55,165 bases of DNA from an uncultured Gammaproteobacteria bacterium. Lineage in GTDB: Bacteria > Patescibacteriota > Microgenomatia > UBA8517. The stretch spans positions 1-55,165 of the forward strand of contig CAYMZX010000013.1 in assembly GCA_964395115.1 (NCBI GenBank), read 5' to 3'. The translations under genes were made by a program, and so were the position numbers. The notes under the pieces were generated by a model. The model had not been told where the DNA came from, made no database searches, and saw only the letters and a list, made by a program, of their open reading frames with translations. How positions within the stretch are numbered: position 1 is the first letter of the stretch; each line of letters starts with the position of its first letter. This document shows, one piece after another, positions 1-55,165 of this stretch.

Positions 1-320
1 CCGTAGGTGTATGGGCCGTGTCTCAGTCCCATTCTGGGGGGTCACGCTCTCACGTCCCCTACCCGTCGTAGCCTTGGTAGGCCGTTACCCTACCAACTAG
101 CTGATGGGAGATAGGCTCATCCATCGGCGGGCAGTTAAGCCCTTTTCTCTTGCGAGGTCATCCGGTATTAACTACTCTTTCGAGTAGGTATTCCGAACCA
201 TTGGGTAGATTCCTATCTATTACTCAGCCGTTCGCGACTGACCTCTTGCGAGGCCCGTTCCACTTGCATGCCTAAGGCACGCCGCCAGCGTTCATCCTGG
301 ACCAGGATCAAATCCTCAAA
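1..320 (-). rRNA. rrs: 16S rRNA gene, 5' ~320 nt (continues beyond window start)
   Basis: The reverse complement reads GAGGATTTGATCCTGGTCCAGGATGAACGCTGGCGGCGTGCCTTAGGCATGCAAGT and runs to GGGACTGAGACACGGCCCATACACCTACGG. This is the SSU rRNA 5' domain up to the ~340-357 region. Confidence 0.95.
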
Positions 321-438
321 AAGTGACGTTTCTTGCCTATGACGATACGGCAAGCTCGTCTTGTTTCGCTTCCAGTCACATCTTGATTGTCAACGTGCTT
401 TAGCGCGCATTTCCATAGAAAGGAAATGTTGTGCCCCT

Positions 439-469
439 AAAAATGAAAAAAGCCGCCAGATGGCGGCTG
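439..469 (-). terminator. Intrinsic terminator ~120 nt upstream of the 16S 5' end
   Basis: The minus strand reads GCCGCC-ATCT-GGCGGC followed by TTTTTTCATTTTT. Confidence 0.6.
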
Positions 470-985
470 CCAAAAATGGGCCTTCCGGCATCTGGTCACC
501 CTTTTTTCATCTGTGGATATAAAATAGCAGAAAAAGGGGGATTAGTCAATAGGCCTATTTTGCCCCAAGTTCAGCCGAATTATTACAAATTCGCTAAAAT
601 CTTCGCCGCATTCCAAGCTAGCACACCCCATATTATGACATTGGAATCTGAGGTGCCTTGCGCGTCGGATATTCCCAACGACTACCTATCTTGGCCGCCA
701 ATGCGTATGAACCGATTAGTACTGCGGTGATTCCCGTTTTCGCAATAATCAGATTCTCCGAACTTCCCTGTTCTATATGGAAACCTGCTACTAAGTTTGC
801 TTCCCGTGATTCCTCATACTTTATTAAATAATAGGACAGGGCGGAGTCGGCAGACATTGTTGCAAAAAAAAGAAGTAATTAAAGCTTTCGCTTTCATTGG
901 GGAATTTTACTATTCGTTTCCCTTAAATTCCAAATCGGCTTCTATCCCAAAGTCTTTCTCTTTATGTAGGAATTGTAAGGATTTA

Positions 986-1014
986 TTGACAAATAAACTG
1001 ACAGTGTTTATAAT
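986..1014 (+). promoter_or_regulatory. Consensus sigma70-type promoter for the DUF5320/DUF134 pair
   Basis: TTGACA (986-991), 17 nt spacer, TATAAT (1009-1014). It lies 37 nt upstream of the ATG at 1052. Confidence 0.6.
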
Positions 1015-1051
1015 GAATAAGTATTCAATTCCAGAGGGGGTGAAGATAAAT

Positions 1052-1297
1052 ATGCCAAGATTTGATGGAACAGGTCCCTGGGGAATGGGTCCCGGCACAG
1101 GCTGGGGGCTAGGTCCTTGCGGATTTAGAATGGGATGGAGACATCGCGGAGTCGGACGAGGCCTAGCCAGATACTTTGGCTGGCGCGTTCCTCAGACTAA
1201 AGAGGAAAAGGCGAAAGCTCTTGCCGACTACAGGAAGGCTCTTGAAGAAGAGCTCGAAGATGTTAAAAAAGAGGAGGCAGAGGTGGAAAAAGAATAA
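1052..1297 (+). CDS. DUF5320-family small protein (Gly/Trp-rich N-terminus, acidic coiled-coil C-terminus)
   Basis: MPRFDGTGPWGMGPGTGWGLGPCG... followed by KALEEELEDVKKEEAEVEKE matches the DUF5320 pattern. SD GAGGGGGTGA lies 8 nt upstream of the ATG. The longer 797-start ORF in the track is an unsupported N-terminal extension. Confidence 0.75.
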   Translation: MPRFDGTGPWGMGPGTGWGLGPCGFRMGWRHRGVGRGLARYFGWRVPQTKEEKAKALADYRKALEEELEDVKKEEAEVEKE

Positions 1298-1302
1298 TAA
1301 TT

Positions 1303-1587
1303 GTGCCAAAGCATAAAATACCACGTTGTATATCTTTTAGCCCTGAGGTTACGTACTATAAACCCCAGGGTGTTCCTCTTTGTTTATTGGAAGAGGTTAT
1401 TCTTATGCCAGATGAGGTTGAGGCTCTGAAACTATACGAGGTGGATGGCTTAGAACAAACCGAGGCGGCTAAAAAAATGAAAATTTCACAGCCTACTTTT
1501 GCCAGAATTCTGAGTAGTGCTACTAAAAAAATCTCAGAGGCTTTAATTAAAGGCAAGGCCATTAGAATAAAAAATAAAATAACTTAA
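1303..1587 (+). CDS. DUF134 / UPF0251-family predicted DNA-binding protein (sigma-70 region-4-like HTH)
   Basis: MPKHKIPRCISFSPEVTYYKPQGVPL...LMPDEVEALKLYEVDGLEQTEAAKKMKISQPTFARIL matches the DUF134 signature. GTG start. Confidence 0.8.
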   Translation: MPKHKIPRCISFSPEVTYYKPQGVPLCLLEEVILMPDEVEALKLYEVDGLEQTEAAKKMKISQPTFARILSSATKKISEALIKGKAIRIKNKIT

Positions 1588-1650
1588 AATCCCCTTGAAA
1601 TAGTGATTTTACTAATAGAAAGAGCCGAGTCATTAGTGGCGTGTAGCTTG

Positions 1651-1721
1651 CTGCGGGGCAGGGATTCGAACCCCGATTCGACGCTCCAAAGGCGCCTGTC
1701 CTACCGTTAGACGACCCCGCA
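1651..1721 (-). tRNA. tRNA-Gln (anticodon UUG)
   Basis: Cloverleaf on the minus strand: acceptor TGCGGGG/CCCCGCA (U1-A72, as in bacterial tRNA-Gln), anticodon arm GGCGC-CTTTGGA-GCGTC, T-arm GGGGTTCGAATCCCT. No encoded CCA. Confidence 0.9.
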
Positions 1722-1807
1722 GTAAATCTCATGAGTCAGAAGGTTCATGTGCACAACACTTTCTTAACTCGCCACTATTGGATACCTATGGCTCACGAGT
1801 CTTCGAG

Positions 1808-1879
1808 TGAGCCCAGAGGGATTCGAACCCCCAACCACGTGCTTAAAAGGCACTTGCTCTACCATTGAGCTATGGGCCC
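1808..1879 (-). tRNA. tRNA-Lys (anticodon UUU)
   Basis: Minus strand GGGCCCATAGCTCAATGGTAGAGC...AGTGC-CTTTTAA-GCACG...GGGGTTCGAATCCCTCTGGGCTCA. Confidence 0.9.
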
Positions 1880-1959
1880 AAGCTTCGCTTGGGCCCTCAA
1901 GGTTCCCGCCGTAGGCGGGTTTCTTATGGGCCTCAAGCGCGATGCGCTTGTGCTTTTTG

Positions 1960-2031
1960 TGACCCCGACGGGATTCGAACCCATGTTCCAGCCTTGAAAG
2001 GGCCGTGTCCTAACCGTTAGACGACGGGGCC
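1960..2031 (-). tRNA. tRNA-Glu (anticodon UUC)
   Basis: Minus strand GGCCCCGTCGTCTAACGGTTAGGAC...CGGCC-CTTTCAA-GGCTG...GGGTTCGAATCCCGTCGGGGTCA. Confidence 0.9.
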
Positions 2032-2047
2032 GTATAAAAGCGTCTCG

Positions 2048-2077
2048 ATTATATCAAAATGGGCTCTGAGGATTCAA
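2048..2077 (-). promoter_or_regulatory. Promoter for the tRNA-Glu/Lys/Gln cluster
   Basis: Minus strand TTGAAT (2077-2072), 18 nt spacer, TGaTATAAT (extended -10; TATAAT at 2053-2048). It ends ~16 nt upstream of the tRNA-Glu 5' end. Confidence 0.55.
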
Positions 2078-2079
2078 TC

Positions 2080-2829
2080 TTAACTTTTGAGGGCTTCTTC
2101 AATTGTCTGCTTCAACATTTCAAAAGGTACCGCGCCGGGAATTACCCAAACTTCTCCTTTTTTATTAATAATAAAAACCCCGGGCGTGCCAGTAACTCCC
2201 GCCGCTAACCCGCTCTGATAATGCTCCTCTACTTTATCTTTGTATTTCCCGCTGTCAAGGCAGTTCTTAAACTTGGTCGAGTTTAATCCGACATCTTTTG
2301 CATATGTAGGAAGCTTGGTCAAATCAAGCGTGTTGTTCCCGGCGGTTACTTCAAAAATCTTATCTATAAATTTCCAAAAACCCTCTTCTCCTCCAAGTTC
2401 AAAAGCGCATTCGGCCGCTTCCGCCTCTTTATCGGCTTTAGGATGAATGCTGTCCAATGGAAAGTGCCTGTAAATCCAGGCAACCTTCCCCTTATATTCT
2501 TCGACCGCTTGTTTGGCGGTAAAGTGGAACTGCTTGCAGGCTGGACACTCCAAATCCGAGTATTCAACAAGGAAGACTTCGGCATCGAGAGATCCTAGAA
2601 TGTGATCTTTATCGCTTGGCTTTTCGACTTTTTGGGCCGCTTCTTCAGAAAGTTTGCCGACGGTATCATTTGGAATAGTATCATTTGAGGGTGCTTGCTG
2701 AGAATTGGCTACTTTTTCCTTTTCTAAGAGAGAAACTTTTTGCCATAAAGCACCTACCAGAAAGGCCAGGGCGACAGTCAAAACAAGCAGGATGGGAATA
2801 AATTTCTCGAGAAGATTTCTCTTCGCCAT
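2080..2829 (-). CDS. Membrane-anchored DsbA-family thiol:disulfide oxidoreductase
   Basis: N-terminal TM helix (IPILLVLTVALAFLVGALW). Thioredoxin fold with CPAC active site (YSDLECPACKQFH) and a C-terminal GTPGVFI cis-Pro loop, as in DsbA/BdbD. Confidence 0.8.
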   Translation of the reverse strand: MAKRNLLEKFIPILLVLTVALAFLVGALWQKVSLLEKEKVANSQQAPSNDTIPNDTVGKLSEEAAQKVEKPSDKDHILGSLDAEVFLVEYSDLECPACKQFHFTAKQAVEEYKGKVAWIYRHFPLDSIHPKADKEAEAAECAFELGGEEGFWKFIDKIFEVTAGNNTLDLTKLPTYAKDVGLNSTKFKNCLDSGKYKDKVEEHYQSGLAAGVTGTPGVFIINKKGEVWVIPGAVPFEMLKQTIEEALKS

Positions 2830-2861
2830 GGCATTTATTCTTCCCTAAAAAAACATCTTTG

Positions 2862-3830
2862 TCAACCAGCTCTATTTGAAAAGTCCTGGCAAAACTTTAC
2901 CGCTTCTATTCCCGCCATGCACCCGAAACCGGCAGCCGTTATTGCCTGTTTATATACATAGTCATGAACATCGCCGGCAACAAACACTCCGGAAACGGAA
3001 GTTTTAGTATGGTCAAAAACTTTGACATATCCTCTTTCGTCAAGTTCGATTTTCCCCTTAAAAATACTTGTCGAGGGAGAATGGCCAATAGCAATAAATA
3101 GTCCATCAACAGTAAGCTCTTTAGTTGTCTGATCCTTGTTGTTAATTAAAATCACCTTTTCTAATTTCTGAGTTCCTTTAACTTCTTTTACCTCAGTGTT
3201 CCATAAAACCTTAATTTTCGGCTCTGATAACACTTTCTTCTGCATAATGGCCGATGCTCGAAAGGCATCGCGCCGATGAACAATTACGATTTCTTTAGCG
3301 TATTTTGCCAAGGTGAGCGCTTCTTCCATAGCCGAGTCTCCCCCTCCAACTACCATCACTTTTTTATCTTTAAAAAATGGGGCGTCGCAGGGGGCACAAG
3401 AAGAAACTCCTCGGCCTATAAATTCTTTCACCCCTGGAGCATCCAGCCAGTTTGTCTCAGCACCACTGGCTATAATAAGAGATTTGGCAAAATATTTCTT
3501 TCCATCAGCGGATATTTCGAAGGGTCGCAAAGAAAGGTCTATAGTTTCTGCGTTTTTCTCGATAAACTCTGCCCCAAAAGATTGAGCGTGCTCTCTCATT
3601 TTCTTCATCAGTTCTGGTCCTTGAATGCCAGAAAGTCCTGGAAAGTTATCAACGGCAGTTGTCAACATAAGTTGGCCTCCCCATTTTTCCCCTCCGATAA
3701 TTAACGTGGAAGCAGCTCCTCTCGTAGTGTAAATGGCCGCAGTTAATCCCGCCGGACCTGAACCAATAATAATTACATCCCATGGCCCGCTGGGATCTGC
3801 CGGTTTGGGCGCGAAAATTTGCTTTTCCAC
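2862..3830 (-). CDS. trxB: Thioredoxin-disulfide reductase
   Basis: FAD motif IIIGSGPAGLTAAIY, redox-active CAPCD, NADPH motif VVGGGDSAMEEA, C-terminal GVFVAGD. GTG start preceded by SD GAGGGG. Confidence 0.92.
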   Translation of the reverse strand: MEKQIFAPKPADPSGPWDVIIIGSGPAGLTAAIYTTRGAASTLIIGGEKWGGQLMLTTAVDNFPGLSGIQGPELMKKMREHAQSFGAEFIEKNAETIDLSLRPFEISADGKKYFAKSLIIASGAETNWLDAPGVKEFIGRGVSSCAPCDAPFFKDKKVMVVGGGDSAMEEALTLAKYAKEIVIVHRRDAFRASAIMQKKVLSEPKIKVLWNTEVKEVKGTQKLEKVILINNKDQTTKELTVDGLFIAIGHSPSTSIFKGKIELDERGYVKVFDHTKTSVSGVFVAGDVHDYVYKQAITAAGFGCMAGIEAVKFCQDFSNRAG

Positions 3831-3840
3831 GATACCCCTC

Positions 3841-4164
3841 TTAAAATGCGGCTGGGGGCGGGGTGACGCCCCCTCCCGGAACTCCCCCTCCCGACGTCCC
3901 CTCTCCCGGTGATTGTTTTTCTTCTTCCGTAGGCTCGGTTACTGGAACAGTCGGGGTAGGCGTTGGCTCCGGTGCTTCTCCTGGAGCTTCCGTTGGCATT
4001 TCTGAAGGAGACCGTACTGGTTCGGGCGAAGGCTGGGCGGGAGTAGGAGTAGTCGGCTCAACCGGAGCAGCCGGCGGTGTCGGGCTGGGAGTGAATCCTC
4101 CTCCCGACGGGGTACTGACTGGCTGTTGGTCTTGTTGTTGATCTTGCGGATCCAAAATAATCAC
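3841..4164 (-). CDS. Proline/Thr/Glu-rich low-complexity protein of unknown function, between trxA and trxB
   Basis: Open frame with SD GGGGGTGA immediately after the trxA stop. The likely start is TTG at 4155 (5 nt after the SD) rather than GTG at 4164. Its stop is directly followed by the trxB SD. The stretch is visibly more GC-rich than its neighbours, and the antisense frame is also open, as expected for low-complexity GC-rich sequence. Confidence 0.5.
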   Translation of the reverse strand: MIILDPQDQQQDQQPVSTPSGGGFTPSPTPPAAPVEPTTPTPAQPSPEPVRSPSEMPTEAPGEAPEPTPTPTVPVTEPTEEEKQSPGEGTSGGGVPGGGVTPPPAAF

Positions 4165-4170
4165 CCCCTT

Positions 4171-4491
4171 TTAAATAGCTTTTTTTATCAAGTCTTCAAA
4201 AAAGTTCTTACCGGCAAAACCTACTTGACGCCCTATTTCTTTTCCCTGATTGAAAAGGACGGTCGTAGGAATAGACATTACCTGGTATTTCCCGGTAGTC
4301 AGCGGATTTTCATCAACATTTAATTTAGCAATTTCGACTTTTCCTTTGTACGTCTCGGAAAGTTCCTCTAGAACCGGCTCGGCCAATTTGCAAGGACCGC
4401 ACCACGAAGCCCAAAAATCAACCAGTACAGGCAGACTAGATTTTATGACTTTGTTTTCAAAATCCTTATCGGTTACCGGCCAAGTCGCCAT
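4171..4491 (-). CDS. trxA: Thioredoxin
   Basis: WASWCGPCK active site; typical ~106-aa thioredoxin starting MATWPVTDKDFENKV. The TTG at 4530 in the track coincides with a -35 box, so ATG 4491 is preferred. Confidence 0.9.
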   Translation of the reverse strand: MATWPVTDKDFENKVIKSSLPVLVDFWASWCGPCKLAEPVLEELSETYKGKVEIAKLNVDENPLTTGKYQVMSIPTTVLFNQGKEIGRQVGFAGKNFFEDLIKKAI

Positions 4492-4500
4492 AATCGTTTC

Positions 4501-4530
4501 AATATAGCCTCTGGGGTAGGAGTAAGTCAA
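4501..4530 (-). promoter_or_regulatory. Promoter of the trxA operon (near-leaderless)
   Basis: Minus strand TTGACT (4530-4525), 18 nt spacer, TATATT (4506-4501). Only 9 nt separate the -10 box from ATG 4491, and there is no SD. Confidence 0.5.
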
Positions 4531-4611
4531 CTGCTAATTTTCACAGTCGATATCTAGAAACCCGTGGGAATATAGGCAATTCTTCCTACAACGCGGTTCT
4601 GAATTCGAGGG

Positions 4612-4640
4612 TTGATTTTAGTTTTTTCCAAATCTATGAT
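4612..4640 (+). promoter_or_regulatory. Promoter of the divergent CxxC operon (leaderless geometry)
   Basis: TTGATT (4612-4617), 17 nt spacer, TATGAT (4635-4640), then 6 nt to ATG 4647. No SD is possible. Confidence 0.5.
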
Positions 4641-4646
4641 TTATTC

Positions 4647-5015
4647 ATGAGAAAATTTATTGTCATCATTATCCTGACGACCCTTCTAATAATCGGGGTT
4701 GGAATTTTCTATTCAACAAAGAGTTCTAAAAAATCTCTAGGTTTATCTTCGGGATACGAGTATTACTGGAGCACCACCTGCCCGCACTGTGCTAGGGTTC
4801 AGGAATTCATGGATTCCTGGGAGGGTACGGCTAAAATCTCTCTTGAGAAAAAGGAAGTCGACTCCCCAATCAATTCAAACCTTTTAGTGAGGCGGGCTAG
4901 CGCCTGCAATATTTCCGTGAGTGATATCGGCGTGCCCTTTCTTTTTACGCCCGAGGGGAAATGCATCATTGGCGACGAACCGATTATTGAATATCTTAAA
5001 AACTTAAATTTATGA
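4647..5015 (+). CDS. Membrane-anchored thioredoxin/glutaredoxin-fold protein, CPHC active site
   Basis: N-terminal TM helix (FIVIIILTTLLIIGVGIF), then YYWSTTCPHCARVQEF and a later GVPFLF cis-Pro-like loop. Confidence 0.65.
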   Translation: MRKFIVIIILTTLLIIGVGIFYSTKSSKKSLGLSSGYEYYWSTTCPHCARVQEFMDSWEGTAKISLEKKEVDSPINSNLLVRRASACNISVSDIGVPFLFTPEGKCIIGDEPIIEYLKNLNL

Positions 5016-5566
5016 ACTTAAAAACGAAATCATCCTCGATTCTTTTATTGCTTTTTTCGCTTTTCACTATCCACTATTCACTATTCACCCGTGAAGCGTT
5101 CGCCGTTTGTCCTCTTTGTACCATCGCGGTTGGGACAGGTTTAGGACTCTCGAGGTGGTTTGGAATCGACGATTCGGTTTCCGGAATTTGGGTGGGGGGG
5201 CTTATTATTTCTCTTTCTTTCTGGCTTGCCGATTGGTTATCTAAAAAAAATCTAAAAATTCTAAAAAAATTGGGTCATCGAACTCTGGTTATCGTCTCAA
5301 CCGTTTTTTGGTCTCTCCTGACTTTTCTGCCTCTTTGGAAAACCGGCATTATCGGCCATCCCTTTAACACAATTCTCGGTATTGATAAGCTTTTGTTTGG
5401 AAGCATTCTGGGGGCAGGCGCCTTCTTGATAGGAACTTTTGTAGATAAAGAGGTCAGACAAATCAAAAAGGGGCAACTTTTCTCTTTTCAGAAAATTGTT
5501 TTTCCGCTCGTTTCACTTGTTTTTTCCAGCTTGGTTGTCTACTTTTACGGAGGACGCCTTTTATGA
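5012..5566 (+). CDS. Polytopic membrane protein with a single CPLC motif after a signal-like segment; unknown family
   Basis: Signal-like N-terminus ending AFA, then VCPLCTIAVGTGLG entering a TM helix. I count about 5 hydrophobic segments. ATGA start/stop overlap with the upstream gene. Confidence 0.55.
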   Translation: MNLKTKSSSILLLLFSLFTIHYSLFTREAFAVCPLCTIAVGTGLGLSRWFGIDDSVSGIWVGGLIISLSFWLADWLSKKNLKILKKLGHRTLVIVSTVFWSLLTFLPLWKTGIIGHPFNTILGIDKLLFGSILGAGAFLIGTFVDKEVRQIKKGQLFSFQKIVFPLVSLVFSSLVVYFYGGRLL

Positions 5567-6102
5567 CAAAAATTAACGACTATAAATCTTTACTTCAGAG
5601 AGTTGAAAGTGCAATCGCCCAAAAGGATCTTGATCTTTCGGCAGGGGAAGATCTTTCTATTGGAATAATGAATTTAATCTCCATTGAGGAACACCTTTTT
5701 TACACCGCCCAAAAGACAAAAAACACCAAATATCTTGACCTTTTAAATGAGGTAAGGGCAATGAGAATCGATCTTCTTAAAGATATCATTAAAGATTATG
5801 AGGGAGAGATCTGGTGTATCAGCAAACACCTTCTGGCCGCCTCAATGAGACTTATGGAAGTGGGAACCAAAGAACTTAAGAAAGGCGGCAAAGAAAAAGC
5901 GCGGTCCCTTTTTGAAAAGTCATATAAACTTTATTCATTGTTTTGGGGAATGAATCTAGGGGTTAACACAAAAGACAACCTTGAAAGGAAGGATAGTAAT
6001 GTTAATTTTATCGACGAAGAAGGAAGGAAAAAGGGGTCTGTTTCTGTCTTTGCTAAATTAAGGTCTTTAATTCAAAAAGCCGTTGACTGCTGCAAAGAAT
6101 AA
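5563..6102 (+). CDS. Hypothetical helical protein ending in a vicinal Cys pair (..VDCCKE)
   Basis: Long ORF with an ATGA overlap to the upstream membrane protein. No TM segment and no family recognised. Confidence 0.5.
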   Translation: MTKINDYKSLLQRVESAIAQKDLDLSAGEDLSIGIMNLISIEEHLFYTAQKTKNTKYLDLLNEVRAMRIDLLKDIIKDYEGEIWCISKHLLAASMRLMEVGTKELKKGGKEKARSLFEKSYKLYSLFWGMNLGVNTKDNLERKDSNVNFIDEEGRKKGSVSVFAKLRSLIQKAVDCCKE

Positions 6103-6123
6103 ATCCTTAGACCGCTAAAAAAA

Positions 6124-6663
6124 TTAAAGTAAGACTACGAAAAACAAAAAAATAATTAAACACATCCACCAATAGTATTTTTGTCCTCGTTCCTTTATCT
6201 CTAATGGAAAATTTCTTAACCAATTTGCTAGAGAGCCCATCTCGGTAAGATCAACCGCCTCGTCTACCAGAAGGTGCAAACAAAAAGCCAAGACTACCCC
6301 TTTCCCCATCACGCTGTTGGAAGAGGTTAAAACAAAAAATGTCAAAATCAGAAAGAGAAGTTGAAAAATGACAGTATGAAAGATAAGCCGGGTCCGGTCG
6401 GACCGGGTTTCGGCCAAGAGATTCATCGAGCCTAAAAAATCCCTTTTGCAAATCATGTAGCTCACCCTTTGCGAAGTAAGCTCTTGTGGTCGAAGGAAAA
6501 AAATGTATATAAGATGGTCGAGATCGGGCAAAATCGTTCCGATAACCCCGCTTAACCAAAAAGGCCAGTAAGAAAGATTAAGCCAGCCTTTTAAAAGAGA
6601 GGCCAAAATTAAAAAAGAAAAAAGAAAGCTTAAGTGAATGAAAATTTCTCTCTTCATCGGCAA
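6124..6663 (-). CDS. Integral membrane protein, possibly YdjM/DUF457-like metal-dependent hydrolase
   Basis: Multiple TM segments. LPDLDHLIY, HTV and HLLVDE motifs resemble DUF457. Confidence 0.4.
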   Translation of the reverse strand: MPMKREIFIHLSFLFSFLILASLLKGWLNLSYWPFWLSGVIGTILPDLDHLIYIFFLRPQELTSQRVSYMICKRDFLGSMNLLAETRSDRTRLIFHTVIFQLLFLILTFFVLTSSNSVMGKGVVLAFCLHLLVDEAVDLTEMGSLANWLRNFPLEIKERGQKYYWWMCLIIFLFFVVLL

Positions 6664-6684
6664 GATACTTAGATCTTATCCTAC

Positions 6685-6969
6685 CTAATTCTTTATCGCA
6701 AACCCAGAAAATTCGCCGGTTGCCTCTTCCTTAATAACATCGATGTGGGAGACAAAGGCAAGCGGCGGTCCCTTTTTGCAAGCCGCTATCATCTTCTCTA
6801 TTTTCCCTTTTTCTCCCTCAAAAATCGCTTCGACTCTCCCGTCTTCCAAATTTCTTACCCAGCCGACTATCCCAAACCTCTGGGCTAGTTTCTTGGTCCA
6901 GTGTCGGTAAAAAACTCCTTGAACTCTGCCTTGTATATAGACATGGACTCGGGTGAGAGAAAATTTCAT
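6685..6969 (-). CDS. acyP: Acylphosphatase
   Basis: VHVYIQGRVQGVFYRHWT...GWVRNLEDGRVEAIFEG signature. The ATG at 6969 forms an ATGA overlap with the upstream gene. Confidence 0.88.
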   Translation of the reverse strand: MKFSLTRVHVYIQGRVQGVFYRHWTKKLAQRFGIVGWVRNLEDGRVEAIFEGEKGKIEKMIAACKKGPPLAFVSHIDVIKEEATGEFSGFAIKN

Positions 6970-7268
6970 CTTCCTTTCCAAAGGCATTTTTTTAAATCCA
7001 CATGTTTTTCATCTTTAAAAATAACGCCCTCCAAGATAAGTCTCTTTTTCTGTTCTGCCTCACCATCGAAGGCAAAATTGTAAGCCAGCCTGCCCTCCTT
7101 ATTAACAACCCTGTGGCAGGGTATCGCACGGTTTGAATTCGCATGCAAGGCCCAACCTATTCGACGAGCGTCCTTGCTCTTCACTAGTTTGGCTACCTGT
7201 CCGTATGTAGCAACTTTACCCGAGGGAATTTTCCTTACTACTTTATAGACTTTTTCAAAATAATCCAT
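6966..7268 (-). CDS. MGMT-family protein (stand-alone O6-alkylguanine transferase DNA-binding/active-site domain)
   Basis: VATYGQVAKL...IPCHRVVNKEG retains the PCHR active-site cysteine. At 100 aa it lacks the N-terminal domain. Confidence 0.8.
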   Translation of the reverse strand: MDYFEKVYKVVRKIPSGKVATYGQVAKLVKSKDARRIGWALHANSNRAIPCHRVVNKEGRLAYNFAFDGEAEQKKRLILEGVIFKDEKHVDLKKCLWKGR

Positions 7269-7270
7269 CT

Positions 7271-8239
7271 TTAATCGGTAAAAACCTGAACAAACATTTT
7301 GCCATAGACCCCGTTATCAATTACCCCTATCCCAACTTTCCTGAACTTGGGTTCCAAGACATTCGCCCGGTGGCCCTCGGAATTCATTAAACCTCTGTGG
7401 GCGGTTGAAACAGTCGGCGCCAGAGCCAAATTCTCGCCGGCTAAATGATAGTCAATTCCCGCCTTGTCTAATCGGTCACCTACATCCTGTCCTTCCGGGG
7501 AATAGTGTCCGAAATATTTTCTTTCCCACATGTCTTTTGCATGGACCCTAGCTACAGCCACTATTTCCGGCGACCACATCAATTCTTTAATTCCCTGCTT
7601 TCTCCTCTCTTCGTTGACAAGCCTAAACATTTCTGTTTCCGAGGTCGAATCGATCTTTATCTCTCGCTTTTCAATAGTAATGGCGATCGCCTCTTTACTG
7701 CCCGGTTTAACAGTCAAATAAGTTAAAGAGTCCTCCACCACTCCACCAAAGATTTCATTAACAGTTTTTTCTATTCCCGAAGTTTGGAGGAGGATAAAAC
7801 CGCCAATTTTTGAATCAGAAACCTCCTTTTTAATGATCGGCCGAACAGGCATGCTAACAACCAAAGTCAAAACAAAAGCAATCAGGATCATCCCTTCGCC
7901 AATAGAGGGAATCACCGCCAACAATCGGTTGAATCTAATTTTCAATAGCTTCTTCGGAATTCTAGACAATAGCCAGCCCAAGATGAATCCGAATAACGCT
8001 TCGAGGAGAATAGCGGTGATCAAAAACCCAACGGCGTTGGAAACTGAATGAGAAATGGAAAAATTTGACCTTAAAAATTGAGCGGTAAATTTGTAGGCTC
8101 TTAAAGAAATCAGTATCGAGCCCAAAAAAGAAAAGAAGTCCGCCAAAATTACCCAAAATCCATGGCGCCACGCCTCGGAAGCAAAATAAATAAGAATCAA
8201 GATTATCAGAAGATCCACCCAGTTGCCGTTAATATTCAT
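7271..8239 (-). CDS. CvpA-like membrane domain fused to a CAP/SCP (YkwD-like) domain
   Basis: Four N-terminal TM helices typical of CvpA. The C-terminus (NEERRKQGIKEL...HAKDM...GENLA...MNSEGHRANVL) matches the CAP domain. Confidence 0.7.
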   Translation of the reverse strand: MNINGNWVDLLIILILIYFASEAWRHGFWVILADFFSFLGSILISLRAYKFTAQFLRSNFSISHSVSNAVGFLITAILLEALFGFILGWLLSRIPKKLLKIRFNRLLAVIPSIGEGMILIAFVLTLVVSMPVRPIIKKEVSDSKIGGFILLQTSGIEKTVNEIFGGVVEDSLTYLTVKPGSKEAIAITIEKREIKIDSTSETEMFRLVNEERRKQGIKELMWSPEIVAVARVHAKDMWERKYFGHYSPEGQDVGDRLDKAGIDYHLAGENLALAPTVSTAHRGLMNSEGHRANVLEPKFRKVGIGVIDNGVYGKMFVQVFTD

Positions 8240-8577
8240 TTTTCTTTGAGCCTCCTTTGGAGGCTATGTCTCCATAAGTGCTTCTCGCTTCGCTGCGACT
8301 TCTCTTGTGTGTCAACTTTATTCGCTTTTTTCAGCTCAGAAAGTTTCCACATAAATAGCTTTGGCTTACTTTTTACATTGTAAGCGTCTTTGACAAAGTT
8401 TTTGGCCGCCTCCAGTAGTCCCCGTGGAGTTTCCTTGGCAAGTTTTATATAAAGAGACTTATTTTTTAGGTCCCCTAGTTCTTTTGCCAAATCATATCCA
8501 TATTTCTGAAATTCGTAAGAGATATATTTGTCCTCGTCGGACTGGAACTGCTTTAATATGTCGCCAATTTTTTGCAT
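8236..8577 (-). CDS. Hypothetical protein
   Basis: ORF with an ATGA overlap to the cvpA-like gene. No recognisable motifs. Confidence 0.45.
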   Translation of the reverse strand: MQKIGDILKQFQSDEDKYISYEFQKYGYDLAKELGDLKNKSLYIKLAKETPRGLLEAAKNFVKDAYNVKSKPKLFMWKLSELKKANKVDTQEKSQRSEKHLWRHSLQRRLKEK

Positions 8578-9026
8578 ACTTCTTCGATAACCCCATCCAA
8601 AACCTTTCTTTCTTTACCGGTAAAATCCTCTAAAACATATTTTTCTCCGGATACTCTGTCTTGGAGGCAACGATTATCAATCCCGATTCTGACCCTCCAA
8701 AAGGCTTGCGACCCCAACTGCTGACAAATTGAAAGTACTCCCTTGTGGCGGCGTGGACCTTTTCCTTTTTGAATTTTGTAGCTCCCCAAAGGAATGTCTA
8801 AATCGTCATGAATTATCCATAAATCCGACACATTAATTTTATATTGTTCAACTAATTTTTTCACAAATTTTCCAGACTCGTTCATAAAACAGTCCGTTTT
8901 GGACACTACTATTTTTTTTAATTTTGATTTTTGACTTTTGAATTTATCAATTACCATGTGCCCGACATTGTGGCGATTGTTTCGGTATAGCTTTCCCGGA
9001 TTTCCTAATCCAACAATAATTCTCAT
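8553..9026 (-). CDS. pth: Peptidyl-tRNA hydrolase
   Basis: MRIIVGLGNPGKLYRNNRHNVGHMVID N-terminal signature. Confidence 0.88.
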   Translation of the reverse strand: MRIIVGLGNPGKLYRNNRHNVGHMVIDKFKSQKSKLKKIVVSKTDCFMNESGKFVKKLVEQYKINVSDLWIIHDDLDIPLGSYKIQKGKGPRRHKGVLSICQQLGSQAFWRVRIGIDNRCLQDRVSGEKYVLEDFTGKERKVLDGVIEEVCKKLATY

Positions 9027-9043
9027 CGGTTTATTTTAACAGA

Positions 9044-9676
9044 CTAATCTTTTTCTACGAAGGGCACGAAGTGAAATATGCCGTATTCTTTTTCTTCGAT
9101 TTCTTCTTTTCCTCGTTTCATGATTTTTGTATATTTAGTCATTTTTTTGTCCCACCCTCTCCCCACTGGGGCCACTAAAACCCCGCCTTCTTTTAGTTGC
9201 TCGAATAGGGCGGGTGGAACTTTTTCAATACCGGCGGTCACCAAAATTGCATCAAATGGGGCTTTTTCTTTCCAGCCAAACTCACCACTTCCCTCTTTTA
9301 TCTCTATGTTTTTGTATTTTAGTTTTTCGAGGGTCTTCCTAGCCCTTTCAGCAAGAGCTGGTATAATTTCGATGGTATAAACTTTTCCCGCCAACTTGGA
9401 AAGAACAGCCGCCTGATAACCAGAACCGGTTCCTATTTCCAAAACTTTTTCCCGCCCTTTTAAGTTCAAAAGATTAGTCATAAAGGCCACTGTGTAAGGT
9501 TGGGAAATCGTCTGTCCAAAACCGATGGAAATGGGCATATCTTTATAGGCTAAATGACGGTATTGAGTTGGAACAAACTTTTCCCTAGGGACCGAGAGCA
9601 GTGCGGAGAAAACTTTGGGGGCATCAAGGTTATATTTCTCCTTTATTTCCAGGATCATGTCCTGAGGAGAATACAT
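9044..9676 (-). CDS. pcm: Protein-L-isoaspartate O-methyltransferase
   Basis: GQTISQPYTVAFM and SAM motif VLEIGTGSGYQAAVL. Confidence 0.88.
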   Translation of the reverse strand: MYSPQDMILEIKEKYNLDAPKVFSALLSVPREKFVPTQYRHLAYKDMPISIGFGQTISQPYTVAFMTNLLNLKGREKVLEIGTGSGYQAAVLSKLAGKVYTIEIIPALAERARKTLEKLKYKNIEIKEGSGEFGWKEKAPFDAILVTAGIEKVPPALFEQLKEGGVLVAPVGRGWDKKMTKYTKIMKRGKEEIEEKEYGIFHFVPFVEKD

Positions 9677-9693
9677 TTCGAATTAACTAAGTT

Positions 9694-10011
9694 TTACGCC
9701 TTGCTAGCTAGCTTTCGAGCAAATTTCCCTAAACCAGGTACTTCCCATTCTTGGCCCTGCCAAGCTTTGTAAATAAGAATTAACCAAAGCACAAAACCAA
9801 TTATTCCTACCAAAGGAACAAGGCCAAGAAGAACTATCGTCAGGCCCAAAATCCATTGCAAAACAAAAAGTCCAGTGAAGACTACTATTGACTGCATAGC
9901 GTGAAACCTAATAAATGGGTCTTTCTCCAGTACAAGAAAGATCACCCCAGTGATGGGTCCTAATACATACGCCAGCGCACCGGCTGTTTCTTTTTTAAGT
10001 CCAGTTGCCAT
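9694..10011 (-). CDS. Small membrane protein (DUF4870-like)
   Basis: ALAYVLGPITGVIFLVLEKDPFIRFHAMQS plus three TM segments. ATG 10011 is preceded by the perfect SD GGAGGTGA at 5 nt, so the longer 10092 start is rejected. Confidence 0.6.
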   Translation of the reverse strand: MATGLKKETAGALAYVLGPITGVIFLVLEKDPFIRFHAMQSIVVFTGLFVLQWILGLTIVLLGLVPLVGIIGFVLWLILIYKAWQGQEWEVPGLGKFARKLASKA

Positions 10012-10051
10012 TATTATCACCTCCCCTTTAATTTGCTTACATTTCATAATT

Positions 10052-11407
10052 TCAGAAAAGTGTTCCTTGGTCAATAGCGTCTTTGCTTTCATAGGCTGTT
10101 GGACTTTTCCAAATCTTTACTTTTCCGAATACGCCGTCGTATCCGGGTTCAATCACGATATCACCGCTTCTCACTTTATTGATGGCTTCCGCCACTTTTG
10201 GCCCTCCGACTCTCTCGATATCCACACTCTTGGTTTCAAGTAAAACCTTGAACTCGCTCCCTAAAGAAGAAGTTAAAAGCTCATATAGATTTCTTACTTT
10301 TTGGCTAGCATTTCCAGTTCCCAAGACCTCCGCCAAAATCTCCAGAAGCGGAACCATCATTACGTAAGGCGCTCTTTTCCCTTCCCGGTCTTTAATCCAA
10401 CGGACACCAAATTCGTCTTTTTGGCTTTCGGTTTCAATCTCCGTTGAAGCTAATTCCTCTACCCGACTCATTACCCCAACAGTTAATTGACGACCACAAA
10501 TGGGGCAGGTTGTTCCCATCTTTCTTGTCTCATTTGGAGAGTAAACAATTTGGCAGTTTCTATGGCCAGTATAATGGTACTTTCCTTCTTCGGGATAGAA
10601 TTCGATGGTACAACCTATCTCCCAATCTCCTTCAGGATTGCCGCGAATAGCGTCATAAATATCGTTGTAATTTATATTATTAATTTTTGGTCTGCCACCT
10701 TGATTTTCGATTCTCGTTTTTTTGATTTGGAATACTGTTGCTTCTCTTCCAAGTTTTGCGGGCGAATGGGCATCGGAGAAAGAAACGATTCTGCGGTTTT
10801 TTAGCTCCTCTATTCTCCAATTCATGGCCGGATCGCTCGAAAGTCCGGTTTCAATCGCATAAATTTGAGGGGAAACTTCCCCAAAACATTCCTCAATTGA
10901 ATCAAAACCGGAAACGCTACCATATAAAGAAAAGTGCGGCGTCCAGGCATGGGCGGGAATGATCAGACATCGACTATCTATTTCTAAAGCTATTTCAGCT
11001 ACATTTTTAGCCGTGAGGCCAACGATCGGTCTGCCATCAGAAAGAAGATTTGCCCCTCTTAAGGTAAGTTCCTTATTTATCTTGGAAACAGTGCTAAAAC
11101 TGGGAGCAAACAGGAGGGTGTGAATCTTCCTTAGCTTTCCCTTCTGGGAATAGATAGAGGAGATTTCTGTTGAAAGCAGAAAACGGGGCGACCCCTCGGG
11201 TTGACCCTCAACCCGATAGACTCCTTCCCCCGCCTCTCGGAGCTGGGATTCTAGCTCCCTGAACCATAACGGATGGGTCCAATCCCCTGTAGCCACCAAT
11301 TCTATCCCTTTTTTCATTGCCCATTCGGAAATAGTTGGAATGTTCATTTCTTGAGAAACGGCTCGCGAGAATCTTGAGTGGAGCTGTAAATCAGCAATCA
11401 CCTTCAT
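10052..11407 (-). CDS. Endonuclease Q-like PHP-domain protein with zinc ribbon
   Basis: N-terminus MKVIADLQLHSRFSRAVS (PHP His motif) and an internal CPICGRQLTVGVMSRVEEL zinc finger. The architecture resembles the archaeal EndoQ family. Confidence 0.65.
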   Translation of the reverse strand: MKVIADLQLHSRFSRAVSQEMNIPTISEWAMKKGIELVATGDWTHPLWFRELESQLREAGEGVYRVEGQPEGSPRFLLSTEISSIYSQKGKLRKIHTLLFAPSFSTVSKINKELTLRGANLLSDGRPIVGLTAKNVAEIALEIDSRCLIIPAHAWTPHFSLYGSVSGFDSIEECFGEVSPQIYAIETGLSSDPAMNWRIEELKNRRIVSFSDAHSPAKLGREATVFQIKKTRIENQGGRPKINNINYNDIYDAIRGNPEGDWEIGCTIEFYPEEGKYHYTGHRNCQIVYSPNETRKMGTTCPICGRQLTVGVMSRVEELASTEIETESQKDEFGVRWIKDREGKRAPYVMMVPLLEILAEVLGTGNASQKVRNLYELLTSSLGSEFKVLLETKSVDIERVGGPKVAEAINKVRSGDIVIEPGYDGVFGKVKIWKSPTAYESKDAIDQGTLF

Positions 11408-11426
11408 AGTGAAGAGATTGTACCAC

Positions 11427-12395
11427 CTAGATGAATTCAGCAACAACAAAAATGAGGTAAAGAATCAACAATACCCCCGCTTCCCATCTTTCCAATTTTA
11501 AATTACTTTTAATGAAAACCCAGAAAGTTAGGAAGATAACTATAAAGGCAATAGCCGCTACTCGGTACTCTTGAATTAAACCAATTTTGATGGGCGAGAT
11601 TACCGCTGCCAGCCCAACAATAAGTGTAGAGTTGGCTATTGTCGAGCCCAAAAGATTCCCAAAAAACATTGTCGGCTCTTTATCTTCAAGGCTTCTAAGA
11701 GAAAAGCCAAGTTCGGGCAGGGTCGTTCCCAAAGACAAAAGAATAAGTCCAATCAAGAAAATGGGAATGTGAGCGATTTGGGCAAGTTGGGTAGTTACCC
11801 TGACAATCAAACTGGCGGAGATGAGTAGCCCCGCCACTGCCAATAATAATCTGGACCACTCTCTTGCTTTACTGCCATCGATATGGGTGATTTTCCTAAA
11901 AAATTTATGAATAAATGTCCTCTCTTCGATTTCTTTGGCAATCTCCAAAAACCGCCGTCTAAAAAAGCTGGAAGCATATGCTCCATAAAAGCCTAAAAGG
12001 ACTATCCCTTCAAGCCTGGTTATTTCTCCATCAAAAACAAGAAGTAGGGGTAAAATTCCGGCAATCAGAGCAATCGAAACATCACGTTTCAAAAAGGTTC
12101 CACGCACATTCACCTTACCAACAACAATAACAGCAATTCCGGTAACTAAAGATAGATTGGCAATATTTGCTCCCAGAATATTTCCCAGAGATAAACTCGC
12201 TTGCCCCTTAGCCGCCGAAATTACGCCAACAAAGAGTTCGGGAAAGGAAGTCGCCAAAGCCAAAAGAAGGGCTGACAAAATAAAAGTTTTACCAGTAGAT
12301 TTCGAAAGGTGCCTTATTCCTAAAACCATATGGTCAGCGGACTTGATAAGGATGATTGAAAGTATATAAATAACCAAAATAAGGACAGGTATCAT
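11427..12395 (-). CDS. Ca2+/Na+ antiporter (CaCA family, YrbG-like)
   Basis: Two alpha-repeats, GNILGANIANLSLVTG and GNLLGSTIANSTLIVG; about 10 TM segments. Confidence 0.85.
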   Translation of the reverse strand: MIPVLILVIYILSIILIKSADHMVLGIRHLSKSTGKTFILSALLLALATSFPELFVGVISAAKGQASLSLGNILGANIANLSLVTGIAVIVVGKVNVRGTFLKRDVSIALIAGILPLLLVFDGEITRLEGIVLLGFYGAYASSFFRRRFLEIAKEIEERTFIHKFFRKITHIDGSKAREWSRLLLAVAGLLISASLIVRVTTQLAQIAHIPIFLIGLILLSLGTTLPELGFSLRSLEDKEPTMFFGNLLGSTIANSTLIVGLAAVISPIKIGLIQEYRVAAIAFIVIFLTFWVFIKSNLKLERWEAGVLLILYLIFVVAEFI

Positions 12396-14104
12396 CGTAA
12401 GATTTTTTGCATTTCAAATAGTTGTTTTAGTTCTTCTAAACTAGTTACTTCTTTGGGCCCCTTTTCATCCCTGAAACGAATAAGTCGGGGGAATCTTAAT
12501 GCCAAACCGGCTGAATGAACTGGACTTTTGGTAATCTCATCGGCCAATATCTCGACCACCAAAGAAGGCTTTATCCACACATCAGGAATTAAGTTTTTGT
12601 CAACCTGGTATTCTGCCGGGGGCTTGCCGACTTTAAGCCTTTCTGTTCTCTCATTTAATTCTCGCCATTGTTCGTCGGACAATCCTGTTCCGATTTTGGA
12701 AACACTTACAAACTTCTCTCCCTCAGCTACCCCTACCAAAAACGCTCCGACTCCAAATCCGGCCCTCTTGCCCTTTCCTCTATTAACTCCCATTACCAAA
12801 CAGTCAATCGTATCAGCTACCCCTTCCTCGGTTGTTTTTTTGTATTTCACCCAGTGAAAGCCCCTCGCTCCAGCCTTATAGACGGCGTCGATTTTTTTAA
12901 TAAGAGCCCCTTCCAATCCTTCGGAAAGATAAGTTTTTATCAGGTCTCGAATTTTGTCTGGAGAATCGGTTATTTCTTGACGGGTAATTTCAATCTTACC
13001 ATTGCCCAATTTGATACCTTCGAGAAGTTTTCTTCTCTCATAAAAAGGAATTTCCAACAGGGAGTCTCCGTTCAGAAATAATACGTCGAAAAGGAAAAGC
13101 TTTAAAGGAAGCCTGGAGGCTATCTCTGAAATATCATATTTTCTTTTCCTCTGGACAGTTTCTTGGAAGGGTAGAAATTTCCCGGTTTTGGTATCATATC
13201 CGATCGCCTCTCCATCAAAGATCGCTTCTTCAACTTCGATTTTCCCGGCTGCCTCCACTAGATCAGGGAACATTGCTGTTGTATTTTCCAAATTTCTAGA
13301 AAAAATCATTATTTTTTTCTTCCTGTCCTTATTATAAATATGAACTTGGGCTCGAAAACCATCGTATTTTGGCTCGACAACAACTTTCTTGCCAACCTTT
13401 TCCAAAATCTTTTCCGCCGAAGGTAATCTCTCGGCCAACGAAGGCCTAATGGGAATCCCAGGTTTTGGTTTAATTACCTCCAGGCCGGCAATACCCCTCT
13501 CTTTTGCCAATCGAGCGATGTAACCAATATCGGCGGTCACATTAAAAGCCGCCTCTAATGTAACCCTGCCGCTCTTGTTCCCTTTCAACATAACACTTAA
13601 GGCGTCCAAAATTGTCATGTCAGAAAATCCCAAACGAAGCCTTCCAACCGGTATTCTGGCCACAAATCGACAGGATTCCCCGTCTAAAGAAGAAAGGAGT
13701 TCTGCCATTTTAGCTATTTTCTTTTCCTGGCTTCCAGTACCCCCAAAATTGGCCACTTCCATAAGCCGATCATATACTTCGGTCACAGAAAGCCCTTTGT
13801 CTTTCCGTCGACAAAGCTTTTCGGCTACATTTCCCAAATCTCCTTCTTGTTTAAATCTAAAGGCTACATTTTCGACCGCTACATTGAAAGCTTGAGAAAT
13901 TACTCTAATCATCATCTTTTCTGCCAAATTAAGGACCTTCCCTTGGTAATTCGGAAGGAGTTGCCCGTAAAGGAGATAAACCGTCTTGTCTATTTCCTCA
14001 CTTGGTGTTTTGGTAAATAGTTCGGATAATATCAGGGTCATTTCATTCCTCGAGGAAGTTTTTTCCAGTCGACTAAGATAGGCGGCGAGGTCTTTAAACT
14101 TCAT
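12392..14104 (-). CDS. lig: ATP-dependent DNA ligase (archaeal/eukaryotic Lig1-like, with N-terminal DNA-binding domain)
   Basis: Adenylation motif I EPKYDGFRAQVH and motifs EGALIKK / WVKYKK. ATG 14104 (MKFKDLAAYL) is preferred over the GTG at 14122. Confidence 0.88.
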   Translation of the reverse strand: MKFKDLAAYLSRLEKTSSRNEMTLILSELFTKTPSEEIDKTVYLLYGQLLPNYQGKVLNLAEKMMIRVISQAFNVAVENVAFRFKQEGDLGNVAEKLCRRKDKGLSVTEVYDRLMEVANFGGTGSQEKKIAKMAELLSSLDGESCRFVARIPVGRLRLGFSDMTILDALSVMLKGNKSGRVTLEAAFNVTADIGYIARLAKERGIAGLEVIKPKPGIPIRPSLAERLPSAEKILEKVGKKVVVEPKYDGFRAQVHIYNKDRKKKIMIFSRNLENTTAMFPDLVEAAGKIEVEEAIFDGEAIGYDTKTGKFLPFQETVQRKRKYDISEIASRLPLKLFLFDVLFLNGDSLLEIPFYERRKLLEGIKLGNGKIEITRQEITDSPDKIRDLIKTYLSEGLEGALIKKIDAVYKAGARGFHWVKYKKTTEEGVADTIDCLVMGVNRGKGKRAGFGVGAFLVGVAEGEKFVSVSKIGTGLSDEQWRELNERTERLKVGKPPAEYQVDKNLIPDVWIKPSLVVEILADEITKSPVHSAGLALRFPRLIRFRDEKGPKEVTSLEELKQLFEMQKILR

Positions 14105-14114
14105 ACAACAGGAA

Positions 14115-14318
14115 TTATACACGCTGATTTAGGTAAGTCGAAAAGAAAAGGAAGGCGAACACAACCATTCCTATAAATAACAGGCCAAAAACTATACTTA
14201 TCAAGCCACTCCACTCTTCGTGGATTACTTTGTTTAATCCCTCTCCCACCAGTGTTAGTCCAAAAAGGGAGGGCAGGACTAAAATCATATATAAAAATTG
14301 GGGGTCAGATGGACTCAT
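14115..14318 (-). CDS. Small two-TM membrane protein, unknown function
   Basis: A 67-aa ORF with two hydrophobic helices, tightly packed between the fic and lig genes. Confidence 0.4.
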   Translation of the reverse strand: MSPSDPQFLYMILVLPSLFGLTLVGEGLNKVIHEEWSGLISIVFGLLFIGMVVFAFLFFSTYLNQRV

Positions 14319-14321
14319 TTT

Positions 14322-15386
14322 TCATCTTCCGGAAATTATGTAACGAGCCGCCTTGGTAATTCCCTGTTTCTTGATTATACCTTTTTTAAGCATATCAGTA
14401 AGATCTCTCAAAATAGTATCGTCGGAAACCATTGGTAAAACCTTTTTCAGTTCTGATGTAGTAGCCGAGCCTTGATCGGAAAGATATTCGAAAAGTCTCA
14501 TTTGACGCTCGGAAAGAGCAATTTGCTCTCCATACTTAGTTTTAAGTCTGGAATCGATGGATAATTTTTTGACTTTCTCTTTAATCTTGGAAAGCTCAAT
14601 CGCCACCACTTCTGAAAAATATTCAAGCCAAGTCGTTAAATCTCTATGACCGATATTCCGAGACTGCCGATCAACTTTTGCTAAGGCTGCATAGTAAGAT
14701 CCCGGGTCAGCATCGAAATGTTCCTCGAGGGAAAAGAAGCGCTTGATGTCATAACCTTCCCGAACCAGGATGAGGGAAGCGAAAGCCCTGACAGTTCTCC
14801 CGTTGCCCTCAATAAATGGGTGGATAGCCACCAAAATATAATGGGCAACCCCAGCTTTTAAGACCGGATGAATCTCTTTTGATTCATCCGAGTTTAACCA
14901 AGCAAAAAAATCATCTATAAGATAAGGGATTTCGACGGCCGGCGGAGGTTGAAAAATAATATTGCCCGTTCCCTCTTCCTTAACAACCACTTGAGTTGTT
15001 CTAAAGACCCCCAGTTTGTCTTCGGAAATAATTTTATAAACACTTGCTTTATGGATTTCTTTCAACATTTCCGGATCGTAGCCTCCTCTTTTGACAGCTA
15101 GCTGATCTAAAATCTCCATTACGTTCCGGTAATTAATCACTTCCTGGATGTCTCTAGGTCTAGCATAAACCGTTAGCCCTTCTAAGACTTTCCTCGTCTG
15201 GATTAAGGTCAAATCATTTCCTTCGATGTGGGTACCATGGTGGATAGTCCTAACTAAAGCATCTGACTGGAATTGTTTATTAAAGGTTGGGATAAGGGGA
15301 GCGTTTTCAATTACTTCTTTGGCCGCCTCGATCGCCCCGATATTTTTTAAGATTTTGTTGGTGATCGTGTATTTTGGGGCATACAT
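14322..15386 (-). CDS. Fic-family protein (AMPylase-type) with C-terminal winged-helix domain
   Basis: Canonical Fic motif HPFIEGNGRTVRA. ATG 15386 with AGGG SD is preferred over TTG 15425. Confidence 0.85.
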   Translation of the reverse strand: MYAPKYTITNKILKNIGAIEAAKEVIENAPLIPTFNKQFQSDALVRTIHHGTHIEGNDLTLIQTRKVLEGLTVYARPRDIQEVINYRNVMEILDQLAVKRGGYDPEMLKEIHKASVYKIISEDKLGVFRTTQVVVKEEGTGNIIFQPPPAVEIPYLIDDFFAWLNSDESKEIHPVLKAGVAHYILVAIHPFIEGNGRTVRAFASLILVREGYDIKRFFSLEEHFDADPGSYYAALAKVDRQSRNIGHRDLTTWLEYFSEVVAIELSKIKEKVKKLSIDSRLKTKYGEQIALSERQMRLFEYLSDQGSATTSELKKVLPMVSDDTILRDLTDMLKKGIIKKQGITKAARYIISGR

Positions 15387-15429
15387 TAATACCCTAATCT
15401 TACGGAAATTCTGCGGAAAAAACAAGCTA

Positions 15430-16269
15430 CTAAGTAAATTTTCTAAGAGTTTTTGGGATAAAGTCAGCTAAATCATCTGCATTATAGTTGGTTCCGACTT
15501 GTTTATATAATTCATCGGCTGCTGCTTTGACCAAAAATGAGGCTGAGGCGGCAGACAGAAAAGCGTCATTTTTAGCATAAAGAGCCACTGTTAACCCTGC
15601 CAAGACGTCCCCCGTTCCCCCTTTGGTAAGACCAGGGTTCCCATTTGAAATTTCAACACATTTATTCTTCCCGCAAACTATTGTCTGTGGACCTTTTTGA
15701 ACAACTATACAATCGTATTTTTTGGCTACTTGATTAGCTTTCGCCTTTCCAAATAAAAGCTCGAATTCTCTCTTGTTTGGAGTGACAATTGCTCCTTTGG
15801 GAATCCATTCTGTTTTCATTACCTGAAGAGAACCGGCATCGATTACCCACTTTTTTTGAGGAAATTCTCTAAGGTATTTTTCTGTAATTTCTTTAGTTAT
15901 TTGACAAGCCTCATCGCAAAAGTACCGCCTCTTGTTATGTGGTACTTTTTCACTTCTGAAGCGCATCAAGCCTGGACCGATCAAAATCGCATCCGATTTT
16001 TCAATATAATCTGCAGTTTCCTCCCAAGGAACCCAGATAAAAGAAAGGATTCTTGATTTCATTCGTTCGGCAACGGGGCCGAGACTGCCTTCTGGGGAGG
16101 CGAAGAAAACCATGTCGACAATTCTCGAGGCAGCTTTCATCGCTAGGAGAGGTGCCCCATGGAAAAGAGACGAACCACCAATAATGGTAACCTGGCCATT
16201 ATCCTCGCCCATCGACTCGTGAGCCGGCTGATAAAGCTTTTTTAAGTCTTGGGTGGTGAATTCTTTCAA
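15430..16269 (-). CDS. nnrD: ADP-dependent NAD(P)H-hydrate dehydratase (YjeF C-terminal family)
   Basis: GGTGDVLAG motif and carbohydrate-kinase-like fold; 279 aa. Confidence 0.8.
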   Translation of the reverse strand: MKEFTTQDLKKLYQPAHESMGEDNGQVTIIGGSSLFHGAPLLAMKAASRIVDMVFFASPEGSLGPVAERMKSRILSFIWVPWEETADYIEKSDAILIGPGLMRFRSEKVPHNKRRYFCDEACQITKEITEKYLREFPQKKWVIDAGSLQVMKTEWIPKGAIVTPNKREFELLFGKAKANQVAKKYDCIVVQKGPQTIVCGKNKCVEISNGNPGLTKGGTGDVLAGLTVALYAKNDAFLSAASASFLVKAAADELYKQVGTNYNADDLADFIPKTLRKFT

Positions 16270-16274
16270 ATCAA

Positions 16275-16571
16275 TTAATTATTGTCGGTCCGTCGGTGCC
16301 AATCTTCTATCTGTGCCTCTTTTATTTCCTCTCTAATTAATTCGGGTGGTTTTATGGACGGAAGTTGTTCAAAGGTGGGGGTCTCTGGATGAATCGACTC
16401 CAATCGCCAGACTAGCGGATAACCTTTATCGGGATTTTTTTCCACAAGGACCCATCTTGTATTTTTAGGTATTTTCCCTTTTGGCGGTCGATAAGGATTC
16501 TCCACAATTTGACCAATTTGATAAGACTGCTTTTTCTTTGTTTCCAAAAAATGGGTTTCTTTCTCGGGCAT
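16275..16571 (-). CDS. Hypothetical protein
   Basis: A 98-aa ORF packed between the recF and nnr genes. No motif recognised. Confidence 0.4.
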   Translation of the reverse strand: MPEKETHFLETKKKQSYQIGQIVENPYRPPKGKIPKNTRWVLVEKNPDKGYPLVWRLESIHPETPTFEQLPSIKPPELIREEIKEAQIEDWHRRTDNN

Positions 16572-16581
16572 ATTTTAGATT

Positions 16582-17640
16582 TTAACTTTCCAGCTTAATT
16601 TTTTCTACTCCTTTGAATCCTTTAATGAAGTGTGGGTTTGCGGTCGTAATAACAGTCTGTTGTTTTTCCGAAATTTTCATAACGATACGTCTGTGCTTGT
16701 CGTCCAGCTCGGAAAAAATATCATCTAAAAGCAGTGTAGGTCTTATTCCTTTTTTGTCCTCAACAAATGAAAGTTCGCCAATTTTCAGCCATAAAACCCC
16801 CATTCTTTGCTCGCCACGACTGCCGAATCTGGCCAAATCTTTATTTTTTAAGCTCAATATAAAATCGTCGCGATGGGGGCCAACCAAAGTGGTTGCTGCT
16901 GCTATTTCCTCTTCGCTGTACTGTTCTAAGCGCGCCTCGGTAATGGGATTTTTGTCATACTCGATCTGAAAAACTTGGTCATCGAGGGGCGGGCTAGATC
17001 TAATAAAATCGAGGAATTCTTCTCTTCTAGAAGAAATATAATCCCCGTTTTTGATAAGAAGCCTATCCCAAAAAAGAAGCTGACTCCGAGATATTCCTTC
17101 TTCCCTAATCCTCAAAAGTAATCGATTGCGCTGTCTTAATCCTTTCTCATAGGAAAGAGTAGCTCTTCGGTATTCCCGGTCAATTTGCGACAGCGCGAAA
17201 TCTAGAAATTTCCTCCGCAAGGAGGGAGACTCCGTTACTAAATCAAGATCTTGGGGACCGAAAAGTGTCACTTTAAAATTTCCGGCAAAATCTATTAATC
17301 GTTTGCTTACCCCGTTTATTAAAAGTTTTTTTCGGGGGATTCTTTCCGGCCGAGAATTACCTATATCAATCGTCCCCCTTGTTAAAATAGCCTCTAAATC
17401 GGTTGTTTTCTCTGTTACGATACGGCCTTTTATTCTAGCCATTTCCTTTTTGTAGTTAATCATCTCCTCCTCTACTCTGGCTCTAAAACTTTTGCCAGTT
17501 GAGAGAAAAGATAAGCTCTCTAAAATATTAGTTTTTCCCGAAGCATTGGGTCCGATAATAACGGTTGTCTTCGGGGAAAATTCTAAAAGTTTGGTTTTGA
17601 AGTTTCTGAAATCGTTTAGGCGAAGTTTCGTTATTTGCAT
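16582..17640 (-). CDS. recF: DNA replication/repair protein RecF
   Basis: MQITKLRLNDFRNF...GPNASGKTNILES Walker A and LLLDDIFSELD Walker B. ATG 17640 overlaps the fpg stop (TAATG). Confidence 0.88.
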   Translation of the reverse strand: MQITKLRLNDFRNFKTKLLEFSPKTTVIIGPNASGKTNILESLSFLSTGKSFRARVEEEMINYKKEMARIKGRIVTEKTTDLEAILTRGTIDIGNSRPERIPRKKLLINGVSKRLIDFAGNFKVTLFGPQDLDLVTESPSLRRKFLDFALSQIDREYRRATLSYEKGLRQRNRLLLRIREEGISRSQLLFWDRLLIKNGDYISSRREEFLDFIRSSPPLDDQVFQIEYDKNPITEARLEQYSEEEIAAATTLVGPHRDDFILSLKNKDLARFGSRGEQRMGVLWLKIGELSFVEDKKGIRPTLLLDDIFSELDDKHRRIVMKISEKQQTVITTANPHFIKGFKGVEKIKLES

Positions 17641-18491
17641 TATCTTTGGCAAGTAGGGCAGAAAAAAGTACCTCGGCCGCCGAGATTGATTCTCTTGATT
17701 TTCCCTCCACATTTGTTGCATTGCTGGTTTTCTCTTTGATAAACGCGGAAGTGTTTTTGATATTCACCGGCCTCCCCGGTCGGTTTTATATAAGCTTCGT
17801 CGGCGGCCGAAGAACCACCATATTTTAATCCCTCTTTTAGAACCTTGAAGACTGCATCTTTTAATTTTTTTAACTGAATTTCCGTCAATTCTTTGGCCGG
17901 TCGAGTTGGTAAAATGCCGGCTTCAAACAAGGCTTCGTTGGCATAGATATTACCTATCCCGGCAATTTTCTCCTGATCCATTAGAACCAGTTTAATCGGT
18001 TTCTTTGTCTTTGAAAAAGCCTGTTTGAGATATTCATGACTGAAATTTTCAGTTAACGGTTCTACTCCTAATTTGTCTGTTTCTTTCTCCAAATCATTTT
18101 CGTCAATTACTTTAACCCAGCCAAACTGACGAAGGTCGTTAAAAAAAAGTTGACCGCCGTCGATATCAAAAATTATATGGGTAGTCTTTGCTGGGAGTTC
18201 GCTTCCGGCAAATGGAATTGGATGACCAAGGGTAACTCTTCTTCCCTTCCCTGGAACCCATACCAGCTGGCCGGTGAGCTTAAAATGAATTACCAAATTT
18301 TTCCCGCCGGAAAGAGAAATTATTAAAATTTTCCCCCTTCTTTTTATCGCTGTTACTCTTTTCCCGAGAACTTGTTTTTTCTCGCCCTTAAATTGTTTTG
18401 CTAAAAGAATTTGTACTCCAACGATTCTTTTTCCAAGGAGAGATTTTTCTAAACTTCTTTTGATAGTTTCTACTTCTGGAAGCTCCGGCAT
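17640..18491 (-). CDS. mutM: Formamidopyrimidine-DNA glycosylase
   Basis: N-terminal MPELPEVE and C-terminal zinc finger CNKCGGKIKRINLGGRGTFFCPTCQ. Confidence 0.92.
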   Translation of the reverse strand: MPELPEVETIKRSLEKSLLGKRIVGVQILLAKQFKGEKKQVLGKRVTAIKRRGKILIISLSGGKNLVIHFKLTGQLVWVPGKGRRVTLGHPIPFAGSELPAKTTHIIFDIDGGQLFFNDLRQFGWVKVIDENDLEKETDKLGVEPLTENFSHEYLKQAFSKTKKPIKLVLMDQEKIAGIGNIYANEALFEAGILPTRPAKELTEIQLKKLKDAVFKVLKEGLKYGGSSAADEAYIKPTGEAGEYQKHFRVYQRENQQCNKCGGKIKRINLGGRGTFFCPTCQR

Positions 18492-18508
18492 GTCTTATTT
18501 TTGGTATC

Positions 18509-19642
18509 TCATCTTCTTATATTTTTATTTTTAAACATTAAATTCACAAGGTCTTTAATCTCGGAGACAAACCTTTCTTTGGAAAACCTTCTAGCATGAC
18601 TGACACAAACAACAGATTTTATTTCCATCTTTTCGAATTTTTTAATTGCCTCGACAAGAGATCCAACCGTTGCCTCTTTAAAAAATACTCCGGTTTTTCC
18701 TTCAATAACCGACTCTACAACCCCTCCTGACCGAAGAGCAATCACCGGTGTCCCAACTGCCATTGCCTCAACCGGGGTAATTCCAAACTCCTCCGACTCG
18801 GCAGGGAAAATATACGCCTTGGCCTTGGCCATTAGCTTGAACTTTTCTTCATCCGTTATTTCCCCCAAAAACTCAATAGTCTTTCCCGACATTTTTTTGA
18901 GTTCGCTGGCATAGTTTTGAAAATCCCGACCAAAGATTTTCAAAGAAATCTTTAGTTTGTTGGCTGCTTTTATAGCCAAGTCCACTCTTTTAGGTCTGGC
19001 CAATCTCCCTCCGGCAAGATAAAAGTTTTCTTTCTTGGTTTCGTGAAACCTTTCCGGGATATCAACTGGTGGATAGATTACTTTCGCCTTTCGCCGATAA
19101 AATTTTTCGATTCTAGCCTTTGTCTCATAGGAATTGGCAACCGCTATTTGAGGTCTTTGACTAGCCTCAAAATCCAATAGTCTTAAGAAATGTATTGGTA
19201 TTTGCCCAAAAAAGAAAAGGATTCTTCTCCACCAAATACTTCTCCATGGGGCAGCCGTTGGATAACCATATAGAAAGCGTGGCGGAGCATGGTAGTAACA
19301 TAAATGTTTTGTTTTCCTACCTGTTTTGACAAAGTTAGGGCTCACATAAGTACCGGCTTCGGAAACAACCACTAGATCATATTTCGATAGATCAATTGAT
19401 TTAAAAATCCACGGGGCGATAAATCTGGAAGGACTTAAAAGTTTTTCCTTGAAAGGAAAACGTTGCAGAAAAGAGGGTCTAATATCCCATTTTTTTATCC
19501 TCTCTCGGTGGGGACCCAAGAAATTGGGACTATAAATAGCCGTAAAAATAGGCGCCTTTGGCCAAATTTCATGAAGCGCCTCAAGGACCCTTTCTGCTCC
19601 TCCGTATTCTTTAAGGTAATCGTGTACCAGAGCAACTTTCAT
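18509..19642 (-). CDS. Glycosyltransferase family 4 (GT-B)
   Basis: MKVALVHDYL... and the C-terminal EEFGITPVEAMAVGTPVIA motif. Confidence 0.8.
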   Translation of the reverse strand: MKVALVHDYLKEYGGAERVLEALHEIWPKAPIFTAIYSPNFLGPHRERIKKWDIRPSFLQRFPFKEKLLSPSRFIAPWIFKSIDLSKYDLVVVSEAGTYVSPNFVKTGRKTKHLCYYHAPPRFLYGYPTAAPWRSIWWRRILFFFGQIPIHFLRLLDFEASQRPQIAVANSYETKARIEKFYRRKAKVIYPPVDIPERFHETKKENFYLAGGRLARPKRVDLAIKAANKLKISLKIFGRDFQNYASELKKMSGKTIEFLGEITDEEKFKLMAKAKAYIFPAESEEFGITPVEAMAVGTPVIALRSGGVVESVIEGKTGVFFKEATVGSLVEAIKKFEKMEIKSVVCVSHARRFSKERFVSEIKDLVNLMFKNKNIRR

Positions 19643-19664
19643 AAAAGAACACCCAGTTTTTCGC

Positions 19665-20558
19665 TTAAAAAAGTGTTTCTTGTTTATCTAAATCCGCTTG
19701 TCTAGCCATTTTTTTAACCCGATCCAAAAGACTTTTAAATCCGAGTTCGGTAAAAACTCTCAAGAGTTTTTCGTTGTTGACCAGCTTCCATTTTCCCGAT
19801 GCTGCCAAGTCACCCCTGAGAGGAACGTTGGTAACAATTCTAGCCAGTTTTAGAGACAAATAGGCACTGCTTTTTCCTTTGACTAATTTTTCTCTTACGG
19901 AGGGAGGGATTTTACTCAAGTTTTTGTAAATACCGCCCAGACTTTTGTAGCGATTAAGAAGATTGGCGGCTGTTTTTGGACCTATCCCGGCTACTCCGGG
20001 ATAATTATCGGATGGATCACCAACAAGTGCTTTATATTCAGGAATTTGTGAGGGGTAAATTCCCATTTTTTCCATAACTTCTTTCTCACCCATTAGTTTT
20101 GCGCTCGAAAGACCAACCACAGGAAGGTAGACTTTGATTTTGGAATTGACCAGTTGCAACATGTCTCTGTCTCCCGTGATAATAATTACCTCTTGTTTCG
20201 CTTTTTTCGCCAAGGTACCAATTATGTCATCTGCCTCAAAACCCCTTTTGGAATACACCGGAATGCCGAATGCTTCAATAACGGTTTTTGCTTTAGCGAA
20301 TTGACTCGAAAGTTCGTTGGCAATCGTCGGTCTTTGGGCTTGATAAGTAGGACATATTTTATGTCGGAAGGTAACTCCCTTTTCATCAAAGCATATGGCG
20401 ATATGACTTGGTTTAAGATCTTGGATCGCCCTTAAAAGCATCGTGATAAGGCCATAGACAGCATTTACCGGCTCGCCTCGCTTGGTGGTCAAAACGGGAA
20501 GAGCATGAAACGCCCGATGAAGAATCGCATTTCCATCAATAAGGATTAACTTTGACAC
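19665..20558 (-). CDS. Stand-alone 5'-3' exonuclease / flap endonuclease (Pol I N-terminal domain homologue)
   Basis: LILIDGNAILHRAFHALP, FEADDIIGT, GDRDMLQL, GVAGIGPKTA (H3TH). At 297 aa it has no polymerase domain. Confidence 0.88.
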   Translation of the reverse strand: MSKLILIDGNAILHRAFHALPVLTTKRGEPVNAVYGLITMLLRAIQDLKPSHIAICFDEKGVTFRHKICPTYQAQRPTIANELSSQFAKAKTVIEAFGIPVYSKRGFEADDIIGTLAKKAKQEVIIITGDRDMLQLVNSKIKVYLPVVGLSSAKLMGEKEVMEKMGIYPSQIPEYKALVGDPSDNYPGVAGIGPKTAANLLNRYKSLGGIYKNLSKIPPSVREKLVKGKSSAYLSLKLARIVTNVPLRGDLAASGKWKLVNNEKLLRVFTELGFKSLLDRVKKMARQADLDKQETLF

Positions 20559-20565
20559 AAGTTTT

Positions 20566-22404
20566 TTAATTCGAACTCTTTTTTCCTACAATTTTCTCGA
20601 AATCATCCCTGTCTATGGTCTCCTTTTCTAGTAATTTTCTTGCCACCCTGTCAAGCGTCTTCCTATTTTTCTTAACTATCCCGATTGCTTCTTGATAACT
20701 CTCTTCAATAATTTTTTGGACTTCCTTATCTACTTTCTCCTGCATGGCGGGAGAGATGTGGGGAGATTCATACCATTCAAGTTGGCCAAATTCTCCCAAG
20801 CTTGATTCCGGTCCAAGGTTAATGGGTCCCAAATCGCTCATTCCCCATTCGATAACCATCGCTCTAGCCAATTTAGTAGCCTGGTCTATGTCGTTAGCTG
20901 CCCCGGAGGTCATCTCATTGAAAACTATTTCCTCGGCGGCCCGCCCCCCTAACATAGCTGTGATTTGCTGTAAAATTCTACTTTTTGTTTCATGAACTCT
21001 ATCTGCCGCTGGAGGAATAAGTGTGTGTCCTAAACTCATTCCTCGAGCAACAATAGAAATTCTGTGTACCGGATCCATTTTGGGCAAGAAGTGAGTCACG
21101 ATCGCATGACCGGCCTCGTGGTAAGCGGTTAAGTTTCTATCTTCGCGACTTTGTAATTTCTTTTTGGCGGGTCCCAATTTAACTTTAGTAGCCGCCTCTT
21201 CTATTTCCTTTTCTTCAATACTTCCCTTGTTTCCCCGGGCGGCAAGAATGGCCGCTTCATTTAGCATGTTCTCCAAATCTGCCCCCGAAAAACCGACCGT
21301 CCTATCCGCGATTCTTTCCCAATCGATTTCTTTGGCAAATTTTTTCCCCCTGGCATGAATCTTAAGAATCGCCAATCTACCCTCCTTGTCCGGCATATCC
21401 AATGTCACCCGTCTATCAAATCTTCCGGGTCTTAATAGTGCAGGATCCAGTAAGTCGCCGCGGTTGGTAGCGGCAATAACGACTACGTTATCGTTGGGAG
21501 TAAAACCATCCATCTCGACCAATATCTGATTTAATGTTTGTTCTCGCTCGTCGTGCCCGCCTATAAACCCTCTACCCCGCTGACGACCGATGGCATCAAT
21601 TTCATCAATAAAAATGATGGCAGGGGCAGCTGCTTTGGCTTGACCAAAGAGGTCTCTGACACGGGAGGCCCCAACTCCCACCAACATCTCCATAAATTCG
21701 CTTCCTGCCATGGAAAAGAACGGCACTCCAGCTTCCCCTGCCACTGCTCTAGCCAAAAGAGTTTTTCCTACCCCAGATGGCCCTACCAATAGGACTCCTT
21801 TCGGGGTACGAGCCCCAATTTTTTGATATTTAGCCGGATTTTTTAAAAAATCGACTACCTCTTCCAATTCGGCTTTGGCATCGTCCACTCCGGCTACATC
21901 TTTAAAGGTAATGTTTTGTTTTCCTTTGGCAAAAAGCCTGGCTCGAGAACGACCGAAAGAAAAGATGTCTTGAGCTCCCCTGTTCTGGGCTCTGATGATA
22001 AAAAGGAAAAAAACAGCCATGAGGGCAAGAGGTAAAACGATACTTAAAATTTCGCCGATAGCCTTACTTGCTGTCTGGTCACTAACGGTGTAACTGATCG
22101 AGGTTGGCGGAATTCCAGCCTTATCCAAAATGTCAACAAAACTTTCATTTTCTTCCTTAACAGTATATTTGATGATTCCATCTTTATAAGTGAGCAGAAT
22201 CTTCGTGTTCTCGACAATTATTTTCTCTACCTTCTCGTTTTTAATATCATTGAGAGCTTGAGAGAGATCTATTCGGCTTTTGCTCCCGAAATCTAAAGCA
22301 GAAAAGAAAATAGGAAGAACGAAAAGAATTACAAAAATTCCCAGAAGTATTGTCCATAGGTTAATTTTGAACCTGAATTGAAAATGTTTTAAGTCTTTTT
22401 TCAT
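20566..22404 (-). CDS. ftsH: ATP-dependent zinc metalloprotease FtsH
   Basis: Two TM segments, AAA+ Walker [19 protein letters not shown], Walker B IIFIDEID and zinc motif HEAGHA. Confidence 0.95.
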
Positions 22405-22434
22405 AATTTTTTGGCTTGCAAATTATATCACTTA

Positions 22435-22773
22435 TCAATGAACTTTAACTCCGGGAGAGGTTTCTTTCTCGGGAATAAGCAGAATGCAATTTTCTGACTT
22501 TTCATCTTCGGCCGCCAAAATCATCCCTTGAGACTCTTCCCCCATCATTTTTTTGGGTTCGAGATTAACTACAAAAATATAATTCTTTCCTTCTAGGTCT
22601 TTGGTTTGATACCATTTTTTGATACCTGACAGGATAATCCGCTTTCCTATCTTGCCAAAATCCACCGTGAGCCTGATTAGGCTTTTGGCCCCTGAAATAT
22701 CCTCGGCTTTAATTACTTTTCCGACCCGAAAATCCAGTCTTTTGAAATCTTCGAAAGAGGCTGTTTTTTTCAT
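22435..22773 (-). CDS. tRNA-binding domain protein (CsaA/Trbp111-like)
   Basis: DFRVGKVIKAE...VVNLEPKKMMGEESQGMILAA matches the OB-fold tRNA-binding domain. 4-nt overlap with trpS. Confidence 0.8.
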   Translation of the reverse strand: MKKTASFEDFKRLDFRVGKVIKAEDISGAKSLIRLTVDFGKIGKRIILSGIKKWYQTKDLEGKNYIFVVNLEPKKMMGEESQGMILAAEDEKSENCILLIPEKETSPGVKVH

Positions 22774-23753
22774 AGTCCCATCGCTTCCTTGGTTTCTCTA
22801 ACCGTTTGCCTTGCCACTTTGCGGGCTCTATTGGCCCCTTCCTTTAAAATTTTCTCTACTAAAGCCGGCTTCTTTTCAAAGTCCTTTCTTTTTTCTCGGA
22901 TAGGGTTAAGTTCTCTATCTATTGTCTCTGCCAGCCTTCTTTTTAAGTCCGAGTATTGCACTCCTTCTTTTAGATATTTATCTTCGTAGTCCTTTCTTTT
23001 TGTCTCTCCTTCAAAAAGGCCGACCAGAGTCAGGAGGGCGGCTACTCCTCCAGTTTGGGGAATTTTTCTTCCCTTTCCTAAATCGGTAGGGATTTTGGCC
23101 AATTTTTTTTTGATTGTTTCCAGACTGTCAGTTAAATTAATATAACTTCCTTCAACCGATTTGCTCATTTTGCCCTGCCCCGTTAAGGAGGGAATATACT
23201 CCCCCTTGGTAATATATCTTTTTGGTTCAGGAAAGTTTAAACCATAAAGACTATTCATCTTTCTAGCAATTTCTCTCGCAATCTCCAAATGTGGCTCTTG
23301 GTCTATCCCGACTGGAACTGCCTCTGCTTTGTATGCCAAGATATCCGCCGCCATTAAGACTGGATAGTAAAGGAGGGCGACCGTTGAGTGTTGGGGATAC
23401 TGTTTCACTTTTTCTTTGTAAGTGGGCAGGTGTTGCATTCTGGCTAAGGAAATAGCTGTCGAAAAAAGATAAGCAAGTTCGAGATGCTCCGGAACTTGGG
23501 ATTGAACGAAAATTGTCGACCTTTCGGGATCCAGACCAACGGCTAGATAATCCAAAACTACTTCCCTGACCTCTTTTTTGAGAGTCTTTGGGTCGCAAGG
23601 TGTAGTCAGAGTATGAAGATCAGCCACCATATAAAAAGTTTCGTACCGTGGATCTTTTTGTAAAGACAGCATCCCCTTAACCGCACCAAAATAATTACCT
23701 AAATGAAGGCGGCCTGTAGCTCTGATCCCCGACAATACCCGCTTTTTAGACAT
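22770..23753 (-). CDS. trpS: Tryptophan--tRNA ligase
   Basis: Class I motifs TGRLHLGNYFGA (HIGH-like) and KMSKS; 327 aa. Confidence 0.92.
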   Translation of the reverse strand: MSKKRVLSGIRATGRLHLGNYFGAVKGMLSLQKDPRYETFYMVADLHTLTTPCDPKTLKKEVREVVLDYLAVGLDPERSTIFVQSQVPEHLELAYLFSTAISLARMQHLPTYKEKVKQYPQHSTVALLYYPVLMAADILAYKAEAVPVGIDQEPHLEIAREIARKMNSLYGLNFPEPKRYITKGEYIPSLTGQGKMSKSVEGSYINLTDSLETIKKKLAKIPTDLGKGRKIPQTGGVAALLTLVGLFEGETKRKDYEDKYLKEGVQYSDLKRRLAETIDRELNPIREKRKDFEKKPALVEKILKEGANRARKVARQTVRETKEAMGL

Positions 23754-23774
23754 ACTCGGTTGATTTTATCATCA

Positions 23775-23803
23775 TTGAGGCTAATTTAGAAGCATGGTAT
23801 AAT
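23775..23803 (+). promoter_or_regulatory. Promoter for the two CAU tRNAs
   Basis: TTGAGG (23775-23780), 17 nt spacer, TGgTATAAT (TATAAT 23798-23803). It lies 12 nt upstream of the first tRNA. Confidence 0.55.
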
Positions 23804-23815
23804 ATCGCACATACA

Positions 23816-23885
23816 TGCGGGGTAGTGTACGGCTGCACGGAAGGCTCATAATCTTCCAGGCCAGGTTCAACTCCTGGCCCCGCAA
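23816..23885 (+). tRNA. tRNA with CAU anticodon (Met elongator or Ile2), short D-loop
   Basis: TGCGGGG-TA-GTGT-ACGGCT-GCAC-G-GAAGG-CTCATAA-TCTTC-CAGG-CCAGG-TTCAACT-CCTGG-CCCCGCA-A. No encoded CCA. Confidence 0.75.
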
Positions 23886-23893
23886 CAAAACCC

Positions 23894-23968
23894 GCTAGAG
23901 TAGCTCAGTGGCAGAGCAGGCGTTTCATAAGCGCAAGGCCGTCGGTTCGAATCCGACCTCTAGCACCA
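23894..23968 (+). tRNA. tRNA with CAU anticodon (Met elongator or Ile2), CCA encoded
   Basis: GCTAGAG-TA-GCTC-AGTGGCA-GAGC...TTCATAA loop...GTCGG-TTCGAAT-CCGAC-CTCTAGC-A-CCA. Confidence 0.85.
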
Positions 23969-23969
23969 G

Positions 23970-24362
23970 TCAGTAAAAAAGCTTCAGCCATTTTTTCCAG
24001 GTAGGATCAGGTAGAATATCTTCTTCTTCTGGTATGGGTGGGGCCAGCTTTCTTAAAATCTCCGCCTCCGGCAAAACAATGACTATTTCTCCCTCCTTGG
24101 CCAATCCCAGTTTATCTCTCAATTGTTTCTCTAAGTATGGCTCTCCTTTCAATTCAGCCATTTTCTTTTGAATTTCCTCATTCTCCTTTTTAAGCTTTTC
24201 GACCCTTTCTAATGCTCTATCAATTCTTTTTTTGGCCTCAAACACCCGCGGAAGATTTCTAGCTATCGAGAAAATAAAAAAAAGAAGAAGAATAACAGTC
24301 AAAACGAAATAGACTTTTTTTAGTTTCTCCTTAAATTTTTCTATAAATCTAGCTTTCTTCAT
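23970..24362 (-). CDS. Septum formation initiator family protein (FtsB/DivIC-like)
   Basis: Single TM helix, a coiled coil (LERVEKLKKENEEIQKKMAEL), then YLEKQLRDKLGLAKEGEIVI. Confidence 0.7.
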   Translation of the reverse strand: MKKARFIEKFKEKLKKVYFVLTVILLLFFIFSIARNLPRVFEAKKRIDRALERVEKLKKENEEIQKKMAELKGEPYLEKQLRDKLGLAKEGEIVIVLPEAEILRKLAPPIPEEEDILPDPTWKKWLKLFY

Positions 24363-24382
24363 ATTATTCTACCTATAATATA

Positions 24383-24410
24383 TTGACCTTTGTTTTTTTT
24401 GTGCTATTAT
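24383..24410 (+). promoter_or_regulatory. Promoter of the recombinase gene
   Basis: TTGACC (24383-24388), 16 nt spacer, TGcTATTAT (24405-24410). Confidence 0.45.
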
Positions 24411-24469
24411 ATTGTACTTGTTGCCAAAAGATCATGTCTTAATCTAGTAATAAACATTTTAATCATATT

Positions 24470-25333
24470 ATGAAACAGGAACCACTTAAAACTTTGCTTC
24501 CTAAATTTATTGAAAACCTGTCTCAAAAGGGCCGCTCTCCGGCTACAATTCTGGCATATCGAGCGGATTTGGAACAGTTAGTTGATTTCCTTTTAAAAAA
24601 AGATAAGGTTCTTCCAGATCAAATAAGACATCCTGATTTAGAGGCATTTCGAGACGCTCTTCTGGCGGAAAAATATACCCCAAAAAGTGTTTCCAGAAAA
24701 CTCAATGCTGTCAAAACTTTTTTTAGATGGCTAATTTCGGAAAATCATATAATAGCCGATCCTTCGGTTGGAGTCGCCCATCCAAAAATTGAGCCAACTT
24801 TGCCGAAATTTCTCTCTCAGCTTGAATATCGTGCTTTGAGAGATGTTGTTCGAAATGATATCAGAATCGCCACCATCGTTGAAATCATTCTTCAATCGGG
24901 AATGAGAATCTCCGAAGTTGCCAATTTAAAACTCGCCAACCTCAAGGGAGACGTGATTAAGATCGACGCCTACGCAACTCAACCGGAAAGAATAATTCCT
25001 CTAAATAAACCGGCAAGGGAAGCCTTGAAGCTTTATCTCGCTGTTAGGCCTAAATCCGACTCTCGTTTTGTTTTCGTCAGCAAAAACGGCAAGCCACTGG
25101 CAGTCAGAAATATAAGGGCGGCTATTGATAGATATATGCAAAAGGCCGAAATTCCTTCTTATTCTGTCAATGATTTAAGAACAACTTTCATTGTGGAAAA
25201 TCTCAAGGCCGGTGTTGATTTGGTTCTTCTTTCCCAGGTAGTAGGTCACAAGCGGCTTTCTACCACCGAAAGGTATTTGGAACTAGCCGGAGTTAAGGAA
25301 CCGGGCAAGCGCCAAGCTCTCGCCGAGCTTTAA
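24470..25333 (+). CDS. Tyrosine recombinase, XerC/XerD-like
   Basis: N-terminal SAM-like core-binding domain. Catalytic domain with SGMRISEV (Arg I), NDLRTTF (Arg II box), VGHKRLSTTERYLEL (His, Tyr). Confidence 0.8.
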   Translation: MKQEPLKTLLPKFIENLSQKGRSPATILAYRADLEQLVDFLLKKDKVLPDQIRHPDLEAFRDALLAEKYTPKSVSRKLNAVKTFFRWLISENHIIADPSVGVAHPKIEPTLPKFLSQLEYRALRDVVRNDIRIATIVEIILQSGMRISEVANLKLANLKGDVIKIDAYATQPERIIPLNKPAREALKLYLAVRPKSDSRFVFVSKNGKPLAVRNIRAAIDRYMQKAEIPSYSVNDLRTTFIVENLKAGVDLVLLSQVVGHKRLSTTERYLELAGVKEPGKRQALAEL

Positions 25334-25337
25334 TTTC

Positions 25338-25366
25338 TTCAATCAATTTTTAATTGGTGTTATAAT
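25338..25366 (+). promoter_or_regulatory. Promoter of tRNA-Ile(UAU)
   Basis: TTCAAT (25338-25343), 17 nt spacer, TGtTATAAT (TATAAT 25361-25366). Confidence 0.5.
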
Positions 25367-25388
25367 TTGACTTTAATAGCAGGATTCG

Positions 25389-25464
25389 GGGCTGGTAGTT
25401 CAGCGGTTAGAACGCCACTCTTATAAAGTGGAAGTCGATGGTTCGAATCCATCCCAGCCCACCA
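25389..25464 (+). tRNA. tRNA-Ile (anticodon UAU), CCA encoded
   Basis: GGGCTGG-TA-GTTC-AGCGGTTA-GAAC-G-CCACT-CTTATAA-AGTGG-AAGTC-GATGG-TTCGAAT-CCATC-CCAGCCC-A-CCA. Confidence 0.88.
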
Positions 25465-25495
25465 TCTTTTCTTTTCTATTTTTTGTCAAAAAACC

Positions 25496-27829
25496 TTATA
25501 GTTTGGCACGCCGGGTAATTTCTGCTTCTACTAATTTTTGGTCCCTTCCGTATTTTAGTCTACTCATTTCTTTAATTATCTTAGCCACTCTTGGATTCAT
25601 TGCCTCTTTTTCTTTACTTAAGTCTTTAGTCAAATCCATGGAAAAAGGCGGAACCGGCTCGTTATTGACAATCGTTTTTATATAAACATGGAAGCGTTCG
25701 ATGTTAAGAAGATCATCCTCGCCAAAAACTGGAGTAAATTCATGAGCTAAGTAGGATGCATCGGTTACCCCAACCCTGAAACAAATAACCGTTCCGACGT
25801 TTCCGAAAACCGCATTTTTTACTTCCTCTTCTACTTGGCCGATAAATTGATTGGCAACGACTAAGTTAAGCCTGTATTTTCTGGCTTCCGATAAGATCTG
25901 GGCAAAATCGGGAGTAGCGAAATTTTGAAATTCGTCAACATATAGATAAAAATCCCGTCTTTGTTCTTCGGGTATATCCTGCCTGCTCATAGCGGCCATT
26001 AAAATTCTCGGGACCAAAACCAATCCCAAGAAATTTGAGTTTTCCTCTCCAATTTTTCCTTTCGCCAAGTTAATAAGAAGGATTTTTCCTTCATCCATCA
26101 CTTTTCTGAAATCAAAAGAGCTGCGGGATTGACCTATAATGTTTCTGATCATCTTATTGGTTACAAATCTTCCAAACTTAGAAACGATGTAGTCCAATAC
26201 TTCAGATTTATGGAAATCCGCCGTCTGAGCAATTTGATCGGTCCAATACCGTCTGACAATCGGATCGGTAACTTTAGGAAGAAGTTCCTGGACAAAACGG
26301 GAATCGGTTAATATCCTCATTACCTCTACAAAGGTATTCCCCTCCTCTGCCATCGCCGTCAGCATTGCGTTTCTGACAGCATGTTCAAATCTTGGACCAA
26401 CAATTCCGGTTTTATAAGGATCGAAGAGTTTATACATCATATTGATTACCGATGTGGCCACAAAATGCTTTTGATCCTCGGTGTAAGCTTCTAAAAGATT
26501 TAATCCCATCGGTCTCTCTGTATCTCCTGGGTCAAAGTAGATAACATCTTCTGCCCGCTCGGGAGGAATTAAGGACAGAAGGTCTTCGATTGCATCGCCG
26601 TGCGGGTCCATAAAACAAAGCCCTTTGTTGTTTTTTATATCTTGCATTATCAGGTCTTTTAGAAGTTCCGTTTTCCCTGTTCCTGTCTTTCCAATAATGT
26701 ACATGTGGCGCCTTCGATCGTCTTCTCGAATATATACTGGCCTCTTTATTCCTCGATAAGTACTCACTCCCATGAAAAGCCCTTCGCTGGCAATTTCCGA
26801 GGGCGCGGGCGCGGTCTTTGCGTAAAGCCAGTAGATGTGTGGGGTAGTTATTTGCTTGTTGGGAAAATGAAAAATACTAGCCAATTCTTCGCTATTTAAA
26901 ATTGAAGGTCTGTTTCCGAAAAGATTGAACATTGGCTGATATCGATAGAGGAAGTCCTCCATAAAGGCACCTTTGTTTCTTATTTTTCTTTTTTTAAGGC
27001 TGTTGTTTTCTCCCGAAAACTGTTCAAGGGAGGCGGAAATATTTGAGAGATGCATTTTGGCCGTCTCTGAAATTTTTGCTGACACTACCACCCTAATCGA
27101 AGTCTCGAATCCGGGTTTACTTATTTTGGACTCTACGGCTTCTAAGGTTTTGGCGCTGGTAGCAAATTTCGCCTTTTCGGGATCAGATTCCTGTTTTTTT
27201 GTTTCTGAGATAAACCCTCTCCCTTCTTTCTGCCAAGAAGAGTTGGCAGGTGAAACTAAAATCTGAACTACCGCCCCTTCTTCCTCGCCCATCTTTGCCA
27301 AACCCGAGGTTAAAGCCGCCAGTGGGTCAGTCGGAAGGTCTTTATAGGTCTTTAAAGGGTAAAAGTTTGACCGGGAAAGCTGGAACGATGCGTAAGCAAC
27401 TTTGCCTTTCTCGGAAAAAATGTTATGTTCTTGAACCTCTAGAACTTCCGCGTCGGGATATGCTCCATGAATGAGTTTTTCTATTAAATCTTTATATTCT
27501 CGGGGTGTCCAAACATAAAATCTGATATCTTCTTTTTTGGCAACTATTTCGAAAGAAATTGCCGGCTGGGCGGAAAATTTTTGCCTCCACCCCCCTCTTT
27601 TTATCGAATAAAGAGAGGCAAAAAGTTGTTCCATAGCATCAATTTTTATCTCATTTCCTCTAGGAACCGCCACCTGAAGCAAAACCGAATCAATCGACTG
27701 TTCTTCTCTCCCTCTAAATTTAAAAAGAACAAAAAAAACGTAGCCAAGGGCGATCAAAGCAAAAAGAAGAATGCTGGCCAAAACAAGAAGGAAAAAAACG
27801 ATGGAGTAGTCGATCGCCCAAAGTTGCAT
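25496..27829 (-). CDS. VirD4/TraG/TraD-like type IV coupling-protein-family ATPase with N-terminal TM anchor
   Basis: Two N-terminal TM helices, a ~330-aa unassigned domain, then the P-loop NTPase: Walker A IIGKTGTGKTE and Walker B YLYVDEFQNFA. Confidence 0.7.
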   Translation of the reverse strand: MQLWAIDYSIVFFLLVLASILLFALIALGYVFFVLFKFRGREEQSIDSVLLQVAVPRGNEIKIDAMEQLFASLYSIKRGGWRQKFSAQPAISFEIVAKKEDIRFYVWTPREYKDLIEKLIHGAYPDAEVLEVQEHNIFSEKGKVAYASFQLSRSNFYPLKTYKDLPTDPLAALTSGLAKMGEEEGAVVQILVSPANSSWQKEGRGFISETKKQESDPEKAKFATSAKTLEAVESKISKPGFETSIRVVVSAKISETAKMHLSNISASLEQFSGENNSLKKRKIRNKGAFMEDFLYRYQPMFNLFGNRPSILNSEELASIFHFPNKQITTPHIYWLYAKTAPAPSEIASEGLFMGVSTYRGIKRPVYIREDDRRRHMYIIGKTGTGKTELLKDLIMQDIKNNKGLCFMDPHGDAIEDLLSLIPPERAEDVIYFDPGDTERPMGLNLLEAYTEDQKHFVATSVINMMYKLFDPYKTGIVGPRFEHAVRNAMLTAMAEEGNTFVEVMRILTDSRFVQELLPKVTDPIVRRYWTDQIAQTADFHKSEVLDYIVSKFGRFVTNKMIRNIIGQSRSSFDFRKVMDEGKILLINLAKGKIGEENSNFLGLVLVPRILMAAMSRQDIPEEQRRDFYLYVDEFQNFATPDFAQILSEARKYRLNLVVANQFIGQVEEEVKNAVFGNVGTVICFRVGVTDASYLAHEFTPVFGEDDLLNIERFHVYIKTIVNNEPVPPFSMDLTKDLSKEKEAMNPRVAKIIKEMSRLKYGRDQKLVEAEITRRAKL

Positions 27830-28138
27830 TTAAATTATCCTCTTTCTAGCCGCTATCTTTCTTATTCTGGCAAGAATATTGCCGAGCCAAGTTGATGAAC
27901 TATCAACCGACCCCTTGGCTAATAGTTCGATATCCCCTTCTAAAGCAGGAATACTGATTTCTTGTTTCTGGGACTCGGAGTTGATAATTAAATTTTGGGA
28001 GTTATTCTCCACCTTTACCGGTATAGCCGGCTCGACCGTCTCAATACCAGTCTCTTTTAGAAGCTCGGCTGGTAAATTGGGCGCTTGAGGTATCTCCTGA
28101 ATAGTGGGTTTCTCTTTTTTCCCAAACTCCAATACCAT
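27830..28138 (-). CDS. Hypothetical 102-aa protein, directly abutting the ATPase gene
   Basis: Its stop codon is immediately adjacent to the ATPase ATG. Acidic/polar body with a basic amphipathic tail (WLGNILARIRKIAARKRII). Confidence 0.45.
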   Translation of the reverse strand: MVLEFGKKEKPTIQEIPQAPNLPAELLKETGIETVEPAIPVKVENNSQNLIINSESQKQEISIPALEGDIELLAKGSVDSSSTWLGNILARIRKIAARKRII

Positions 28139-28173
28139 GTCCTGTTCATTTTAGCACTTCCGGGGGGTAATCA

Positions 28174-28698
28174 TCACTTCTTACTGGATTTCCAGATTTC
28201 CTCCTTAACTTCTTGTTGATAATTGATTTCTCGAGCAAGAATAAATAAGTAATCGGATAATCTATTCAGGTAAGCCAAAATTTCCGGCTTTAAGCCTTCT
28301 TTTTTGTCTAAACGGACAATTACCCGCTCTGCCTTTCTGACTAAAGCTCGCGCGTAAAAAAGATTGGCGGAAGTTGCTGTCCCCCCAGGAAACACAAAAT
28401 TCTTTAAAGCAGGGAGACTTTTCTCCAACTCGTCGATTTTTTTCTCTAGTCTATTAATCCTTGTTCTTGGAAAAATCAAAGGGGCCCCAGCTATAATGGC
28501 GGCCACATTAAATAAATTTTTCTGAACTTCCTTTATTTGCTTAAGCTCTGGATTTTGCGAGGAAATGATTCCCAAATAACTATTAACCTCATCAACCGCT
28601 CCGACTGCCTGAATTCTCAAAGAGTTTTTTGAAACCAGTTTTCTTTTTCCCAATAACGAGGTTTCTCCTTTGTCGCCTTTTTTTGTATAGATAGCCAT
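28174..28698 (-). CDS. pduO: ATP:cob(I)alamin adenosyltransferase, PduO type
   Basis: MAIYTKKGDKGETSLLG... matches the PduO-type N-terminal signature. ATG 28698 lies 11 nt after the nrdJ stop, so the TTG 28737 extension is rejected. Confidence 0.85.
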   Translation of the reverse strand: MAIYTKKGDKGETSLLGKRKLVSKNSLRIQAVGAVDEVNSYLGIISSQNPELKQIKEVQKNLFNVAAIIAGAPLIFPRTRINRLEKKIDELEKSLPALKNFVFPGGTATSANLFYARALVRKAERVIVRLDKKEGLKPEILAYLNRLSDYLFILAREINYQQEVKEEIWKSSKK

Positions 28699-28709
28699 GG
28701 GGTCCAATT

Positions 28710-30887
28710 TTACAACTCGCAGGTGGAAAACCCGCAATATTCACATTTAAAACATTTTCCCTCTTTCTTGAGCTCAAGGTCGCAATTCGGACATTTCATT
28801 TTTTTGGGATAGTTCCGCCTTCCCCCAAATTCAAAAACTTGATTCTCCTTGGTTTTGTCTCGATATACCGTCAGCCCCTTACACCCCAGCCTCCATGCCA
28901 GAATGTAGGCTTCTTTTATGTCCCTTGGGGAAGTATTAGTAGGCATGTTAATAGTTTTAGTGATCGCATTATCGGTGTATTCTTGAAATGCCGCCTGCAT
29001 TTTGATGTGATCTCGCCAAGAAATATCGTGGGCGACTTTGAAGATGGCCTGTAAATCCTTGGGGATATCTTTTATTCCTTGGACACTACCATGATTTTCA
29101 ATAATTTTTTGGGTAAGCCCGTCCGAATAGATTCCCCTTTCTTTAAGTTTTTCGATGAAAAATGGAATTACCGTTTTTAATCTGATCCCCTCCATTACTA
29201 CCTGCTCATATGCAACGGCGAAATATGGTTCAATTCCGAATGAGGTATCACATATAACCGCGTTTGATGAACTGGGCGGGAAAGTCAAAAGAGCAACGTT
29301 CCTGGGTTTCCGTTTTGCCTTCGCCCAAATAGAATCTCCAACAAGAGGAAAGGGTCCTTTTTCTTCGGCTAGCCGACACGATTCATCGAAAGCGTTCTCA
29401 TACATCGTTTTGGCTATTTTTCGTGCTAAAAGAAAGGCCCGAGGGCTATCATAAGGAATTTCCAGTCGGGCTAAAGCCTCTGCCCAGCCGACCGCCCCAA
29501 TCCCTATCCTCCGATGATTCTTGACGGTCTTTCGGACTTCCATTACCGGAAACCAAGAGGCTTCAATTACATTATCCATAAGCCTGACCGCCACCCTGAT
29601 AACATCAGACAATCTTTCAAAGTCAAACTCCCCTTCCCTGATAAAATGGCTGAAATTCAGGTATCCTAAATTACAGGATTCGAATGGATATAAAGGAACT
29701 TCTCCACAAGGATTGGTGGCCATTATTGGCCCCCGCTTTTTCAAAAGGGGATTTCCTAAAGCGGTGCCGCGGTTAATAGCAGAAAGATTGATTATGCCCG
29801 GATCGCCAGTTTGCCAAGCCATACTCGCCATTAACTCAAGGATTGATTTGGCATTTACGGTGTTCACTACTTCTCCAGTTCGCGGATTGATTAAATCCCA
29901 ATTTTTACCAGCAATCGCCGCCCGCATAAAATCGTCAGTTATCCCAACTGAAATGTTTGTTTTGGAAAGATAACCGTCGTTTTGCTTAGCCGAAATGAAA
30001 TTAAAAATATCGGGGTGATTAGCGTTTAAAATCGCCATATTGCCACTTTCGTATTTACCCTCTTGTTTAAAAAGCGATGTCATCAAATCAAACATCTCAA
30101 TCATCTTGACTGGCCCGGCTGCTAAATTCGGGGTTCCTCCAACCGTATCTCCCTCCGGTCTAATGCGGCTAAAATTATAACCACAGCCTCCTCCGTGCTT
30201 TTTGATAAGAGTAGATTTATGAAGAATTTCAAAAATTTTATCGATATCGTCCTCCACCGGCCAGACAAAACAGTTCGCTAATTGTGAATAAAGCTTTCCG
30301 GCGTTGGCGAGGGTTCTGGACCCTGGCAAAAAGTCGAGGGAGATCATTATTTCCTTAAATTTTTGATACCACTTTTGTTGTTTGTTCTTTCCTTTTTCCA
30401 CCGACGCCAAAAATTTAGCCACCCGATCTATCATGCCGCCAGGAGTTTCAACGATTTCCCCTTTTTCGTTTCTCTTGAGGTATCTTTGTTTGAGAATATA
30501 CAGAGAGTTATAGGAGAGACCAATATCATCTTCTATCCCCAAGGCCCTTTTATCTTGGTTTAGATGTTTTTTGTTCTCTCTATAGACAATAAAAGCCTTG
30601 GCCGTTCTAGCATGACCATTTTCGATGAGGATTTTCTCTACAAGATTGCCTATTTCCGCAGTTGGGACAGCCTCACCGTTTTTAAACTTGACCTTTAGAA
30701 TGTTAACAACTTGGTTTCCCAGAACAACCGAGAGGGTTCTGTCGGTTCCGCCCACATTCTGGGCCGCCATAAAAATCGAGTTAATAATCTTTTCGGGTTT
30801 GAATTCTTGGCTGCTTCCATCCTGTTTGATAACGGTTTTGATCATTTCTTCAGCATTCAGAATAACCGCAAGCATGGCATTTCTCAC
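28710..30887 (-). CDS. nrdJ: Adenosylcobalamin-dependent (class II) ribonucleotide reductase, paralogue 2, with N-terminal ATP-cone
   Basis: ATP-cone VIKQDGSSQEFKPEKIINSI and catalytic loop TNPCGEVPLYPFESCNLG. C-terminal 6-Cys tail CPNC-x9-CFKCEYC-x4-C. An alternative start at 30845 (MIKTVIKQDG) is possible; 30887 has GAGGG 9 nt upstream. Confidence 0.88.
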   Translation of the reverse strand: MRNAMLAVILNAEEMIKTVIKQDGSSQEFKPEKIINSIFMAAQNVGGTDRTLSVVLGNQVVNILKVKFKNGEAVPTAEIGNLVEKILIENGHARTAKAFIVYRENKKHLNQDKRALGIEDDIGLSYNSLYILKQRYLKRNEKGEIVETPGGMIDRVAKFLASVEKGKNKQQKWYQKFKEIMISLDFLPGSRTLANAGKLYSQLANCFVWPVEDDIDKIFEILHKSTLIKKHGGGCGYNFSRIRPEGDTVGGTPNLAAGPVKMIEMFDLMTSLFKQEGKYESGNMAILNANHPDIFNFISAKQNDGYLSKTNISVGITDDFMRAAIAGKNWDLINPRTGEVVNTVNAKSILELMASMAWQTGDPGIINLSAINRGTALGNPLLKKRGPIMATNPCGEVPLYPFESCNLGYLNFSHFIREGEFDFERLSDVIRVAVRLMDNVIEASWFPVMEVRKTVKNHRRIGIGAVGWAEALARLEIPYDSPRAFLLARKIAKTMYENAFDESCRLAEEKGPFPLVGDSIWAKAKRKPRNVALLTFPPSSSNAVICDTSFGIEPYFAVAYEQVVMEGIRLKTVIPFFIEKLKERGIYSDGLTQKIIENHGSVQGIKDIPKDLQAIFKVAHDISWRDHIKMQAAFQEYTDNAITKTINMPTNTSPRDIKEAYILAWRLGCKGLTVYRDKTKENQVFEFGGRRNYPKKMKCPNCDLELKKEGKCFKCEYCGFSTCEL

Positions 30888-33432
30888 AGCCCTCTTCGAA
30901 AATTAACGCACTTGCTCCACAGGCCGGACATATATCTCCCGGTCCCTCGACTAAAGTCTCGTTAAACGCGGCCGAAGCCGCTGTGGGGTCATCAGAACCC
31001 GCCAATGCGGGCTGGTCTGCGGGGGCAGAACCGTTAGCCGCCATAACAGCTTCAGCCACGTTTAACGCGGCTTTAACCTGGTCATAGTTAACATCTGCTT
31101 TGTTTTCAATAATATGGTTCCCATTTCCATTTATCTTAAATCCGCAATGATAAGAAAGTGCGGCTGCGATAGCATCGGGCAAAGACCGAATCTTATTTGG
31201 TCCAAAACCGACTGACCGACGACCGCCGATACCGGAAAGCTGTTTGGCGATCTCGTAGGCTCTCTCTTTCGAAGTTAGGCTACCCTTAAGCCTTAACGAG
31301 GTCGAAATGGTCCGACCCAACGCCTCGGCCATGGCCGCCACATCGCTTCCAGCCTTTCCAACATTAATGAAAACTTCCAGCGGGTCTCCGTTTTGATCTT
31401 GGTTGATAGTGACAAAAGCAGTCCCGACAGGTGTGCCAAGACGATAAGTCGAGCCGGTTACTTTAAAAGGCCTTTCTCTCAGGGATCCGCCTCCTGCTGC
31501 TCGCTCTGAATCGCCATCTTTGACTCCCAAATTTAAGACTTGGCTTGTCCGACTACCATCACGAAAGATGGTTATCCCTTTGCATCCGGTTTCCCAAGCC
31601 AGCAGATAGGCTCTCTTGACATCATTGACTCCGGCTTCATGTCGAAGATTTATGGTTTTAGAAACGGCATTCTCGGTATATTTTTGAAAAACCGCCTGAA
31701 CCCGGATATGCCATTTGGGGTCGATCTCGTGAGCTGTTATAAATATTCTTTTTATATCTTCAGGAATCTCTTTAATTTCTCTGACCGTCCCTTTTTCCAT
31801 AACTTTCTTAATTAAATCTTCCGAGTCTAGCCCTTTTTCTTCTAAGATCTTTTGAAAATTGGGGTTGACAAAAGTTAATCGTCTATCGATGTGTTTATCG
31901 GACACGACATGTTGATAAACGACCGCAAAAATGGGTTCAATGCCACTGGATGAACCGGCTATAATAGAAATTGTTCCGGTCGGAGCAATGGTTGTCACGG
32001 TAGAATTTCTTCTAGGTAATTCATTTTTGTAAATAGATATTGGCCAAAGCGGAAATGGTCCGCGTTCTCTTGCTAGTTCCCGACTTGATTCGACAGCCGT
32101 TTCCTGGATTAACTTCATGATTTTTTCCGCCAAATCCATGGCTTTTTCTGAATCGTATGGAATTCCCAGTCTAATCAGCATATCGGCCCATCCGCCAACT
32201 CCGAGCCCAATTCTTCTGATAGCAAGAGTCATCTTTCTTATTTGTGGAAGGGTGTAAGGGTTAACTTCAATGACATCGTCAAGAAATCTAACCGCCAACT
32301 TTGTCACCTCTATAAGCCTTGCCCAATCAACACTTTTCTTTTCTCCCTCTTCTTTAACAAAATGGTTCAAAAAAATACTGCCTAAATTGCAGGAATCGAA
32401 TGGGTAGAGTGGCTGTTCCCCGCATGGATTCGTGGACTCGATGGGTCCCAGAGAAGGAACGGGGTTGGCTGGGCTTTTATTTATCCTATCAATAAAGACT
32501 AGTCCAGGATCCCCTGTTTCCCAAGCCTGCTGACAAATTTTATCAAAAACCTCAACGGCGCTGGCTTTGCCAACTGCTTTGCCCGTTCTCGGATCAATCA
32601 GACTATATTCGCCACCCCTTTGATAGGCTTTCATAAAATTATCGGTTAAGGCAACCGAAATATTGAAATTGGTTATTCCGCCATCTCTTTTACAGCGAAT
32701 AAAATCCAAAATATCCGGATGGTCAACCCTTAAAATTCCCATATTGGCTCCTCTTCTCTTTCCGCCCTGTTTAATTTCGTTGGTAGCGGCATCGAAAATC
32801 TTCATAAACGATACCGGCCCAGAGGCAGTACCTCTTGAAGTCTTGACCATCGAGCCCTTGGGCCTGAGGCGACTAAAGGAGAATCCTGTTCCCCCTCCTG
32901 TCTGGTGAATTAATGCCTGCCATTTAAGGGCATCAAATATTCCCACTAAAGAATCTTCTATAGGAAGAACAAAACAGGCGGAGTATTGGAGACCGTTTCT
33001 GGTACCTGCATTCATAAGGGTGGGAGAATTGGGAAGAAATTCACGAGAAACCATAAGTTGGTAAAACCTCTTGGCAATTTCAATGATGGATGTCTTTTTT
33101 GCCCCCCAGATGGCCTCGCTTGATGCCACTTCCCACGCAACCCGCCAACACATCTCTTCTGGAGTTTCTATAACTTTTCCACTCCTGTCCTTAAGAAGAT
33201 ATCTTTCTTGAAGAACTTTTAGGGCTTGGGGTGTCCAGTTTCCTTTGGGAGCCGAGTGATAAAGCGGAGGCCGTTTTCCAACCAACTTGTCTATTTGATC
33301 CCTGACTTGATTATAGTCTGAAAACTCTAATGACTCGAAAGATAATCCTTTGGAATTCGTCTTCACGACCCTGCCGTTTTTACGACCTCGGCGTTTTTTT
33401 GTTCGACTCGCTTGTATGATTGTATTAAGCAT
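30850..33432 (-). CDS. nrdJ: Adenosylcobalamin-dependent (class II) ribonucleotide reductase, paralogue 1, no ATP-cone, extended C-terminal region
   Basis: Catalytic loop TNPCGEQPLYPFDSCNLGS. TSCPD-like segment (VTGSTYRLGTPVGTAFVTINQD...VFINVGKAGSD). C-terminal 6-Cys tail CPAC-x10-CEKCHAC-x4-C. Confidence 0.9.
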   Translation of the reverse strand: MLNTIIQASRTKKRRGRKNGRVVKTNSKGLSFESLEFSDYNQVRDQIDKLVGKRPPLYHSAPKGNWTPQALKVLQERYLLKDRSGKVIETPEEMCWRVAWEVASSEAIWGAKKTSIIEIAKRFYQLMVSREFLPNSPTLMNAGTRNGLQYSACFVLPIEDSLVGIFDALKWQALIHQTGGGTGFSFSRLRPKGSMVKTSRGTASGPVSFMKIFDAATNEIKQGGKRRGANMGILRVDHPDILDFIRCKRDGGITNFNISVALTDNFMKAYQRGGEYSLIDPRTGKAVGKASAVEVFDKICQQAWETGDPGLVFIDRINKSPANPVPSLGPIESTNPCGEQPLYPFDSCNLGSIFLNHFVKEEGEKKSVDWARLIEVTKLAVRFLDDVIEVNPYTLPQIRKMTLAIRRIGLGVGGWADMLIRLGIPYDSEKAMDLAEKIMKLIQETAVESSRELARERGPFPLWPISIYKNELPRRNSTVTTIAPTGTISIIAGSSSGIEPIFAVVYQHVVSDKHIDRRLTFVNPNFQKILEEKGLDSEDLIKKVMEKGTVREIKEIPEDIKRIFITAHEIDPKWHIRVQAVFQKYTENAVSKTINLRHEAGVNDVKRAYLLAWETGCKGITIFRDGSRTSQVLNLGVKDGDSERAAGGGSLRERPFKVTGSTYRLGTPVGTAFVTINQDQNGDPLEVFINVGKAGSDVAAMAEALGRTISTSLRLKGSLTSKERAYEIAKQLSGIGGRRSVGFGPNKIRSLPDAIAAALSYHCGFKINGNGNHIIENKADVNYDQVKAALNVAEAVMAANGSAPADQPALAGSDDPTAASAAFNETLVEGPGDICPACGASALIFEEGCEKCHACGYSEC

Positions 33433-33868
33433 TTTCTATTGCTTTTTCAAAATCGGTCAGATCCTCGAATTGTAAATAAACGCTGGCAAAACGAAGCCAA
33501 GCTACCTTATCGATCTTTTTTAACTTCCTCAATACCGACTTTCCGATCATTTTGCTCGAAATTTCCTCCGATCCGTGTCTTAATATTTCTCTTTCAACTT
33601 CGTTGATAATTTCTTCTACTGAATCAAGCGACACCGGTCTTTTTTCAATCGCTCTAAGTATTCCCCTTCTTATCTTCTCGCGATCAAAGGGTTCTCTCCG
33701 CCCATCTTTTTTTATAATCCAGAGAACGGTCCCTTTTACCTTCTCGAATGTCGTAAACCTTCTATGACAGCTCTTACACTCCCGCCGCCTTCTTATCGCC
33801 TCGGCATCGTCAACTGTTCTAGACTCTAAAACTTCGGTTTTATTGCCGCCGCAAAATGGACATTTCAT
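33425..33868 (-). CDS. nrdR: Transcriptional repressor NrdR
   Basis: Zinc ribbon MKCPFCGG...CKSCHRRFTTFE followed by an ATP-cone. 8-nt overlap with the nrdJ start. Confidence 0.92.
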   Translation of the reverse strand: MKCPFCGGNKTEVLESRTVDDAEAIRRRRECKSCHRRFTTFEKVKGTVLWIIKKDGRREPFDREKIRRGILRAIEKRPVSLDSVEEIINEVEREILRHGSEEISSKMIGKSVLRKLKKIDKVAWLRFASVYLQFEDLTDFEKAIENA

Positions 33869-33900
33869 ATGCTTTCTTTATTTCACGAATGTAAATAAAA

Positions 33901-33954
33901 CTCACTATTGGTAGAGACAATCATGATATTCCAACACTAAATAGGTTGTGTCAA
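33901..33954 (-). promoter_or_regulatory. nrdR-nrdJ operon promoter with candidate NrdR operator(s)
   Basis: Minus strand TTGACA (33954-33949), 17 nt spacer, GAATAT (33931-33926). An imperfect palindrome ACACAACCTATTTAGTGT (33951-33934) overlaps the -35 box and spacer. A weaker ATAGTGAG half-site element lies at 33916-33901. The NrdR box consensus is ACACwAtATaTwGTGT. Confidence 0.35.
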
Positions 33955-34122
33955 CTGCAAATTAATAACTCAAAGAAGATCACTTCACGCGTACTGTGAG
34001 GCTAAAAGAAGAAATAAGAAAGCGGAATTTTTGTTTCGGGAAAATTTTCCTGAAGAATTTTTTAGGTCAATCGAAAGAGGTTTAAAAAAGACTTGGTCAC
34101 TTTATTAGCCCAAAAAACCAAC

Positions 34123-34749
34123 TTAATCCCCATTAAATGGATTTGCTGGAACTGGCATCCCAAAAGAATTGAGAGCGTCGCGACTTTTTTCATAAACATT
34201 TCGCGAGTACTCTTCTATTTTTATTATCTCCGGTCTAGCGTCCTCCGGGGCGATCTCTAATATGTTATTTATCACCTGCCGATGTTTAAGGCTGGCATTT
34301 GCGAGTTTTGACAGGAAATTTTTCGTGTCTAGTCCTTTTTGGCGATTTGACTCTTCCTTCTTTTGGGCGAGTTCCAAATACTTTTCGGCTTTTGTCAAAG
34401 TCGAAAAAGCAAGATCGGCTTTTCCTTTTTCAAAAAGAATTCTGGCCGACTCTAGACGTTTGTCACTAAAGAGAAGGTAGAGTTCTGCCTTCTTAGAATT
34501 ACTCGTTGTCGCTAGAATCCAAAGTCTATCTCTGAGGGCTTTTATAAACCATAGGGGATGGTCTGGTAAAATTTTTCCCGGATACGGAAGTTCGTAATTA
34601 ATTCTCATGTCGGATTCGGAAGCCGGAAGCACTTGAGAAGTAAAGGCTAAAAATGTATGCTGCGGAGCGGCCACCCTGAAAATTGAAATTAAAAGAATTG
34701 AAAAAGCAAGAAAAACTACTGATGAAACAGCCAGAATGCGACGTTCCAT
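34123..34749 (-). CDS. DUF5667-like membrane-anchored helical protein
   Basis: N-terminal TM helix, then PGKILPDHPLWFIKALRDRLW...KKAELYLLFSDKRLESARILFEKGK, the pattern typical of DUF5667. Confidence 0.5.
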   Translation of the reverse strand: MERRILAVSSVVFLAFSILLISIFRVAAPQHTFLAFTSQVLPASESDMRINYELPYPGKILPDHPLWFIKALRDRLWILATTSNSKKAELYLLFSDKRLESARILFEKGKADLAFSTLTKAEKYLELAQKKEESNRQKGLDTKNFLSKLANASLKHRQVINNILEIAPEDARPEIIKIEEYSRNVYEKSRDALNSFGMPVPANPFNGD

Positions 34750-34792
34750 TGGGTAAAGATTATGATACCGCCAAAGTCCCTAGAAATCAAGC

Positions 34793-35437
34793 CTACCTAA
34801 ATAGAATTATTGGCCATTCCCAAAGGACATGAAGAAATATAGAAGAGAAAACATTTCTCGTCCTCGCAAAAACAAAAGCCGATCCCATTCCAAAGAGAAA
34901 AATTAAAACAAGATAGGCGCCGGCGGCGCCCAATTCCATTTCCCAAACAAAAAAAGTAATCGGAATATGAATTAGGCTCCAACAAATACTGGTCAAAACA
35001 TTAGCCAGCCACTCATTCCCCAACGCCCACCAAAGCCGGTTAAAAAGATATCCCCGGAAAGAAATCTCTTCTGAAAAAGCGGTGGCAAATGATATCCCTA
35101 AAGAAGCCAGTACGGATTTCTCTCCAAGATTGGCCGTAAAGTTTAAGCCGCCATATTTAACAAAATTAATAATTAACCCTTCGATAGTAAAAAGGGCTCC
35201 CAAACCTATTACGAAATAAATAGCCGGAAATAGCTTTTTTCCACTAATGCCAAGGGAAGATATCGTTTGATTCTCTTTTTTTAAAAAGAAAACAACTGGA
35301 GCTAGCCAAATAATGGGTTTAACGAAGAGTTCTTCAACCTCTTCTGGAAGTTTAAAAAGCAGGCGGTAAAGGCCCCAGACGACAAACAGGTAGGCTGCTA
35401 ATATCGTTGCGTGTTTGAGGACAATCTCTTTCTTCAT
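34793..35437 (-). CDS. CPBP-family intramembrane glutamic endopeptidase (CAAX protease-like)
   Basis: Motifs FSEEISFRGYL, SLIH and FLHVLWEW across about 6 TM segments. Confidence 0.8.
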   Translation of the reverse strand: MKKEIVLKHATILAAYLFVVWGLYRLLFKLPEEVEELFVKPIIWLAPVVFFLKKENQTISSLGISGKKLFPAIYFVIGLGALFTIEGLIINFVKYGGLNFTANLGEKSVLASLGISFATAFSEEISFRGYLFNRLWWALGNEWLANVLTSICWSLIHIPITFFVWEMELGAAGAYLVLIFLFGMGSAFVFARTRNVFSSIFLHVLWEWPIILFR

Positions 35438-35929
35438 CTATTTCTTTATTTTGCACTCTGCAAATGCCAAATCTGTGGCGGTAATTATCATTGATAGTTT
35501 GTTTTCTGCCTCTTTGATCGTTATCATATTTTGTTGGTGAGGAAACCAGTGAAAAATTTGATTTCTGGCTTCTTTCCATGTTTGCCACAATTTGTCGGCC
35601 AACGCCGGACCCTGACAATATTCAACAATTTTGTCGTAAACACCTTCTTTGGCTCTTATTCTTTCTTCGAGGGACGGGTTTAGGGCCTTCCCTATCCTAA
35701 AATGTTTACTATTGTACTCATCTTCGGAGATAAATCCTAAGTCCAAAAAAAGCTTTTTTAAGAATCCTTCATACGCTTTTGCAGCAGGAAATACCACGAA
35801 GGAGTAATCACAGAACTTCCCCGACCAGTTAACGGACTTTCTGTTAAGAAATTGGGCCAAAAGAAAAAGTTTTTGCAGGTCTTCCCCAATATAATTCCAC
35901 CAAGCCTTCTCTGGCAAGGAAAAGTCCAT
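35438..35929 (-). CDS. Hypothetical all-helical protein with HEPN-like Rx4H motif
   Basis: KEARNQIFHW contains R-N-x3-H near the C-terminal part of a ~160-aa helical protein. No partner nucleotidyltransferase gene is adjacent. Confidence 0.35.
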   Translation of the reverse strand: MDFSLPEKAWWNYIGEDLQKLFLLAQFLNRKSVNWSGKFCDYSFVVFPAAKAYEGFLKKLFLDLGFISEDEYNSKHFRIGKALNPSLEERIRAKEGVYDKIVEYCQGPALADKLWQTWKEARNQIFHWFPHQQNMITIKEAENKLSMIITATDLAFAECKIKK

Positions 35930-35934
35930 TGAGA

Positions 35935-36543
35935 TTATTTTACTCCAATAGTAGCAGAAATCGTAACTTTCCCTCCCTCTTCGGCAGCAATCCCGACAAA
36001 CCCCTCCGTTTCTCCCTTCTTGAATGTGCTCGTTAAGGAACCTTGTTTTTCGTACGAGCTCACTATTGTCCAGCTCCCATCTTCAAGCCCTTTCTTGTAA
36101 AATTCGGCCACTTTGGCAAAAGGGTCGCCTGTCTCCCAAACGACAGATAGTCCATCCCCATTTTCTCCTTTTGCCGAAAAAGAGCTTACTAGAGTTGCTC
36201 CCGGGTAAATCGGAAAATCTTTAGGGAACCCCTCGGGCAACTTCCCCCCTGATTCAAAGGAGATCTCTTGATTTTCATCCGTTACTGTCACTCTGTTTCC
36301 TTCTTGGCTTATTTCCACTTTCTGGCCAGTAATTTTCGCGATTAATCCTTCTCCTAATCTGCCGGCAATTTTTGGAGAGATAATTCTACCTAGCCCGTAG
36401 AGAACGCTTAAAACTAACAAAACGATAATTACTAACCAAAATTTGTTTGATTTCTCTCCGAGCCCTTCCTTCCCAGGCTCTTCTTTTTCCTTTGTTTTAT
36501 GTTGGTTGGTTCGAATTTCTTTATTCCCCTCGTTTTCTTCCAA
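35935..36543 (-). CDS. Hypothetical membrane-anchored protein
   Basis: Charged N-terminus, one TM helix (FWLVIIVLLVLSVLYGL), then a ~130-aa extracytoplasmic domain. No family recognised. Confidence 0.45.
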   Translation of the reverse strand: MEENEGNKEIRTNQHKTKEKEEPGKEGLGEKSNKFWLVIIVLLVLSVLYGLGRIISPKIAGRLGEGLIAKITGQKVEISQEGNRVTVTDENQEISFESGGKLPEGFPKDFPIYPGATLVSSFSAKGENGDGLSVVWETGDPFAKVAEFYKKGLEDGSWTIVSSYEKQGSLTSTFKKGETEGFVGIAAEEGGKVTISATIGVK

Positions 36544-36628
36544 CTTTTTTCACCCCCAAACTTTTTGCATACTATTATCCTCTTGGTTTTATGTCAAGTC
36601 ATTTTTGGCTATAATTTAGGGCTAGTCA

Positions 36629-38854
36629 ATGAAAAAATTTTTTCTAGGAATACTTAGGCGGCTCGCCAAATCTCTTAAAAAAGAATATACCCGAAAAAAA
36701 ATTATCTTCTTTACAGTTTTGCTGACCTTTTTTTTCTGGCTTTTTTGGGGAGTACCGCTTCCCACCAATCTTTCGTCGGAAAAATACCCCGTCTCCACCA
36801 AGCTTTTTGACCGAAAAGGAAATCTTATTTATGAAATTTATTCCGAAAAAAGAAGAACGCCTATTAAGCTGGACGACCTTCCGAATTATGTCCGAGAGGC
36901 AACTATTTCTATCGAAGACAAAGATTTTTATCGGCACTACGGGTTTTCTTATACAGGAATTGCCAGAAGTATTTATAACATCCTGGTCAAACAAAAGCTG
37001 CAGGGCGGTTCGACACTAACCCAACAATTGGTCAAAAACGTTCTTTTGTCTCCGGAGCGAACAATTAAAAGAAAGGTCAGGGAATTTTTTCTGACTATGA
37101 TCACTGAGGGAGTTTACACCAAAAATCAAATTTTGGAAATGTACCTTAATCAAATTCCTTACGGTTCGACTGCCTACGGTATTGAGGCGGCGGCGGAACT
37201 CTATTTTGGAAAAGCGGCCAAAGATTTAAACCTAGCCGAGGCTGCCCTTTTAGCCGGCCTGCCCCAAAGTCCTACTAAATATTCTCCTTTTGGGGCTCAT
37301 CCCGAACTGGCCAAAATTAGGCAGGAAACCGTTTTGAGAAGGATGGTTGAAGACGGATATATCAGCCAGGAAGAAGCTGACAAAGCCAAAAAAGAAGAGC
37401 TTAAATACGCTGAAGTTCGGCCACCGAGAGCCCCTCATTTTGCTTTATGGATTAAAGAGCAACTGGCAGAAAAATATGGAGAAAAAATCGTGGAGCAGGG
37501 AGGCCTAAGAGTGACTACTACTTTAGATTTGGAACTTCAGGAGTATGCCCAAGAAGCAGTGGCAACCGAAGTGGCAAAGTTGAAAAAGCAAAAGGTTGGA
37601 AACGGGGCAGTAATTGTTACTCGACCCTCAACCGGAGAAATTTTAGCCATGGTCGGCTCCAAGAACTATTTTGCTACTGATGAGGATGGAAAATTTAATG
37701 TTGTTCTATTCGGTAAAAGACAACCTGGTTCATCGATTAAACCTCTTAATTATGCTTTAGCTATTAAAGACAGAAAAATAACGGCGGCGACTGCTTTCGC
37801 TGATGTACCAACCTGTTTTGAAGTCGCTGGCCAACCTGATTATTGTCCATCAAATTACGACAATACCTATCACGGCTTGGTTACCGCAAGGTTTGCTCTT
37901 GGAAATTCTTATAATATCCCTGCGGTCAAGGTGTTGGCACTCAATGGGGTTGAAAATTTCGTCAAGTTTGGCAAAGAAATGGGGCTATCCACCCTTTCGG
38001 ATCCCTCTAATTATGGGCTTTCGCTTACTCTGGGGGGAGGAGAAGTAAAACCAATCGATATGGCCGTGGCTTTTGGGGTATTTGCCAACGAGGGTATTAA
38101 ACAGCCCCTTATCTCGATAATTAAGGTTGAGGACTGGAAAGGCAAGATCTACGAACAAGTGGACTTGGATAAAATTGAGCTTTCGGGAGAAAGAGTGTTG
38201 GAGCCCGAGGTAACTTTTTTAATTTCCCACATACTCCTTGATAACAATGCCAGATCGCAAGCCTTTGGCGAAACCTCCTATTTGAATGTCCGGGGACATC
38301 CGGAGGTTTCGGTAAAGACTGGTACTACCAACGACAGGCGTGACAACTGGGCGGTCGGATATACAAAATATGCGGTGGTCGTTTCTTGGGTAGGCAATAA
38401 TAACTATGAACCCATGAGCGGTGCAATTTCAGGAGTATCGGGGGCATCCCCTATCTGGAATAAAATTATGAAGAAAGTTCTAGACAAAGCCGAAGATAAG
38501 TTTTATTCCGAGAAAGACGGAGGGCATGCTTGGCCATCTCCTCCGGCAGGAATTGTTGGCAGTAACATCTGTGTCACCACCGGTATGCTTCCGCCTGGAG
38601 GAGAGGAAAATCCTGGTTGTCAGACTAGGTTCGAATATTTCTTGAAGGAAACCGTCCCTAAAAACCTTGAAATGGAATTTAGACAAGATATTCCCATCGA
38701 CAAAACCAACGGACAAATGGCCGGCCCGCAAACGGCTCCTGAGTTTATTGAAATTCAAAATCGCCCTGTTTTTATTGACCCCTTAGGAGTCATTTATTGT
38801 TTGGACTGTCCAATCGCTTCAGCCGCGGCGACTGTCCGTTATCCGCCCCGCTAA
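36629..38854 (+). CDS. Class A penicillin-binding protein (GT51 transglycosylase + transpeptidase), copy 1
   Basis: GT51 motifs EDKDFYRHYGF and GGSTLTQQLVKN. Transpeptidase motifs SSIKP, SYN and KTGTT. Confidence 0.9.
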   Translation: MKKFFLGILRRLAKSLKKEYTRKKIIFFTVLLTFFFWLFWGVPLPTNLSSEKYPVSTKLFDRKGNLIYEIYSEKRRTPIKLDDLPNYVREATISIEDKDFYRHYGFSYTGIARSIYNILVKQKLQGGSTLTQQLVKNVLLSPERTIKRKVREFFLTMITEGVYTKNQILEMYLNQIPYGSTAYGIEAAAELYFGKAAKDLNLAEAALLAGLPQSPTKYSPFGAHPELAKIRQETVLRRMVEDGYISQEEADKAKKEELKYAEVRPPRAPHFALWIKEQLAEKYGEKIVEQGGLRVTTTLDLELQEYAQEAVATEVAKLKKQKVGNGAVIVTRPSTGEILAMVGSKNYFATDEDGKFNVVLFGKRQPGSSIKPLNYALAIKDRKITAATAFADVPTCFEVAGQPDYCPSNYDNTYHGLVTARFALGNSYNIPAVKVLALNGVENFVKFGKEMGLSTLSDPSNYGLSLTLGGGEVKPIDMAVAFGVFANEGIKQPLISIIKVEDWKGKIYEQVDLDKIELSGERVLEPEVTFLISHILLDNNARSQAFGETSYLNVRGHPEVSVKTGTTNDRRDNWAVGYTKYAVVVSWVGNNNYEPMSGAISGVSGASPIWNKIMKKVLDKAEDKFYSEKDGGHAWPSPPAGIVGSNICVTTGMLPPGGEENPGCQTRFEYFLKETVPKNLEMEFRQDIPIDKTNGQMAGPQTAPEFIEIQNRPVFIDPLGVIYCLDCPIASAAATVRYPPR

Positions 38855-38883
38855 TCTTTAATTAAATCTGCTAAAATACCTTA

Positions 38884-41274
38884 ATGGCGCGGGGAGCCAG
38901 AAAAAAACCAAATGTATACCTTGCCCTCCAAATAGCAAAGCGGCCTCTCTTTGTTCTTAGCAGGCTCCTCATCCTTGTTGGCAAACCGCTTTATTTTGTT
39001 CTTATTACCATTCTCTTTTTTGCTTATGTTCTAGGCCGCTCTAGCCGTCTTCTTTCTGAACGGTTGTTTAGATTAGTTAAAAAGACTTGGCAAAGAGAAA
39101 GAGCGAGATTTACAAAATTAACTCTTTTTAAGCTTCCGCTGTTGAAAATCATCCTCCCAAAACCAAAAATAAAAATTACTCGACGGGCTAAAATTATCTT
39201 TTTCTTTTTGGTGATTCTCTTACTGGGTTTTGCTTTTTGGTTTCCAATTCTTAAAGACCTCCCTTCGCCCAAAAATCTTTTAACCCGCGATCAGGAAGTC
39301 TCGACAAAAATCTACGATCGAAATGGTGTTCTTCTATATAAAATCTACAAAGAGAAAAATAGAACACCCGTCCCCTTAGAGAAGATCCCTCTTCAAGTAA
39401 GATTGGCCACATTAGCTGCAGAAGATGCGGAATTTTATAACCATCCCGGTTTTTCGATAAGGGGTATTATTAGGGCTATCATCAAAAATTTAAAAAGCGG
39501 CCAGGTCTCTGGCGGGTCTACCATCACTCAACAGTTAGTCAAGAACGCCCTCTTGTCGCCGGAAAAAACCTTAACCCGCAAGATAAGAGAGATCATTCTT
39601 TCGATTGGAACAGAACTTACTTTTTCCAAAGATCAAATTTTGGAAATGTACCTTAATGAGGTCTCGTATGGGGGGACCGCTTATGGGATTCAAGAAGCCT
39701 CAAGGCTCTATTTTGGCAAAGACGTTAACAATCTTTCGCTGGCAGAGGCGGCTTTGCTGGCTGGTTTACCTAAAAGTCCTACCAAGTATTCCCCTTTTGG
39801 GCCCAATCCTGAACTTTCTTTTTCCAGACAAAAAGAAGTCCTTTCTCTCATGCGTATAAATAAATACATTACTCCCCAGCAGGAAGAGGAGGCTGAAAAC
39901 CAAAGATTGTCTTTTGCTCCCAATAAAATTGATATTAAAGCCCCTCATTTTGTTATGTATGTCAGACAAGTTTTGGTGGATAAGTATGGTGAAGAGGTCG
40001 TTGAAAAGGGTGGCCTCGAAGTTACTACTACCCTTGATTATTCAATACAAAAAATGGTCGAGTCGGTAGTAAAGACTGAAATAAACAAACTGTCCCGTTT
40101 GAATGTCAAAAATGGAGCAGCTTTGGTTTTGAACCCAAAAACCGGAGAGATTTTGGCCATGGTTGGATCGAAGGATTATTTCGACTTAAGTAATGATGGG
40201 AATGTAAACGTGACCGTTCGACCAAGACAGCCGGGTTCTTCAATCAAGGTCGTCAATTATTCATATGCTCTTTCTCATGACTATACCCCTGCCACAATTT
40301 TATCTGACACCCCGGTTACCTTTTCTATTCCAGGCCAACCCCCTTATTCCCCAAAAAACTATGACGGAAATTATCGTGGCAATATAAGTCTTAGAAGTGC
40401 TCTGGCAGAAAGCAGGAATATTCCCGCTGTCAAGGTCCTAGCTTCTTATGGTGTTGCCAAGATGGTTGAGCAGGGACAAAAAATGGGAATTACTACTTGG
40501 AATGACCCTGCTAGATTTGGTCTTTCTCTGACTTTGGGAGGAGGGGAAGTAAAATTGATTGATTTAGCGGCGGTTTATGCGACTATAGCCAACTACGGGA
40601 AAAAAGTTGAGTTATTTTCCATTCTCAAAGTTACAAACTATAAAGGAAAGATTCTTGAGGAGTATGAATGCAGGGAAAATAATTTATTAAAAACAACCGA
40701 GGCTTCCGAAGACAAATGCGGGAAACCAGAAGTTCTTGATCCAAGAGTTGCCTATCTTCTTATCGACATCCTAAAAGACAATTCTGCTCGCTCGCCTGCT
40801 TTTGGATCAAACTCTGCCCTGGTCATCCCCGGACATCCAGAGGTGGCCGTCAAGACAGGAACAAGTAACGACCTTAAAGATAATTTAACTTTCGGTTTCA
40901 ACCAAAACTATCTGGTAGCTACTTGGGTTGGTAATAATGACTCTTCCCCTATGGCCAGGGTGGCCTCCGGCATCACTGGCGCTTCTCCGATCTGGAACAA
41001 AATTATGCGCTTTTTACTTGCAGAAGAACCTAGTCAGGAGTGGCCGATTCCTAATGGATTGGTTCAAACTCCAATTTGCAGCCTAACCGGAACTCTTCCT
41101 TGCGGAGGGTGCACTATTAAAATGGAATGGTTCCTAAAGGAAAAAGTTCCCACCAAAGCCTGCTCGCCAGAAACAATCCGGAGAATAAAAGAAACAAAAG
41201 AAAAGGATGGCCAAATTCTGGAGCCCGCCGCCTCCACCGAAAATCCTCTCCGTTTCCCGAGATCTTTCCCTTAA
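38884..41274 (+). CDS. Class A penicillin-binding protein, copy 2
   Basis: AEDAEFYNHPGF, GGSTITQQLVKN, SSIKV, SRN and KTGTS. Same domain order as copy 1, with a longer basic N-terminal region. Confidence 0.9.
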   Translation: MARGARKKPNVYLALQIAKRPLFVLSRLLILVGKPLYFVLITILFFAYVLGRSSRLLSERLFRLVKKTWQRERARFTKLTLFKLPLLKIILPKPKIKITRRAKIIFFFLVILLLGFAFWFPILKDLPSPKNLLTRDQEVSTKIYDRNGVLLYKIYKEKNRTPVPLEKIPLQVRLATLAAEDAEFYNHPGFSIRGIIRAIIKNLKSGQVSGGSTITQQLVKNALLSPEKTLTRKIREIILSIGTELTFSKDQILEMYLNEVSYGGTAYGIQEASRLYFGKDVNNLSLAEAALLAGLPKSPTKYSPFGPNPELSFSRQKEVLSLMRINKYITPQQEEEAENQRLSFAPNKIDIKAPHFVMYVRQVLVDKYGEEVVEKGGLEVTTTLDYSIQKMVESVVKTEINKLSRLNVKNGAALVLNPKTGEILAMVGSKDYFDLSNDGNVNVTVRPRQPGSSIKVVNYSYALSHDYTPATILSDTPVTFSIPGQPPYSPKNYDGNYRGNISLRSALAESRNIPAVKVLASYGVAKMVEQGQKMGITTWNDPARFGLSLTLGGGEVKLIDLAAVYATIANYGKKVELFSILKVTNYKGKILEEYECRENNLLKTTEASEDKCGKPEVLDPRVAYLLIDILKDNSARSPAFGSNSALVIPGHPEVAVKTGTSNDLKDNLTFGFNQNYLVATWVGNNDSSPMARVASGITGASPIWNKIMRFLLAEEPSQEWPIPNGLVQTPICSLTGTLPCGGCTIKMEWFLKEKVPTKACSPETIRRIKETKEKDGQILEPAASTENPLRFPRSFP

Positions 41275-41303
41275 TTGAAATTTCTATACCTTATAAACTA
41301 GAA

Positions 41304-42380
41304 TCAATTTTTGGTTTCGAGATCGTAGAGCTGTTCGGCAATCTTTGGGATCACTTCATCGGCCTCTCCCTCTATGACGCCGTCTGACATGATCACCAAA
41401 ACAAAAGGAGAGGGAGCAAACACTATTCCGGCATCATTAACTGTATGGATTTCCCGTCCATATTTATGGGCAACCTTTACCTCCTTAGGTATTCCGGCCA
41501 CCAACCAATTCTCGTAAGCAGTATTGGTAAGATAGTCCAATATTTCTTCTTGTCCTTTCTTGGAAAGAATCTCTTGATTCCAAAGCTTCTTAAAAAAATT
41601 GCCAATATCTTCGGGGGTAGTCCTATTTTGATCAAGAGAAGTTTTCTCCATCCCTATTTCCGAAATCAACTTGTTTATCTTATCATCTCCAAGTAAACGC
41701 CTGACTATTCCAAAAGCGGTATTGTCGGATTCTTTTCCCATGTAGCGCGCCAGTTCCCGATATGTTACTACCGTTCCCGCTGGTCTTGAGGCCAAGATGC
41801 CAGCCCCAGGAACTTTATCGGTCTGTTTGAGGGTATATTTTGTTTCTAAATCAAGACGTCCTTTTTCTGCTTCCTTGTATAAGGTTGCCAAAACAGGAAG
41901 TTTGATTAGGGAAGCTGCCTGCATTGTCTCTCTCTCGTTAACTCCGTAAGAATATCCTTTTCTCAAATCGATAACCAAGAAGGCGTAAAGGCCAGAGCGA
42001 TTTTTTGTCAACTCCTTAAATTTGTTTTTGGCCTCCTTAATTTTTTCCTGATCCTTGTCGCTCACGTTTTTATCACCGACAATAATTACTTCCTCCCCTA
42101 AAAAATCGGGGAGCGATATCCTCGGCAATCCTGGTAATTTCCAATTTCTGGCCGATACCGCCAACCCGGCCGCTATAATTATTGTTGTTAGGAAAACGAA
42201 GAGCGTCATCAGTCTTTCGCGTCTTCCCCAAGGTTTGATGGGCTCTTTTCTTTTTTTTCGATTTTCGGGTTTTAAGTCTTTAAATTTTCTTGGGTTTGGT
42301 TTTCTCTCGTCTAATTTTTGCAAATCTTCCTCGTCGTAGTCGTACCCTTCGTCTTCTGCGGGTCTATTAAAGATTGGCAT
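41304..42380 (-). CDS. Membrane-anchored serine hydrolase, class A beta-lactamase-like fold
   Basis: Charged cytoplasmic N-terminus and one TM helix. S-x-x-K (ASLIK), SDN (ESDNTA) and a KYG triad-like motif. Confidence 0.65.
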   Translation of the reverse strand: MPIFNRPAEDEGYDYDEEDLQKLDERKPNPRKFKDLKPENRKKRKEPIKPWGRRERLMTLFVFLTTIIIAAGLAVSARNWKLPGLPRISLPDFLGEEVIIVGDKNVSDKDQEKIKEAKNKFKELTKNRSGLYAFLVIDLRKGYSYGVNERETMQAASLIKLPVLATLYKEAEKGRLDLETKYTLKQTDKVPGAGILASRPAGTVVTYRELARYMGKESDNTAFGIVRRLLGDDKINKLISEIGMEKTSLDQNRTTPEDIGNFFKKLWNQEILSKKGQEEILDYLTNTAYENWLVAGIPKEVKVAHKYGREIHTVNDAGIVFAPSPFVLVIMSDGVIEGEADEVIPKIAEQLYDLETKN

Positions 42381-42503
42381 AATGATATTTTACAATACCC
42401 GGAAATTATAACTAATAGATAAAATTTTCTTCGTGTTTAATTTGGGTCTGTGAAAAATTGGGAAGGTCGCTCTTTTATGAAGTGTTTATTTCCTCAAAAA
42501 TTA

Positions 42504-43493
42504 TTATTTTCTCCTTTTTTCCCAAACTTCACTATTGACTATATTGGCCGGTTTTTTCCCAGCCAAAGTATCAAGAATTGCCATTACCGCTTGTTCGCTC
42601 ATCTTTTTTCTTGCATCTTCCGTCGCCGAGGCAATATGGGGAGTCGTTACAGTATTTGGCATCACTAAAATCTCTGGGTCAACGTTTGGCTCGTTTTCAT
42701 AAACATCAAGGGCCACCCCAGCCAAGTGGCCGGATTTTAGAGCATCAACCAAGGCCCTTTCGTCAACAATTTGCCCCCTGGCAGTATTGATGAGAAAACT
42801 TCCTTTTTTCATTTTTGCTAATGTTTCTTTGTTAATCATATGCCGGGTTTCCTCGGTTAAAGGAACATGCAAAGAAACGAAATCGCTTTTGGCTAGCAAA
42901 TCGTCCAGTGGAGCAAAAGTAACTCCCAACTCTTTTTCTGCTTCGGGGTCGGGGTTGTGTTTATTGTAAAGAACGGTCATATTGTAACCCTTAGCCCTTC
43001 TAGCTACCATTGAACCAATTCTCCCCAGCCCTATAATACCAAGGGTTTTGCCAATAATGCTTACCCCAACGAATATATCTGGTTCCCAGCCTCTAAAACC
43101 TCCCCGACGAGTTGCTTCGTCCGCTTCGACTACTCTTCTCGCCAGGGACAAAATTAAAGCCCAAGTGTGTTCCGCTACTGCTTCGTTAACTTCATCGGAG
43201 GGGGTATTGGTCAACACTATTCCCCTATCAGTAGCCGCTTTTACATCAATATTGTCAAAACCGACTGCATAGTTAGAAATTATTTTTAGTTGCGGTCCAG
43301 CGGCATCCATCAGATCTCCGTCAATCCTGTCGGTCAGTAAACAGAGCAATCCTTCAACCCCTTTTATTTTTTCCAATAACTCTTCCGGGAGTAAAGGCCG
43401 ATTAAACTCAGAGATCTCTACTTCGTGTCCTGCTTGACTCAGCTTTTCTAAAAAGCCACCTGGTATTTTTCTAGTAACAAGAACTTTGGCCAT
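42504..43493 (-). CDS. D-isomer-specific 2-hydroxyacid dehydrogenase (glyoxylate/hydroxypyruvate reductase or D-glycerate dehydrogenase-like)
   Basis: NAD motif GIIGLGRIGSMVARRA. Catalytic region with INTARG and TPHIAS. Confidence 0.8.
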   Translation of the reverse strand: MAKVLVTRKIPGGFLEKLSQAGHEVEISEFNRPLLPEELLEKIKGVEGLLCLLTDRIDGDLMDAAGPQLKIISNYAVGFDNIDVKAATDRGIVLTNTPSDEVNEAVAEHTWALILSLARRVVEADEATRRGGFRGWEPDIFVGVSIIGKTLGIIGLGRIGSMVARRAKGYNMTVLYNKHNPDPEAEKELGVTFAPLDDLLAKSDFVSLHVPLTEETRHMINKETLAKMKKGSFLINTARGQIVDERALVDALKSGHLAGVALDVYENEPNVDPEILVMPNTVTTPHIASATEDARKKMSEQAVMAILDTLAGKKPANIVNSEVWEKRRK

Positions 43494-44500
43494 TATAATT
43501 CTCCAACTTTACTGCCTGAACTTTTGTATCTATCTATCCATTCTTGCATTTCTTCTTCTTTTAATAGACCCTTTTGAGGGCCTACATAGCCAATAACCGA
43601 CGCGGAATTAACCGTCCCCCAAACTAAAGCTTCCTCAAGCGACTTACCTTTAATAATAGCAGCTAGACAACCGGAGCCAAAGGCGTCACCGGCACCGGTT
43701 CTCTCATAAGCATCAATCGGAAGGACTTCTGCCCGGAAAAAACTCGCTTTGTTGACCACTCCCGAATCAAAAATATATGAACCATTACTTCCGTCGGTCA
43801 CTATACAAATTTTTGGCCCCAGTTTTGAAAGAGCAATTAAAAGCTCTTTTTCCCGACCGGCGCTGTTCTTTAAGTTGGTTAAAAGCTCTGCTTCCTCTCT
43901 ATTGACAAATATCAAATAGGTTAAGGAAAGAATATCTTTTAATCCTTCGTAACCGGCTTTTAGCTGCCAGCTTCCTGGATTAAAGGCCAATTTAACTGTC
44001 GGGTTCTTTAGAAGCCATTCTATTATATGGTTATAGAAAGGTCTATACGATTCCCCCATAGAAGTAAGATAAACCCAAGGGGTAACTGGCAATTGAACCG
44101 GAAATTCGTAGGAGCGGGGGGCATGATAACTAAAAATTGTTCTTTCCCCCCCATAATTGATAACCACAGAAAAATTAGAAGAGGAAGCCGGTTGTTGTAT
44201 TACATAAGTCAAATCGATACCTTCCTTTTTTAATCCGTCAATGATCTGATTTCCTCCGGCATCATCTCCGAGTGTTAAAACAAGACCAGTCTTTATCCCC
44301 AATCTAGTTGTCCCCACGGCATTATTAGCGGCGTTGCCTCCGACCGAAAATTCGAGATTTCTGACCGGAATCTTCTCTCCATAGGAAAAAGAAATAAAGC
44401 ATTTTTTGCTATTAACCTGGCAGAGAGCTTCACTTTCTGTAGGAATTAAAAAGACATCAATTGAAGCATCGCCGATAGATAATAATTCCAAATTATTCAT
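43493..44500 (-). CDS. PfkB-family carbohydrate/nucleoside kinase
   Basis: GGNAANNA and the C-terminal GAGDAFGSG motif of the ribokinase superfamily. Confidence 0.8.
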   Translation of the reverse strand: MNNLELLSIGDASIDVFLIPTESEALCQVNSKKCFISFSYGEKIPVRNLEFSVGGNAANNAVGTTRLGIKTGLVLTLGDDAGGNQIIDGLKKEGIDLTYVIQQPASSSNFSVVINYGGERTIFSYHAPRSYEFPVQLPVTPWVYLTSMGESYRPFYNHIIEWLLKNPTVKLAFNPGSWQLKAGYEGLKDILSLTYLIFVNREEAELLTNLKNSAGREKELLIALSKLGPKICIVTDGSNGSYIFDSGVVNKASFFRAEVLPIDAYERTGAGDAFGSGCLAAIIKGKSLEEALVWGTVNSASVIGYVGPQKGLLKEEEMQEWIDRYKSSGSKVGEL

Positions 44501-45495
44501 CTTTCCATCTCCGGAGAATATTTCCCTTGCCTTGCTAGTGAAACCAGCTTAGCTCTTTTGTAAAAAACTCCTTGAGCCATCTTAACATTCTCTTCTTTTC
44601 CTCGCCAGCTCTCTAATGGCTCTAATTGGAGAGCGCGGGCGAATGAAAAGGAAAGTTCCCAGGGGGAATCGGATCTTAACTTATTTATTCTATCAAGATT
44701 AGCGGTCGCCTCCTCCGGACTCTGTCCCCCTGAAAGAAAAACGATGCCGGGGACTTCTGAAGGAACAGTCTTGCGCATCGTTCTCAAGGTGGCATGGGCC
44801 ACTTCTAGAGAATCAGCCTTGACATTACTGTCTTTCCCAGGAAGGATCATGTTAGTTTTAAGCAGGAGTTTTTTAAGATCAATACCCGCCATCTTTAATT
44901 CTCTGAACAAATTCGAGAGAACTTCTCTGCTAACCTCTTCACAACGAGCAGTTGTATGATTGCCGTCCATTAATACTTCCGGTTCAACGATTGGGACTAA
45001 ATCATATCCTTGAGATATTTCTGCGTATTTGACCATTCTTTCGATATTTTTCTCTAATGCTTCATTTGACGGGTATATAGACGAAATAACAAAGGGAGCT
45101 CGCCACTTAGTAAAGCCGACTCTCATTTCTTTATATTCTTTTAATCTTTCAGGCAATCCATCAAGTCCTCTGGCAATTTCCTCCGTATCATTTAAGGGCT
45201 CTCTTCCCTCGTCAACTTTTATTCCGGGAATAATTCCTCTCTCAGAAAGATATTCTGGGAAAGGAACCCCCTCGTCGGTTTTTTGTCTTACTGTTTCGTC
45301 AAACATAATTACCCCGCTTAAAAAATTTTCGATTCCTGGGGTAGTAAAAAGCATCTGGCGGTATTGACGGTTTAATTCGGGAGAGGAAACAAGCCCGACA
45401 GCCGCAAATCTTTTTTTGATAGTCCCGGTACTTTCGTCGGCGGCTAAAAGTCCTTTGTGGAGGGGAACTAATTTTTTAGCAATATCGCTTTTCAC
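44497..45495 (-). CDS. fba: Fructose-bisphosphate aldolase, class I
   Basis: GLLAADESTGTIKKRF and a later Schiff-base region (LLKTNM). 4-nt overlaps on both sides. Confidence 0.85.
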   Translation of the reverse strand: MKSDIAKKLVPLHKGLLAADESTGTIKKRFAAVGLVSSPELNRQYRQMLFTTPGIENFLSGVIMFDETVRQKTDEGVPFPEYLSERGIIPGIKVDEGREPLNDTEEIARGLDGLPERLKEYKEMRVGFTKWRAPFVISSIYPSNEALEKNIERMVKYAEISQGYDLVPIVEPEVLMDGNHTTARCEEVSREVLSNLFRELKMAGIDLKKLLLKTNMILPGKDSNVKADSLEVAHATLRTMRKTVPSEVPGIVFLSGGQSPEEATANLDRINKLRSDSPWELSFSFARALQLEPLESWRGKEENVKMAQGVFYKRAKLVSLARQGKYSPEMER

Positions 45496-46487
45496 TTTCC
45501 TTTCTTTATAATAACTTTTTTGACAGCCTCTAATATACCCCCAGATTCCATTTTGTATTTTTCTAAAAGTTCATTAGCTAATCCTGATTCGCCGAAACAA
45601 TCGGGCATTCCTACAAATTCTATTGGCACCGGGTAATTTCTAGCTAAAAGCTCCGAAACCGACCCCCCTAGTCCACCGGCTACCTGATGTTCTTCGGCAG
45701 TTACGATCGCTCCAGTAATCTTTGCCGCCCTAATTATTTCTCGTTCATCAAGTGGTTTTATCGTATGGGAATTAATAACCAAAACTTCGATTGCATTTTT
45801 TTCAAGCTCGCGGGCTGCCAAAAGCGCTTCGTAGACCAAGGGGCCACAGGCAATAATTGCCGCTTGGGGAAATTTCGACTCCCAAAGAATTTCTGCCCTG
45901 CCTATTTTAAAAGGGGTGGCCTCGGTTGTAAAAATCGGGATTTTCTCGCGGGCGAAGCGGATATAGGTAGGTTTTCCGTTTTTGGCTGCTTCGATTATTG
46001 CCTTTTTGGTTTCAATAGTATCCGCCGGGGCAACAACCACTATATTTGGCGTCACCCTCATCAAGGCGATATCTTCCAGCGCCTGGTGGGTAGCTCCGTC
46101 AGGACCGACCGAAATACCAGCGTGAGATCCCACAATTTTAACCGGGACATCGTTAAGGGCAATCGTCGTTCTTATCTGCTCCCAATTTCTACCTGGCGAA
46201 AAAACCGCATAAGAAGAAATAAAGGGAATTTTTCCATAAACTGCCATTCCGGCCGCAATCGTGGCTAATGCTTGTTCGGCCACTCCCGTTTCTATAAATC
46301 GTTCGGAAAATCTTTGTTTAAAAAGGGAACAACGGGTACTTTCAGCCACATCGGCACATAAAACCACAACGTTTTCATCCTTTTCCCCTGCCTCTACCAA
46401 CCCTTCCCCATAGCCCTGTCGAGGGGTTTCCTTTTCAATATCTTTTTGAAAGATGTTTTTGGAAAGATATAATTTTTTGTTAATCAT
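45492..46487 (-). CDS. Transketolase, C-terminal (pyrimidine-binding) subunit
   Basis: RQGYGEGL..., ERFIETGVAEQ, GPDGATHQALEDIA. Confidence 0.88.
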   Translation of the reverse strand: MINKKLYLSKNIFQKDIEKETPRQGYGEGLVEAGEKDENVVVLCADVAESTRCSLFKQRFSERFIETGVAEQALATIAAGMAVYGKIPFISSYAVFSPGRNWEQIRTTIALNDVPVKIVGSHAGISVGPDGATHQALEDIALMRVTPNIVVVAPADTIETKKAIIEAAKNGKPTYIRFAREKIPIFTTEATPFKIGRAEILWESKFPQAAIIACGPLVYEALLAARELEKNAIEVLVINSHTIKPLDEREIIRAAKITGAIVTAEEHQVAGGLGGSVSELLARNYPVPIEFVGMPDCFGESGLANELLEKYKMESGGILEAVKKVIIKKGK

Positions 46488-47335
46488 TTCTGTCCATTTC
46501 TTATTTTCCCTTTTAGTATTTTCAGTTCGTTTAAGGCTTTTCTAGCCTCCTCTTTTGTTGGAGCCTTGCCATGCCATTCGGGAAGATTTTCCATAAAAGA
46601 AACGCCCTTGCCCGGAATGGTGTGGGCAATAATGACAGTCGGGTTCTCATAGACGGCCCTGGCGTGTTCGACCGCATTAATAATCTCCTGAATGTTGTGA
46701 CCGTCGATATCAAGTACGTGCCAATTAAATGATTTATATTTATCAACCAGAGGTTCTAACGGCATAACATCTTCTGTAAAACCGTCTATTTGGATATTGT
46801 TTCGATCAACAAAGACGGTTAAATTGGATAGGTTGTATTTGCCGGCGAACATCACCGCTTCCCAATGATTACCTTCGTCGTGTTCACCGTCGCTGGTTAT
46901 ACAAAAAACTCGAAAGCGGGCATTATCCATTCTGGCGGCGTAGGCAATCCCGGCTGCTTGGGCTAAACCGCACCCTAAAGGACCCGAAGTAGTCTCTACC
47001 CCCGGTAGCCTTAGTCTTTCAGGATGACCTTGGAGAGGGCTACCGAGACTCCGCAACTTCCACAACCATTCTCTAGGAAAATATCCAGCGTGAGCCATCG
47101 CGGCATACCTAGCGGGACAAATATGGCCATTGGAAAGAATTAATCGATCTCGCTCCGGCCAATCTGGTTTTTTTGGGTCGTGATTCAAAATTGAAAAATA
47201 TAGTGCCGTAAAGACTTCGGCCATCCCTAAAGAACCGGCGGAATGACCAGATTTCGCCTTTTGGAGCATTCTTATGATATCGGAGCGAATTTCATTGGCT
47301 TTCTTTTCAAGCTCCGCTAGGGACAGGGTAGACAT
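46484..47335 (-). CDS. Transketolase, N-terminal (TPP-binding) subunit
   Basis: SGHSAGSLGMAE, SNGHICPARYA, TSDGEHDEGNHWEA. Confidence 0.88.
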   Translation of the reverse strand: MSTLSLAELEKKANEIRSDIIRMLQKAKSGHSAGSLGMAEVFTALYFSILNHDPKKPDWPERDRLILSNGHICPARYAAMAHAGYFPREWLWKLRSLGSPLQGHPERLRLPGVETTSGPLGCGLAQAAGIAYAARMDNARFRVFCITSDGEHDEGNHWEAVMFAGKYNLSNLTVFVDRNNIQIDGFTEDVMPLEPLVDKYKSFNWHVLDIDGHNIQEIINAVEHARAVYENPTVIIAHTIPGKGVSFMENLPEWHGKAPTKEEARKALNELKILKGKIRNGQK

Positions 47336-47341
47336 AAAAAC

Positions 47342-47980
47342 TTAAATCTGAAATGGTTTCTCTTCCTTATGAGTATCACTTCTCTCTCTTAATACTTCTT
47401 CTAAATGCAGAATGGCTTTATATGCCTCTTCTGGCGTCTTGACAACCTTATAAACTTTAAGTTCTTCCGGTCTAATCCTCATGTTTTCCACGAAAGTTTT
47501 GATAATGTTATTCCAAAAGTCTCCGTAAAGAAGTAGGGGCTTATGATGGCCAAAATAGAGACGGGCCAAACCCCAGGCCATTCCAAATTCGCTGATGGTT
47601 CCCGTTCCCCCTCGAAAGATAACGTAAGCATCTCCCAATTCCAAAAGCTTTAGGGTCCTCTCTAAATAGTTTTTGGTCTTGATTTCGATATCGAACGGGT
47701 TATCCAAATCCCTTCCTTCAAAATTAGTTATATTTTTGGGGTAAAAAGTAATCCCCACCGCCGTCCCCTTAGCTGCCTTCGCTCCCTCTGAAACCGCCCG
47801 CATTGTCCCGGGTCCCCCACCATTGATAGCAACAAAGCCCTTCCCGGTCAAATATTTAGATACCTCAAAAGCCTCCTGGTACAGCGGGTCATTGGGGGCA
47901 GCGTCGGCAAACCCAAAATAGGAAATTTGCCTTATCTTTCTTTTTAGAAAATCTTTTTCAACCATAAGTTGCCTTGACAA
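47342..47980 (-). CDS. LOG / TIGR00730-family protein (nucleotide 5'-monophosphate nucleosidase-like)
   Basis: GGGPGTMRAVSEGA and FRGGTGTISEF (PGGxGTxxE motif). Confidence 0.75.
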   Translation of the reverse strand: MSRQLMVEKDFLKRKIRQISYFGFADAAPNDPLYQEAFEVSKYLTGKGFVAINGGGPGTMRAVSEGAKAAKGTAVGITFYPKNITNFEGRDLDNPFDIEIKTKNYLERTLKLLELGDAYVIFRGGTGTISEFGMAWGLARLYFGHHKPLLLYGDFWNNIIKTFVENMRIRPEELKVYKVVKTPEEAYKAILHLEEVLRERSDTHKEEKPFQI

Positions 47981-48605
47981 ACATTTCTAAATTATCTTCA
48001 ATATCACCCTCAAAAATCCTTCTTCCGATAGCTACTTCGTCGGCGCCGGCGGTTACTACCTTTTTTATATTATCCTCCTTTATTCCGCCGTCGACGCAGA
48101 TTCTGAAAGGGGTATCGTCTCTTGCTCTTATCTCATCAAGTTTTTTTATTTTATCAATTACTCGATCGTCCCACTTCTGTCCTCCAAAGCCCGCCTTGAC
48201 GCTCATCAACAAAACCACGTCCAAACTACTAAGCGCTGCTGGATCAAGCTTTTCCAATGCCGTATCGATATCAACTGCCAGACCAACGGAAATTCCCACC
48301 TCCTGAGCCTTACCGACAAAAGCCAGCTGGTTTTCCATCAGTTCGATTTGACCAATAATCCTTGAGGCTCCCCCGCGGACCGTCCTTTCAACCCAGTCGA
48401 TCGGCTCTTTGGTCATCAGATGGAAATCCAGATCCAAGTCAGTCTCGATTTTTTCTAGAGCCACGGGGTCGAGGGTTCTATTAGCGGCAAAAACTCCATC
48501 CAAGATATCTATCTGGACTCTTTTAACCAAGTTTTCGACTAAGGCTATTTTTTCTTCGATCTCTCTGATATCCGTTGTCAAGATTGTGGGTATTATTTCG
48601 ACCAT
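47958..48605 (-). CDS. rpe: Ribulose-phosphate 3-epimerase-like TIM-barrel protein
   Basis: IIPTILT...VQIDILDGVFA..., HLM and VDGGI motifs. Divergent from the canonical Rpe. Confidence 0.6.
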   Translation of the reverse strand: MVEIIPTILTTDIREIEEKIALVENLVKRVQIDILDGVFAANRTLDPVALEKIETDLDLDFHLMTKEPIDWVERTVRGGASRIIGQIELMENQLAFVGKAQEVGISVGLAVDIDTALEKLDPAALSSLDVVLLMSVKAGFGGQKWDDRVIDKIKKLDEIRARDDTPFRICVDGGIKEDNIKKVVTAGADEVAIGRRIFEGDIEDNLEMFVKATYG

Positions 48606-49705
48606 GAAAGAGTAATCGAATCGGTCGGTGCCCGATTCACGCCCTCGGATAAAGTTCTACCAACGCGAATTACTTGCTCGATAAGTCTATTGGCATAACC
48701 CCACTCATTATCATACCAAGCAAAAACCTTAACTAGATTTCCTCCTATCACTTGGGTCAAGGATAAGTCAACTATTGCCGATTCGCTACGTCCAATAATA
48801 TCTGATGAAACTAGCGGTTCTTCAGAAACGGCGAGGATTCCTTTATAGAGCGGGTTGTTGGCCGCCTCTTTGAAGACCTGATTTACCTCTTCAATGGTTG
48901 TATCTTTCTTCAACACCACTGCCATATCGATGATAGAGCCTGTTATAACAGGCACTCTAAGCGCCCGACCATCAAACAAACCTTTAAGGTCGGGAATTGT
49001 TTCCGTTGTAGAAATTGCCGCTCCGGTAGTAGTGGGGACAATATTCTGGGCTGCGGCTCGAGCCCGTCTGAGATCTTGATGTGAATTGTCTTGAAGATTC
49101 TGGTCGTCGGTATAACCATGAGCGGTAGTCATCGCCGCTTTTTCTATCCCGAATTTTGAATGTAAAACTGTTACTAAAGGGGCGGCACAATTGGTTGTAC
49201 AGGATGAATTCGATAAAATTTCTGCTTCTCCCTTGTATTCATTAACCCCCAAGATAAAAGTACCAACGTTTCCTCCTTTTACGGGAGCGGAGATTACAAC
49301 TCTTTTAGCCCCCCCCAGGCCATGTTTCTTGGCATCCTCTTCGGTGGTAAACCTTCCGGTTGACTCTATAACCACTTCGACTTGAAATTTCGACCAAGGA
49401 ATTTTGGCAGGGTCTTTTTGGGCCAAAATGGGAATTCTTTTGCCATCAACCAATAAGTTTCCTATTTGGGGATCGTCATCAGTCGCCTCCTTGGCCTTCT
49501 TTATTTCCTCCGCCCTGACCTCTTTCTCAAACTTCCGATAAACGGTGTCGTAGTTGACCAGATGGGCCCAACCGGCTGTATCCATGCTTCCCGAAGTATT
49601 GATGGCAGTAAATTCCAATTCACCGGCATGCTTGAGAAGTCCAATTCTAAAAGCAATCCTTCCGATCCGTCCAAAACCATTGATTCCTACTTTAACCATA
49701 GCCAC
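48593..49705 (-). CDS. gap: Glyceraldehyde-3-phosphate dehydrogenase, type I
   Basis: VKVGINGFGRIGR and active site SNSSCTTNCAAP, then WYDNEWGY. Confidence 0.92.
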   Translation of the reverse strand: MAMVKVGINGFGRIGRIAFRIGLLKHAGELEFTAINTSGSMDTAGWAHLVNYDTVYRKFEKEVRAEEIKKAKEATDDDPQIGNLLVDGKRIPILAQKDPAKIPWSKFQVEVVIESTGRFTTEEDAKKHGLGGAKRVVISAPVKGGNVGTFILGVNEYKGEAEILSNSSCTTNCAAPLVTVLHSKFGIEKAAMTTAHGYTDDQNLQDNSHQDLRRARAAAQNIVPTTTGAAISTTETIPDLKGLFDGRALRVPVITGSIIDMAVVLKKDTTIEEVNQVFKEAANNPLYKGILAVSEEPLVSSDIIGRSESAIVDLSLTQVIGGNLVKVFAWYDNEWGYANRLIEQVIRVGRTLSEGVNRAPTDSITLSWSK

Positions 49706-49708
49706 AAT

Positions 49709-50710
49709 TTAGTTTAACAGGGCTTCAATTCCCGGTAAAGTACGCCTTGATAAAAATTCGAGCATAGCTCCACCACCCGCCGATATCCAATCAAATTTAT
49801 CTTCTAATCCCAGAATTTTGATTGCCCTTTCCGTTTCGCCCCCTCCGGCAACCTTAAAGGCAGCTGAGTTAGCCACTGCTTCAAAGACTCTTTTCGTTCC
49901 CAGTCTATGTCCTTCCTCTTCAAACTTACCGACGGGGCCAGCTAGAAGGATAGTTCCCGCCCGGAAGCAATCGGTTACTATTTTTTCGATTGAATTAATA
50001 GTGATATCTTCTTTATCCGGTAATAAATTAGCTATGCTTATTTTAGAATCGTCTGTCTCTTCTCTAAATTTCGGGAGGGCGCCGGTGAGATATATTTTAT
50101 CGGCCAATGTACTCAAGCCGTCAAGGTACGCGAGTTTATCCTCCTTGGCGCCGCCGATAATAACCAATACCGGTCTTTTCGGACTTTCAATAATTTTTTT
50201 CAGGTTTTCGACTTCCTGGCTAAAATGCAATCCGGCGGCCCGCGGTAAAAACCTAGGGATTCCGACAATAGAGGCGTGAGGACGATGACTGGCCGCAAAA
50301 GCTTCGTTCACATATAATTTGGCTAAAAGAGATAGTGATTTGGCAAAATCAAGGTCATTTTTTTCCTCTCGAGGGTCAAATCTTAAGTTTTCCAGCATCA
50401 TTATTTCGCCATTCTTTAGTTTCTCTGCTTCTTTTCTTGCTTCCTCTCCGACAATATCCGCCACGAATTTTATTTTTGTCGATAAAAGCCCCGCCAGTCT
50501 TTCGGAAACCGCGGCCAAAGAAAATTCCGCCGAAGGTCTACCCTGTGGCCTTCCTTTGTGGCCAATGATAACTACACTGGCCCCTCTCTCGAGAAGAAGT
50601 TTAAGAGTGGGCCGTAAAAGCTCCAAGCGAGATTCATCTTTGTCAACGTCCAAATCTCCCCTCAGAAGCACTCTTATACCCAAATCGCGGGGAATTGATG
50701 GTAGTTCCAT
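49709..50710 (-). CDS. pgk: Phosphoglycerate kinase (compact, 333 aa)
   Basis: LLRGDLDV, IGHKGRP, ENLRFDPREE, NEAFAASHRPHAS, IIGGAKEDK, AGGGETE. Confidence 0.8.
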   Translation of the reverse strand: MELPSIPRDLGIRVLLRGDLDVDKDESRLELLRPTLKLLLERGASVVIIGHKGRPQGRPSAEFSLAAVSERLAGLLSTKIKFVADIVGEEARKEAEKLKNGEIMMLENLRFDPREEKNDLDFAKSLSLLAKLYVNEAFAASHRPHASIVGIPRFLPRAAGLHFSQEVENLKKIIESPKRPVLVIIGGAKEDKLAYLDGLSTLADKIYLTGALPKFREETDDSKISIANLLPDKEDITINSIEKIVTDCFRAGTILLAGPVGKFEEEGHRLGTKRVFEAVANSAAFKVAGGGETERAIKILGLEDKFDWISAGGGAMLEFLSRRTLPGIEALLN

Positions 50711-50713
50711 GAT

Positions 50714-51163
50714 CTAATTATTGGCTTCTTGTTTTTTTATCTGGAACAACCTTCTTTTGTATTTTTCTTTTCTGGCAAAAGGGGTTGCCAAAAAGACTTT
50801 TATCATCTCTTTAGCCTCCTTGTCTTTGGTATAATCAGCGGCCAAGACCAAAACATTCATGTCATCATCGTTTCTACCTGCTTTTACTTGTTCTTTAGAT
50901 TTTCCAATCGAGGCTCGGACCCCATCTATTTTATTAACGGAAATGTCGGCCCCCACTCCGCTTCCGCAAGAAAGTATTCCTCGGGCATTTTTTTCCTTGC
51001 TGACAATTGAACCGACCTTTTCGGCATACAAAGGATAGTCGTCGTTAGGATCGAATTTGTAAGCTCCTAAGTCTTGCCATTCTTTTCCCCACTTTGTCAG
51101 CCAAGTCTTAATCTTTTCCTTCAAAGTGAAGCCACGATGATCAGCGCCTAAGTAAATTTTCAT
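50714..51163 (-). CDS. rpiB: Ribose-5-phosphate isomerase B
   Basis: MKIYLGADHRGFTLKEKI and CGSGVGADISVNK. Confidence 0.88.
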   Translation of the reverse strand: MKIYLGADHRGFTLKEKIKTWLTKWGKEWQDLGAYKFDPNDDYPLYAEKVGSIVSKEKNARGILSCGSGVGADISVNKIDGVRASIGKSKEQVKAGRNDDDMNVLVLAADYTKDKEAKEMIKVFLATPFARKEKYKRRLFQIKKQEANN

Positions 51164-51175
51164 TTTTTTATCCTC

Positions 51176-51838
51176 CTAGGCAGTAAAACCCTCGGTTAAA
51201 TCCTCTATTTCTCGACGAGGATCCTCCGCCTTCACCACGTCAGTGGCCACCGCCACGCCGACTGCTCCCAACTCCAAACTCCTTTTAACATCATCCCTAG
51301 AATTGATTCCTGCCCCAACAATAAGAGGAACTCCTGCTTCTTTGGCTAAGACTGACGCCTTGGCGATTACTCCCGGCTCGGCTTCAGCTACGGATACTTC
51401 GGTACTACCAATCAACTCGGGAGGCTCGTAGGCAGCAAAAGTGGGTTTAAGTTCCAAAACTCTTTTCAGCTCGTCCATATCCCCGGCAAAAATCATTGTT
51501 TTCAGATCCACTTCCCGGCAACGCAGGGTGGCTTTGATTAATTGCCCCCAGTCGTCAAATTTGCGCTCGGAGTGGTTTAGAAACACCCCACGGATACCAA
51601 TTCTAACGGCTTCCTCGGGAAGGGTCGACCCCGTATGGGGACCATAGGAAACCGGATCGATATGTTGTATCCAGACCTCAAGACGCGTCGAGTTGACCAC
51701 CAACTCGGCATCGATTATCTGAACAACGGGAATTATTTTGACTTGGGTAGCGTGGGATACTTCCTCCAAAATCCTGGTTAAAGCCACTGCTTTGTGTCCA
51801 CTTCCTTGTTCGTAAGTCTTAAAATTTACAAAAATCAT
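51176..51838 (-). CDS. tpiA: Triosephosphate isomerase, short archaeal-type
   Basis: 220 aa. MIFVNFKTYEQGSG, LNHSERK and VGAGI resemble archaeal TIM rather than the ~250-aa bacterial form. Confidence 0.7.
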   Translation of the reverse strand: MIFVNFKTYEQGSGHKAVALTRILEEVSHATQVKIIPVVQIIDAELVVNSTRLEVWIQHIDPVSYGPHTGSTLPEEAVRIGIRGVFLNHSERKFDDWGQLIKATLRCREVDLKTMIFAGDMDELKRVLELKPTFAAYEPPELIGSTEVSVAEAEPGVIAKASVLAKEAGVPLIVGAGINSRDDVKRSLELGAVGVAVATDVVKAEDPRREIEDLTEGFTA

Positions 51839-52092
51839 TCTTGGATACCGAGTACGGCGTTTATTTTTCCTTTGTCAAAACCGACAATTTTTTCTTTCGT
51901 TCCATCGTCTTTGGTAACAACCGTAAAGGGTACCCCCAGAAAACCGCCCGAATTTTCCATCATCTCATCTCTGGCGGCTTCGTCTTGATCGACTAATTTT
52001 TCAATGTAAGTAATATTTCTAGCCGTCAAATAGTCCTTGAGCATCTTGCAATAAGGACAGGTGGTTGTCGAATAAATGATTATTTGCGACAT
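51835..52092 (-). CDS. Glutaredoxin-family protein (NrdH/YruB-like)
   Basis: IIIYSTTTCPYCKMLKDYL and GVPFTVV; 85 aa. Confidence 0.85.
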   Translation of the reverse strand: MSQIIIYSTTTCPYCKMLKDYLTARNITYIEKLVDQDEAARDEMMENSGGFLGVPFTVVTKDDGTKEKIVGFDKGKINAVLGIQE

Positions 52093-52093
52093 T

Positions 52094-52525
52094 TTACCTC
52101 ACCTCCAATTGTCCTTTCATTCCCATTTCTTCATGATTTCCTAAACTACAGTATATCTCATAAATCCCAGTCGCTGGAGCGGTAAATTCCAAAATATCCT
52201 CTTCGCCCGGTCCTATGGTTTTGCTGGTAACATTAACTCCATCAATAACCAAATTGTGAAGAGAAAATCCTTGATTTTTGAAAATTATTTTTACTTTCTG
52301 ACCTGAGGAAACGGTTAAGGCGGCCGGTTCGAATGAGTACTCTTTCCCGATAATTGTTATCAATTGGACGCTTTCATCGCTTGAGGGTCGGGGCGTTGAT
52401 TCTTCCTTTTTATTGGAAGTTTTAGGGAGACCTTGCGTTGTCGAAAGAAGATAAATAACCGCCAAGATAAATCCAATAATGACTCCCAAAACTAACCATA
52501 TCTTTTTATCCGCCATAAATTTCAA
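52094..52525 (-). CDS. Membrane-anchored cupredoxin (type-1 copper) domain protein
   Basis: N-terminal TM helix. Ligand pattern H (FSLHNLV) ... YCSLGNHEEMGMKGQLEV (Cys, His, Met). Confidence 0.7.
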   Translation of the reverse strand: MKFMADKKIWLVLGVIIGFILAVIYLLSTTQGLPKTSNKKEESTPRPSSDESVQLITIIGKEYSFEPAALTVSSGQKVKIIFKNQGFSLHNLVIDGVNVTSKTIGPGEEDILEFTAPATGIYEIYCSLGNHEEMGMKGQLEVR

Positions 52526-52580
52526 ATAAGATTCTTCGGGGTTAATACCGATCCTTTTTTAATTTACCACAAAACGAAGA

Positions 52581-53075
52581 TTAGAAGGAGCCCTCTAGAA
52601 TGTGCGTTTCCGGCTTTCCGTCATTTATTTTTTCTAGGGTAATAACTACTTTCTTGTAATCTGAATAATCTTTATTTGACTCAAATTCAAGTAGATACCC
52701 GCCTTTGGCAATCCTCATCTTTCCGGTTGAAACATATGCAAAATTAGCATCCCCCTCATTTCCCCTCACCAACCAGCCTTCATAATAACCGTCTACTTCT
52801 GGATCAGTCAAGTCGGCCAAAACCGCGTGACTGAAACGGCCCGATTGATACTTTCTGGTGGCAATACCGCTTCCTGTTCCGCCCGAAACGTCGTTCAATT
52901 CGGCTTTTTCAACATCTTCAGGAATCTCAAAATTGAATGTTTTTTCAATTTTTTCTTCAACTGACGGAGTCGCCAATGGAAGAGGTTTGGGGGTCCTGGT
53001 CCGCCTGATTGCAACAATGGCGCCGGCCAAAACTGCCAAAATTATAAGTCCAATTACTATATCCCGACCTTTCAT
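52581..53075 (-). CDS. Membrane-anchored protein, C-terminal domain resembling the anti-sigma-K RskA extracytoplasmic domain
   Basis: TM helix (IVIGLIILAVLAGAIVAI), then YYEGWLVRG...VVITLEKINDGKPETHILEG. Leaderless-type promoter TTGACA-17-TACTTT-6 nt-ATG upstream (53118-53076). Confidence 0.35.
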   Translation of the reverse strand: MKGRDIVIGLIILAVLAGAIVAIRRTRTPKPLPLATPSVEEKIEKTFNFEIPEDVEKAELNDVSGGTGSGIATRKYQSGRFSHAVLADLTDPEVDGYYEGWLVRGNEGDANFAYVSTGKMRIAKGGYLLEFESNKDYSDYKKVVITLEKINDGKPETHILEGSF

Positions 53076-53162
53076 ACCCGAAAAGTATCACGACCCTATC
53101 ATTTTGTCAAACTTCCACATAATAATTCCCGCACATTCCCCGCAAAATTACCGCATGCCTTT

Positions 53163-53336
53163 TCAGGAAAGTTTTGCATATACTCCGAAAAGCGCCAAAA
53201 CCGCGGCCACCAAAAGCCATTGAGTCGAAGCTAACCAAATATCGTATCCTAGATAACCGATGCCGGAAAGGATCACGGCAGTAATCGAAAGTGCCATTAA
53301 TAATTTTGACAACTTGTTAAGATCGTTCTTCTTCAT
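53163..53336 (-). CDS. Small (57-aa) two-TM membrane protein, below the ORF-track cutoff
   Basis: My translation: MKKNDLNKLSKLLMALSITAVILSGIGYLGYDIWLASTQWLLVAAVLALFGVYAKLS. ATG 53336 is preceded by the strong SD GGGGGTGAG. Confidence 0.5.
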   Translation of the reverse strand: MKKNDLNKLSKLLMALSITAVILSGIGYLGYDIWLASTQWLLVAAVLALFGVYAKLS

Positions 53337-53373
53337 TCATCTCACCCCCTCTTTTTTTATTCTAACATAGCCC

Positions 53374-53401
53374 TTGACATTAGATTCCAAAAAAGCATAA
53401 T
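53374..53401 (+). promoter_or_regulatory. Promoter driving the riboswitch leader
   Basis: TTGACA (53374-53379), 16 nt spacer, CATAAT (53396-53401). The predicted start lies just before the P1 helix. Confidence 0.55.
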
Positions 53402-53408
53402 GAGTTTG

Positions 53409-53513
53409 CGAGACTGTGTTTAAGGAAGAAGGTGGAATTCCTTCGCTGTGCCGCAACCGTAATTACCCACAAAATGGGGTAAAGCCGGAAAACTAACAGC
53501 CTCGAAGTATTCC
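53409..53513 (+). promoter_or_regulatory. Cobalamin riboswitch (compact, AdoCbl-variant / class II-like)
   Basis: P1 CGAGACTG / CAGCCTCG. Core AAGGAAG-GAAGG(TGGAATT)CCTTC-GCTGTGCCGCAACCGTAA. Hairpin TTACCC/GGGTAA. B12-box-like AAGCCGGAAAAC. Downstream ATTCC (53509-53513) is complementary to loop GGAAT and sits next to the SD AGGA. Confidence 0.75.
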
Positions 53514-53524
53514 GAGCAGGAAAA

Positions 53525-54349
53525 ATGTCAATTGAGCAAAATTTAGAGACTGCTGTTAGTTTTATTCAAACTTGGAGAGAAAAACCGGGTCGAATTCTCA
53601 CGGAACTTATTTCCCTTCATAATGAAACGAACAGGAAGCCGGACCGCTATCTATTAGAGATTATAAACGGCGAATTGATAGACCCCCTGACCCGAAGGCC
53701 GGTCAAGGAATTTATCGATACAACCTCTTATTTGGGTAAAATTGAAGCCGATATCGCCGTCGAGTTGGGAAAGCGGGGCGAAAAAAACGAAGGCGAACTG
53801 GCCGTCTGGATAACTCCTCCCTACCCCGGTATCTATCCTTCCTCAAAAATTATCATCCACAGACTGGTTTTTACCGGGGAAGGTAGAAAAGTCTGGGATA
53901 GCGTGGCAGTTCTTTTTGAAGCCGAGGAAAAAGAAATATTAAACCTAATCCCAGATCCAAAAATAAAAACCCTTGAAGACTTAAGGAAAAAATTATTTGT
54001 ATTTAAGAATGGCGAGGAAGCTCTCTTTAAAATTCAGTCGAAACTGGAAACATGTCTGACCCGGTGCTCAAGTGAAGAAGAAGAACTATTTCTTCGGGCA
54101 AAATACTTTAGACAAATGATAATGAGCAACGTCTCTCCTTTCTTAATCGCCAAAGCAATGGGAAAGGTTGGTTTTTTGGGAGTACACGCTATCAGCTGCG
54201 GCCCAACATTCTCGCAGTTATTTACTCCAGTCTCTATTACTGAGGGGAAATTTGTGGTCAAGTGCGGGAATTGCGGGGCGCCTATAAACGCCGTTATTTC
54301 GAAAGGCTATCTCTGTCCAAATTGTGGTGGAATTTATGAGGGTTGCTAG
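53525..54349 (+). CDS. Uncharacterised 274-aa cytoplasmic protein with C-terminal Cys-rich zinc-ribbon tail; cobalamin-riboswitch controlled
   Basis: Long ORF with SD AGGA. No signal peptide or TM segment. Ends KCGNCGAPINAVISKGYLCPNCGGIYEGC. No family recognised by eye. Confidence 0.7.
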   Translation: MSIEQNLETAVSFIQTWREKPGRILTELISLHNETNRKPDRYLLEIINGELIDPLTRRPVKEFIDTTSYLGKIEADIAVELGKRGEKNEGELAVWITPPYPGIYPSSKIIIHRLVFTGEGRKVWDSVAVLFEAEEKEILNLIPDPKIKTLEDLRKKLFVFKNGEEALFKIQSKLETCLTRCSSEEEELFLRAKYFRQMIMSNVSPFLIAKAMGKVGFLGVHAISCGPTFSQLFTPVSITEGKFVVKCGNCGAPINAVISKGYLCPNCGGIYEGC

Positions 54350-54353
54350 TGTT

Positions 54354-54381
54354 TTGAGCGTAGGGCGTAAGATGATATAAT
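54354..54381 (+). promoter_or_regulatory. Promoter of tRNA-Asn
   Basis: TTGAGC (54354-54359), 16 nt spacer, TATAAT (54376-54381). It lies 10 nt upstream of the tRNA. Confidence 0.5.
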
Positions 54382-54391
54382 TTCGTTATAT

Positions 54392-54466
54392 TCCGGTGTA
54401 GCTCAGCGGTAGAGCGGGTCCCTGTTAAGGACAAGGTCGGAGGTTCGAATCCTCCCGCCGGAGCCA
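54392..54466 (+). tRNA. tRNA-Asn (anticodon GUU), CCA encoded
   Basis: TCCGGTG-TA-GCTC-AGCGGTA-GAGC-G-GGTCC-CTGTTAA-GGACA-AGGTC-GGAGG-TTCGAAT-CCTCC-CGCCGGA-G-CCA. U1-A72 and G73, as in bacterial tRNA-Asn. Confidence 0.9.
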
Positions 54467-55165
54467 GGCTTGACGAGAGGCGTAAAAAGCTATCTTGTCA
54501 AAGGGATTTATCCAGTCGTATTGGGCTTTTTTGCCTTCAAGCCGTAAGTTCTGAAGTACCATCTTCAAAAGTAGCCGTTTTTCGTGGACTTCAGAACTTT
54601 CAAACAGTTTGCCTGCGTTAGAAGCCAGTTTTAGCAGGTATTCTGAGGTCAAATAGTATTCCTCATCGGCATAGTTTAGTTTGCCGATTTTCTTTGTAAT
54701 TTCTTTCTGTTTTGCCCGATACTCTTTTCGTTTTTCTTCATACTTGTCCTTAGTAATACTACCGAGCAGATAGTCATCATAGGCTTTCTCAATGCCTGTC
54801 TCATATTTTTGATGTTCAGTCTGATAGCGGTTTAGCAAGTCGTGGTAAAAATCTGATTTGTGTTTATGGTTGGTCTGTAGTGCTTCAATAATGTCGTCTA
54901 CGGCTTCTTGTGGCATTTGTAGCTTATCAAAGACGGCTGAAAACTGCTTAGTCAGGTCGTCCTCTGTCAGCCATTCAGCCCCGTGCTTGCCGTTGTATTG
55001 AGTGCAATGGTAATAGTGATAGGTCTTACCGCTTTTCTTAATTTTCCTTTCAGGGGTTATCAGACAACCACAATCGGCACATTTGATTAAACCTCGGTAT
55101 AAGAAGGGTAAACCAGCGTATTTGAAGTGTTTTTTATGGTGTCCTGCTTTAATCTCTTGGACTTT
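54425..55165 (-). CDS. Large serine recombinase, C-terminal part (5' end beyond the window); its 3' end reads antisense into tRNA-Asn
   Basis: The frame is open to the window edge. The upstream part translates to ...LPFLYRGLIKCADCGCLITPERKIKKSGKTYHYYHCTQYNG... (recombinase zinc beta-ribbon), followed by a long coiled-coil region. The last 14 codons are antisense to the tRNA. Confidence 0.75.
   Translation of the reverse strand, partial: KVQEIKAGHHKKHFKYAGLPFLYRGLIKCADCGCLITPERKIKKSGKTYHYYHCTQYNGKHGAEWLTEDDLTKQFSAVFDKLQMPQEAVDDIIEALQTNHKHKSDFYHDLLNRYQTEHQKYETGIEKAYDDYLLGSITKDKYEEKRKEYRAKQKEITKKIGKLNYADEEYYLTSEYLLKLASNAGKLFESSEVHEKRLLLKMVLQNLRLEGKKAQYDWINPFDKIAFYASRQAWLRREDSNLRPCP

Follow-up and report, generated by a model that had tools for sequence, protein, structure and literature searches.

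A conserved three-gene cysteine module of Patescibacteria as a candidate analogue of the CcdA/DsbD reductive relay

Three overlapping genes of an uncultured, ultra-small bacterium encode an anchored thioredoxin-fold protein with a CPHC site (G1), a membrane protein with a CPLC site (G2) and a helical protein ending in two adjacent cysteines (G3). We propose that this triad, though not related by homology, is an analogue of the reductive relay of CcdA/DsbD, in which electrons would travel from NAD(P)H through TrxB/TrxA to G3, from there to G2 and finally to G1; we judge the chances for and against this reading to be about even. No description of the triad system was found in the literature. Throughout, the window means the whole stretch of DNA that was analysed, 55,165 nucleotides long, in which the relevant features are the following.

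4612 to 4640, plus strand: promoter-like TTGATT-17 nt-TATGAT, with 9 of 12 consensus matches and a putative promoter function
4647 to 5015, plus strand: G1 (122 aa), a glutaredoxin/thioredoxin-fold protein with CPHC and an N-terminal transmembrane anchor, from the open reading frame and motif alignment
5012 to 5566, plus strand: G2 (184 aa), a membrane protein with CPLC, of an uncharacterised family, from the open reading frame, homologue alignment and AF2 model
5563 to 6102, plus strand: G3 (179 aa), a predicted cytoplasmic protein with C85 and a C-terminal CC, of an uncharacterised family, from the open reading frame, alignment and AF2 model
4171 to 4530, minus strand: trxA (thioredoxin), divergent from the triad, Pfam Thioredoxin E 1.9e-28
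2862 to 3830, minus strand: trxB (thioredoxin reductase), in the divergent operon, Pfam Pyr_redox_2 E 5.7e-52
2080 to 2829: a DsbA/Thioredoxin_4 protein, divergent and upstream of the triad, from the Pfam scan

The first-pass annotation had described three genes coupled by ATGA start/stop overlaps, and ORF calling confirmed these at 5012-5015 (G1/G2) and 5563-5566 (G2/G3). It had also described a leaderless-type promoter. The promoter-like site ends 6 nt upstream of the G1 ATG and the triad transcript may therefore be leaderless; the position fits the claim, but the region contains five sites of this kind where 3.5 would be expected, and this one is not statistically distinctive. The real start of trxA is probably the ATG at 4491. 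From genomic context, we propose trxA as a candidate cytoplasmic electron source for the triad and trxB as the candidate NADPH entry point.

In 60 of 80 related loci from across Patescibacteria, G1, G2 and G3 follow one another on a single strand; G2 and G3 do so in 71. G3 is present in 22 of 23 G2-positive genomes. This retained order, together with the invariant cysteines described below, bears out the earlier view of the triad as a conserved functional module, patchy and accessory as it is (found in about 11% of the genomes sampled). In the 80 loci, TrxB is a neighbour of the triad 10 times and TrxA 6 times. Metal-linked neighbours (CsoR, HMA, a cupredoxin fusion, ArsR or an ArsP-like permease) accompany 40, while the window and 30 of the 80 have no metal gene nearby. 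The operon is usually found downstream of a separate regulator, CsoR or ArsR, and in several loci the triad stands directly behind it (L004, L015, L023 and L073). Some triads follow a DsbD2-cupredoxin and a CopZ-like HMA gene, and directly upstream of G1-G2 in loci of the ArsR type lie an ArsF-like Trx protein (CWSC) and then ArsG/DsbD_2. One G3 gene comes directly after a MerTP-like protein (L086; NF033556, E 1e-23, below the curated cut-off), and no MerA was seen in the 80 related loci. These loci show no consistent link between the triad and a DNA-binding domain, sigma factor or kinase.

The cysteines of G1 are C45-P-H-C48, C87 and C106, and all four are invariant, along with a cis-Pro (V96-P97), in 69 sequences (the window's G1 and 68 homologues). 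A thioredoxin/glutaredoxin fold is recognised by a CxxC, a cis-Pro loop about 45-50 residues on and a G-rich turn after strand 4, and in G1 these correspond to C45-P-H-C48, V96-P97 and G109, invariant or nearly so across the 69 sequences. Against Pfam Glutaredoxin, G1 scores 18 bits and the fused homologue P0148 22.4, both under the gathering cut-off of 22.9 bits, which the homologues P0293 (23.4 bits) and P0301 (28.4 bits) exceed. Net charge falls from +1.7 ahead of the anchor to +0.2 beyond it, and G1 is predicted to be transmembrane-anchored and outward-facing. Charge bias and alignment thus agree with its first description as an extracytoplasmic, anchored thioredoxin-fold protein with CPHC. 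A lipoprotein was rejected, since no lipobox occurs among the 68 homologues. Membership of the DsbA family (PF01323/PF13462) was likewise rejected; there is no DSBA or Thioredoxin_4 match, the CPHC motif is all that is shared, and the roughly 85 residues past the anchor leave no space for the DsbA helical insertion. The CPHC motif is present in 60 of 65 G1 copies adjoining G2.

G2 has no cysteines other than C33-P-L-C36, and these two are the sole invariant columns across 78 diverse G2 sequences. The first helix is signal-like and carries a conserved AxA site; after it come V-C33-P-L-C36, a short helix and four transmembrane helices, giving 4-5 transmembrane helices in all. In the AF2 model (pLDDT 90.6) the short helix begins at residue 34, which puts the CPxC at a helix N-terminus, the place of the redox-active CxxC in thioredoxin-fold proteins. 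From the positive-inside pattern of the 78 sequences, the K/R-rich loops 79-88 and 146-161 were assigned to the cytoplasm, and the CPxC is accordingly predicted to sit in the outer half of the membrane, at the N-terminus of the short helix and facing outward. The predicted cytoplasmic loops are conserved in charge only, with all conserved features on the outer face, and the 78-sequence alignment holds no conserved intramembrane polar or thiol residues.

No match to G2 was found in Pfam, NCBIfam or the PDB by sequence and profile searches, and a Pfam scan of each of the 78 alignment members gave no consistent family. Foldseek of the model against the PDB returned a best E of 1, and the VIA wide search returned generic helical matches at background level (best Z 6.9). 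All 358 homologues are annotated as hypothetical, and the family comprises 444 representatives at 50% identity. Several known families were considered and rejected. The CcdA/DsbD transmembrane domain (PF02683, PF13386) has two essential cysteines (TM1 and TM4), each in the Pro-Cys motif of an internal repeat, and at least six transmembrane helices; in G2 the only cysteines are those of one CPxC ahead of the first mature helix, the transmembrane helices number 4-5, there is no Pfam match, and its profile gives an hhalign probability of 0.4% against the neighbouring DsbD_2/X proteins. DsbB (PF02600) is a four-helix bundle that has a quinone site and two pairs of periplasmic cysteines, and VKOR (PF07884) has a CxxC in the last core transmembrane helix plus a loop cysteine pair; G2 has one pair and no Pfam match to either, and a true VKOR coexists with it in sister genomes. 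For the Mer relay, marked by a MerT-type vicinal CC in TM1 with sequence membership and by an HMA-fold MerP, none of G1, G2 and G3 has an NCBIfam or Pfam Mer/HMA match (MerT, MerP or MerA) in a search that did recognise the MerTP-like protein of L086. Sequence, profile and cysteine pattern together uphold the earlier statement that G2 fits neither DsbB, VKOR nor CcdA, and, as far as its sequence indicates, G2 is a new, uncharacterised membrane protein family. The absent fold match is compatible with a CcdA/DsbD fold.

Many natural G1-G2 fusions exist, and they speak to topology. In all six examined, the Grx domain is separated from the CPxC by two hydrophobic segments, and in most of the six a K/R-rich loop lies between those segments. 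Since the fusions insert a compensating extra transmembrane helix, the Grx domain and the CPxC should be on one side of the membrane, and by charge bias and the positive-inside pattern that shared side is predicted to be the outside of the cell. The first-pass annotation had named three ways in which its reading could fail, loss of the CPLC motif among homologues, a cytoplasmic location for it and a lack of synteny in other genomes; the motif is invariant as CPxC and is predicted outside, and the gene order recurs in related loci. Two single-sequence fusions, G2-G3 (P0274) and X-G3 (P0304), join G3 to a terminus whose predicted location is outside; either these are artefacts or the topology is misunderstood.

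G3 is built from a four-helix bundle (about residues 26-131; core pLDDT above 90 in the AF2 model), a disordered linker (135-167) and a C-terminal helix that ends in VDCCKE, within which C176-C177-x-E is invariant. Also invariant across 68 sequences are E42, E43, H44, E82, C85, H89 and E99. The earlier description of a soluble helical protein with a vicinal CC end stands, but it omitted C85. In about 20 homologues an intein is placed exactly at W84|C85. Intein insertion sites mark functionally central residues, and C85 is therefore probably central to function. Sequence, profile and Foldseek searches found no Pfam, NCBIfam or PDB family match, a Pfam scan of every alignment member gave no consistent family, the only ESM Atlas match was the unnamed family of G3 itself, and the VIA wide search gave helical matches at background level (best Z 8.4). 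Rubrerythrin and EncB score a structural Z of about 8, within the background for helical bundles. Ferritin-like and rubrerythrin proteins are defined by two E...ExxH ligand motifs on helix pairs; the conserved G3 pattern, E42-E43-H44 and E82-x2-C85-x3-H89, differs from this di-iron ExxH and has no Pfam match. No flavin-binding family signature is detectable in G3 either. G3, too, appears from these searches to be an uncharacterised family. The complex prediction for G2 and G3 scored 0.00, which is evidence neither way.

A second type of fusion connects G3 to nicotinamide cofactors. Soluble proteins with no transmembrane segment, forming several clusters with multiple members, combine an NADP-binding domain (PF03807, the F420-oxidoreductase/NpdG type), the bundle of G3 at 65% identity, a Grx domain resembling G1 in which all four cysteines align with those of G1, and the G3 tail CCKE. 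Such proteins indicate that the G3 and G1 domains cooperate and are linked to NAD(P)H. Their neighbours in high-GC contigs are varied and uninformative. A structural disulfide would be unlikely in these cytoplasmic fusions, and the retention of all four cysteines there makes a metal site in G1 possible.

The distribution of known membrane thiol carriers also bears on the triad. The genome from which the window comes (648 kb, 97% complete) encodes DsbA-like proteins but has no match to DsbB or VKOR. The earlier remark that no DsbB, VKOR or CcdA homologue is visible in the island therefore holds genome-wide for the first two; a single DsbD_TM-family gene, HMA-fused and behind a CsoR-like gene, is nevertheless present on another contig. 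Six sampled genomes have G3 without G2, and five were inspected. In four of the five a LysE/DsbD-superfamily membrane protein precedes G3; three of these four proteins carry NPC (TM1) and FPC (TM4) cysteine motifs, and in three of the four genomes a CPHC protein follows G3 or is close by. As a CcdA/DsbD-like protein precedes G3 where G2 is missing, G2 seems to hold the operon slot of a CcdA/DsbD-type carrier. VKOR shows no such exchange. The expectation that triad genomes would lack VKOR or DsbB failed, with no complementarity found: VKOR co-occurs in 4 of 23 G2-positive genomes, including all three sampled of the window's family, where it lies 8-9 kb from the triad in the two compared (DsbB was searched in the window's own genome). 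With triad and VKOR together in sister genomes, the triad is not a simple DsbB/VKOR substitute. CPR MdbA-like proteins have been reported to pair with VKOR (PMC6744442). A DsbA-type gene is near the triad in 4 of 80 loci, and such genes are equally frequent in sampled genomes with and without G2. The suggestion that G2 partners both exported thioredoxin-fold proteins consequently survives for the CPHC protein, to which it is naturally fused, but not for the DsbA-like protein at 2080, whose type occurs no more often than background.

We propose a model where reducing equivalents would pass from NAD(P)H via TrxB/TrxA, encoded divergently here, to G3, whose C85 and flexible C-terminal CC arm would form the inner, cytoplasmic thiol station. 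G3 would then reduce the CPxC of G2, the arm perhaps reaching the G2 cysteines, and G2 would hand electrons to the CPHC of G1 at the cell surface. G1 may in turn reduce or reshuffle disulfides, or keep the cysteines of surface proteins reduced. The NADP-domain fusions, the adjacency of trxB and the displacement of G2 by CcdA/DsbD-like proteins favour this reductive direction over a DsbB-like oxidase. In relatives, the copper (CsoR/CopZ/cupredoxin) and ArsR operons suggest that the main use of the module is to guard the envelope from thiol-reactive metals. Several observations sit uneasily with the relay: the lone cysteine pair of G2 faces outward, with no conserved intramembrane path from the cytoplasmic side; CPHC is the classic oxidising motif of DsbA and atypical for reductants; and the conserved Glu and His residues of G3 have no role in the model.

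Metal-linked neighbours in 40 of 80 loci would fit the transfer of metal equally well, and it is tempting to read the triad as a Mer-like soft-metal relay, in which a thiophilic ion (Cu(I), Hg(II) or As(III)) and not electrons would be passed on by ligand exchange. G1 would bind outside, G2 pass the ion at the membrane and G3 receive or deliver it inside, or the reverse would be efflux under CsoR/ArsR. The triads directly behind CsoR or ArsR speak for this, as do the G3 gene after a MerTP-like gene, the His and Glu conserved around C85, the four G1 cysteines kept in cytoplasmic fusions, and the sole DsbD_TM gene of the window's own genome, which lies behind CsoR and is fused to an HMA domain. 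The G3 tail also resembles that of MerA, in which two adjacent C-terminal cysteines shuttle the metal. We nonetheless think such a relay unlikely, if the strongest competitor to electron transfer. G2 has no conserved intramembrane ligands to carry an ion, and the thioredoxin/glutaredoxin fold of G1 with its cis-Pro is typical of redox catalysts and is neither HMA nor cupredoxin. The NADP-binding fusions and trxB adjacency indicate a supply of electrons, the window and 30 of the 80 loci lack a nearby metal gene, and import of a toxic metal under CsoR derepression would be paradoxical. Moreover, copper-stress operons can hold purely redox Dsb-like systems, such as Scs.

An oxidative role would reverse the electron flow of the reductive relay: G1 would oxidise exported proteins, G2 would re-oxidise G1 as a quinone-independent DsbB/VKOR analogue, and G3, possibly metal-centred, would dump the electrons in the cytoplasm. 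The motif in 60 of 65 G1 copies is the active-site motif of DsbA/MdbA, the G2 CPxC is predicted at the outer face of the membrane, where DsbB and VKOR have theirs too, and the window's own genome has DsbA-like proteins without DsbB or VKOR. Known de novo disulfide generators (DsbB, VKOR, Erv and Ero1) are four-helix bundles as well, Erv2 uses a C-terminal shuttle cysteine pair, and G3 weakly matches di-iron bundles, at a Z of about 8 that lies within background. This reading is improbable in our view. Transfer of electrons from thiols to NADP+ is thermodynamically uphill, and the NADP-binding fusions and TrxB neighbours therefore imply reducing input. VKOR is not replaced, DsbA-like genes track neither the presence of G2 nor the triad locus, the proteins that displace G2 are of the reductive CcdA/DsbD type and not DsbB or VKOR, and one G2 cysteine pair stands against the two that DsbB and VKOR need. 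Least probable of all is a sensor module with no net transfer, in which the G2 CPxC and G1 would sense surface thiol or metal stress and signal through the basic loops to a Cys/His switch in G3, comparable to zinc-binding anti-sigma domains. Its appeal lies in the outer-face conservation of G2, whose cytoplasmic loops keep charge alone, in the helical bundle with a conserved CxxxH, and in the patchy, accessory distribution. It is countered by the lack of a consistently linked DNA-binding domain, sigma factor or kinase, by the fusion of G3 to NADP-binding enzyme and Grx domains and not to signalling domains, and by the separate upstream regulator, CsoR or ArsR, that the operon usually has already.

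The reductive relay shares its logic with CcdA/DsbD acting on ResA, CcmG or DsbC/G: a thiol donor in the cytoplasm, a membrane protein that bears cysteines and an exported, anchored Trx-fold protein. In most of the sampled genomes that have G3 but lack G2, a CcdA/DsbD-like protein fills the operon slot of G2, and ArsF-ArsG/DsbD_2 forms a parallel pair next to G1-G2. The architectures differ, however, as CcdA has one cysteine in each repeated half-domain (TM1 and TM4) and 6-8 transmembrane helices whereas G2 has one CPxC and 4-5, and the cytoplasmic partner in the triad is a dedicated new protein, G3, and not thioredoxin alone. In the Scs system (ScsABCD) of Salmonella, Proteus and Caulobacter, the membrane protein ScsB and the exported Trx-fold proteins ScsC/ScsD act against copper stress, which recalls the triads in CsoR/CopZ/cupredoxin operons; yet ScsB is homologous to DsbD and ScsC resembles DsbA/DsbG, the triad proteins are not homologous to them, and no copper gene adjoins the triad in the window. 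DsbA-DsbB and MdbA-VKOR have in common with the triad the CPHC of G1, its MdbA-like membrane anchoring and a CxxC at the outer face, and the G1-G2 fusions recall VKOR-Trx fusions. DsbB and VKOR differ in having two cysteine pairs and no sequence match to G2, and the triad has an obligatory cytoplasmic partner with NADP-domain fusions.

To our knowledge, bacteria have few routes by which oxidising or reducing power can cross the membrane and reach exported proteins (DsbB, VKOR and DsbD/CcdA). Patescibacteria have minimal genomes, and their epibiotic life depends on surface proteins. The triad would realise the logic of a known system with two families that have no detectable relatives or known fold. 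In a broader context, G2 and G3 may be an unrecognised class of transmembrane thiol-disulfide electron transporter. G3 would serve the CPxC of G2 through its swinging Cys-Cys arm, draw on NAD(P)H via TrxB/TrxA or a fused NpdG-like domain, and act in the cytoplasm as a general adaptor for membrane carriers that bear cysteines (G2, CcdA/DsbD-like and MerT-like proteins). In high-GC bacteria it would also reduce a Grx-like domain, as a soluble enzyme dependent on NADPH. We offer this wider idea tentatively, with clearly less confidence than the relay itself and thinking it somewhat more likely wrong than right. Should the relay itself be borne out, envelope redox biology would gain both a membrane carrier and a cytoplasmic donor of a new kind, and a recurrent hypothetical block in the copper/ArsR operons of uncultured bacteria would be explained. 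A function would also be given to G3, a widespread hypothetical protein that high-GC bacteria have in the form of a soluble, NADP-linked enzyme and that is well enough conserved for an intein to sit at its key cysteine.

Two further systems resemble the triad in the arrangement of their parts. The Mer chain (MerP, MerT and MerA) likewise has three cysteine stations, outside, at the membrane and inside, with a C-terminal CC on a flexible arm; it differs in that G1 has a Grx fold and not HMA, and G2 is unrelated to MerT, MerC and MerF by NCBIfam and Pfam. The soluble NADP-G3-Grx-CC proteins are built like TrxR-Trx fusions, a reductase joined to its Trx-fold substrate, and the CC tail of G3 is like the tail of high-Mr TrxR (SCCS in insect TrxR), a vicinal-cysteine mobile redox centre. 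TrxR is a flavoprotein disulfide reductase, whereas the soluble fusions carry an NpdG-type domain.

The ATGA start/stop overlaps that the first-pass annotation had described between G1 and G2 (5012-5015) and between G2 and G3 (5563-5566) were borne out by ORF analysis. Upstream and divergent from this triad lie trxA, a small Pro/Thr-rich ORF, trxB and a gene for a DsbA/Thioredoxin_4 protein.

Features of the triad and its immediate surroundings
3841-4164, minus strand: Pro/Thr/Glu-rich ORF of 107 aa between trxB and trxA, no family
4612-4640, plus strand: promoter-like TTGATT-17-TATGAT, final base 6 nt 5' of the G1 ATG
4647-5015, plus strand: G1, ORF of 122 aa
5012-5566, plus strand: G2, ORF of 184 aa
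5563-6102, plus strand: G3, ORF of 179 aa
6124-6663, minus strand: YdjM-like membrane protein converging on the end of G3 (Pfam 23.7 bits, below cut-off)

The position of the promoter-like site fits a leaderless G1 start, and matches of this type are no rarer in the region than in shuffled sequence. Five related loci have a comparable small ORF (cluster c22, 87 aa) separating TrxB from the triad, and the YdjM-like family is the convergent downstream neighbor in nine of 80.

G1, the membrane-anchored glutaredoxin (Grx)-fold protein, scores 18 bits against Pfam Glutaredoxin (cut-off 22.9), and G2 and G3 have no Pfam or NCBIfam match; nor did a one-by-one scan of their aligned homologues (78 for G2, 68 for G3) yield a family. 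For G2, 358 relatives came from a word-indexed search and 444 representatives (50% identity) from an exhaustive one, all without a name and in the majority labelled Patescibacteria. AF2 modelled both G2 (pLDDT 90.6) and the core of G3 with confidence. Nothing above background came from a Foldseek search of PDB folds with these models (best E = 1 for G2, 0.08 for G3) or from a VIA structure search (best Z = 6.9 and 8.4), and PDB sequence profiles and the ESM Atlas added nothing further for either protein.

The sole cysteines of G2, C33-P-L-C36, are also its only invariant columns (78 representatives, ~30-40% identity); P34, G51, D53, D54, W60 and G62 are conserved in more than 90%. In G1, which carries C45-P-H-C48, C87 and C106, all four cysteines and the cis-Pro are invariant, and CPHC itself is found in 60 of the 65 copies adjoining G2. 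G3, with C85 and a C-terminal VDCCKE, is the best conserved of the three, its invariants being E42, E43, H44, E82, C85, K88, H89, R96, E99, C176, C177 and E179.

The genes also travel together. Among 80 loci, taken from contigs at one genome per species, a G1 relative is present in 69 and a G3 relative in 74; all three genes follow one another on the same strand in 60, and G2-G3 do so in 71, with gaps of a few bases or slight overlaps. The module is accessory and patchily distributed: in 201 genomes drawn evenly from the phylum, G2 occurs in 23 and G3 in 28, and G3 accompanies G2 in 22 of 23, the exception being a G2 on a 2.5-kb contig.

Loop charge and gene fusions predict an outward-facing G2 CPxC, not the cytoplasmic position that the first-pass annotation had named as a refutation. 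Across homologues, loops 79-88 and 146-161 are K/R-rich and loops 50-54 and 111-125 acidic or neutral, so that the positive-inside rule predicts the CPxC, the GIDD motif and loop 111-125 to face outward. Helix 1 is followed by a conserved P-x-x-A-x-A, which looks like a signal-peptidase I site, and then V-C-P-x-C; cleavage there would make the CPxC residues 2-5 of the mature protein. Many clusters, as well as sampled genomes G069 and G153, contain G1-G2 fusions. In each of the six examined, the Grx domain is separated from the CPxC by two hydrophobic segments, whose intervening loop carries up to nine K/R; four of the six also have a K/R-rich N-terminal flank. By prediction, the additional helix is exactly that required to keep both the Grx domain and the CPxC outside. 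Standalone G1 has a net charge of +1.7 N-terminal and +0.2 C-terminal to its anchor, and G3 lacks both a signal peptide and TM segments.

G2 is missing from six of the sampled genomes that have G3, of which five were inspected. In four of these, the gene before G3 encodes a LysE/DsbD-superfamily membrane protein of 208-289 aa, matching the DsbD_TM, SfLAP, DsbD and ArsG models below threshold; three of these proteins have NPC in TM1 and FPC in TM4, the hallmark cysteines of CcdA/DsbD-type carriers. A CPHC protein follows or lies close to G3 in three of the four genomes. Comparing the G2 profile with these proteins in hhalign revealed no relation (probability 0.4%). Judged from gene order and profiles, G2 takes the operon position of CcdA/DsbD-type carriers without homology to them and is not one itself. 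In the fifth genome a MerTP-like gene (TM1 FCCLTP, C-terminal HMA CxxC; L086, G198:C83, 116-736, on a 2.2-kb contig) immediately precedes G3, which hints that G3 may also partner metal transporters.

Clustering of all neighbor ORFs yielded three architectures. In the copper type, CsoR is divergent from DsbD_2-cupredoxin, HMA, G1, G2 and G3, and several loci hold an additional G2 paralogue with a DUF1573 protein, suggesting that G2-type proteins also pair with non-thioredoxin-like exported partners. The ArsR type runs ArsR, MTH895/ArsE-type thioredoxin, ArsP_1 permease, ArsF-like Trx (CWSC), ArsG/DsbD_2, sometimes a ferredoxin, then G1-G2-G3. In the TrxB type, the form in the window, TrxB (and TrxA) is divergent from G1, G2 and G3. 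Neighbors are metal-linked in 40 of the 80 loci, thiol-redox in 30 and neither in 30. In L002, L004, L015, L021, L026 and L032 the second, divergent G2 paralogue is found in the order c24-G2-DUF1573-CsoR on the strand opposite the triad. In the window's own genome, a copper-type operon adjoining recA (L001, contig 7, 1-1943) has a CsoR-like repressor followed by an HMA-DsbD_TM fusion running off the contig end.

A search for longer G3 relatives returned four kinds of protein: intein-bearing, NADP-linked, G3-plus-Grx and single-sequence fusions. The soluble NADP-linked proteins (471-500 aa, no TM segment, several clusters multi-member) join four parts: an NADP-binding domain of the PF03807/NpdG kind, a G3 bundle at 65% identity, a Grx domain resembling G1, whose four cysteines all align (E 8e-8), and the C-terminal helix of G3, which ends in NCCKE. 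The Grx domain interrupts the linker of G3, a stretch predicted by AF2 to be disordered. Shorter G3-plus-Grx proteins lie on contigs of 50-68% GC and so come from outside Patescibacteria. Together these fusions show G3 and the G1-type domain as putative direct partners in a system that could draw on NAD(P)H. Two single-sequence fusions, G2-G3 (P0274, 357 aa) and DsbD-like-G3 (P0304, 425 aa), have no added TM helix and would put G3 on the predicted outer side; they may be artefacts of frameshifts where stop and start codons overlap, or else a warning about the topology. About 20 G3 homologues (L033, with a G3 ORF of 582 aa, and P0269-P0273 among them) are interrupted, precisely at the W84-C85 junction, by an intein (Intein_splicing and LAGLIDADG). 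Invariant C85 is thus the +1 splice residue, and the position marks it as a candidate key residue of G3. It is unusual for an uncharacterised protein outside replication to host an intein.

We propose a relay with G3 as the inner, G2 as the membrane and G1 as the outer station, through which reducing power would pass outward in that order. We favor this direction on the strength of the NADP-domain fusions, the trxB/trxA neighbors and the displacement by CcdA/DsbD-type proteins, and it would follow the pattern of DsbD/CcdA and of copper-linked Scs systems. CPHC, however, is an oxidising-type motif, at odds with a reductive relay, and the predicted topology sets the outward-facing G2 cysteine pair and cytoplasmic G3 on opposite membrane sides. 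The main rival, that the three stations hand over a soft metal, seems to us less likely; it draws support from the metal-regulated triad contexts, the MerTP neighbor of one G3, a G3 CC tail resembling that of MerA, and G3 Glu/His residues for which the redox model does not account.

The first-pass annotation saw no DsbB, VKOR or CcdA homologue in the island and proposed the CPLC membrane protein as a plausible redox partner for the exported thioredoxin-fold proteins at 4647 and 2080. Neither DsbB nor VKOR has a match in the 648-kb, 97% complete genome of the window; its only DsbD_TM gene, the HMA fusion of L001 that follows the CsoR-like repressor, is on another contig. VKOR is found in 61 of the 201 sampled genomes and DsbA-type proteins in 166; VKOR is present in four G2-positive genomes, among them every one of the three from the family of the window's genome, and DsbA is about equally frequent with and without G2. 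We therefore rejected the triad as the missing oxidase for DsbA; the co-occurrence and the unchanged DsbA frequency argue that it is a pathway separate from DsbA oxidation. In genomes G003 and G058, VKOR lies 8-9 kb from the triad. Against G003, the VKOR of the window's genome would be either lost or unassembled. CPR MdbA-like oxidoreductases are known to adjoin VKOR (PMC6744442). The G003 gene, a bona fide VKOR (L087, G003:C1:309000-324000, 12657-13121), is 8 kb downstream of ArsR-Trx3-ArsP-G1-G2-G3.

G3-like genes also occur on three contigs whose archaeal labels are unconfirmed. L065 and L073 have G2 with G3, L073 having G1 too, and the G3-like gene of L097 (labelled Methanotrichaceae archaeon, 3986-4525) ends in VCKESL, with a single Cys instead of CC.

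Follow-up and report, generated by a model that had tools for sequence, protein, structure and literature searches.

A canonical and a divergent class II ribonucleotide reductase share a conserved nrdR-pduO operon in a bacterium with a tiny genome

Introduction

Operons that begin with nrdR and continue with the gene of a class II ribonucleotide reductase (RNR) are known from Streptomyces, where the promoter carries tandem palindromic boxes, and NrdR boxes follow a consensus and a spacing rule of 31-32 bp. The ATP-cone has a canonical nucleotide-binding start, K-R-D-G, Arg included. The best solved relative of both reductases described here (E 1.8e-123 for NrdJ1 and 9.4e-96 for NrdJ2) is the NrdJ of Thermotoga maritima (PDB 1XJE, 1XJK and related), a dimeric class II reductase of ribonucleoside diphosphates (NDPs).

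An apical loop distinguishes the substrate types of NrdJ: P-N-S-P is the signature of NDP reductases and P-[ASG]-G-R that of reductases of triphosphates (NTPs), both types occur together in 760 of 1108 organisms with several NrdJ, and in a Thermus-virus enzyme the exchange of one G for S weakened GTP reduction and brought no more than traces of GDP reduction (Schell 2021, J Biol Chem, PMC8365446). The motifs named there are P-N-S-P, P-A-G-R (position 2 may also be S or G), P-S-M-R and P-Q-G-S-P; the Results and Discussion of that paper do not discuss loop 2, distal-loop changes or operon context. In the E. coli enzyme, Arg298 contacts the beta-phosphate and the base of all four substrates, and the R298A variant is almost or wholly inactive (PMC4728125). 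In L. delbrueckii, a B12 auxotroph, the cluster nrdJ-cbrS-cbrT-pduO includes a PduO that makes adenosylcobalamin (AdoCbl) for NrdJ (Santos et al. 2018, eLife, PMC5997447). Furthermore, a Cys-rich zinc-finger C-terminus and an IscU-like domain have been described in class II RNRs (Loderer 2017, cited in Burnim et al. 2022, PMC9669993).

The locus considered here lies in a window of 55,165 nt (the whole stretch of DNA analysed) from a Woesebacteria-like bacterium with a tiny genome. As in Streptomyces, nrdR leads, a class II RNR gene comes next and paired boxes accompany the candidate promoter, but the operon has two reductase genes and pduO. With the L. delbrueckii cluster it shares the link between nrdJ and a PduO adenosyltransferase (PMC5997447), and differs from it in having no ECF-CbrT transporter genes and in carrying nrdR and two reductases. 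Like the multi-NrdJ genomes surveyed by Schell (2021), it combines a P-N-S-P enzyme with a partner whose apical loop ends in Arg. A sequence-only reading of this DNA had presented the nrdJ-pduO link as a B12-economy module; the link stands, yet it is itself already in print, as are multi-NrdJ genomes of differing phosphate specificity. What is new is the uncharacterised subtype to which NrdJ2 belongs.

Organization of the operon

The genes run in the order nrdR, nrdJ1, nrdJ2, pduO, all on the minus strand (Table 1), and they overlap or nearly abut, as the sequence-only reading had stated; its 8-nt overlap between nrdR and nrdJ1 (ATGCTTAA) and its 11-nt spacing between nrdJ2 and pduO were both re-read from the sequence. 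The two reductase genes, earlier placed 0-38 nt apart, are separated by 4 nt when nrdJ2 starts at ATG 30845; the earlier figure was roughly right in size, but the upstream starts produce overlaps of 26 or 38 nt with nrdJ1 rather than gaps. The longest nrdJ2 frame extends from GTG 30887 to 28710 and would encode 725 aa; the 711 aa from the ATG agree with orthologues of 711-712 aa.

Table 1. Coordinates of the genes, protein elements and candidate regulatory sites, in window positions.
Feature	Position	Strand	Basis or remark
nrdR, transcriptional repressor, zinc ribbon and ATP-cone, 147 aa	33425..33868	-	TIGR00244 203.9 bits, cut-off 124.65
nrdJ1, canonical dimeric-type class II RNR, 860 aa	30850..33432	-	profiles and motifs
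nrdJ2, ATP-cone class II RNR, divergent 'YESG' subfamily, 711 aa	28710..30845	-	profiles and motifs
pduO, PduO-type ATP:cob(I)alamin adenosyltransferase, 174 aa, ATG 28698	28174..28698	-	TIGR00636
NrdJ1 TSCPD (IscU-like) domain, residues 667-761	31150..31434	-	48.2 bits vs 22.8
NrdJ1 Cys-rich C-terminal tail, 6 Cys (zinc-finger pattern and redox pair)	30853..30930	-	sequence pattern
NrdJ2 ATP-cone, residues 4-93 of the 711-aa form	30567..30836	-	63.9 bits, cut-off 25.8
NrdJ2 loop 2, KQEGKYESGNM	30036..30068	-	alignment
NrdJ2 finger loop and second redox Cys, TNPCGEVPLYPFESCNLG	29664..29717	-	alignment
NrdJ2 distal phosphate loop, FPPSSSNA (other NrdJ: IAPTG(T/S)IS)	29259..29282	-	alignment
NrdJ2 Cys-rich C-terminal tail, 6 Cys	28713..28793	-	five Cys 120/120, one 116/120
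-35-like hexamer TTGACA, candidate operon promoter	33949..33954	-	read from sequence
GAATAT, 17 nt downstream of TTGACA	33931..33926	-	read from sequence
Candidate NrdR box 1, core CAACCTATTTAGTG	33934..33949	-	overlaps -35 hexamer and spacer
Candidate NrdR box 2, core CTCTACCAATAGTG	33902..33917	-	downstream of -10
Conserved palindrome or hairpin TTTACATTCGTGAAA	33881..33895	-	21 nt after box 2 start

Profile and motif evidence agrees that one operon encodes two complete class II RNRs of unlike domain layout together with an adenosyltransferase. The nrdR product combines the zinc ribbon and ATP-cone that define its family, and PduO contains a Cob_adeno_trans domain (165.8 bits) and scores 160.9 bits against TIGR00636, above the equivalog cut-off of 108.45. 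Apart from the two nrdJ genes, which account for all barrel genes found, searches of the 97%-complete genome yielded no RNR gene: neither NrdD nor NrdB (PF00268) was found; a TrxB gene is present. The window also contains a cobalamin-riboswitch-like element whose 27.4 bits fall short of the gathering score, 31.5. This element, the neighbouring pduO and the failure to find another radical source lend indirect support to the predicted AdoCbl dependence of both reductases.

Two unlike class II reductases

In both proteins, profile searches found the RNR all-alpha and ten-stranded barrel domains (PF00317 and PF02867), the NrdJ_Z family model (TIGR02504, cut-off 399.95) is exceeded, and the first redox Cys, the N-P-C-G-E motif, the second redox Cys and the 6-Cys tail are present, so that neither is a fragment, as had been proposed. 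The E. coli Y730-Y731 position aligns with a single aromatic residue, and a Tyr-Tyr dyad for radical transfer is absent. In sequence, both tails follow the published pattern of four Zn-binding Cys and a terminal Cys pair, and NrdJ1 corresponds to the 'long C-terminus' type and NrdJ2 to the 'short C-terminus with zinc finger' type (PMC9669993).

NrdJ1 (NrdJ_Z 704.5 bits; PRK08665 1020 bits, cut-off 961) consists of Ribonuc_red_lgN, barrel and TSCPD domains, and thus lacks an ATP-cone, in line with the earlier description. It has in common with T. maritima NrdJ the P-N-S-P apical loop, the K-Q...R-R loop 2 (KQGGKRRGANM) and the APTG distal loop (IAPTGTIS). Its C153, N335, C337, E339 and C348 provide counterparts of T. 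maritima Cys134/Cys322/Cys333, Asn320 and Glu324, and R226 occupies the loop-2 arginine column (E. coli Arg298, T. maritima Arg207). From the P-N-S-P motif, NrdJ1 is predicted to be an NDP reductase. In contrast to T. maritima NrdJ, it carries a basic N-terminal extension of ~65 aa, a zinc-finger tail and a Cys-less IscU/TSCPD domain. The latter had been called a TSCPD-like insertion; the domain is real, but it forms a C-terminal extension. At its motif positions GKAGSD and SLPD stand instead of the Cys-containing T-S-C-P-D and G-x-C, and Cys is absent from these positions in all TSCPD-type NrdJ of the class (22/22). Judged by its sequence, the domain is a Cys-less variant of the same fold family.

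NrdJ2 (NrdJ_Z 586.8 bits) consists of an ATP-cone, lgN and barrel domains and ends in a short zinc-finger-type tail, which agrees with the layout first described; the cone is an addition relative to T. maritima NrdJ. Its nucleotide-binding start reads K-Q-D-G, not the canonical K-R-D-G, and the Arg of the latter shows no conservation in the Woesebacteria-type clade of NrdJ2, so that on/off control by dATP is no more than a possibility; Dojkabacteria-type members keep K-R-D-G. The effector-site residues corresponding to T. maritima D141, K158 and R171 are retained in the alignment.

The distinguishing feature of NrdJ2 is its phosphate pocket, in which all three contacting elements are rebuilt throughout a cross-phylum subfamily. 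Compared with T. maritima NrdJ, Arg207-Arg208 is replaced by Tyr265-Glu266, APTGS by PPSSS and P-N-S-P by P-G-S-R. Y-E-S-G-N-M is found in 120/120 relatives, and NrdJ2 thereby lacks the loop-2 arginine, the contact to the substrate's beta-phosphate and base. One residue before the Tyr stands a Lys (Lys264), with Lys or Arg at this place in every one of the 120 relatives, and this basic residue could replace the missing arginine. The apical loop, mostly P-G-T-R in the orthologues, matches neither the NDP nor the NTP motif, and the hybrid P-G-[ST]-R is absent from the motifs named by Schell 2021 (PMC8365446).

With 44% identity and positions in separate starred clades of the tree, NrdJ1 and NrdJ2 are, on this sequence comparison, anciently diverged paralogues of different NrdJ clades. 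The alignment and phylogeny proposed earlier thus confirm two unlike copies and rule out a recent tandem duplication.

Conservation of the locus

The layout recurs in about 30 related species genomes, which upholds the tandem as a conserved arrangement, and a 7346-base contig of the public run X2 spans both junctions with 0 differences; an assembly artefact is ruled out by the two findings together. A plain nrdR-nrdJ1-pduO operon, whole or partial, occurs in 11/11 single-copy loci of relatives, with all three genes in 6, and in other relatives nrdJ2 sits between nrdJ1 and pduO. Thirty loci combine an nrdJ2 orthologue (66% identity or more) with 2.5 kb or more of upstream DNA; in every one of them a further class II RNR gene lies directly upstream, and nrdR is present in 24. 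In 22 of these loci the apical loop of this partner is P-N-S-P or close to it (19 P-N-S-P, 1 P-G-S-P, 2 P-N-A-P), and in 2 the partner is a distant RTPR-like type. Some relatives have a partner of the NTP type (P-A-G-R), in one pair (L047) and two trios (L041 and L053). pduO follows nrdJ2 in 22/35 loci. Within the family, nrdJ2 occurs in no more than 6 of 37 genomes and is therefore dispensable, and the subtype was never the sole RNR, either in the window's own genome or in the 10/10 others checked. NrdJ2 is an accessory enzyme.

A proposed division of labour between NrdJ1 and NrdJ2

The reading that we favour, with a probability of roughly 0.55, is that an NrdR-repressed operon supplies all deoxyribonucleotides of a B12-scavenging bacterium with an ultra-small genome, and that NrdJ1 and NrdJ2 share this work. 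NrdR would bind two boxes over the candidate promoter (see below) and thereby autoregulate the operon, while PduO would adenosylate imported cobalamin and provide AdoCbl to both reductases. NrdJ1 would act as the housekeeping dimeric-type enzyme on NDPs, free of an overall-activity (ATP-cone) switch. NrdJ2 would be a catalytically competent AdoCbl reductase of a lineage related to triphosphate-type NrdJ, complementing NrdJ1 by accepting substrates that differ in phosphorylation state, with NTPs as the likeliest choice; its allosteric regime may differ as well, so that the co-transcribed enzymes divide the work. A division by substrate phosphorylation state had been suggested before, and it gains support from the differences in the phosphate pocket. 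NTP specificity is nevertheless a guess, because P-G-[ST]-R is neither motif and the G-to-S change in the Thermus-virus enzyme lowered GTP reduction (PMC8365446), and complementarity of NDP and NTP reduction cannot explain everything since some partners of NrdJ2 are themselves of the NTP type. It may be that NrdJ2 binds no canonical substrate whatsoever, because its Tyr stands in the column of Arg298, whose replacement by Ala almost or wholly inactivates the E. coli enzyme (PMC4728125).

This last point leads to a different view, in which NrdJ2 is not a general RNR but a dedicated AdoCbl reductase for a non-canonical ribonucleotide, such as one with a modified base or one whose phosphate or ester state differs (an NMP or a nucleotide conjugate, for example). 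The concerted change of the three phosphate-contacting elements, the Tyr in place of the E. coli Arg and the constant presence of another RNR would all fit, as would the cone-less subfamily members of Micromonospora and Streptomyces, which lie in a conserved same-strand cluster with a FolE-like GTP cyclohydrolase I, NUDIX, Maf, a phosphoribosyltransferase-like protein, a methyltransferase, a ribokinase-like PfkB, a split TPP decarboxylase and an F420-type LLM oxidoreductase. However, in the candidate phyla radiation (CPR) nrdJ2 resides in an NrdR-controlled dNTP operon that has no such neighbours, GTP cyclohydrolase I was not found in the host genome, the basic residue beside the Tyr is conserved, and the dNTP-effector residues and ATP-cone are retained, as expected for an enzyme tied to dNTP pools. 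We regard this view as unlikely, and are equally tentative about its broader form, a new AdoCbl-dependent 2'-reductase activity of the YESG subfamily that has abandoned ordinary NDPs for a differently phosphorylated or non-canonical ribonucleotide. If it held, ultra-small bacteria would use a YESG enzyme beside their housekeeping RNR, and actinomycetes would use one inside nucleoside-type metabolite clusters.

Rather improbable is a heterodimer, that is, one asymmetric enzyme encoded by the operon. The short distance between nrdJ1 and nrdJ2 makes translational coupling probable, NrdJ2 is always accompanied by a partner, both proteins keep the effector residues of the dimer interface, and a 1439-aa ORF in related CPR genomes fuses two different NrdJ barrels, so pairing of paralogues does occur in the group. 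Yet the fused halves fall in clades other than the NrdJ1 or NrdJ2 types, the partner type varies (P-N-S-P, P-A-G-R, RTPR-like), an nrdJ2-type gene lies far from other NrdJ genes in five genomes, and both proteins come with a full catalytic set and a redox tail of their own.

We give still less credence to redundant isoenzymes of the same chemistry that serve as back-up or dosage. Both proteins exceed the NrdJ_Z cut-off and keep all catalytic residues, but, being co-transcribed, they do not serve as alternatives for different conditions, the stem of the NrdJ2 clade is long (1.09 substitutions per site) and its crown tightly conserved, and the pocket signature, invariant in 120/120 relatives, argues for a distinct, selected function. 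A role of NrdJ2 as a pseudoenzyme, acting as nucleotide sensor or regulatory subunit without catalysis, would suit its lost loop-2 Arg (the E. coli alanine mutant being inactive) and its kept ATP-cone and effector site, but is highly improbable, as a sensor needs neither the redox tail, five of whose Cys are invariant, nor the thiyl Cys, redox Cys, Asn and Glu (C192, N378, C380, E382 and C391 in 711-aa numbering), each conserved in 120/120 relatives.

Candidate promoter and candidate NrdR boxes

Upstream of nrdR, TTGACA and GAATAT form a candidate promoter, and relatives keep AGTTGAC at the matching place upstream of their nrdR. The promoter is given as a candidate only because a generic promoter scan, owing to the weak -10, did not list it. 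Two candidate NrdR boxes accompany it, box 1 lying 32 bp upstream of box 2; NrdR regulons have palindromic boxes paired at the promoter at a distance of some three helical turns, and by its sequence this operon would belong to them. The relatives hold CACTAnnnnTAGTG at the position of box 2, and 31-32 bp pairs with at most 3 mismatches to this sequence occur in 17/37 distinct nrdR upstream regions. The TTTACATTCGTGAAA palindrome is found in 25 of the 37, where its spacing to box 2 is constant and its distance to the ATG varies.

Organization of the operon

The sequence-only reading had proposed that nrdR, two class II ribonucleotide reductase (RNR) genes and pduO form a run of four co-directional genes, and both the strand and the family assignment of each gene bear this out (see table). 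The 8-nt overlap of nrdR with nrdJ1 and the 11-nt gap between nrdJ2 and pduO were read at the junctions with the values it had given, and nrdJ1 is separated from nrdJ2 by a 4-nt gap. The longest reading frame of nrdJ2 starts at a GTG at 30887 and would encode the 725 residues first proposed; as the closest orthologues measure 711-712 aa, the ATG at 30845 is favoured. The two differing layouts ascribed to the enzymes held, with all-alpha and barrel domains, a TSCPD domain and a six-cysteine tail in NrdJ1, and an ATP-cone, all-alpha and barrel domains and a six-cysteine tail in NrdJ2, while 711 aa is now the favoured length of the latter. Among solved structures, both proteins come closest to T. 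maritima's dimeric class II RNR.

Features of the operon and its surroundings in the window
Feature	Coordinates	Strand	Details
nrdR	33868-33425	minus	above curated Pfam and NCBIfam cut-offs
nrdJ1	33432-30850	minus	860 aa; above curated Pfam and NCBIfam cut-offs
nrdJ2	30845-28710	minus	711 aa; above curated Pfam and NCBIfam cut-offs
pduO	28698-28174	minus	above curated Pfam and NCBIfam cut-offs
Candidate NrdR boxes (palindromic)	33949-33934 and 33917-33902	minus	32 bp apart, flanking TTGACA/GAATAT
Palindrome or hairpin TTTACATTCGTGAAA	33881-33895	minus	TTT(A/T)CA-N4-TGAAA
(G/T)TGAT(A/C)T..TTTTGA(C/G) element	33969-33983	minus	some 15-20 nt ahead of the -35-like hexamer
N-terminal extension of NrdJ1	33238-33432		residues 1-65
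TSCPD/IscU-like domain of NrdJ1	31150-31434
102-aa ORF and 777-aa gene	25496-28138	minus	directly downstream of pduO
Cobalamin-riboswitch-like element, RF00174	53397-53515	plus	27.4 bits, below gathering (31.5); E = 1.5e-4

An IscU-like (TSCPD) domain and a zinc-finger C-terminus are known for class II RNRs (Burnim et al., 2022; PMC9669993), and linkage of nrdJ to pduO has been described for L. delbrueckii (PMC5997447). The cysteines that give the TSCPD domain its name are absent from NrdJ1 and from 22 of 22 TSCPD-type NrdJ examined (GKAGS[DE], S[LV]PDA), which excludes an Fe-S or thiol role for those enzymes. Ahead of its all-alpha domain, NrdJ1 carries a basic, low-complexity extension (RTKKRRGRKNGR...) that matches no family and is found in relatives too, in variable form (alignment starts). 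Downstream of pduO, the 102-aa ORF and a 777-aa membrane-anchored P-loop protein gene are found in a relative too (locus L017 of genome G008), so that synteny reaches past the operon.

The substrate pocket of NrdJ2

In RNRs a single active site serves all four substrates, and loop 2 with its arginine is held to be near-universal. NrdJ2 retains the first redox cysteine, N-x-C-G-E, the second redox cysteine and the six tail cysteines, and is thus no fragment, as had been claimed from sequence; the effector contacts D141, K158 and R171 of the T. maritima enzyme are also kept, as are their E. coli counterparts D232 and R262. In a first alignment, in which the NrdJ2 type was set against 43 other NrdJ, its loop 2 reads K-Q-E-G-K-Y-E-S-G-N-M, whereas the others have K-Q-G-G-K-R-R-G-A-N-M; in the distal phosphate loop I-A-P-T-G-T-I-S gives way to F-P-P-S-S-S-N-A, and G-G-G-C-G stands in place of G-G-G-T-G. 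The column of Arg298 of E. coli NrdA is occupied by Tyr265 in all seven subfamily members aligned. Arg298 corresponds to Arg207 in T. maritima; it touches both the beta-phosphate and the base of each of the four substrates, the R298A variant has little or no activity, and the arginine "may be strictly conserved" (Zimanyi et al., 2016; PMC4728125). Y-E-S-G-N-M and F-P-P-x-S are each invariant across the relatives of NrdJ2 (120 clusters, at least 69% identity), and the residue ahead of Tyr265 is always Lys or Arg; judged from this alignment, it might take over part of the role of the arginine.

The apical loop distinguishes diphosphate reductases (P-N-S-P) from triphosphate reductases (P-[ASG]-G-R), and both types occur together in 760 of the 1108 organisms that have more than one NrdJ (Schell et al., 2021; PMC8365446). 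NrdJ1 carries P-N-S-P and NrdJ2 P-G-S-R, with P-G-T-R in most NrdJ2 orthologues; the hybrid P-G-S/T-R is absent from the motifs named in the Results and Discussion of that study. In a Thermus-virus enzyme, a single G-to-S mutation removed most GTP activity and conferred only traces of GDP activity (PMC8365446). In 22 of 30 loci the enzyme paired with the NrdJ2 type carries P-N-S-P or a close variant of it; the partner has P-A-G-R in one relative (L047) and within the trios of two others (L041, L053), so that a plain split into NDP and NTP reductases does not cover every case.

Conservation of the arrangement and of the subfamily

Among same-family relatives the plain operon is nrdR-nrdJ1-pduO, whole or partial in 11 of 11 single-copy loci and with all three genes in six, some loci ending at a contig edge; the nrdR-nrdJ-pduO operon itself is ordinary for the lineage. 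Only six of 37 distinct same-family genomes carry nrdJ2, which is thus accessory. It lies between nrdJ1 and pduO in four relatives (G006, G008, G021, G187) and closes a three-nrdJ array in G010 and G002. A locus scan with one genome per species returned 55 loci, of which 35 carry an nrdJ2 orthologue of at least 66% identity, 30 of these with at least 2.5 kb of upstream DNA. In all 30 (L074 scored by hand owing to an over-long ORF call) a class II RNR gene lies directly upstream, a distant RTPR-like one in two; nrdR was seen in 24 of the 30, and pduO follows in 22 of the 35. The tandem is therefore not specific to one assembly. An assembly artefact is further rejected because contigs of two public runs labelled hot springs metagenome, possibly the source samples, match the stretch with 0 differences, and a 7346-base contig from the public runs spans both nrdJ2 junctions.

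Searches with the patterns QL[AG]NCFVW and G[KR]YESGNM recovered a subfamily that crosses phyla, with ATP-cone members in WWE3, Dojkabacteria-like and CPR3 genomes (51-53% identity) and cone-less members in an Anaerolineae MAG, Micromonospora, Streptomyces and a Pseudonocardiales MAG (46-49%). A branch with 100% SH-aLRT support sets the 20 members sampled apart, and as sister they have a CPR clade whose enzymes combine an ATP-cone with an apical loop of the NTP type. Other RNR barrel genes accompany the subfamily gene in ten of ten further genomes (5/5 and 5/5), and it is never the sole RNR in the genomes examined. This is a large, strongly conserved subfamily in which the radical machinery is retained and every phosphate contact is rebuilt.

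The operon type, genomes with several NrdJ and the domain types are already known. Among the matches listed, no literature on CPR multi-NrdJ operons or on the NrdJ2 subtype was found. The pair is small, probably co-expressed and easily cloned, and offers a handle on the open question of why many microbes keep several NrdJ (Schell et al., 2021; PMC8365446).

Proposed division of labour and competing readings

We propose that NrdR would gate one transcript, that PduO would supply AdoCbl, and that NrdJ1 would act as the housekeeping NDP reductase and NrdJ2 as an active accessory reductase. The rebuilt pocket and the ATP-cone of NrdJ2 would make it complementary both in regulation and in the state of the substrate, which would most likely be NTP. 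For this mechanism as a whole, predicted from sequence comparison, we estimate a probability of roughly 0.55.

It is possible, if unlikely, that NrdJ2 is instead dedicated to a non-canonical nucleotide. In Micromonospora sp. (L082, ~1400-10200) and S. yaizuensis (L087, ~2900-11100) the cone-less gene lies in a conserved same-strand cluster with a split TPP decarboxylase, a weak phosphoribosyltransferase-like ORF, NUDIX, a FolE-like GTP cyclohydrolase I, a methyltransferase, Maf, a ribokinase-like PfkB and an F420-type LLM oxidoreductase. The cluster looks like a pathway for a nucleoside-type metabolite. The actinomycete members suggest that the same chemistry may have been recruited for unusual deoxynucleosides; if true, this would interest natural-product and biocatalysis researchers. 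A substrate of the H2-neopterin type, hinted at by the FolE neighbour, is not supported for the window's genome, since no match to GTP cyclohydrolase I was found there.

A heterodimer of NrdJ1 and NrdJ2 seems improbable to us. Slightly less credence is given to plain redundancy of two reductases of one class. Pairwise alignment and phylogeny of the copies gave 44% identity over 574 residues and, in a quick midpoint-rooted IQ-TREE phylogeny without outgroup that covers 49 NrdJ of the class, placed NrdJ1 among 16 enzymes of the TSCPD type in a starred clade and NrdJ2 in a separate clade of six, whose stem is long (1.09 substitutions per site) and whose crown is tight; a recent tandem duplication is rejected on this identity and on the separate starred clades. 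That NrdJ2, with its altered loop 2, is a pseudoenzyme is barely credible, and loss of cysteines is rejected as a cause, all catalytic residues being kept in 120 of 120 relatives.

Predicted cobalamin dependence and upstream elements

The genome (648 kb, 18 contigs, close homologues in Candidatus Woesebacteria) contains nrdJ1 and nrdJ2 as the only RNR barrel genes found, and neither NrdD nor NrdB was found at 97% completeness, so that the organism's dNTP synthesis is predicted to be wholly dependent on B12. A thioredoxin reductase gene is present in the window. A search for a BtuC-type permease gave only a FecCD match of 22 bits, below the cut-off. No cobalamin riboswitch reaches the gathering threshold in the window, and one on the operon is rejected, the sole cobalamin-like match lying far off.

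Upstream of nrdR, TTGACA and GAATAT, 17 nt apart, form a candidate promoter, flanked by two palindromes which, from their consensus and spacing, we take to be candidate NrdR boxes. AGTTGAC and boxes of the CACTAnnnnTAGTG type recur at the same positions upstream of nrdR in relatives: among 37 distinct regions, pairs 31-32 bp apart are detectable in 17 and at least one box in 35, at up to three mismatches, where some single matches are expected by chance. A third conserved element, the TTT(A/T)CA-N4-TGAAA palindrome, is present in 25 of 37 nrdR leaders, at a constant 21 nt from where box 2 starts and at a variable 16 to 159 nt from the ATG; as its arms are invariant, it may be either an RNA stem or a protein-binding site. 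A generic promoter and terminator scan gave no excess over shuffles, and the TTGACA promoter is absent from its list; among the public runs carrying the stretch, no RNA dataset is listed. The (G/T)TGAT(A/C)T..TTTTGA(C/G) element is found upstream of nrdR in many relatives and may serve as an UP-like element or as a further operator.

Larger NrdJ arrays and a natural fusion

Arrays of three to five NrdJ genes occur in other families of the class (L018, L020, L021, L023, L025, L027, L031). Their genes belong to at least five deep clades, and in one of these clades the apical loop begins with Cys (F-V-C-S-G-K) rather than Pro. In Dojkabacteria-like genomes (L094, 876-5195, minus strand; also G288, G289 and G291), NrdJ paralogues are naturally fused in a single 1439-aa ORF, ahead of which lie nrdR and a 595-aa NrdJ that has no tail. 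The fusion comprises two complete, different barrels, each with its own Cys/Asn/Glu catalytic set, together with a single IscU-like domain and a single zinc-finger tail at the extreme end.

Follow-up and report, generated by a model that had tools for sequence, protein, structure and literature searches.

The window analysed here, a stretch of DNA of 55,165 nucleotides, contains a short leader followed by an open reading frame of 274 amino acids, which raises the question of what kind of RNA precedes this gene and what its product, here called protein X, contributes to the cell. The first-pass annotation had proposed a cobalamin riboswitch controlling an uncharacterised zinc-ribbon protein in a B12-dependent genome. 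This observation is confirmed and its interpretation is partly supported, and the interesting part of the locus is the protein family X, not the riboswitch. The elements of the leader are the following.

53374–53401, + strand: promoter-like site, TTGACA-16 nt-CATAAT, sigma-70-like (11/12 consensus positions; a consensus match only)
53409–53504, + strand: cobalamin aptamer closed by P1, delimited by end-to-end alignment to RF00174 and by a leave-one-out model
53409–53417 with 53496–53504, + strand: P1, with one A-C mismatch (53413/53500)
53428–53444, + strand: P4/L4 hairpin GAAGG-UGGAAUU-CCUUC, i.e., the GAAGGUGGAAUUCCUUC hairpin, with the GGUG..A.UCC motif, aligned to the RF00174 consensus cccGGUGcaAauCCggg
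53445–53462, + strand: GCUGUGCCGCAACCGUAA segment
53447–53455, + strand: P5/L5, with pairs U53447-A53455 and G53448-C53454 and loop UGCCG (53449–53453)
53457–53493, + strand: P6 and B12 box, with the P6 base CCG (53457–53459) paired to CGG (53486–53488)
53463–53482, + strand: optional 6-bp hairpin in P6, missing from many relatives
53483–53493, + strand: B12 box (J6/3), AGCCGGAAAAC
53505–53509, + strand: J1/13 linker AAGUA, 5 nt, comparable in length to the 7-nt wild type
53510–53521, + strand: P13/L13 platform, with stem UUC (53510–53512) and GGA (53519–53521) and loop CGAGCA (53513–53518)

On comparative sequence evidence, the leader is a genuine cobalamin riboswitch, and as a riboswitch it is ordinary; together with its platform, the compact element spans 53409–53521. 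The Rfam covariance scan proposed in the first-pass annotation returned a full-length match to RF00174 (Cobalamin; model positions 1–189), with E = 1.8e-5 in the 231 nt searched; when all 4227 families were scanned over the entire window, E was 0.0043. Its 27.4 bits fall short of the gathering score (31.5), and the leader is therefore absent from a default Rfam scan. Because this match lies under the curated threshold, it is only through comparative evidence that the leader has a covariance-model hit to rely on. A leave-one-out covariance model, made from 20 related leaders with the window excluded, gave the window leader 103.8 bits (E = 4e-21) as its sole match within the 55 kb. Across 22 leaders, 97.1% of cells were paired versus 34–45% with slid partners, double-sided changes were present in 12 pairs, and the observed values were reached in 0 of 500 shuffles; RNAalifold independently recovered P1, P4, P5, P6, and P13. 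The P1 pairs carry 3 to 8 double changes apiece, the P4 stem pairs 9, 9, and 11 compensatory changes, and the P6 pair 53458/53487 is C-G in nine leaders, U-A in 13, and broken in none. The conserved core, which lies entirely within 53409–53504 and consists of the P3-P6 junction, the GGAA of J3/4, the GGUG..A.UCC hairpin of L4, the B12 box, and the P1 closure, is invariant or near-invariant across these leaders, and CUGUGCCGCAAC at P5/L5 is invariant in nearly all of them.

The score under the Rfam cutoff and the unremarkable free-energy z-score of the leader alone (−0.82) might be taken to indicate a decayed or chance look-alike in front of a constitutively expressed reading frame. This explanation is effectively refuted by the score in the leave-one-out model and by the intact state of all helices and of the platform in the window. 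In addition, there are orthologous leaders with scores above the Rfam gathering threshold (L010 with 40.7, L023 with 37.8, L008 with 33.9, and L019 with 45.8 against RF01689), and an identical leader is present in a separate metagenome contig (L134).

A compact riboswitch without a P6 extension is strongly supported, and it is probably of class II (AdoCbl-II). P6 has no P7–P11 extension and is made up in the window of a 3-bp base and the optional 6-bp hairpin; many relatives do without this hairpin, and their aptamers measure about 72 nt. RF01689, the model of a subtype that is selective for small upper ligands (HyCbl, MeCbl), is the best Rfam model for the relatives L004, L017, L019, L021, L025, and L028; for the window it is RF00174, in a scan where overlapping lower-scoring matches of the same clan were not displayed.

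The expression platform points to control of translation. According to a previous study, from which the L5/P13 naming is also taken, a kissing-loop switch of this kind requires a ribosome-binding site in L13, presentation of L13 on a stem-loop, at least one unpaired nucleotide, and a short J1/13, whose wild-type length of 7 nt was found to be important (PMC5028336). The window architecture fits these requirements: a purine-rich ribosome-binding stretch, GAGCAGGA, lies inside P13/L13, L13 is presented on a stem-loop, a nucleotide is left unpaired, and the linker is short. The P13 stem covaries among leaders (UCC/GGA, CUUC/GAAG, UUUU/AAAA, and UCU/AGA), and (U/C)CCGAGCAGGA-N1-6-AUG is kept in homologue leaders although the proteins are only 25–42% identical; the resulting distance of 1–6 nt between the purine stretch and the AUG is short for canonical Shine-Dalgarno spacing. 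L5 is complementary to L13, and this pair is conserved. Compensatory variants were found in L009 (UGUCG with CGAACA) and in the second copy of L062 (UACCG with CGAGUA), and as two independent changes they lend the L5-L13 kissing-loop register support that is modest in extent; the partial second copy of L080 has an uncompensated C-A mismatch. Between the aptamer and the start codon of the window, the + strand has no terminator-like site, and a transcription-terminator mechanism was rejected for this copy. Second riboswitch copies in other genomes have a hairpin followed by a U-run.

The riboswitch thus defined would most likely block translation via the L5-L13 kissing loop. The promoter at 53374–53401 places the predicted transcription start at about 53408, at the foot of P1, and would drive a short mRNA in which the switch takes up the first ~115 nt. 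Corrinoid bound in the P3-P6 junction would make L5 dock on L13 with A53515 bulged; since the P13 hairpin is predicted to bear the ribosome-binding purines 3 nt 5′ of the AUG, docking would hide them, and translation is proposed to be off when B12 is plentiful. A similar promoter is located directly 5′ of the short leader of the homologue L015, which has no riboswitch.

Several details given in the first-pass annotation can be judged at this point. The promoter, the GAAGGUGGAAUUCCUUC and B12-box motifs, the GCUGUGCCGCAACCGUAA segment, and the P1 helix that it had quoted are all present, and its proposal of a cobalamin riboswitch that controls translation is supported. The GGUGGAAUUCC hairpin that it had labelled L5 is actually P4/L4. 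The kissing pair that it had proposed, AUUCC with GGAAU, is complementary in the window and is not conserved, as only 51% of cells pair, no better than in the controls; AUUCC was rejected as the L5 partner, being the 5′ strand of P13, and the real L5 is UGCCG.

The same window carries B12-related genes at a distance from the leader.

28174–28737, − strand: PduO-type ATP:cob(I)alamin adenosyltransferase (PF01923 at 1.2e-48)
28710–30887, − strand: second class II AdoCbl-dependent ribonucleotide reductase (RNR) gene, above the TIGR02504 NrdJ_Z cutoff, with a six-Cys tail
30850–33432, − strand: class II AdoCbl-dependent RNR gene, TIGR02504 NrdJ_Z (704.5 and 586.8 bits for the two genes; cutoff 399.95)
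33425–33868, − strand: nrdR, with NrdR domains

The B12 dependence of the source genome, as claimed before, is supported by the two NrdJ_Z equivalogs and PduO, and the class II enzymes are the only ribonucleotide reductases encoded in the window. Both NrdJ proteins end in six-Cys tails. A TrxB-like protein (2862–3830) and a glutaredoxin (51835–52092) are also encoded in the window. The pduO gene is unlinked to the X gene in this genome, whereas in other genomes it is co-operonic with X or with a long form of it.

53525–54349, + strand: reading frame of family X, 274 amino acids, an unannotated family delimited by exhaustive HMMER search
54197–54346, + strand: Cys-rich C-terminus of X, with Cys225, a predicted C4 zinc ribbon, and the terminal C274

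A word-indexed homologue search recovered the query alone and its profile version only seven proteins, while the exhaustive HMMER search gave a family of 233 representatives (clusters at 50% identity, E ≤ 1e-3). Residues 1 to ~222 form an alpha/beta domain in which E34, E74, K108, and R154 are invariant and S30, D40, W95, S97, P98, and G219 are near-invariant. The AF2 model of X reached a pLDDT of 90.7, and a single-sequence AF2 model only 38. The description of X as uncharacterised and soluble holds, as it had no match in Pfam or NCBIfam and no transmembrane segment was found; 60 members searched against the same two collections gave nothing but zinc ribbons, and no fused domains were found by Pfam in longer members. 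In the PDB, the X profile matched only the ribbon, and Foldseek found no match at E ≤ 1e-3 (TM-score ≤ 0.26), nor a meaningful match in BFVD. No sequence or fold similarity was detected to PduO (PF01923), MMACHC/CblC, PduS, the Rossmann-type B12-binding domain, BtuM, or CobW, and X can therefore be filed under none of them. A confident match to a known unrelated family, which had been named as a finding that would speak against a B12-related role, was not obtained from the PDB, Foldseek, Pfam, or NCBIfam, and X apparently has a new fold.

The C-terminus carries the CxxC-x13-CxxC-x6-C end that had been described, with the spacing C247-x2-C250-x13-C264-x2-C267-x6-C274, and is predicted to be a C4 zinc ribbon. 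It resembles the eL43/L37Ae ribbon (E = 4e-4, profile versus PDB), Pfam ribbon models match it only below their cutoffs, and AF2 places short strands at 242–246 and 253–258. Exactly six Cys within the last 70 residues were counted in 105 of 145 members, and 107 of the 145 have a Cys among the last four residues. The lone Cys225 is conserved in an 'SCP' motif and lies in a low-confidence linker. The echo of the NrdJ tails that had been noticed stands only at the level of the CxxC pattern; significant similarity is missing (BLAST E = 0.53), and homology of the tails was rejected.

The genomic context of the homologues is more informative about X. The same riboswitch is located directly upstream in 14 of the 15 homologue loci found via protein similarity, and the homologues are linked to B12 genes in recurrent operons with PduO, DUF4430, DUF6580, and nrdJ, as had been anticipated for a B12-related function. 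A DNA pattern for the C-terminal CGGxYEGC-stop motif yielded 18 loci, of which eight are true X members. In 112 loci found via the RNA, the riboswitch governs X or its long forms, DUF4430 (1.8e-17), DUF6580 (1.5e-52), and PduO (PF01923, 1.8e-51). X or long forms are present in 47–60 of these loci, a share that is inflated because the survey pattern was drawn from leaders of the family; X itself was counted in 32 and the long form long3, which is related to X (hhalign 96%, E = 2e-9), in 14. For cluster 1 (long1), a relationship to X is no more than possible (probability 42%, E = 2.6e-4), and none was found for cluster 5 (~520 aa).

An arrangement of nrdJ, the switch, and a DUF4430-DUF6580-PduO-family array recurs, and operons include PduO-long3, DUF6580-PduO-X, DUF4430-DUF6580-PduO-long3, and DUF4430-DUF6580-X; DUF4430 genes behind the switch occur with or without DUF6580. 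The X gene is often apparently translationally coupled to the gene of the PduO-type adenosyltransferase (ATR), and some operons have a second, dedicated switch between pduO and X or long3. In 48 loci, the window included, the X gene stands alone, and in L046 a DUF4430-DUF6580-PduO operon has no X after it. Transcobalamins have DUF4430 as their C-terminal domain (PMC4350170), and DUF6580 shows a weak resemblance to ECF S components. For the L006 proteins with DUF4430 and DUF6580, no solved relative was found by sequence, and the CbrT, BtuM, and transcobalamin chains were unmatched. Nothing on DUF6580 turned up in the searchable library of literature, nor anything relevant that connects cobalamin riboswitches or adenosyltransferase with CPR, Patescibacteria, or Saccharibacteria.

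Owing to the riboswitch-controlled regulon and the recurring operon partners, X most likely represents a new component, located in the cytoplasm, of B12 salvage and of AdoCbl supply for NrdJ. The regulon and operon structure suggests a four-part salvage route in CPR bacteria, in which DUF4430 would be the surface corrinoid binder, DUF6580 the membrane carrier, and PduO the adenosyltransferase, with X as the fourth part, and which would provide AdoCbl for the class II ribonucleotide reductases. X would most likely act on the corrinoid after import and before adenosylation; as to the chemistry, it may bind the corrinoid and strip its upper ligand, reduce it, or pass it to PduO, as a functional analogue of MMACHC/MMADHC or PduS, and Cys225 and the six-Cys metal-binding tail might serve as cobalt ligand or redox relay. 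Its solubility, invariant charged residues, and six-Cys tail count for such a role, and the missing homology or fold match to B12-binding or B12-processing proteins counts against it. For dithiol or zinc chemistry, there is no obvious path to cob(I)alamin, which counts against the chemistry proposed for X. The reading as a whole, i.e., a translational B12 off-switch and an X protein that acts on the corrinoid before adenosylation in a CPR salvage route, is considered reasonably probable. Among the functions offered for X in the first-pass annotation, handling of corrinoids or a partnership with PduO fits the operon data best, and these data argue against a B12-sparing substitute.

The last of these functions deserves weighing, as a cobalamin off-switch is the classic signature of B12-independent isozymes, and X might be a backup made at B12 scarcity by the logic of metE or nrdEF, for example to provide deoxynucleotides when NrdJ is idle. 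In the window and in 48 other loci, X forms a monocistronic unit with no link to B12 genes, and the invariant E, E, K, and R look enzyme-like. However, where X is linked, it shares its switch-controlled operon with PduO and uptake genes, which are needed for using B12, no B12-independent isozyme is found among the characterised products downstream of the switch, and a protein of 274 amino acids with no RNR, kinase, or transferase fold match is not a known bypass enzyme, so a backup role appears unlikely. Quite improbable, too, is the idea that X serves the Cys-rich C-terminal domain (CRD) of class II RNRs as its missing reductant in the cell or as a redox partner. Loderer et al. 2017 (PMC5704485) reported that CRD-type NrdJ is reduced by neither thioredoxin nor glutaredoxin, both NrdJ proteins in the window have a six-Cys CRD to set beside the six C-terminal Cys of X, and nrdJ is a few genes at most away from X or a long form in ~15 loci. 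Nevertheless, such a reductant would be expected to be made together with NrdJ at available B12, which is when the switch turns X off; the switch also separates the two genes, with nrdJ ending just upstream of it in 17 loci, against only two loci where nrdJ is downstream, and with a different Cys spacing the likeness of the tails is at pattern level only. The zinc ribbon could also belong to a regulator or nucleic-acid-binding factor, such as a B12-responsive translational or transcriptional one, and the ribbon of X is indeed closest to eL43/L37Ae and to TFIIB-/Fpg-type ribbons. Against this stand the lack of an HTH or other DNA-binding domain in X, the large conserved N-terminal domain with its invariant acidic and basic residues, and the enzyme PduO as the consistent operon partner, and we give such a factor about as little credence as a reductant.

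The preferred assignment of X to corrinoid salvage can be extended, tentatively and with clearly less confidence than the reading as a whole, to the possibility that X and its long forms are a new-fold cobalamin-trafficking protein within a DUF4430/DUF6580/X/PduO pathway feeding NrdJ, where X would capture imported corrinoid by a cysteine thiolate and its Cys-rich metal site and deliver it, reduced and free of the upper ligand, to the adenosyltransferase. CPR/Patescibacteria have tiny genomes, and the RNRs in the window and related loci are B12-dependent, so that the capture, processing, and activation of B12 would be central to their dependence on other organisms, a subject on which no paper was found in the searchable library. 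A small group of genes recurs under a single riboswitch subtype, and roughly half of the targets of this subtype, a share inflated by the survey pattern, belong to a family without annotation or detectable structural relative. If X processes or hands off corrinoid, a novel type of B12 trafficking protein would have been found, functions would be assigned to bacterial DUF4430 and DUF6580, and a complete minimal pathway from environmental corrinoid to active class II RNR would be described. As for the riboswitch itself, it is a lineage-specific variant that has been well sampled, and its natural covariation backs the L5-L13 kissing loop.

Compared with known systems, the window switch resembles the class II or AdoCbl-II type (RF01689, env8HyCbl-type, clan CL00101) in the P3-P6 four-way junction, the GGUG..A.UCC L4, the B12 box, the lack of a P7–P11 extension, the short J1/13, and a kissing loop between L5 and L13 that leaves a purine unpaired and would hide the ribosome-binding site on a short P13. 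Unlike that type, it scores best against RF00174, below the cutoff of this family; its L5 UGCCG/L13 CGAGCA pair is lineage-specific and almost invariant, the P13 stem is limited to 3 bp, and the purine stretch lies right next to the AUG. In Firmicutes, B12 riboswitches control btuFCD operons with PduO-type ATRs. The CPR loci are similar in placing a cobalamin off-switch over putative corrinoid capture, import, and PduO-type adenosylation, but the DUF4430 binder and the DUF6580 membrane protein would replace BtuF and BtuCD, and X or its long form is an extra conserved soluble protein with no counterpart in the classical operons.

Processing or hand-off before PduO-type ATRs is carried out by human MMACHC (CblC) and MMADHC (CblD) before MMAB, and by Salmonella PduS with PduO. 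X is like these proteins in its proposed position in the pathway and as a soluble protein co-expressed with a PduO-type ATR, which is an analogy rather than membership, and its size is similar to that of MMACHC; it differs in having no sequence or fold similarity to them and no flavin or Fe-S motif. A lone Cys ligates cobalt in CblD or BtuM, and the conserved lone Cys of X could do the same. The suggested route from DUF4430 and DUF6580 through X and PduO to NrdJ would have a human parallel in the path that leads from transcobalamin via MMACHC/MMADHC to MMAB. Finally, X and the CRD of NrdJ (PMC5704485) are alike in six C-terminal Cys with plausibly zinc-binding CxxC pairs, and the genes for X and CRD-type NrdJ share genomes and neighbourhoods, whereas the spacing differs (C-x21-CxxC-x13-CxxC-x6-C in X, CxxC-x10-CxxCxxC-x4-C in NrdJ) and the tail of X is joined to a different domain, with no RNR domain in X.

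The intergenic region in front of the 274-aa ORF, a member of a protein family here called X, contains a promoter followed by a compact leader, and all motifs quoted in the first-pass annotation (the GGUGGAAUUCC hairpin, GCUGUGCCGCAACCGUAA, AGCCGGAAAAC and P1) are present at 53409-53504. Features of this part of the window:

53337-53524: intergenic region, containing the promoter, then the leader
53374-53401: sigma-70-like promoter TTGACA-16-CATAAT, 11/12 consensus matches
53409-53417 with 53496-53504: closing P1
53428-53444: hairpin GGUGGAAUUCC (P4/L4)
53445-53462: GCUGUGCCGCAACCGUAA
53449-53453: aptamer loop L5, UGCCG
53483-53493: B12 box AGCCGGAAAAC
53510-53512 (UUC) with 53519-53521 (GGA): P13 stem, loop L13 = CGAGCA
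53525-54349: X ORF, 274 aa
54392-54466: tRNA-Asn(GUU), uninterrupted, 3' of the X ORF

The leader was not reported by a default Rfam scan of the window. The proposed covariance-model check, run as a sensitive scan, aligned its full length with RF00174 Cobalamin (positions 1-189 of the model; E = 1.8e-5 for 231 nt and 0.0043 when the entire window was set against all families), but its 27.4 bits lie below the gathering score of 31.5, and comparative evidence was therefore used for riboswitch identity. Leaders of related loci (L numbers) gave cobalamin-clan matches directly upstream of the gene on the same strand, several above Rfam cutoffs, with scores of 40.7 bits in L010, 37.8 in L023, 33.9 in L008, 32.6 in L006 and, against RF01689, 45.8 in L019; ten unrelated control loci gave no riboswitch match. 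From an alignment of 22 leaders of the window's type, RNAalifold recovered P1, P4, P5, P6 and a small 3' hairpin. In the annotated structure 97.1 % of cells pair, compared with 34-45 % with slid partners, 12 pairs are altered on both sides, and the observed pairing values were matched by 0/500 shuffles. At the base of P6, the pair 53458/53487 is C-G in nine leaders, U-A in 13 and broken in none. A leave-one-out covariance model, trained without the window and a duplicate contig, scored the window leader at 103.8 bits (E = 4e-21), its sole match in 55 kb. Judged by these sequence comparisons, the riboswitch upstream of X is real and a decayed riboswitch is effectively excluded; it adds a member to a known class, as a lineage-specific class II-like variant.

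All leaders are closed by a near-invariant element, (U/C)CCGAGCAGGA, which lies 1-6 nt before the AUG and folds into the short hairpin P13, whose stem covaries among copies (UCC/GGA, CUUC/GAAG, UUUU/AAAA, UCU/AGA). L13 could pair with L5 as A-U, C-G, G-C, (bulged A), G-C, C-G, and compensatory variants in the same register occur in L009 (UGUCG with CGAACA) and in the second copy of L062 (UACCG with CGAGUA), while one L5/L13 change in the partial second copy of L080 is uncompensated. Polaski et al. (2016; PMC5028336) described an L5-L13 kissing loop with the RBS within L13; this design requires L13 to sit in a stem-loop, always leaves one or more nucleotides unpaired and has a short J1/13 linker. 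The window leader shares this architecture, with AAGUA as its own J1/13 linker, and no terminator-like site was found on the plus strand between aptamer and AUG. From the P13 platform, the L5-L13 variants, the shared architecture and the lack of such a site, the leader is therefore most likely a translational off-switch, as conservation and covariation suggest. The translational kissing loop proposed earlier thus holds in kind and fails in register, since AUUCC with GGAAU (the GGUGGAAUUCC loop) pairs in 50.9 % of cells, no better than shuffles or slides; AUUCC is the 5' strand of P13, and P4/L4 had been mislabelled as L5. Natural covariation in a lineage-specific variant is useful support for the L5-L13 kissing loop.

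Second riboswitch copies inside operons of related loci:

L033 6884-7032, minus strand: between pduO and long-form/family gene
L111 2069-2179, plus strand: between pduO and long-form/family gene
L112 3522-3642, plus strand: between pduO and long-form/family gene
L129 3978-4081, minus strand: between pduO and long-form/family gene
L145 5529-5654, minus strand: between pduO and long-form/family gene
L036 1471-1568, plus strand: directly 3' of pduO; family gene not detected downstream
L062 581-678, minus strand: directly 3' of pduO; family gene not detected downstream
L122 4685-4801, plus strand: between nrdJ and pduO

Most of these copies carry an extra hairpin (ACUCCUCGG...GAGGAGU) after P13 and then a U-run immediately ahead of the AUG. 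Their composite platform resembles a terminator or SD sequestor and differs from the simple platform of the window.

The association with B12 genes was approached from both sides. In a protein-first test, unbiased regarding the RNA, a riboswitch lies directly upstream of the family gene in 14/15 distinct homologue loci (the window, six look-ups and eight from a genome scan), in agreement with the earlier expectation; in the sole exception, L015, a promoter with a short leader precedes the gene. An RNA-first test, a single metagenome scan with the pattern GTGCCGCWACYGT-N21-51-CCGAGCAGGA, gave at least 120 loci, in which the first gene after the switch belongs to the X family in at least 40, a share inflated because the pattern was derived from family leaders. 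The first gene encodes DUF4430 (PF14478, 1.8e-17) in at least 25 loci, the adenosyltransferase PduO (PF01923, 1.8e-51) in at least 12 and DUF6580 (PF20221, 1.5e-52; a weak ECF S-component match) in at least two. Among the matches listed, three clusters of long proteins without a Pfam match also stand first behind the switch. By profile-profile comparison one of them, long3 (410-500 aa), is related to the X family over its full length (hhalign 96 %, E = 2e-9), and another, long1, is possibly related (42 %, E = 2.6e-4). Cluster 5, a protein of about 520 aa without Pfam match, is encoded immediately after the same riboswitch, with nrdJ downstream of it (L042 1535-3090, plus strand; L056, minus strand), and has no detectable relation to the X family (hhalign probability 1 %).

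Six-frame HMM scans placed these genes in common operons: nrdJ, switch, DUF4430-DUF6580-PduO-long3 in L145; nrdJ, switch, DUF6580-PduO, switch, family in L129; DUF4430-DUF6580-family in L006 and L014; and the order nrdJ-PduO-long3 in at least about ten loci. Among the matches listed, the regulated operon includes the family or long3 in 47/112 distinct loci (60/112 counting long1), and nrdJ ends less than 400 nt 5' of the switch in 17/112 and lies downstream in two. The X gene is often immediately 3' of pduO. In the window, a minus-strand cluster (28174-33868) encodes nrdR, two NrdJ_Z equivalogs and PduO. No cobalamin-synthesis families (cob/cbi) were found among about 40 window ORFs scanned, which is compatible with auxotrophy without proving it. 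Transcobalamins have DUF4430 as their C-terminal domain (PMC4350170). By gene order, synthesis of X is tied to the riboswitch that also stands before the genes for corrinoid capture, import and adenosylation.

As first annotated, the ORF has no recognisable family (no Pfam or NCBIfam family, all zinc-ribbon matches sub-threshold), no hydrophobic segment was found in it, and it ends in C247-x2-C250-x13-C264-x2-C267-x6-C274. A word-indexed search recovered the query alone, and an exhaustive HMMER search gave 233 cluster representatives with E <= 1e-3, 100 of them with E <= 1e-10; almost all measure 270-330 aa. E34, E74, K108, R154, C250, C264 and C267 are invariant, and S30, D40, W95, S97, P98, G219, C225 and C247 nearly so; the alignment also shows the motifs S-x3-ETxRxPD, WISPP, KII, LR and SCP. 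Exactly six cysteines occur in the last 70 residues of 105/145 full-length members, and a cysteine within the final four residues of 107/145. A confident alignment-based AlphaFold model (pLDDT 90.7, pTM 0.79) predicts an alpha/beta domain, a flexible linker around C225 and a ribbon. Foldseek found nothing at E <= 1e-3 in PDB (TM-score <= 0.26) or BFVD; in a PDB-sequence profile search the ribbon alone matched, resembling eL43/L37Ae (E = 4e-4). A Pfam scan of all 60 aligned members gave weak ribbon matches only, and longer members have no recognisable extra domains. X is, by its sequence, a soluble, conserved, Cys-rich protein. In L107 (4543-4788, plus strand), an 81-aa ORF behind the same riboswitch contains little beyond the Cys-rich ribbon (…CPKCGTKLRCFFDEVCCPGCL…) and may be a stand-alone form of the C-terminal module.

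The sole public name among members is 'hypothetical protein [Candidatus Woesebacteria bacterium]', and member-bearing genome records are titled Patescibacteria, Woesebacteria and Shapirobacteria, apart from four MAGs labelled 'uncultured Gammaproteobacteria bacterium' (L014 CAYWFF01, L015 CAYITS01, L019 CAZSXP01, L021 CAZCNT01). These four share the window's CPR-type neighbourhood (glutaredoxin, TIM, RpiB, PGK, small membrane proteins), and their labels look wrong. Divergent from X, a conserved cluster (window 51835-53336, minus strand; also L001, L004, L006, L007, L019 and L021) encodes a 57-aa membrane protein, an RskA_C-like membrane protein, a cupredoxin and a glutaredoxin/NrdH-like protein, then TIM-RpiB-PGK-GAPDH; VIT1 and ZIP metal transporters take the place of some of these proteins in L004, L006 and L008. 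The arrangement may reflect synteny alone or a tie to thiol/metal handling.

At the position equivalent to the window's intact tRNA-Asn, the tRNA gene of L014 (1960-2290; exon halves TCCCCGGTAGCTCAGTGGTAGAGC... and ...GGTTCGAGCCCTACCCGGGGA) is split by a group I intron (1986-2229; Rfam 119.4 bits). Directly behind tRNA-Asn, at the window end (54392-55165), a partial ORF on the minus strand carries a recombinase zinc-beta-ribbon domain (PF13408, 8e-8); it probably encodes a large serine recombinase from an element that inserted beside the tRNA. What looks like a second mobile-element junction lies at 23816-27829:

23816-23885 and 23894-23965: two tRNAs, about 0.5 kb upstream of the integrase gene
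23970-24362, minus strand: DivIC-like gene, between tRNAs and integrase
24470-25333: tyrosine-integrase/XerC-like gene
25389-25461: tRNA, after the integrase
25496-27829: TrwB/VirD4-like coupling-protein gene

An Rfam 'Plastid-ycf2' match antisense on the tRNA (25389-25462) is spurious. Within 36629-42380, two tandem class A PBP genes (transglycosylase plus transpeptidase; 741 and 796 aa) are adjoined by a class A beta-lactamase-family gene (41304-42380).

X is probably a component of B12 salvage. It would act within the AdoCbl supply route for NrdJ, apart from NrdJ function itself, because the switch separates X from nrdJ and would turn X off at plentiful B12. The step without a gene in the minimal set would fall after import and before adenosylation, and could consist of removing the upper ligand, of reduction or of passing the corrinoid to PduO; in other organisms MMACHC/MMADHC or PduS carry it out. 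That X performs specific corrinoid processing or hand-off to PduO is a more tentative proposal. Cysteine-cobalt ligation is known from BtuM and CblD, and Cys225, a conserved solitary cysteine on the flexible linker beside the metal-binding ribbon, might conceivably bind cobalt or take part in a redox relay.

A B12-independent substitute would suit control by an off-switch and the many loci where the gene stands alone, but does not fit the co-transcription of X with PduO and uptake genes. A further idea makes X the reductant of CRD-type NrdJ; on one such enzyme thioredoxin and glutaredoxin both failed (Loderer et al. 2017; PMC5704485). The six-Cys tails and the closeness of nrdJ make this idea attractive; however, the regulation points the wrong way, and the echo of the NrdJ tails noted earlier extends to the CxxC pattern and not to similarity beyond it (E = 0.53). 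A nucleic-acid-binding regulator is a possible reading, for which the C-terminal ribbon speaks and nothing else.

In the literature searched, no paper was found that connects CPR bacteria with cobalamin riboswitches or with X, DUF4430, DUF6580 or PduO genes. The regulon logic, in which an off-switch controls uptake and adenosylation, is already known. If the corrinoid-trafficking reading of X is true, X would be a new type of B12 trafficking factor. Compared with the classical regulon, the parts are new: DUF4430 and DUF6580 stand in place of BtuFCD, and X is an additional protein family without annotation or detectable structural relative.
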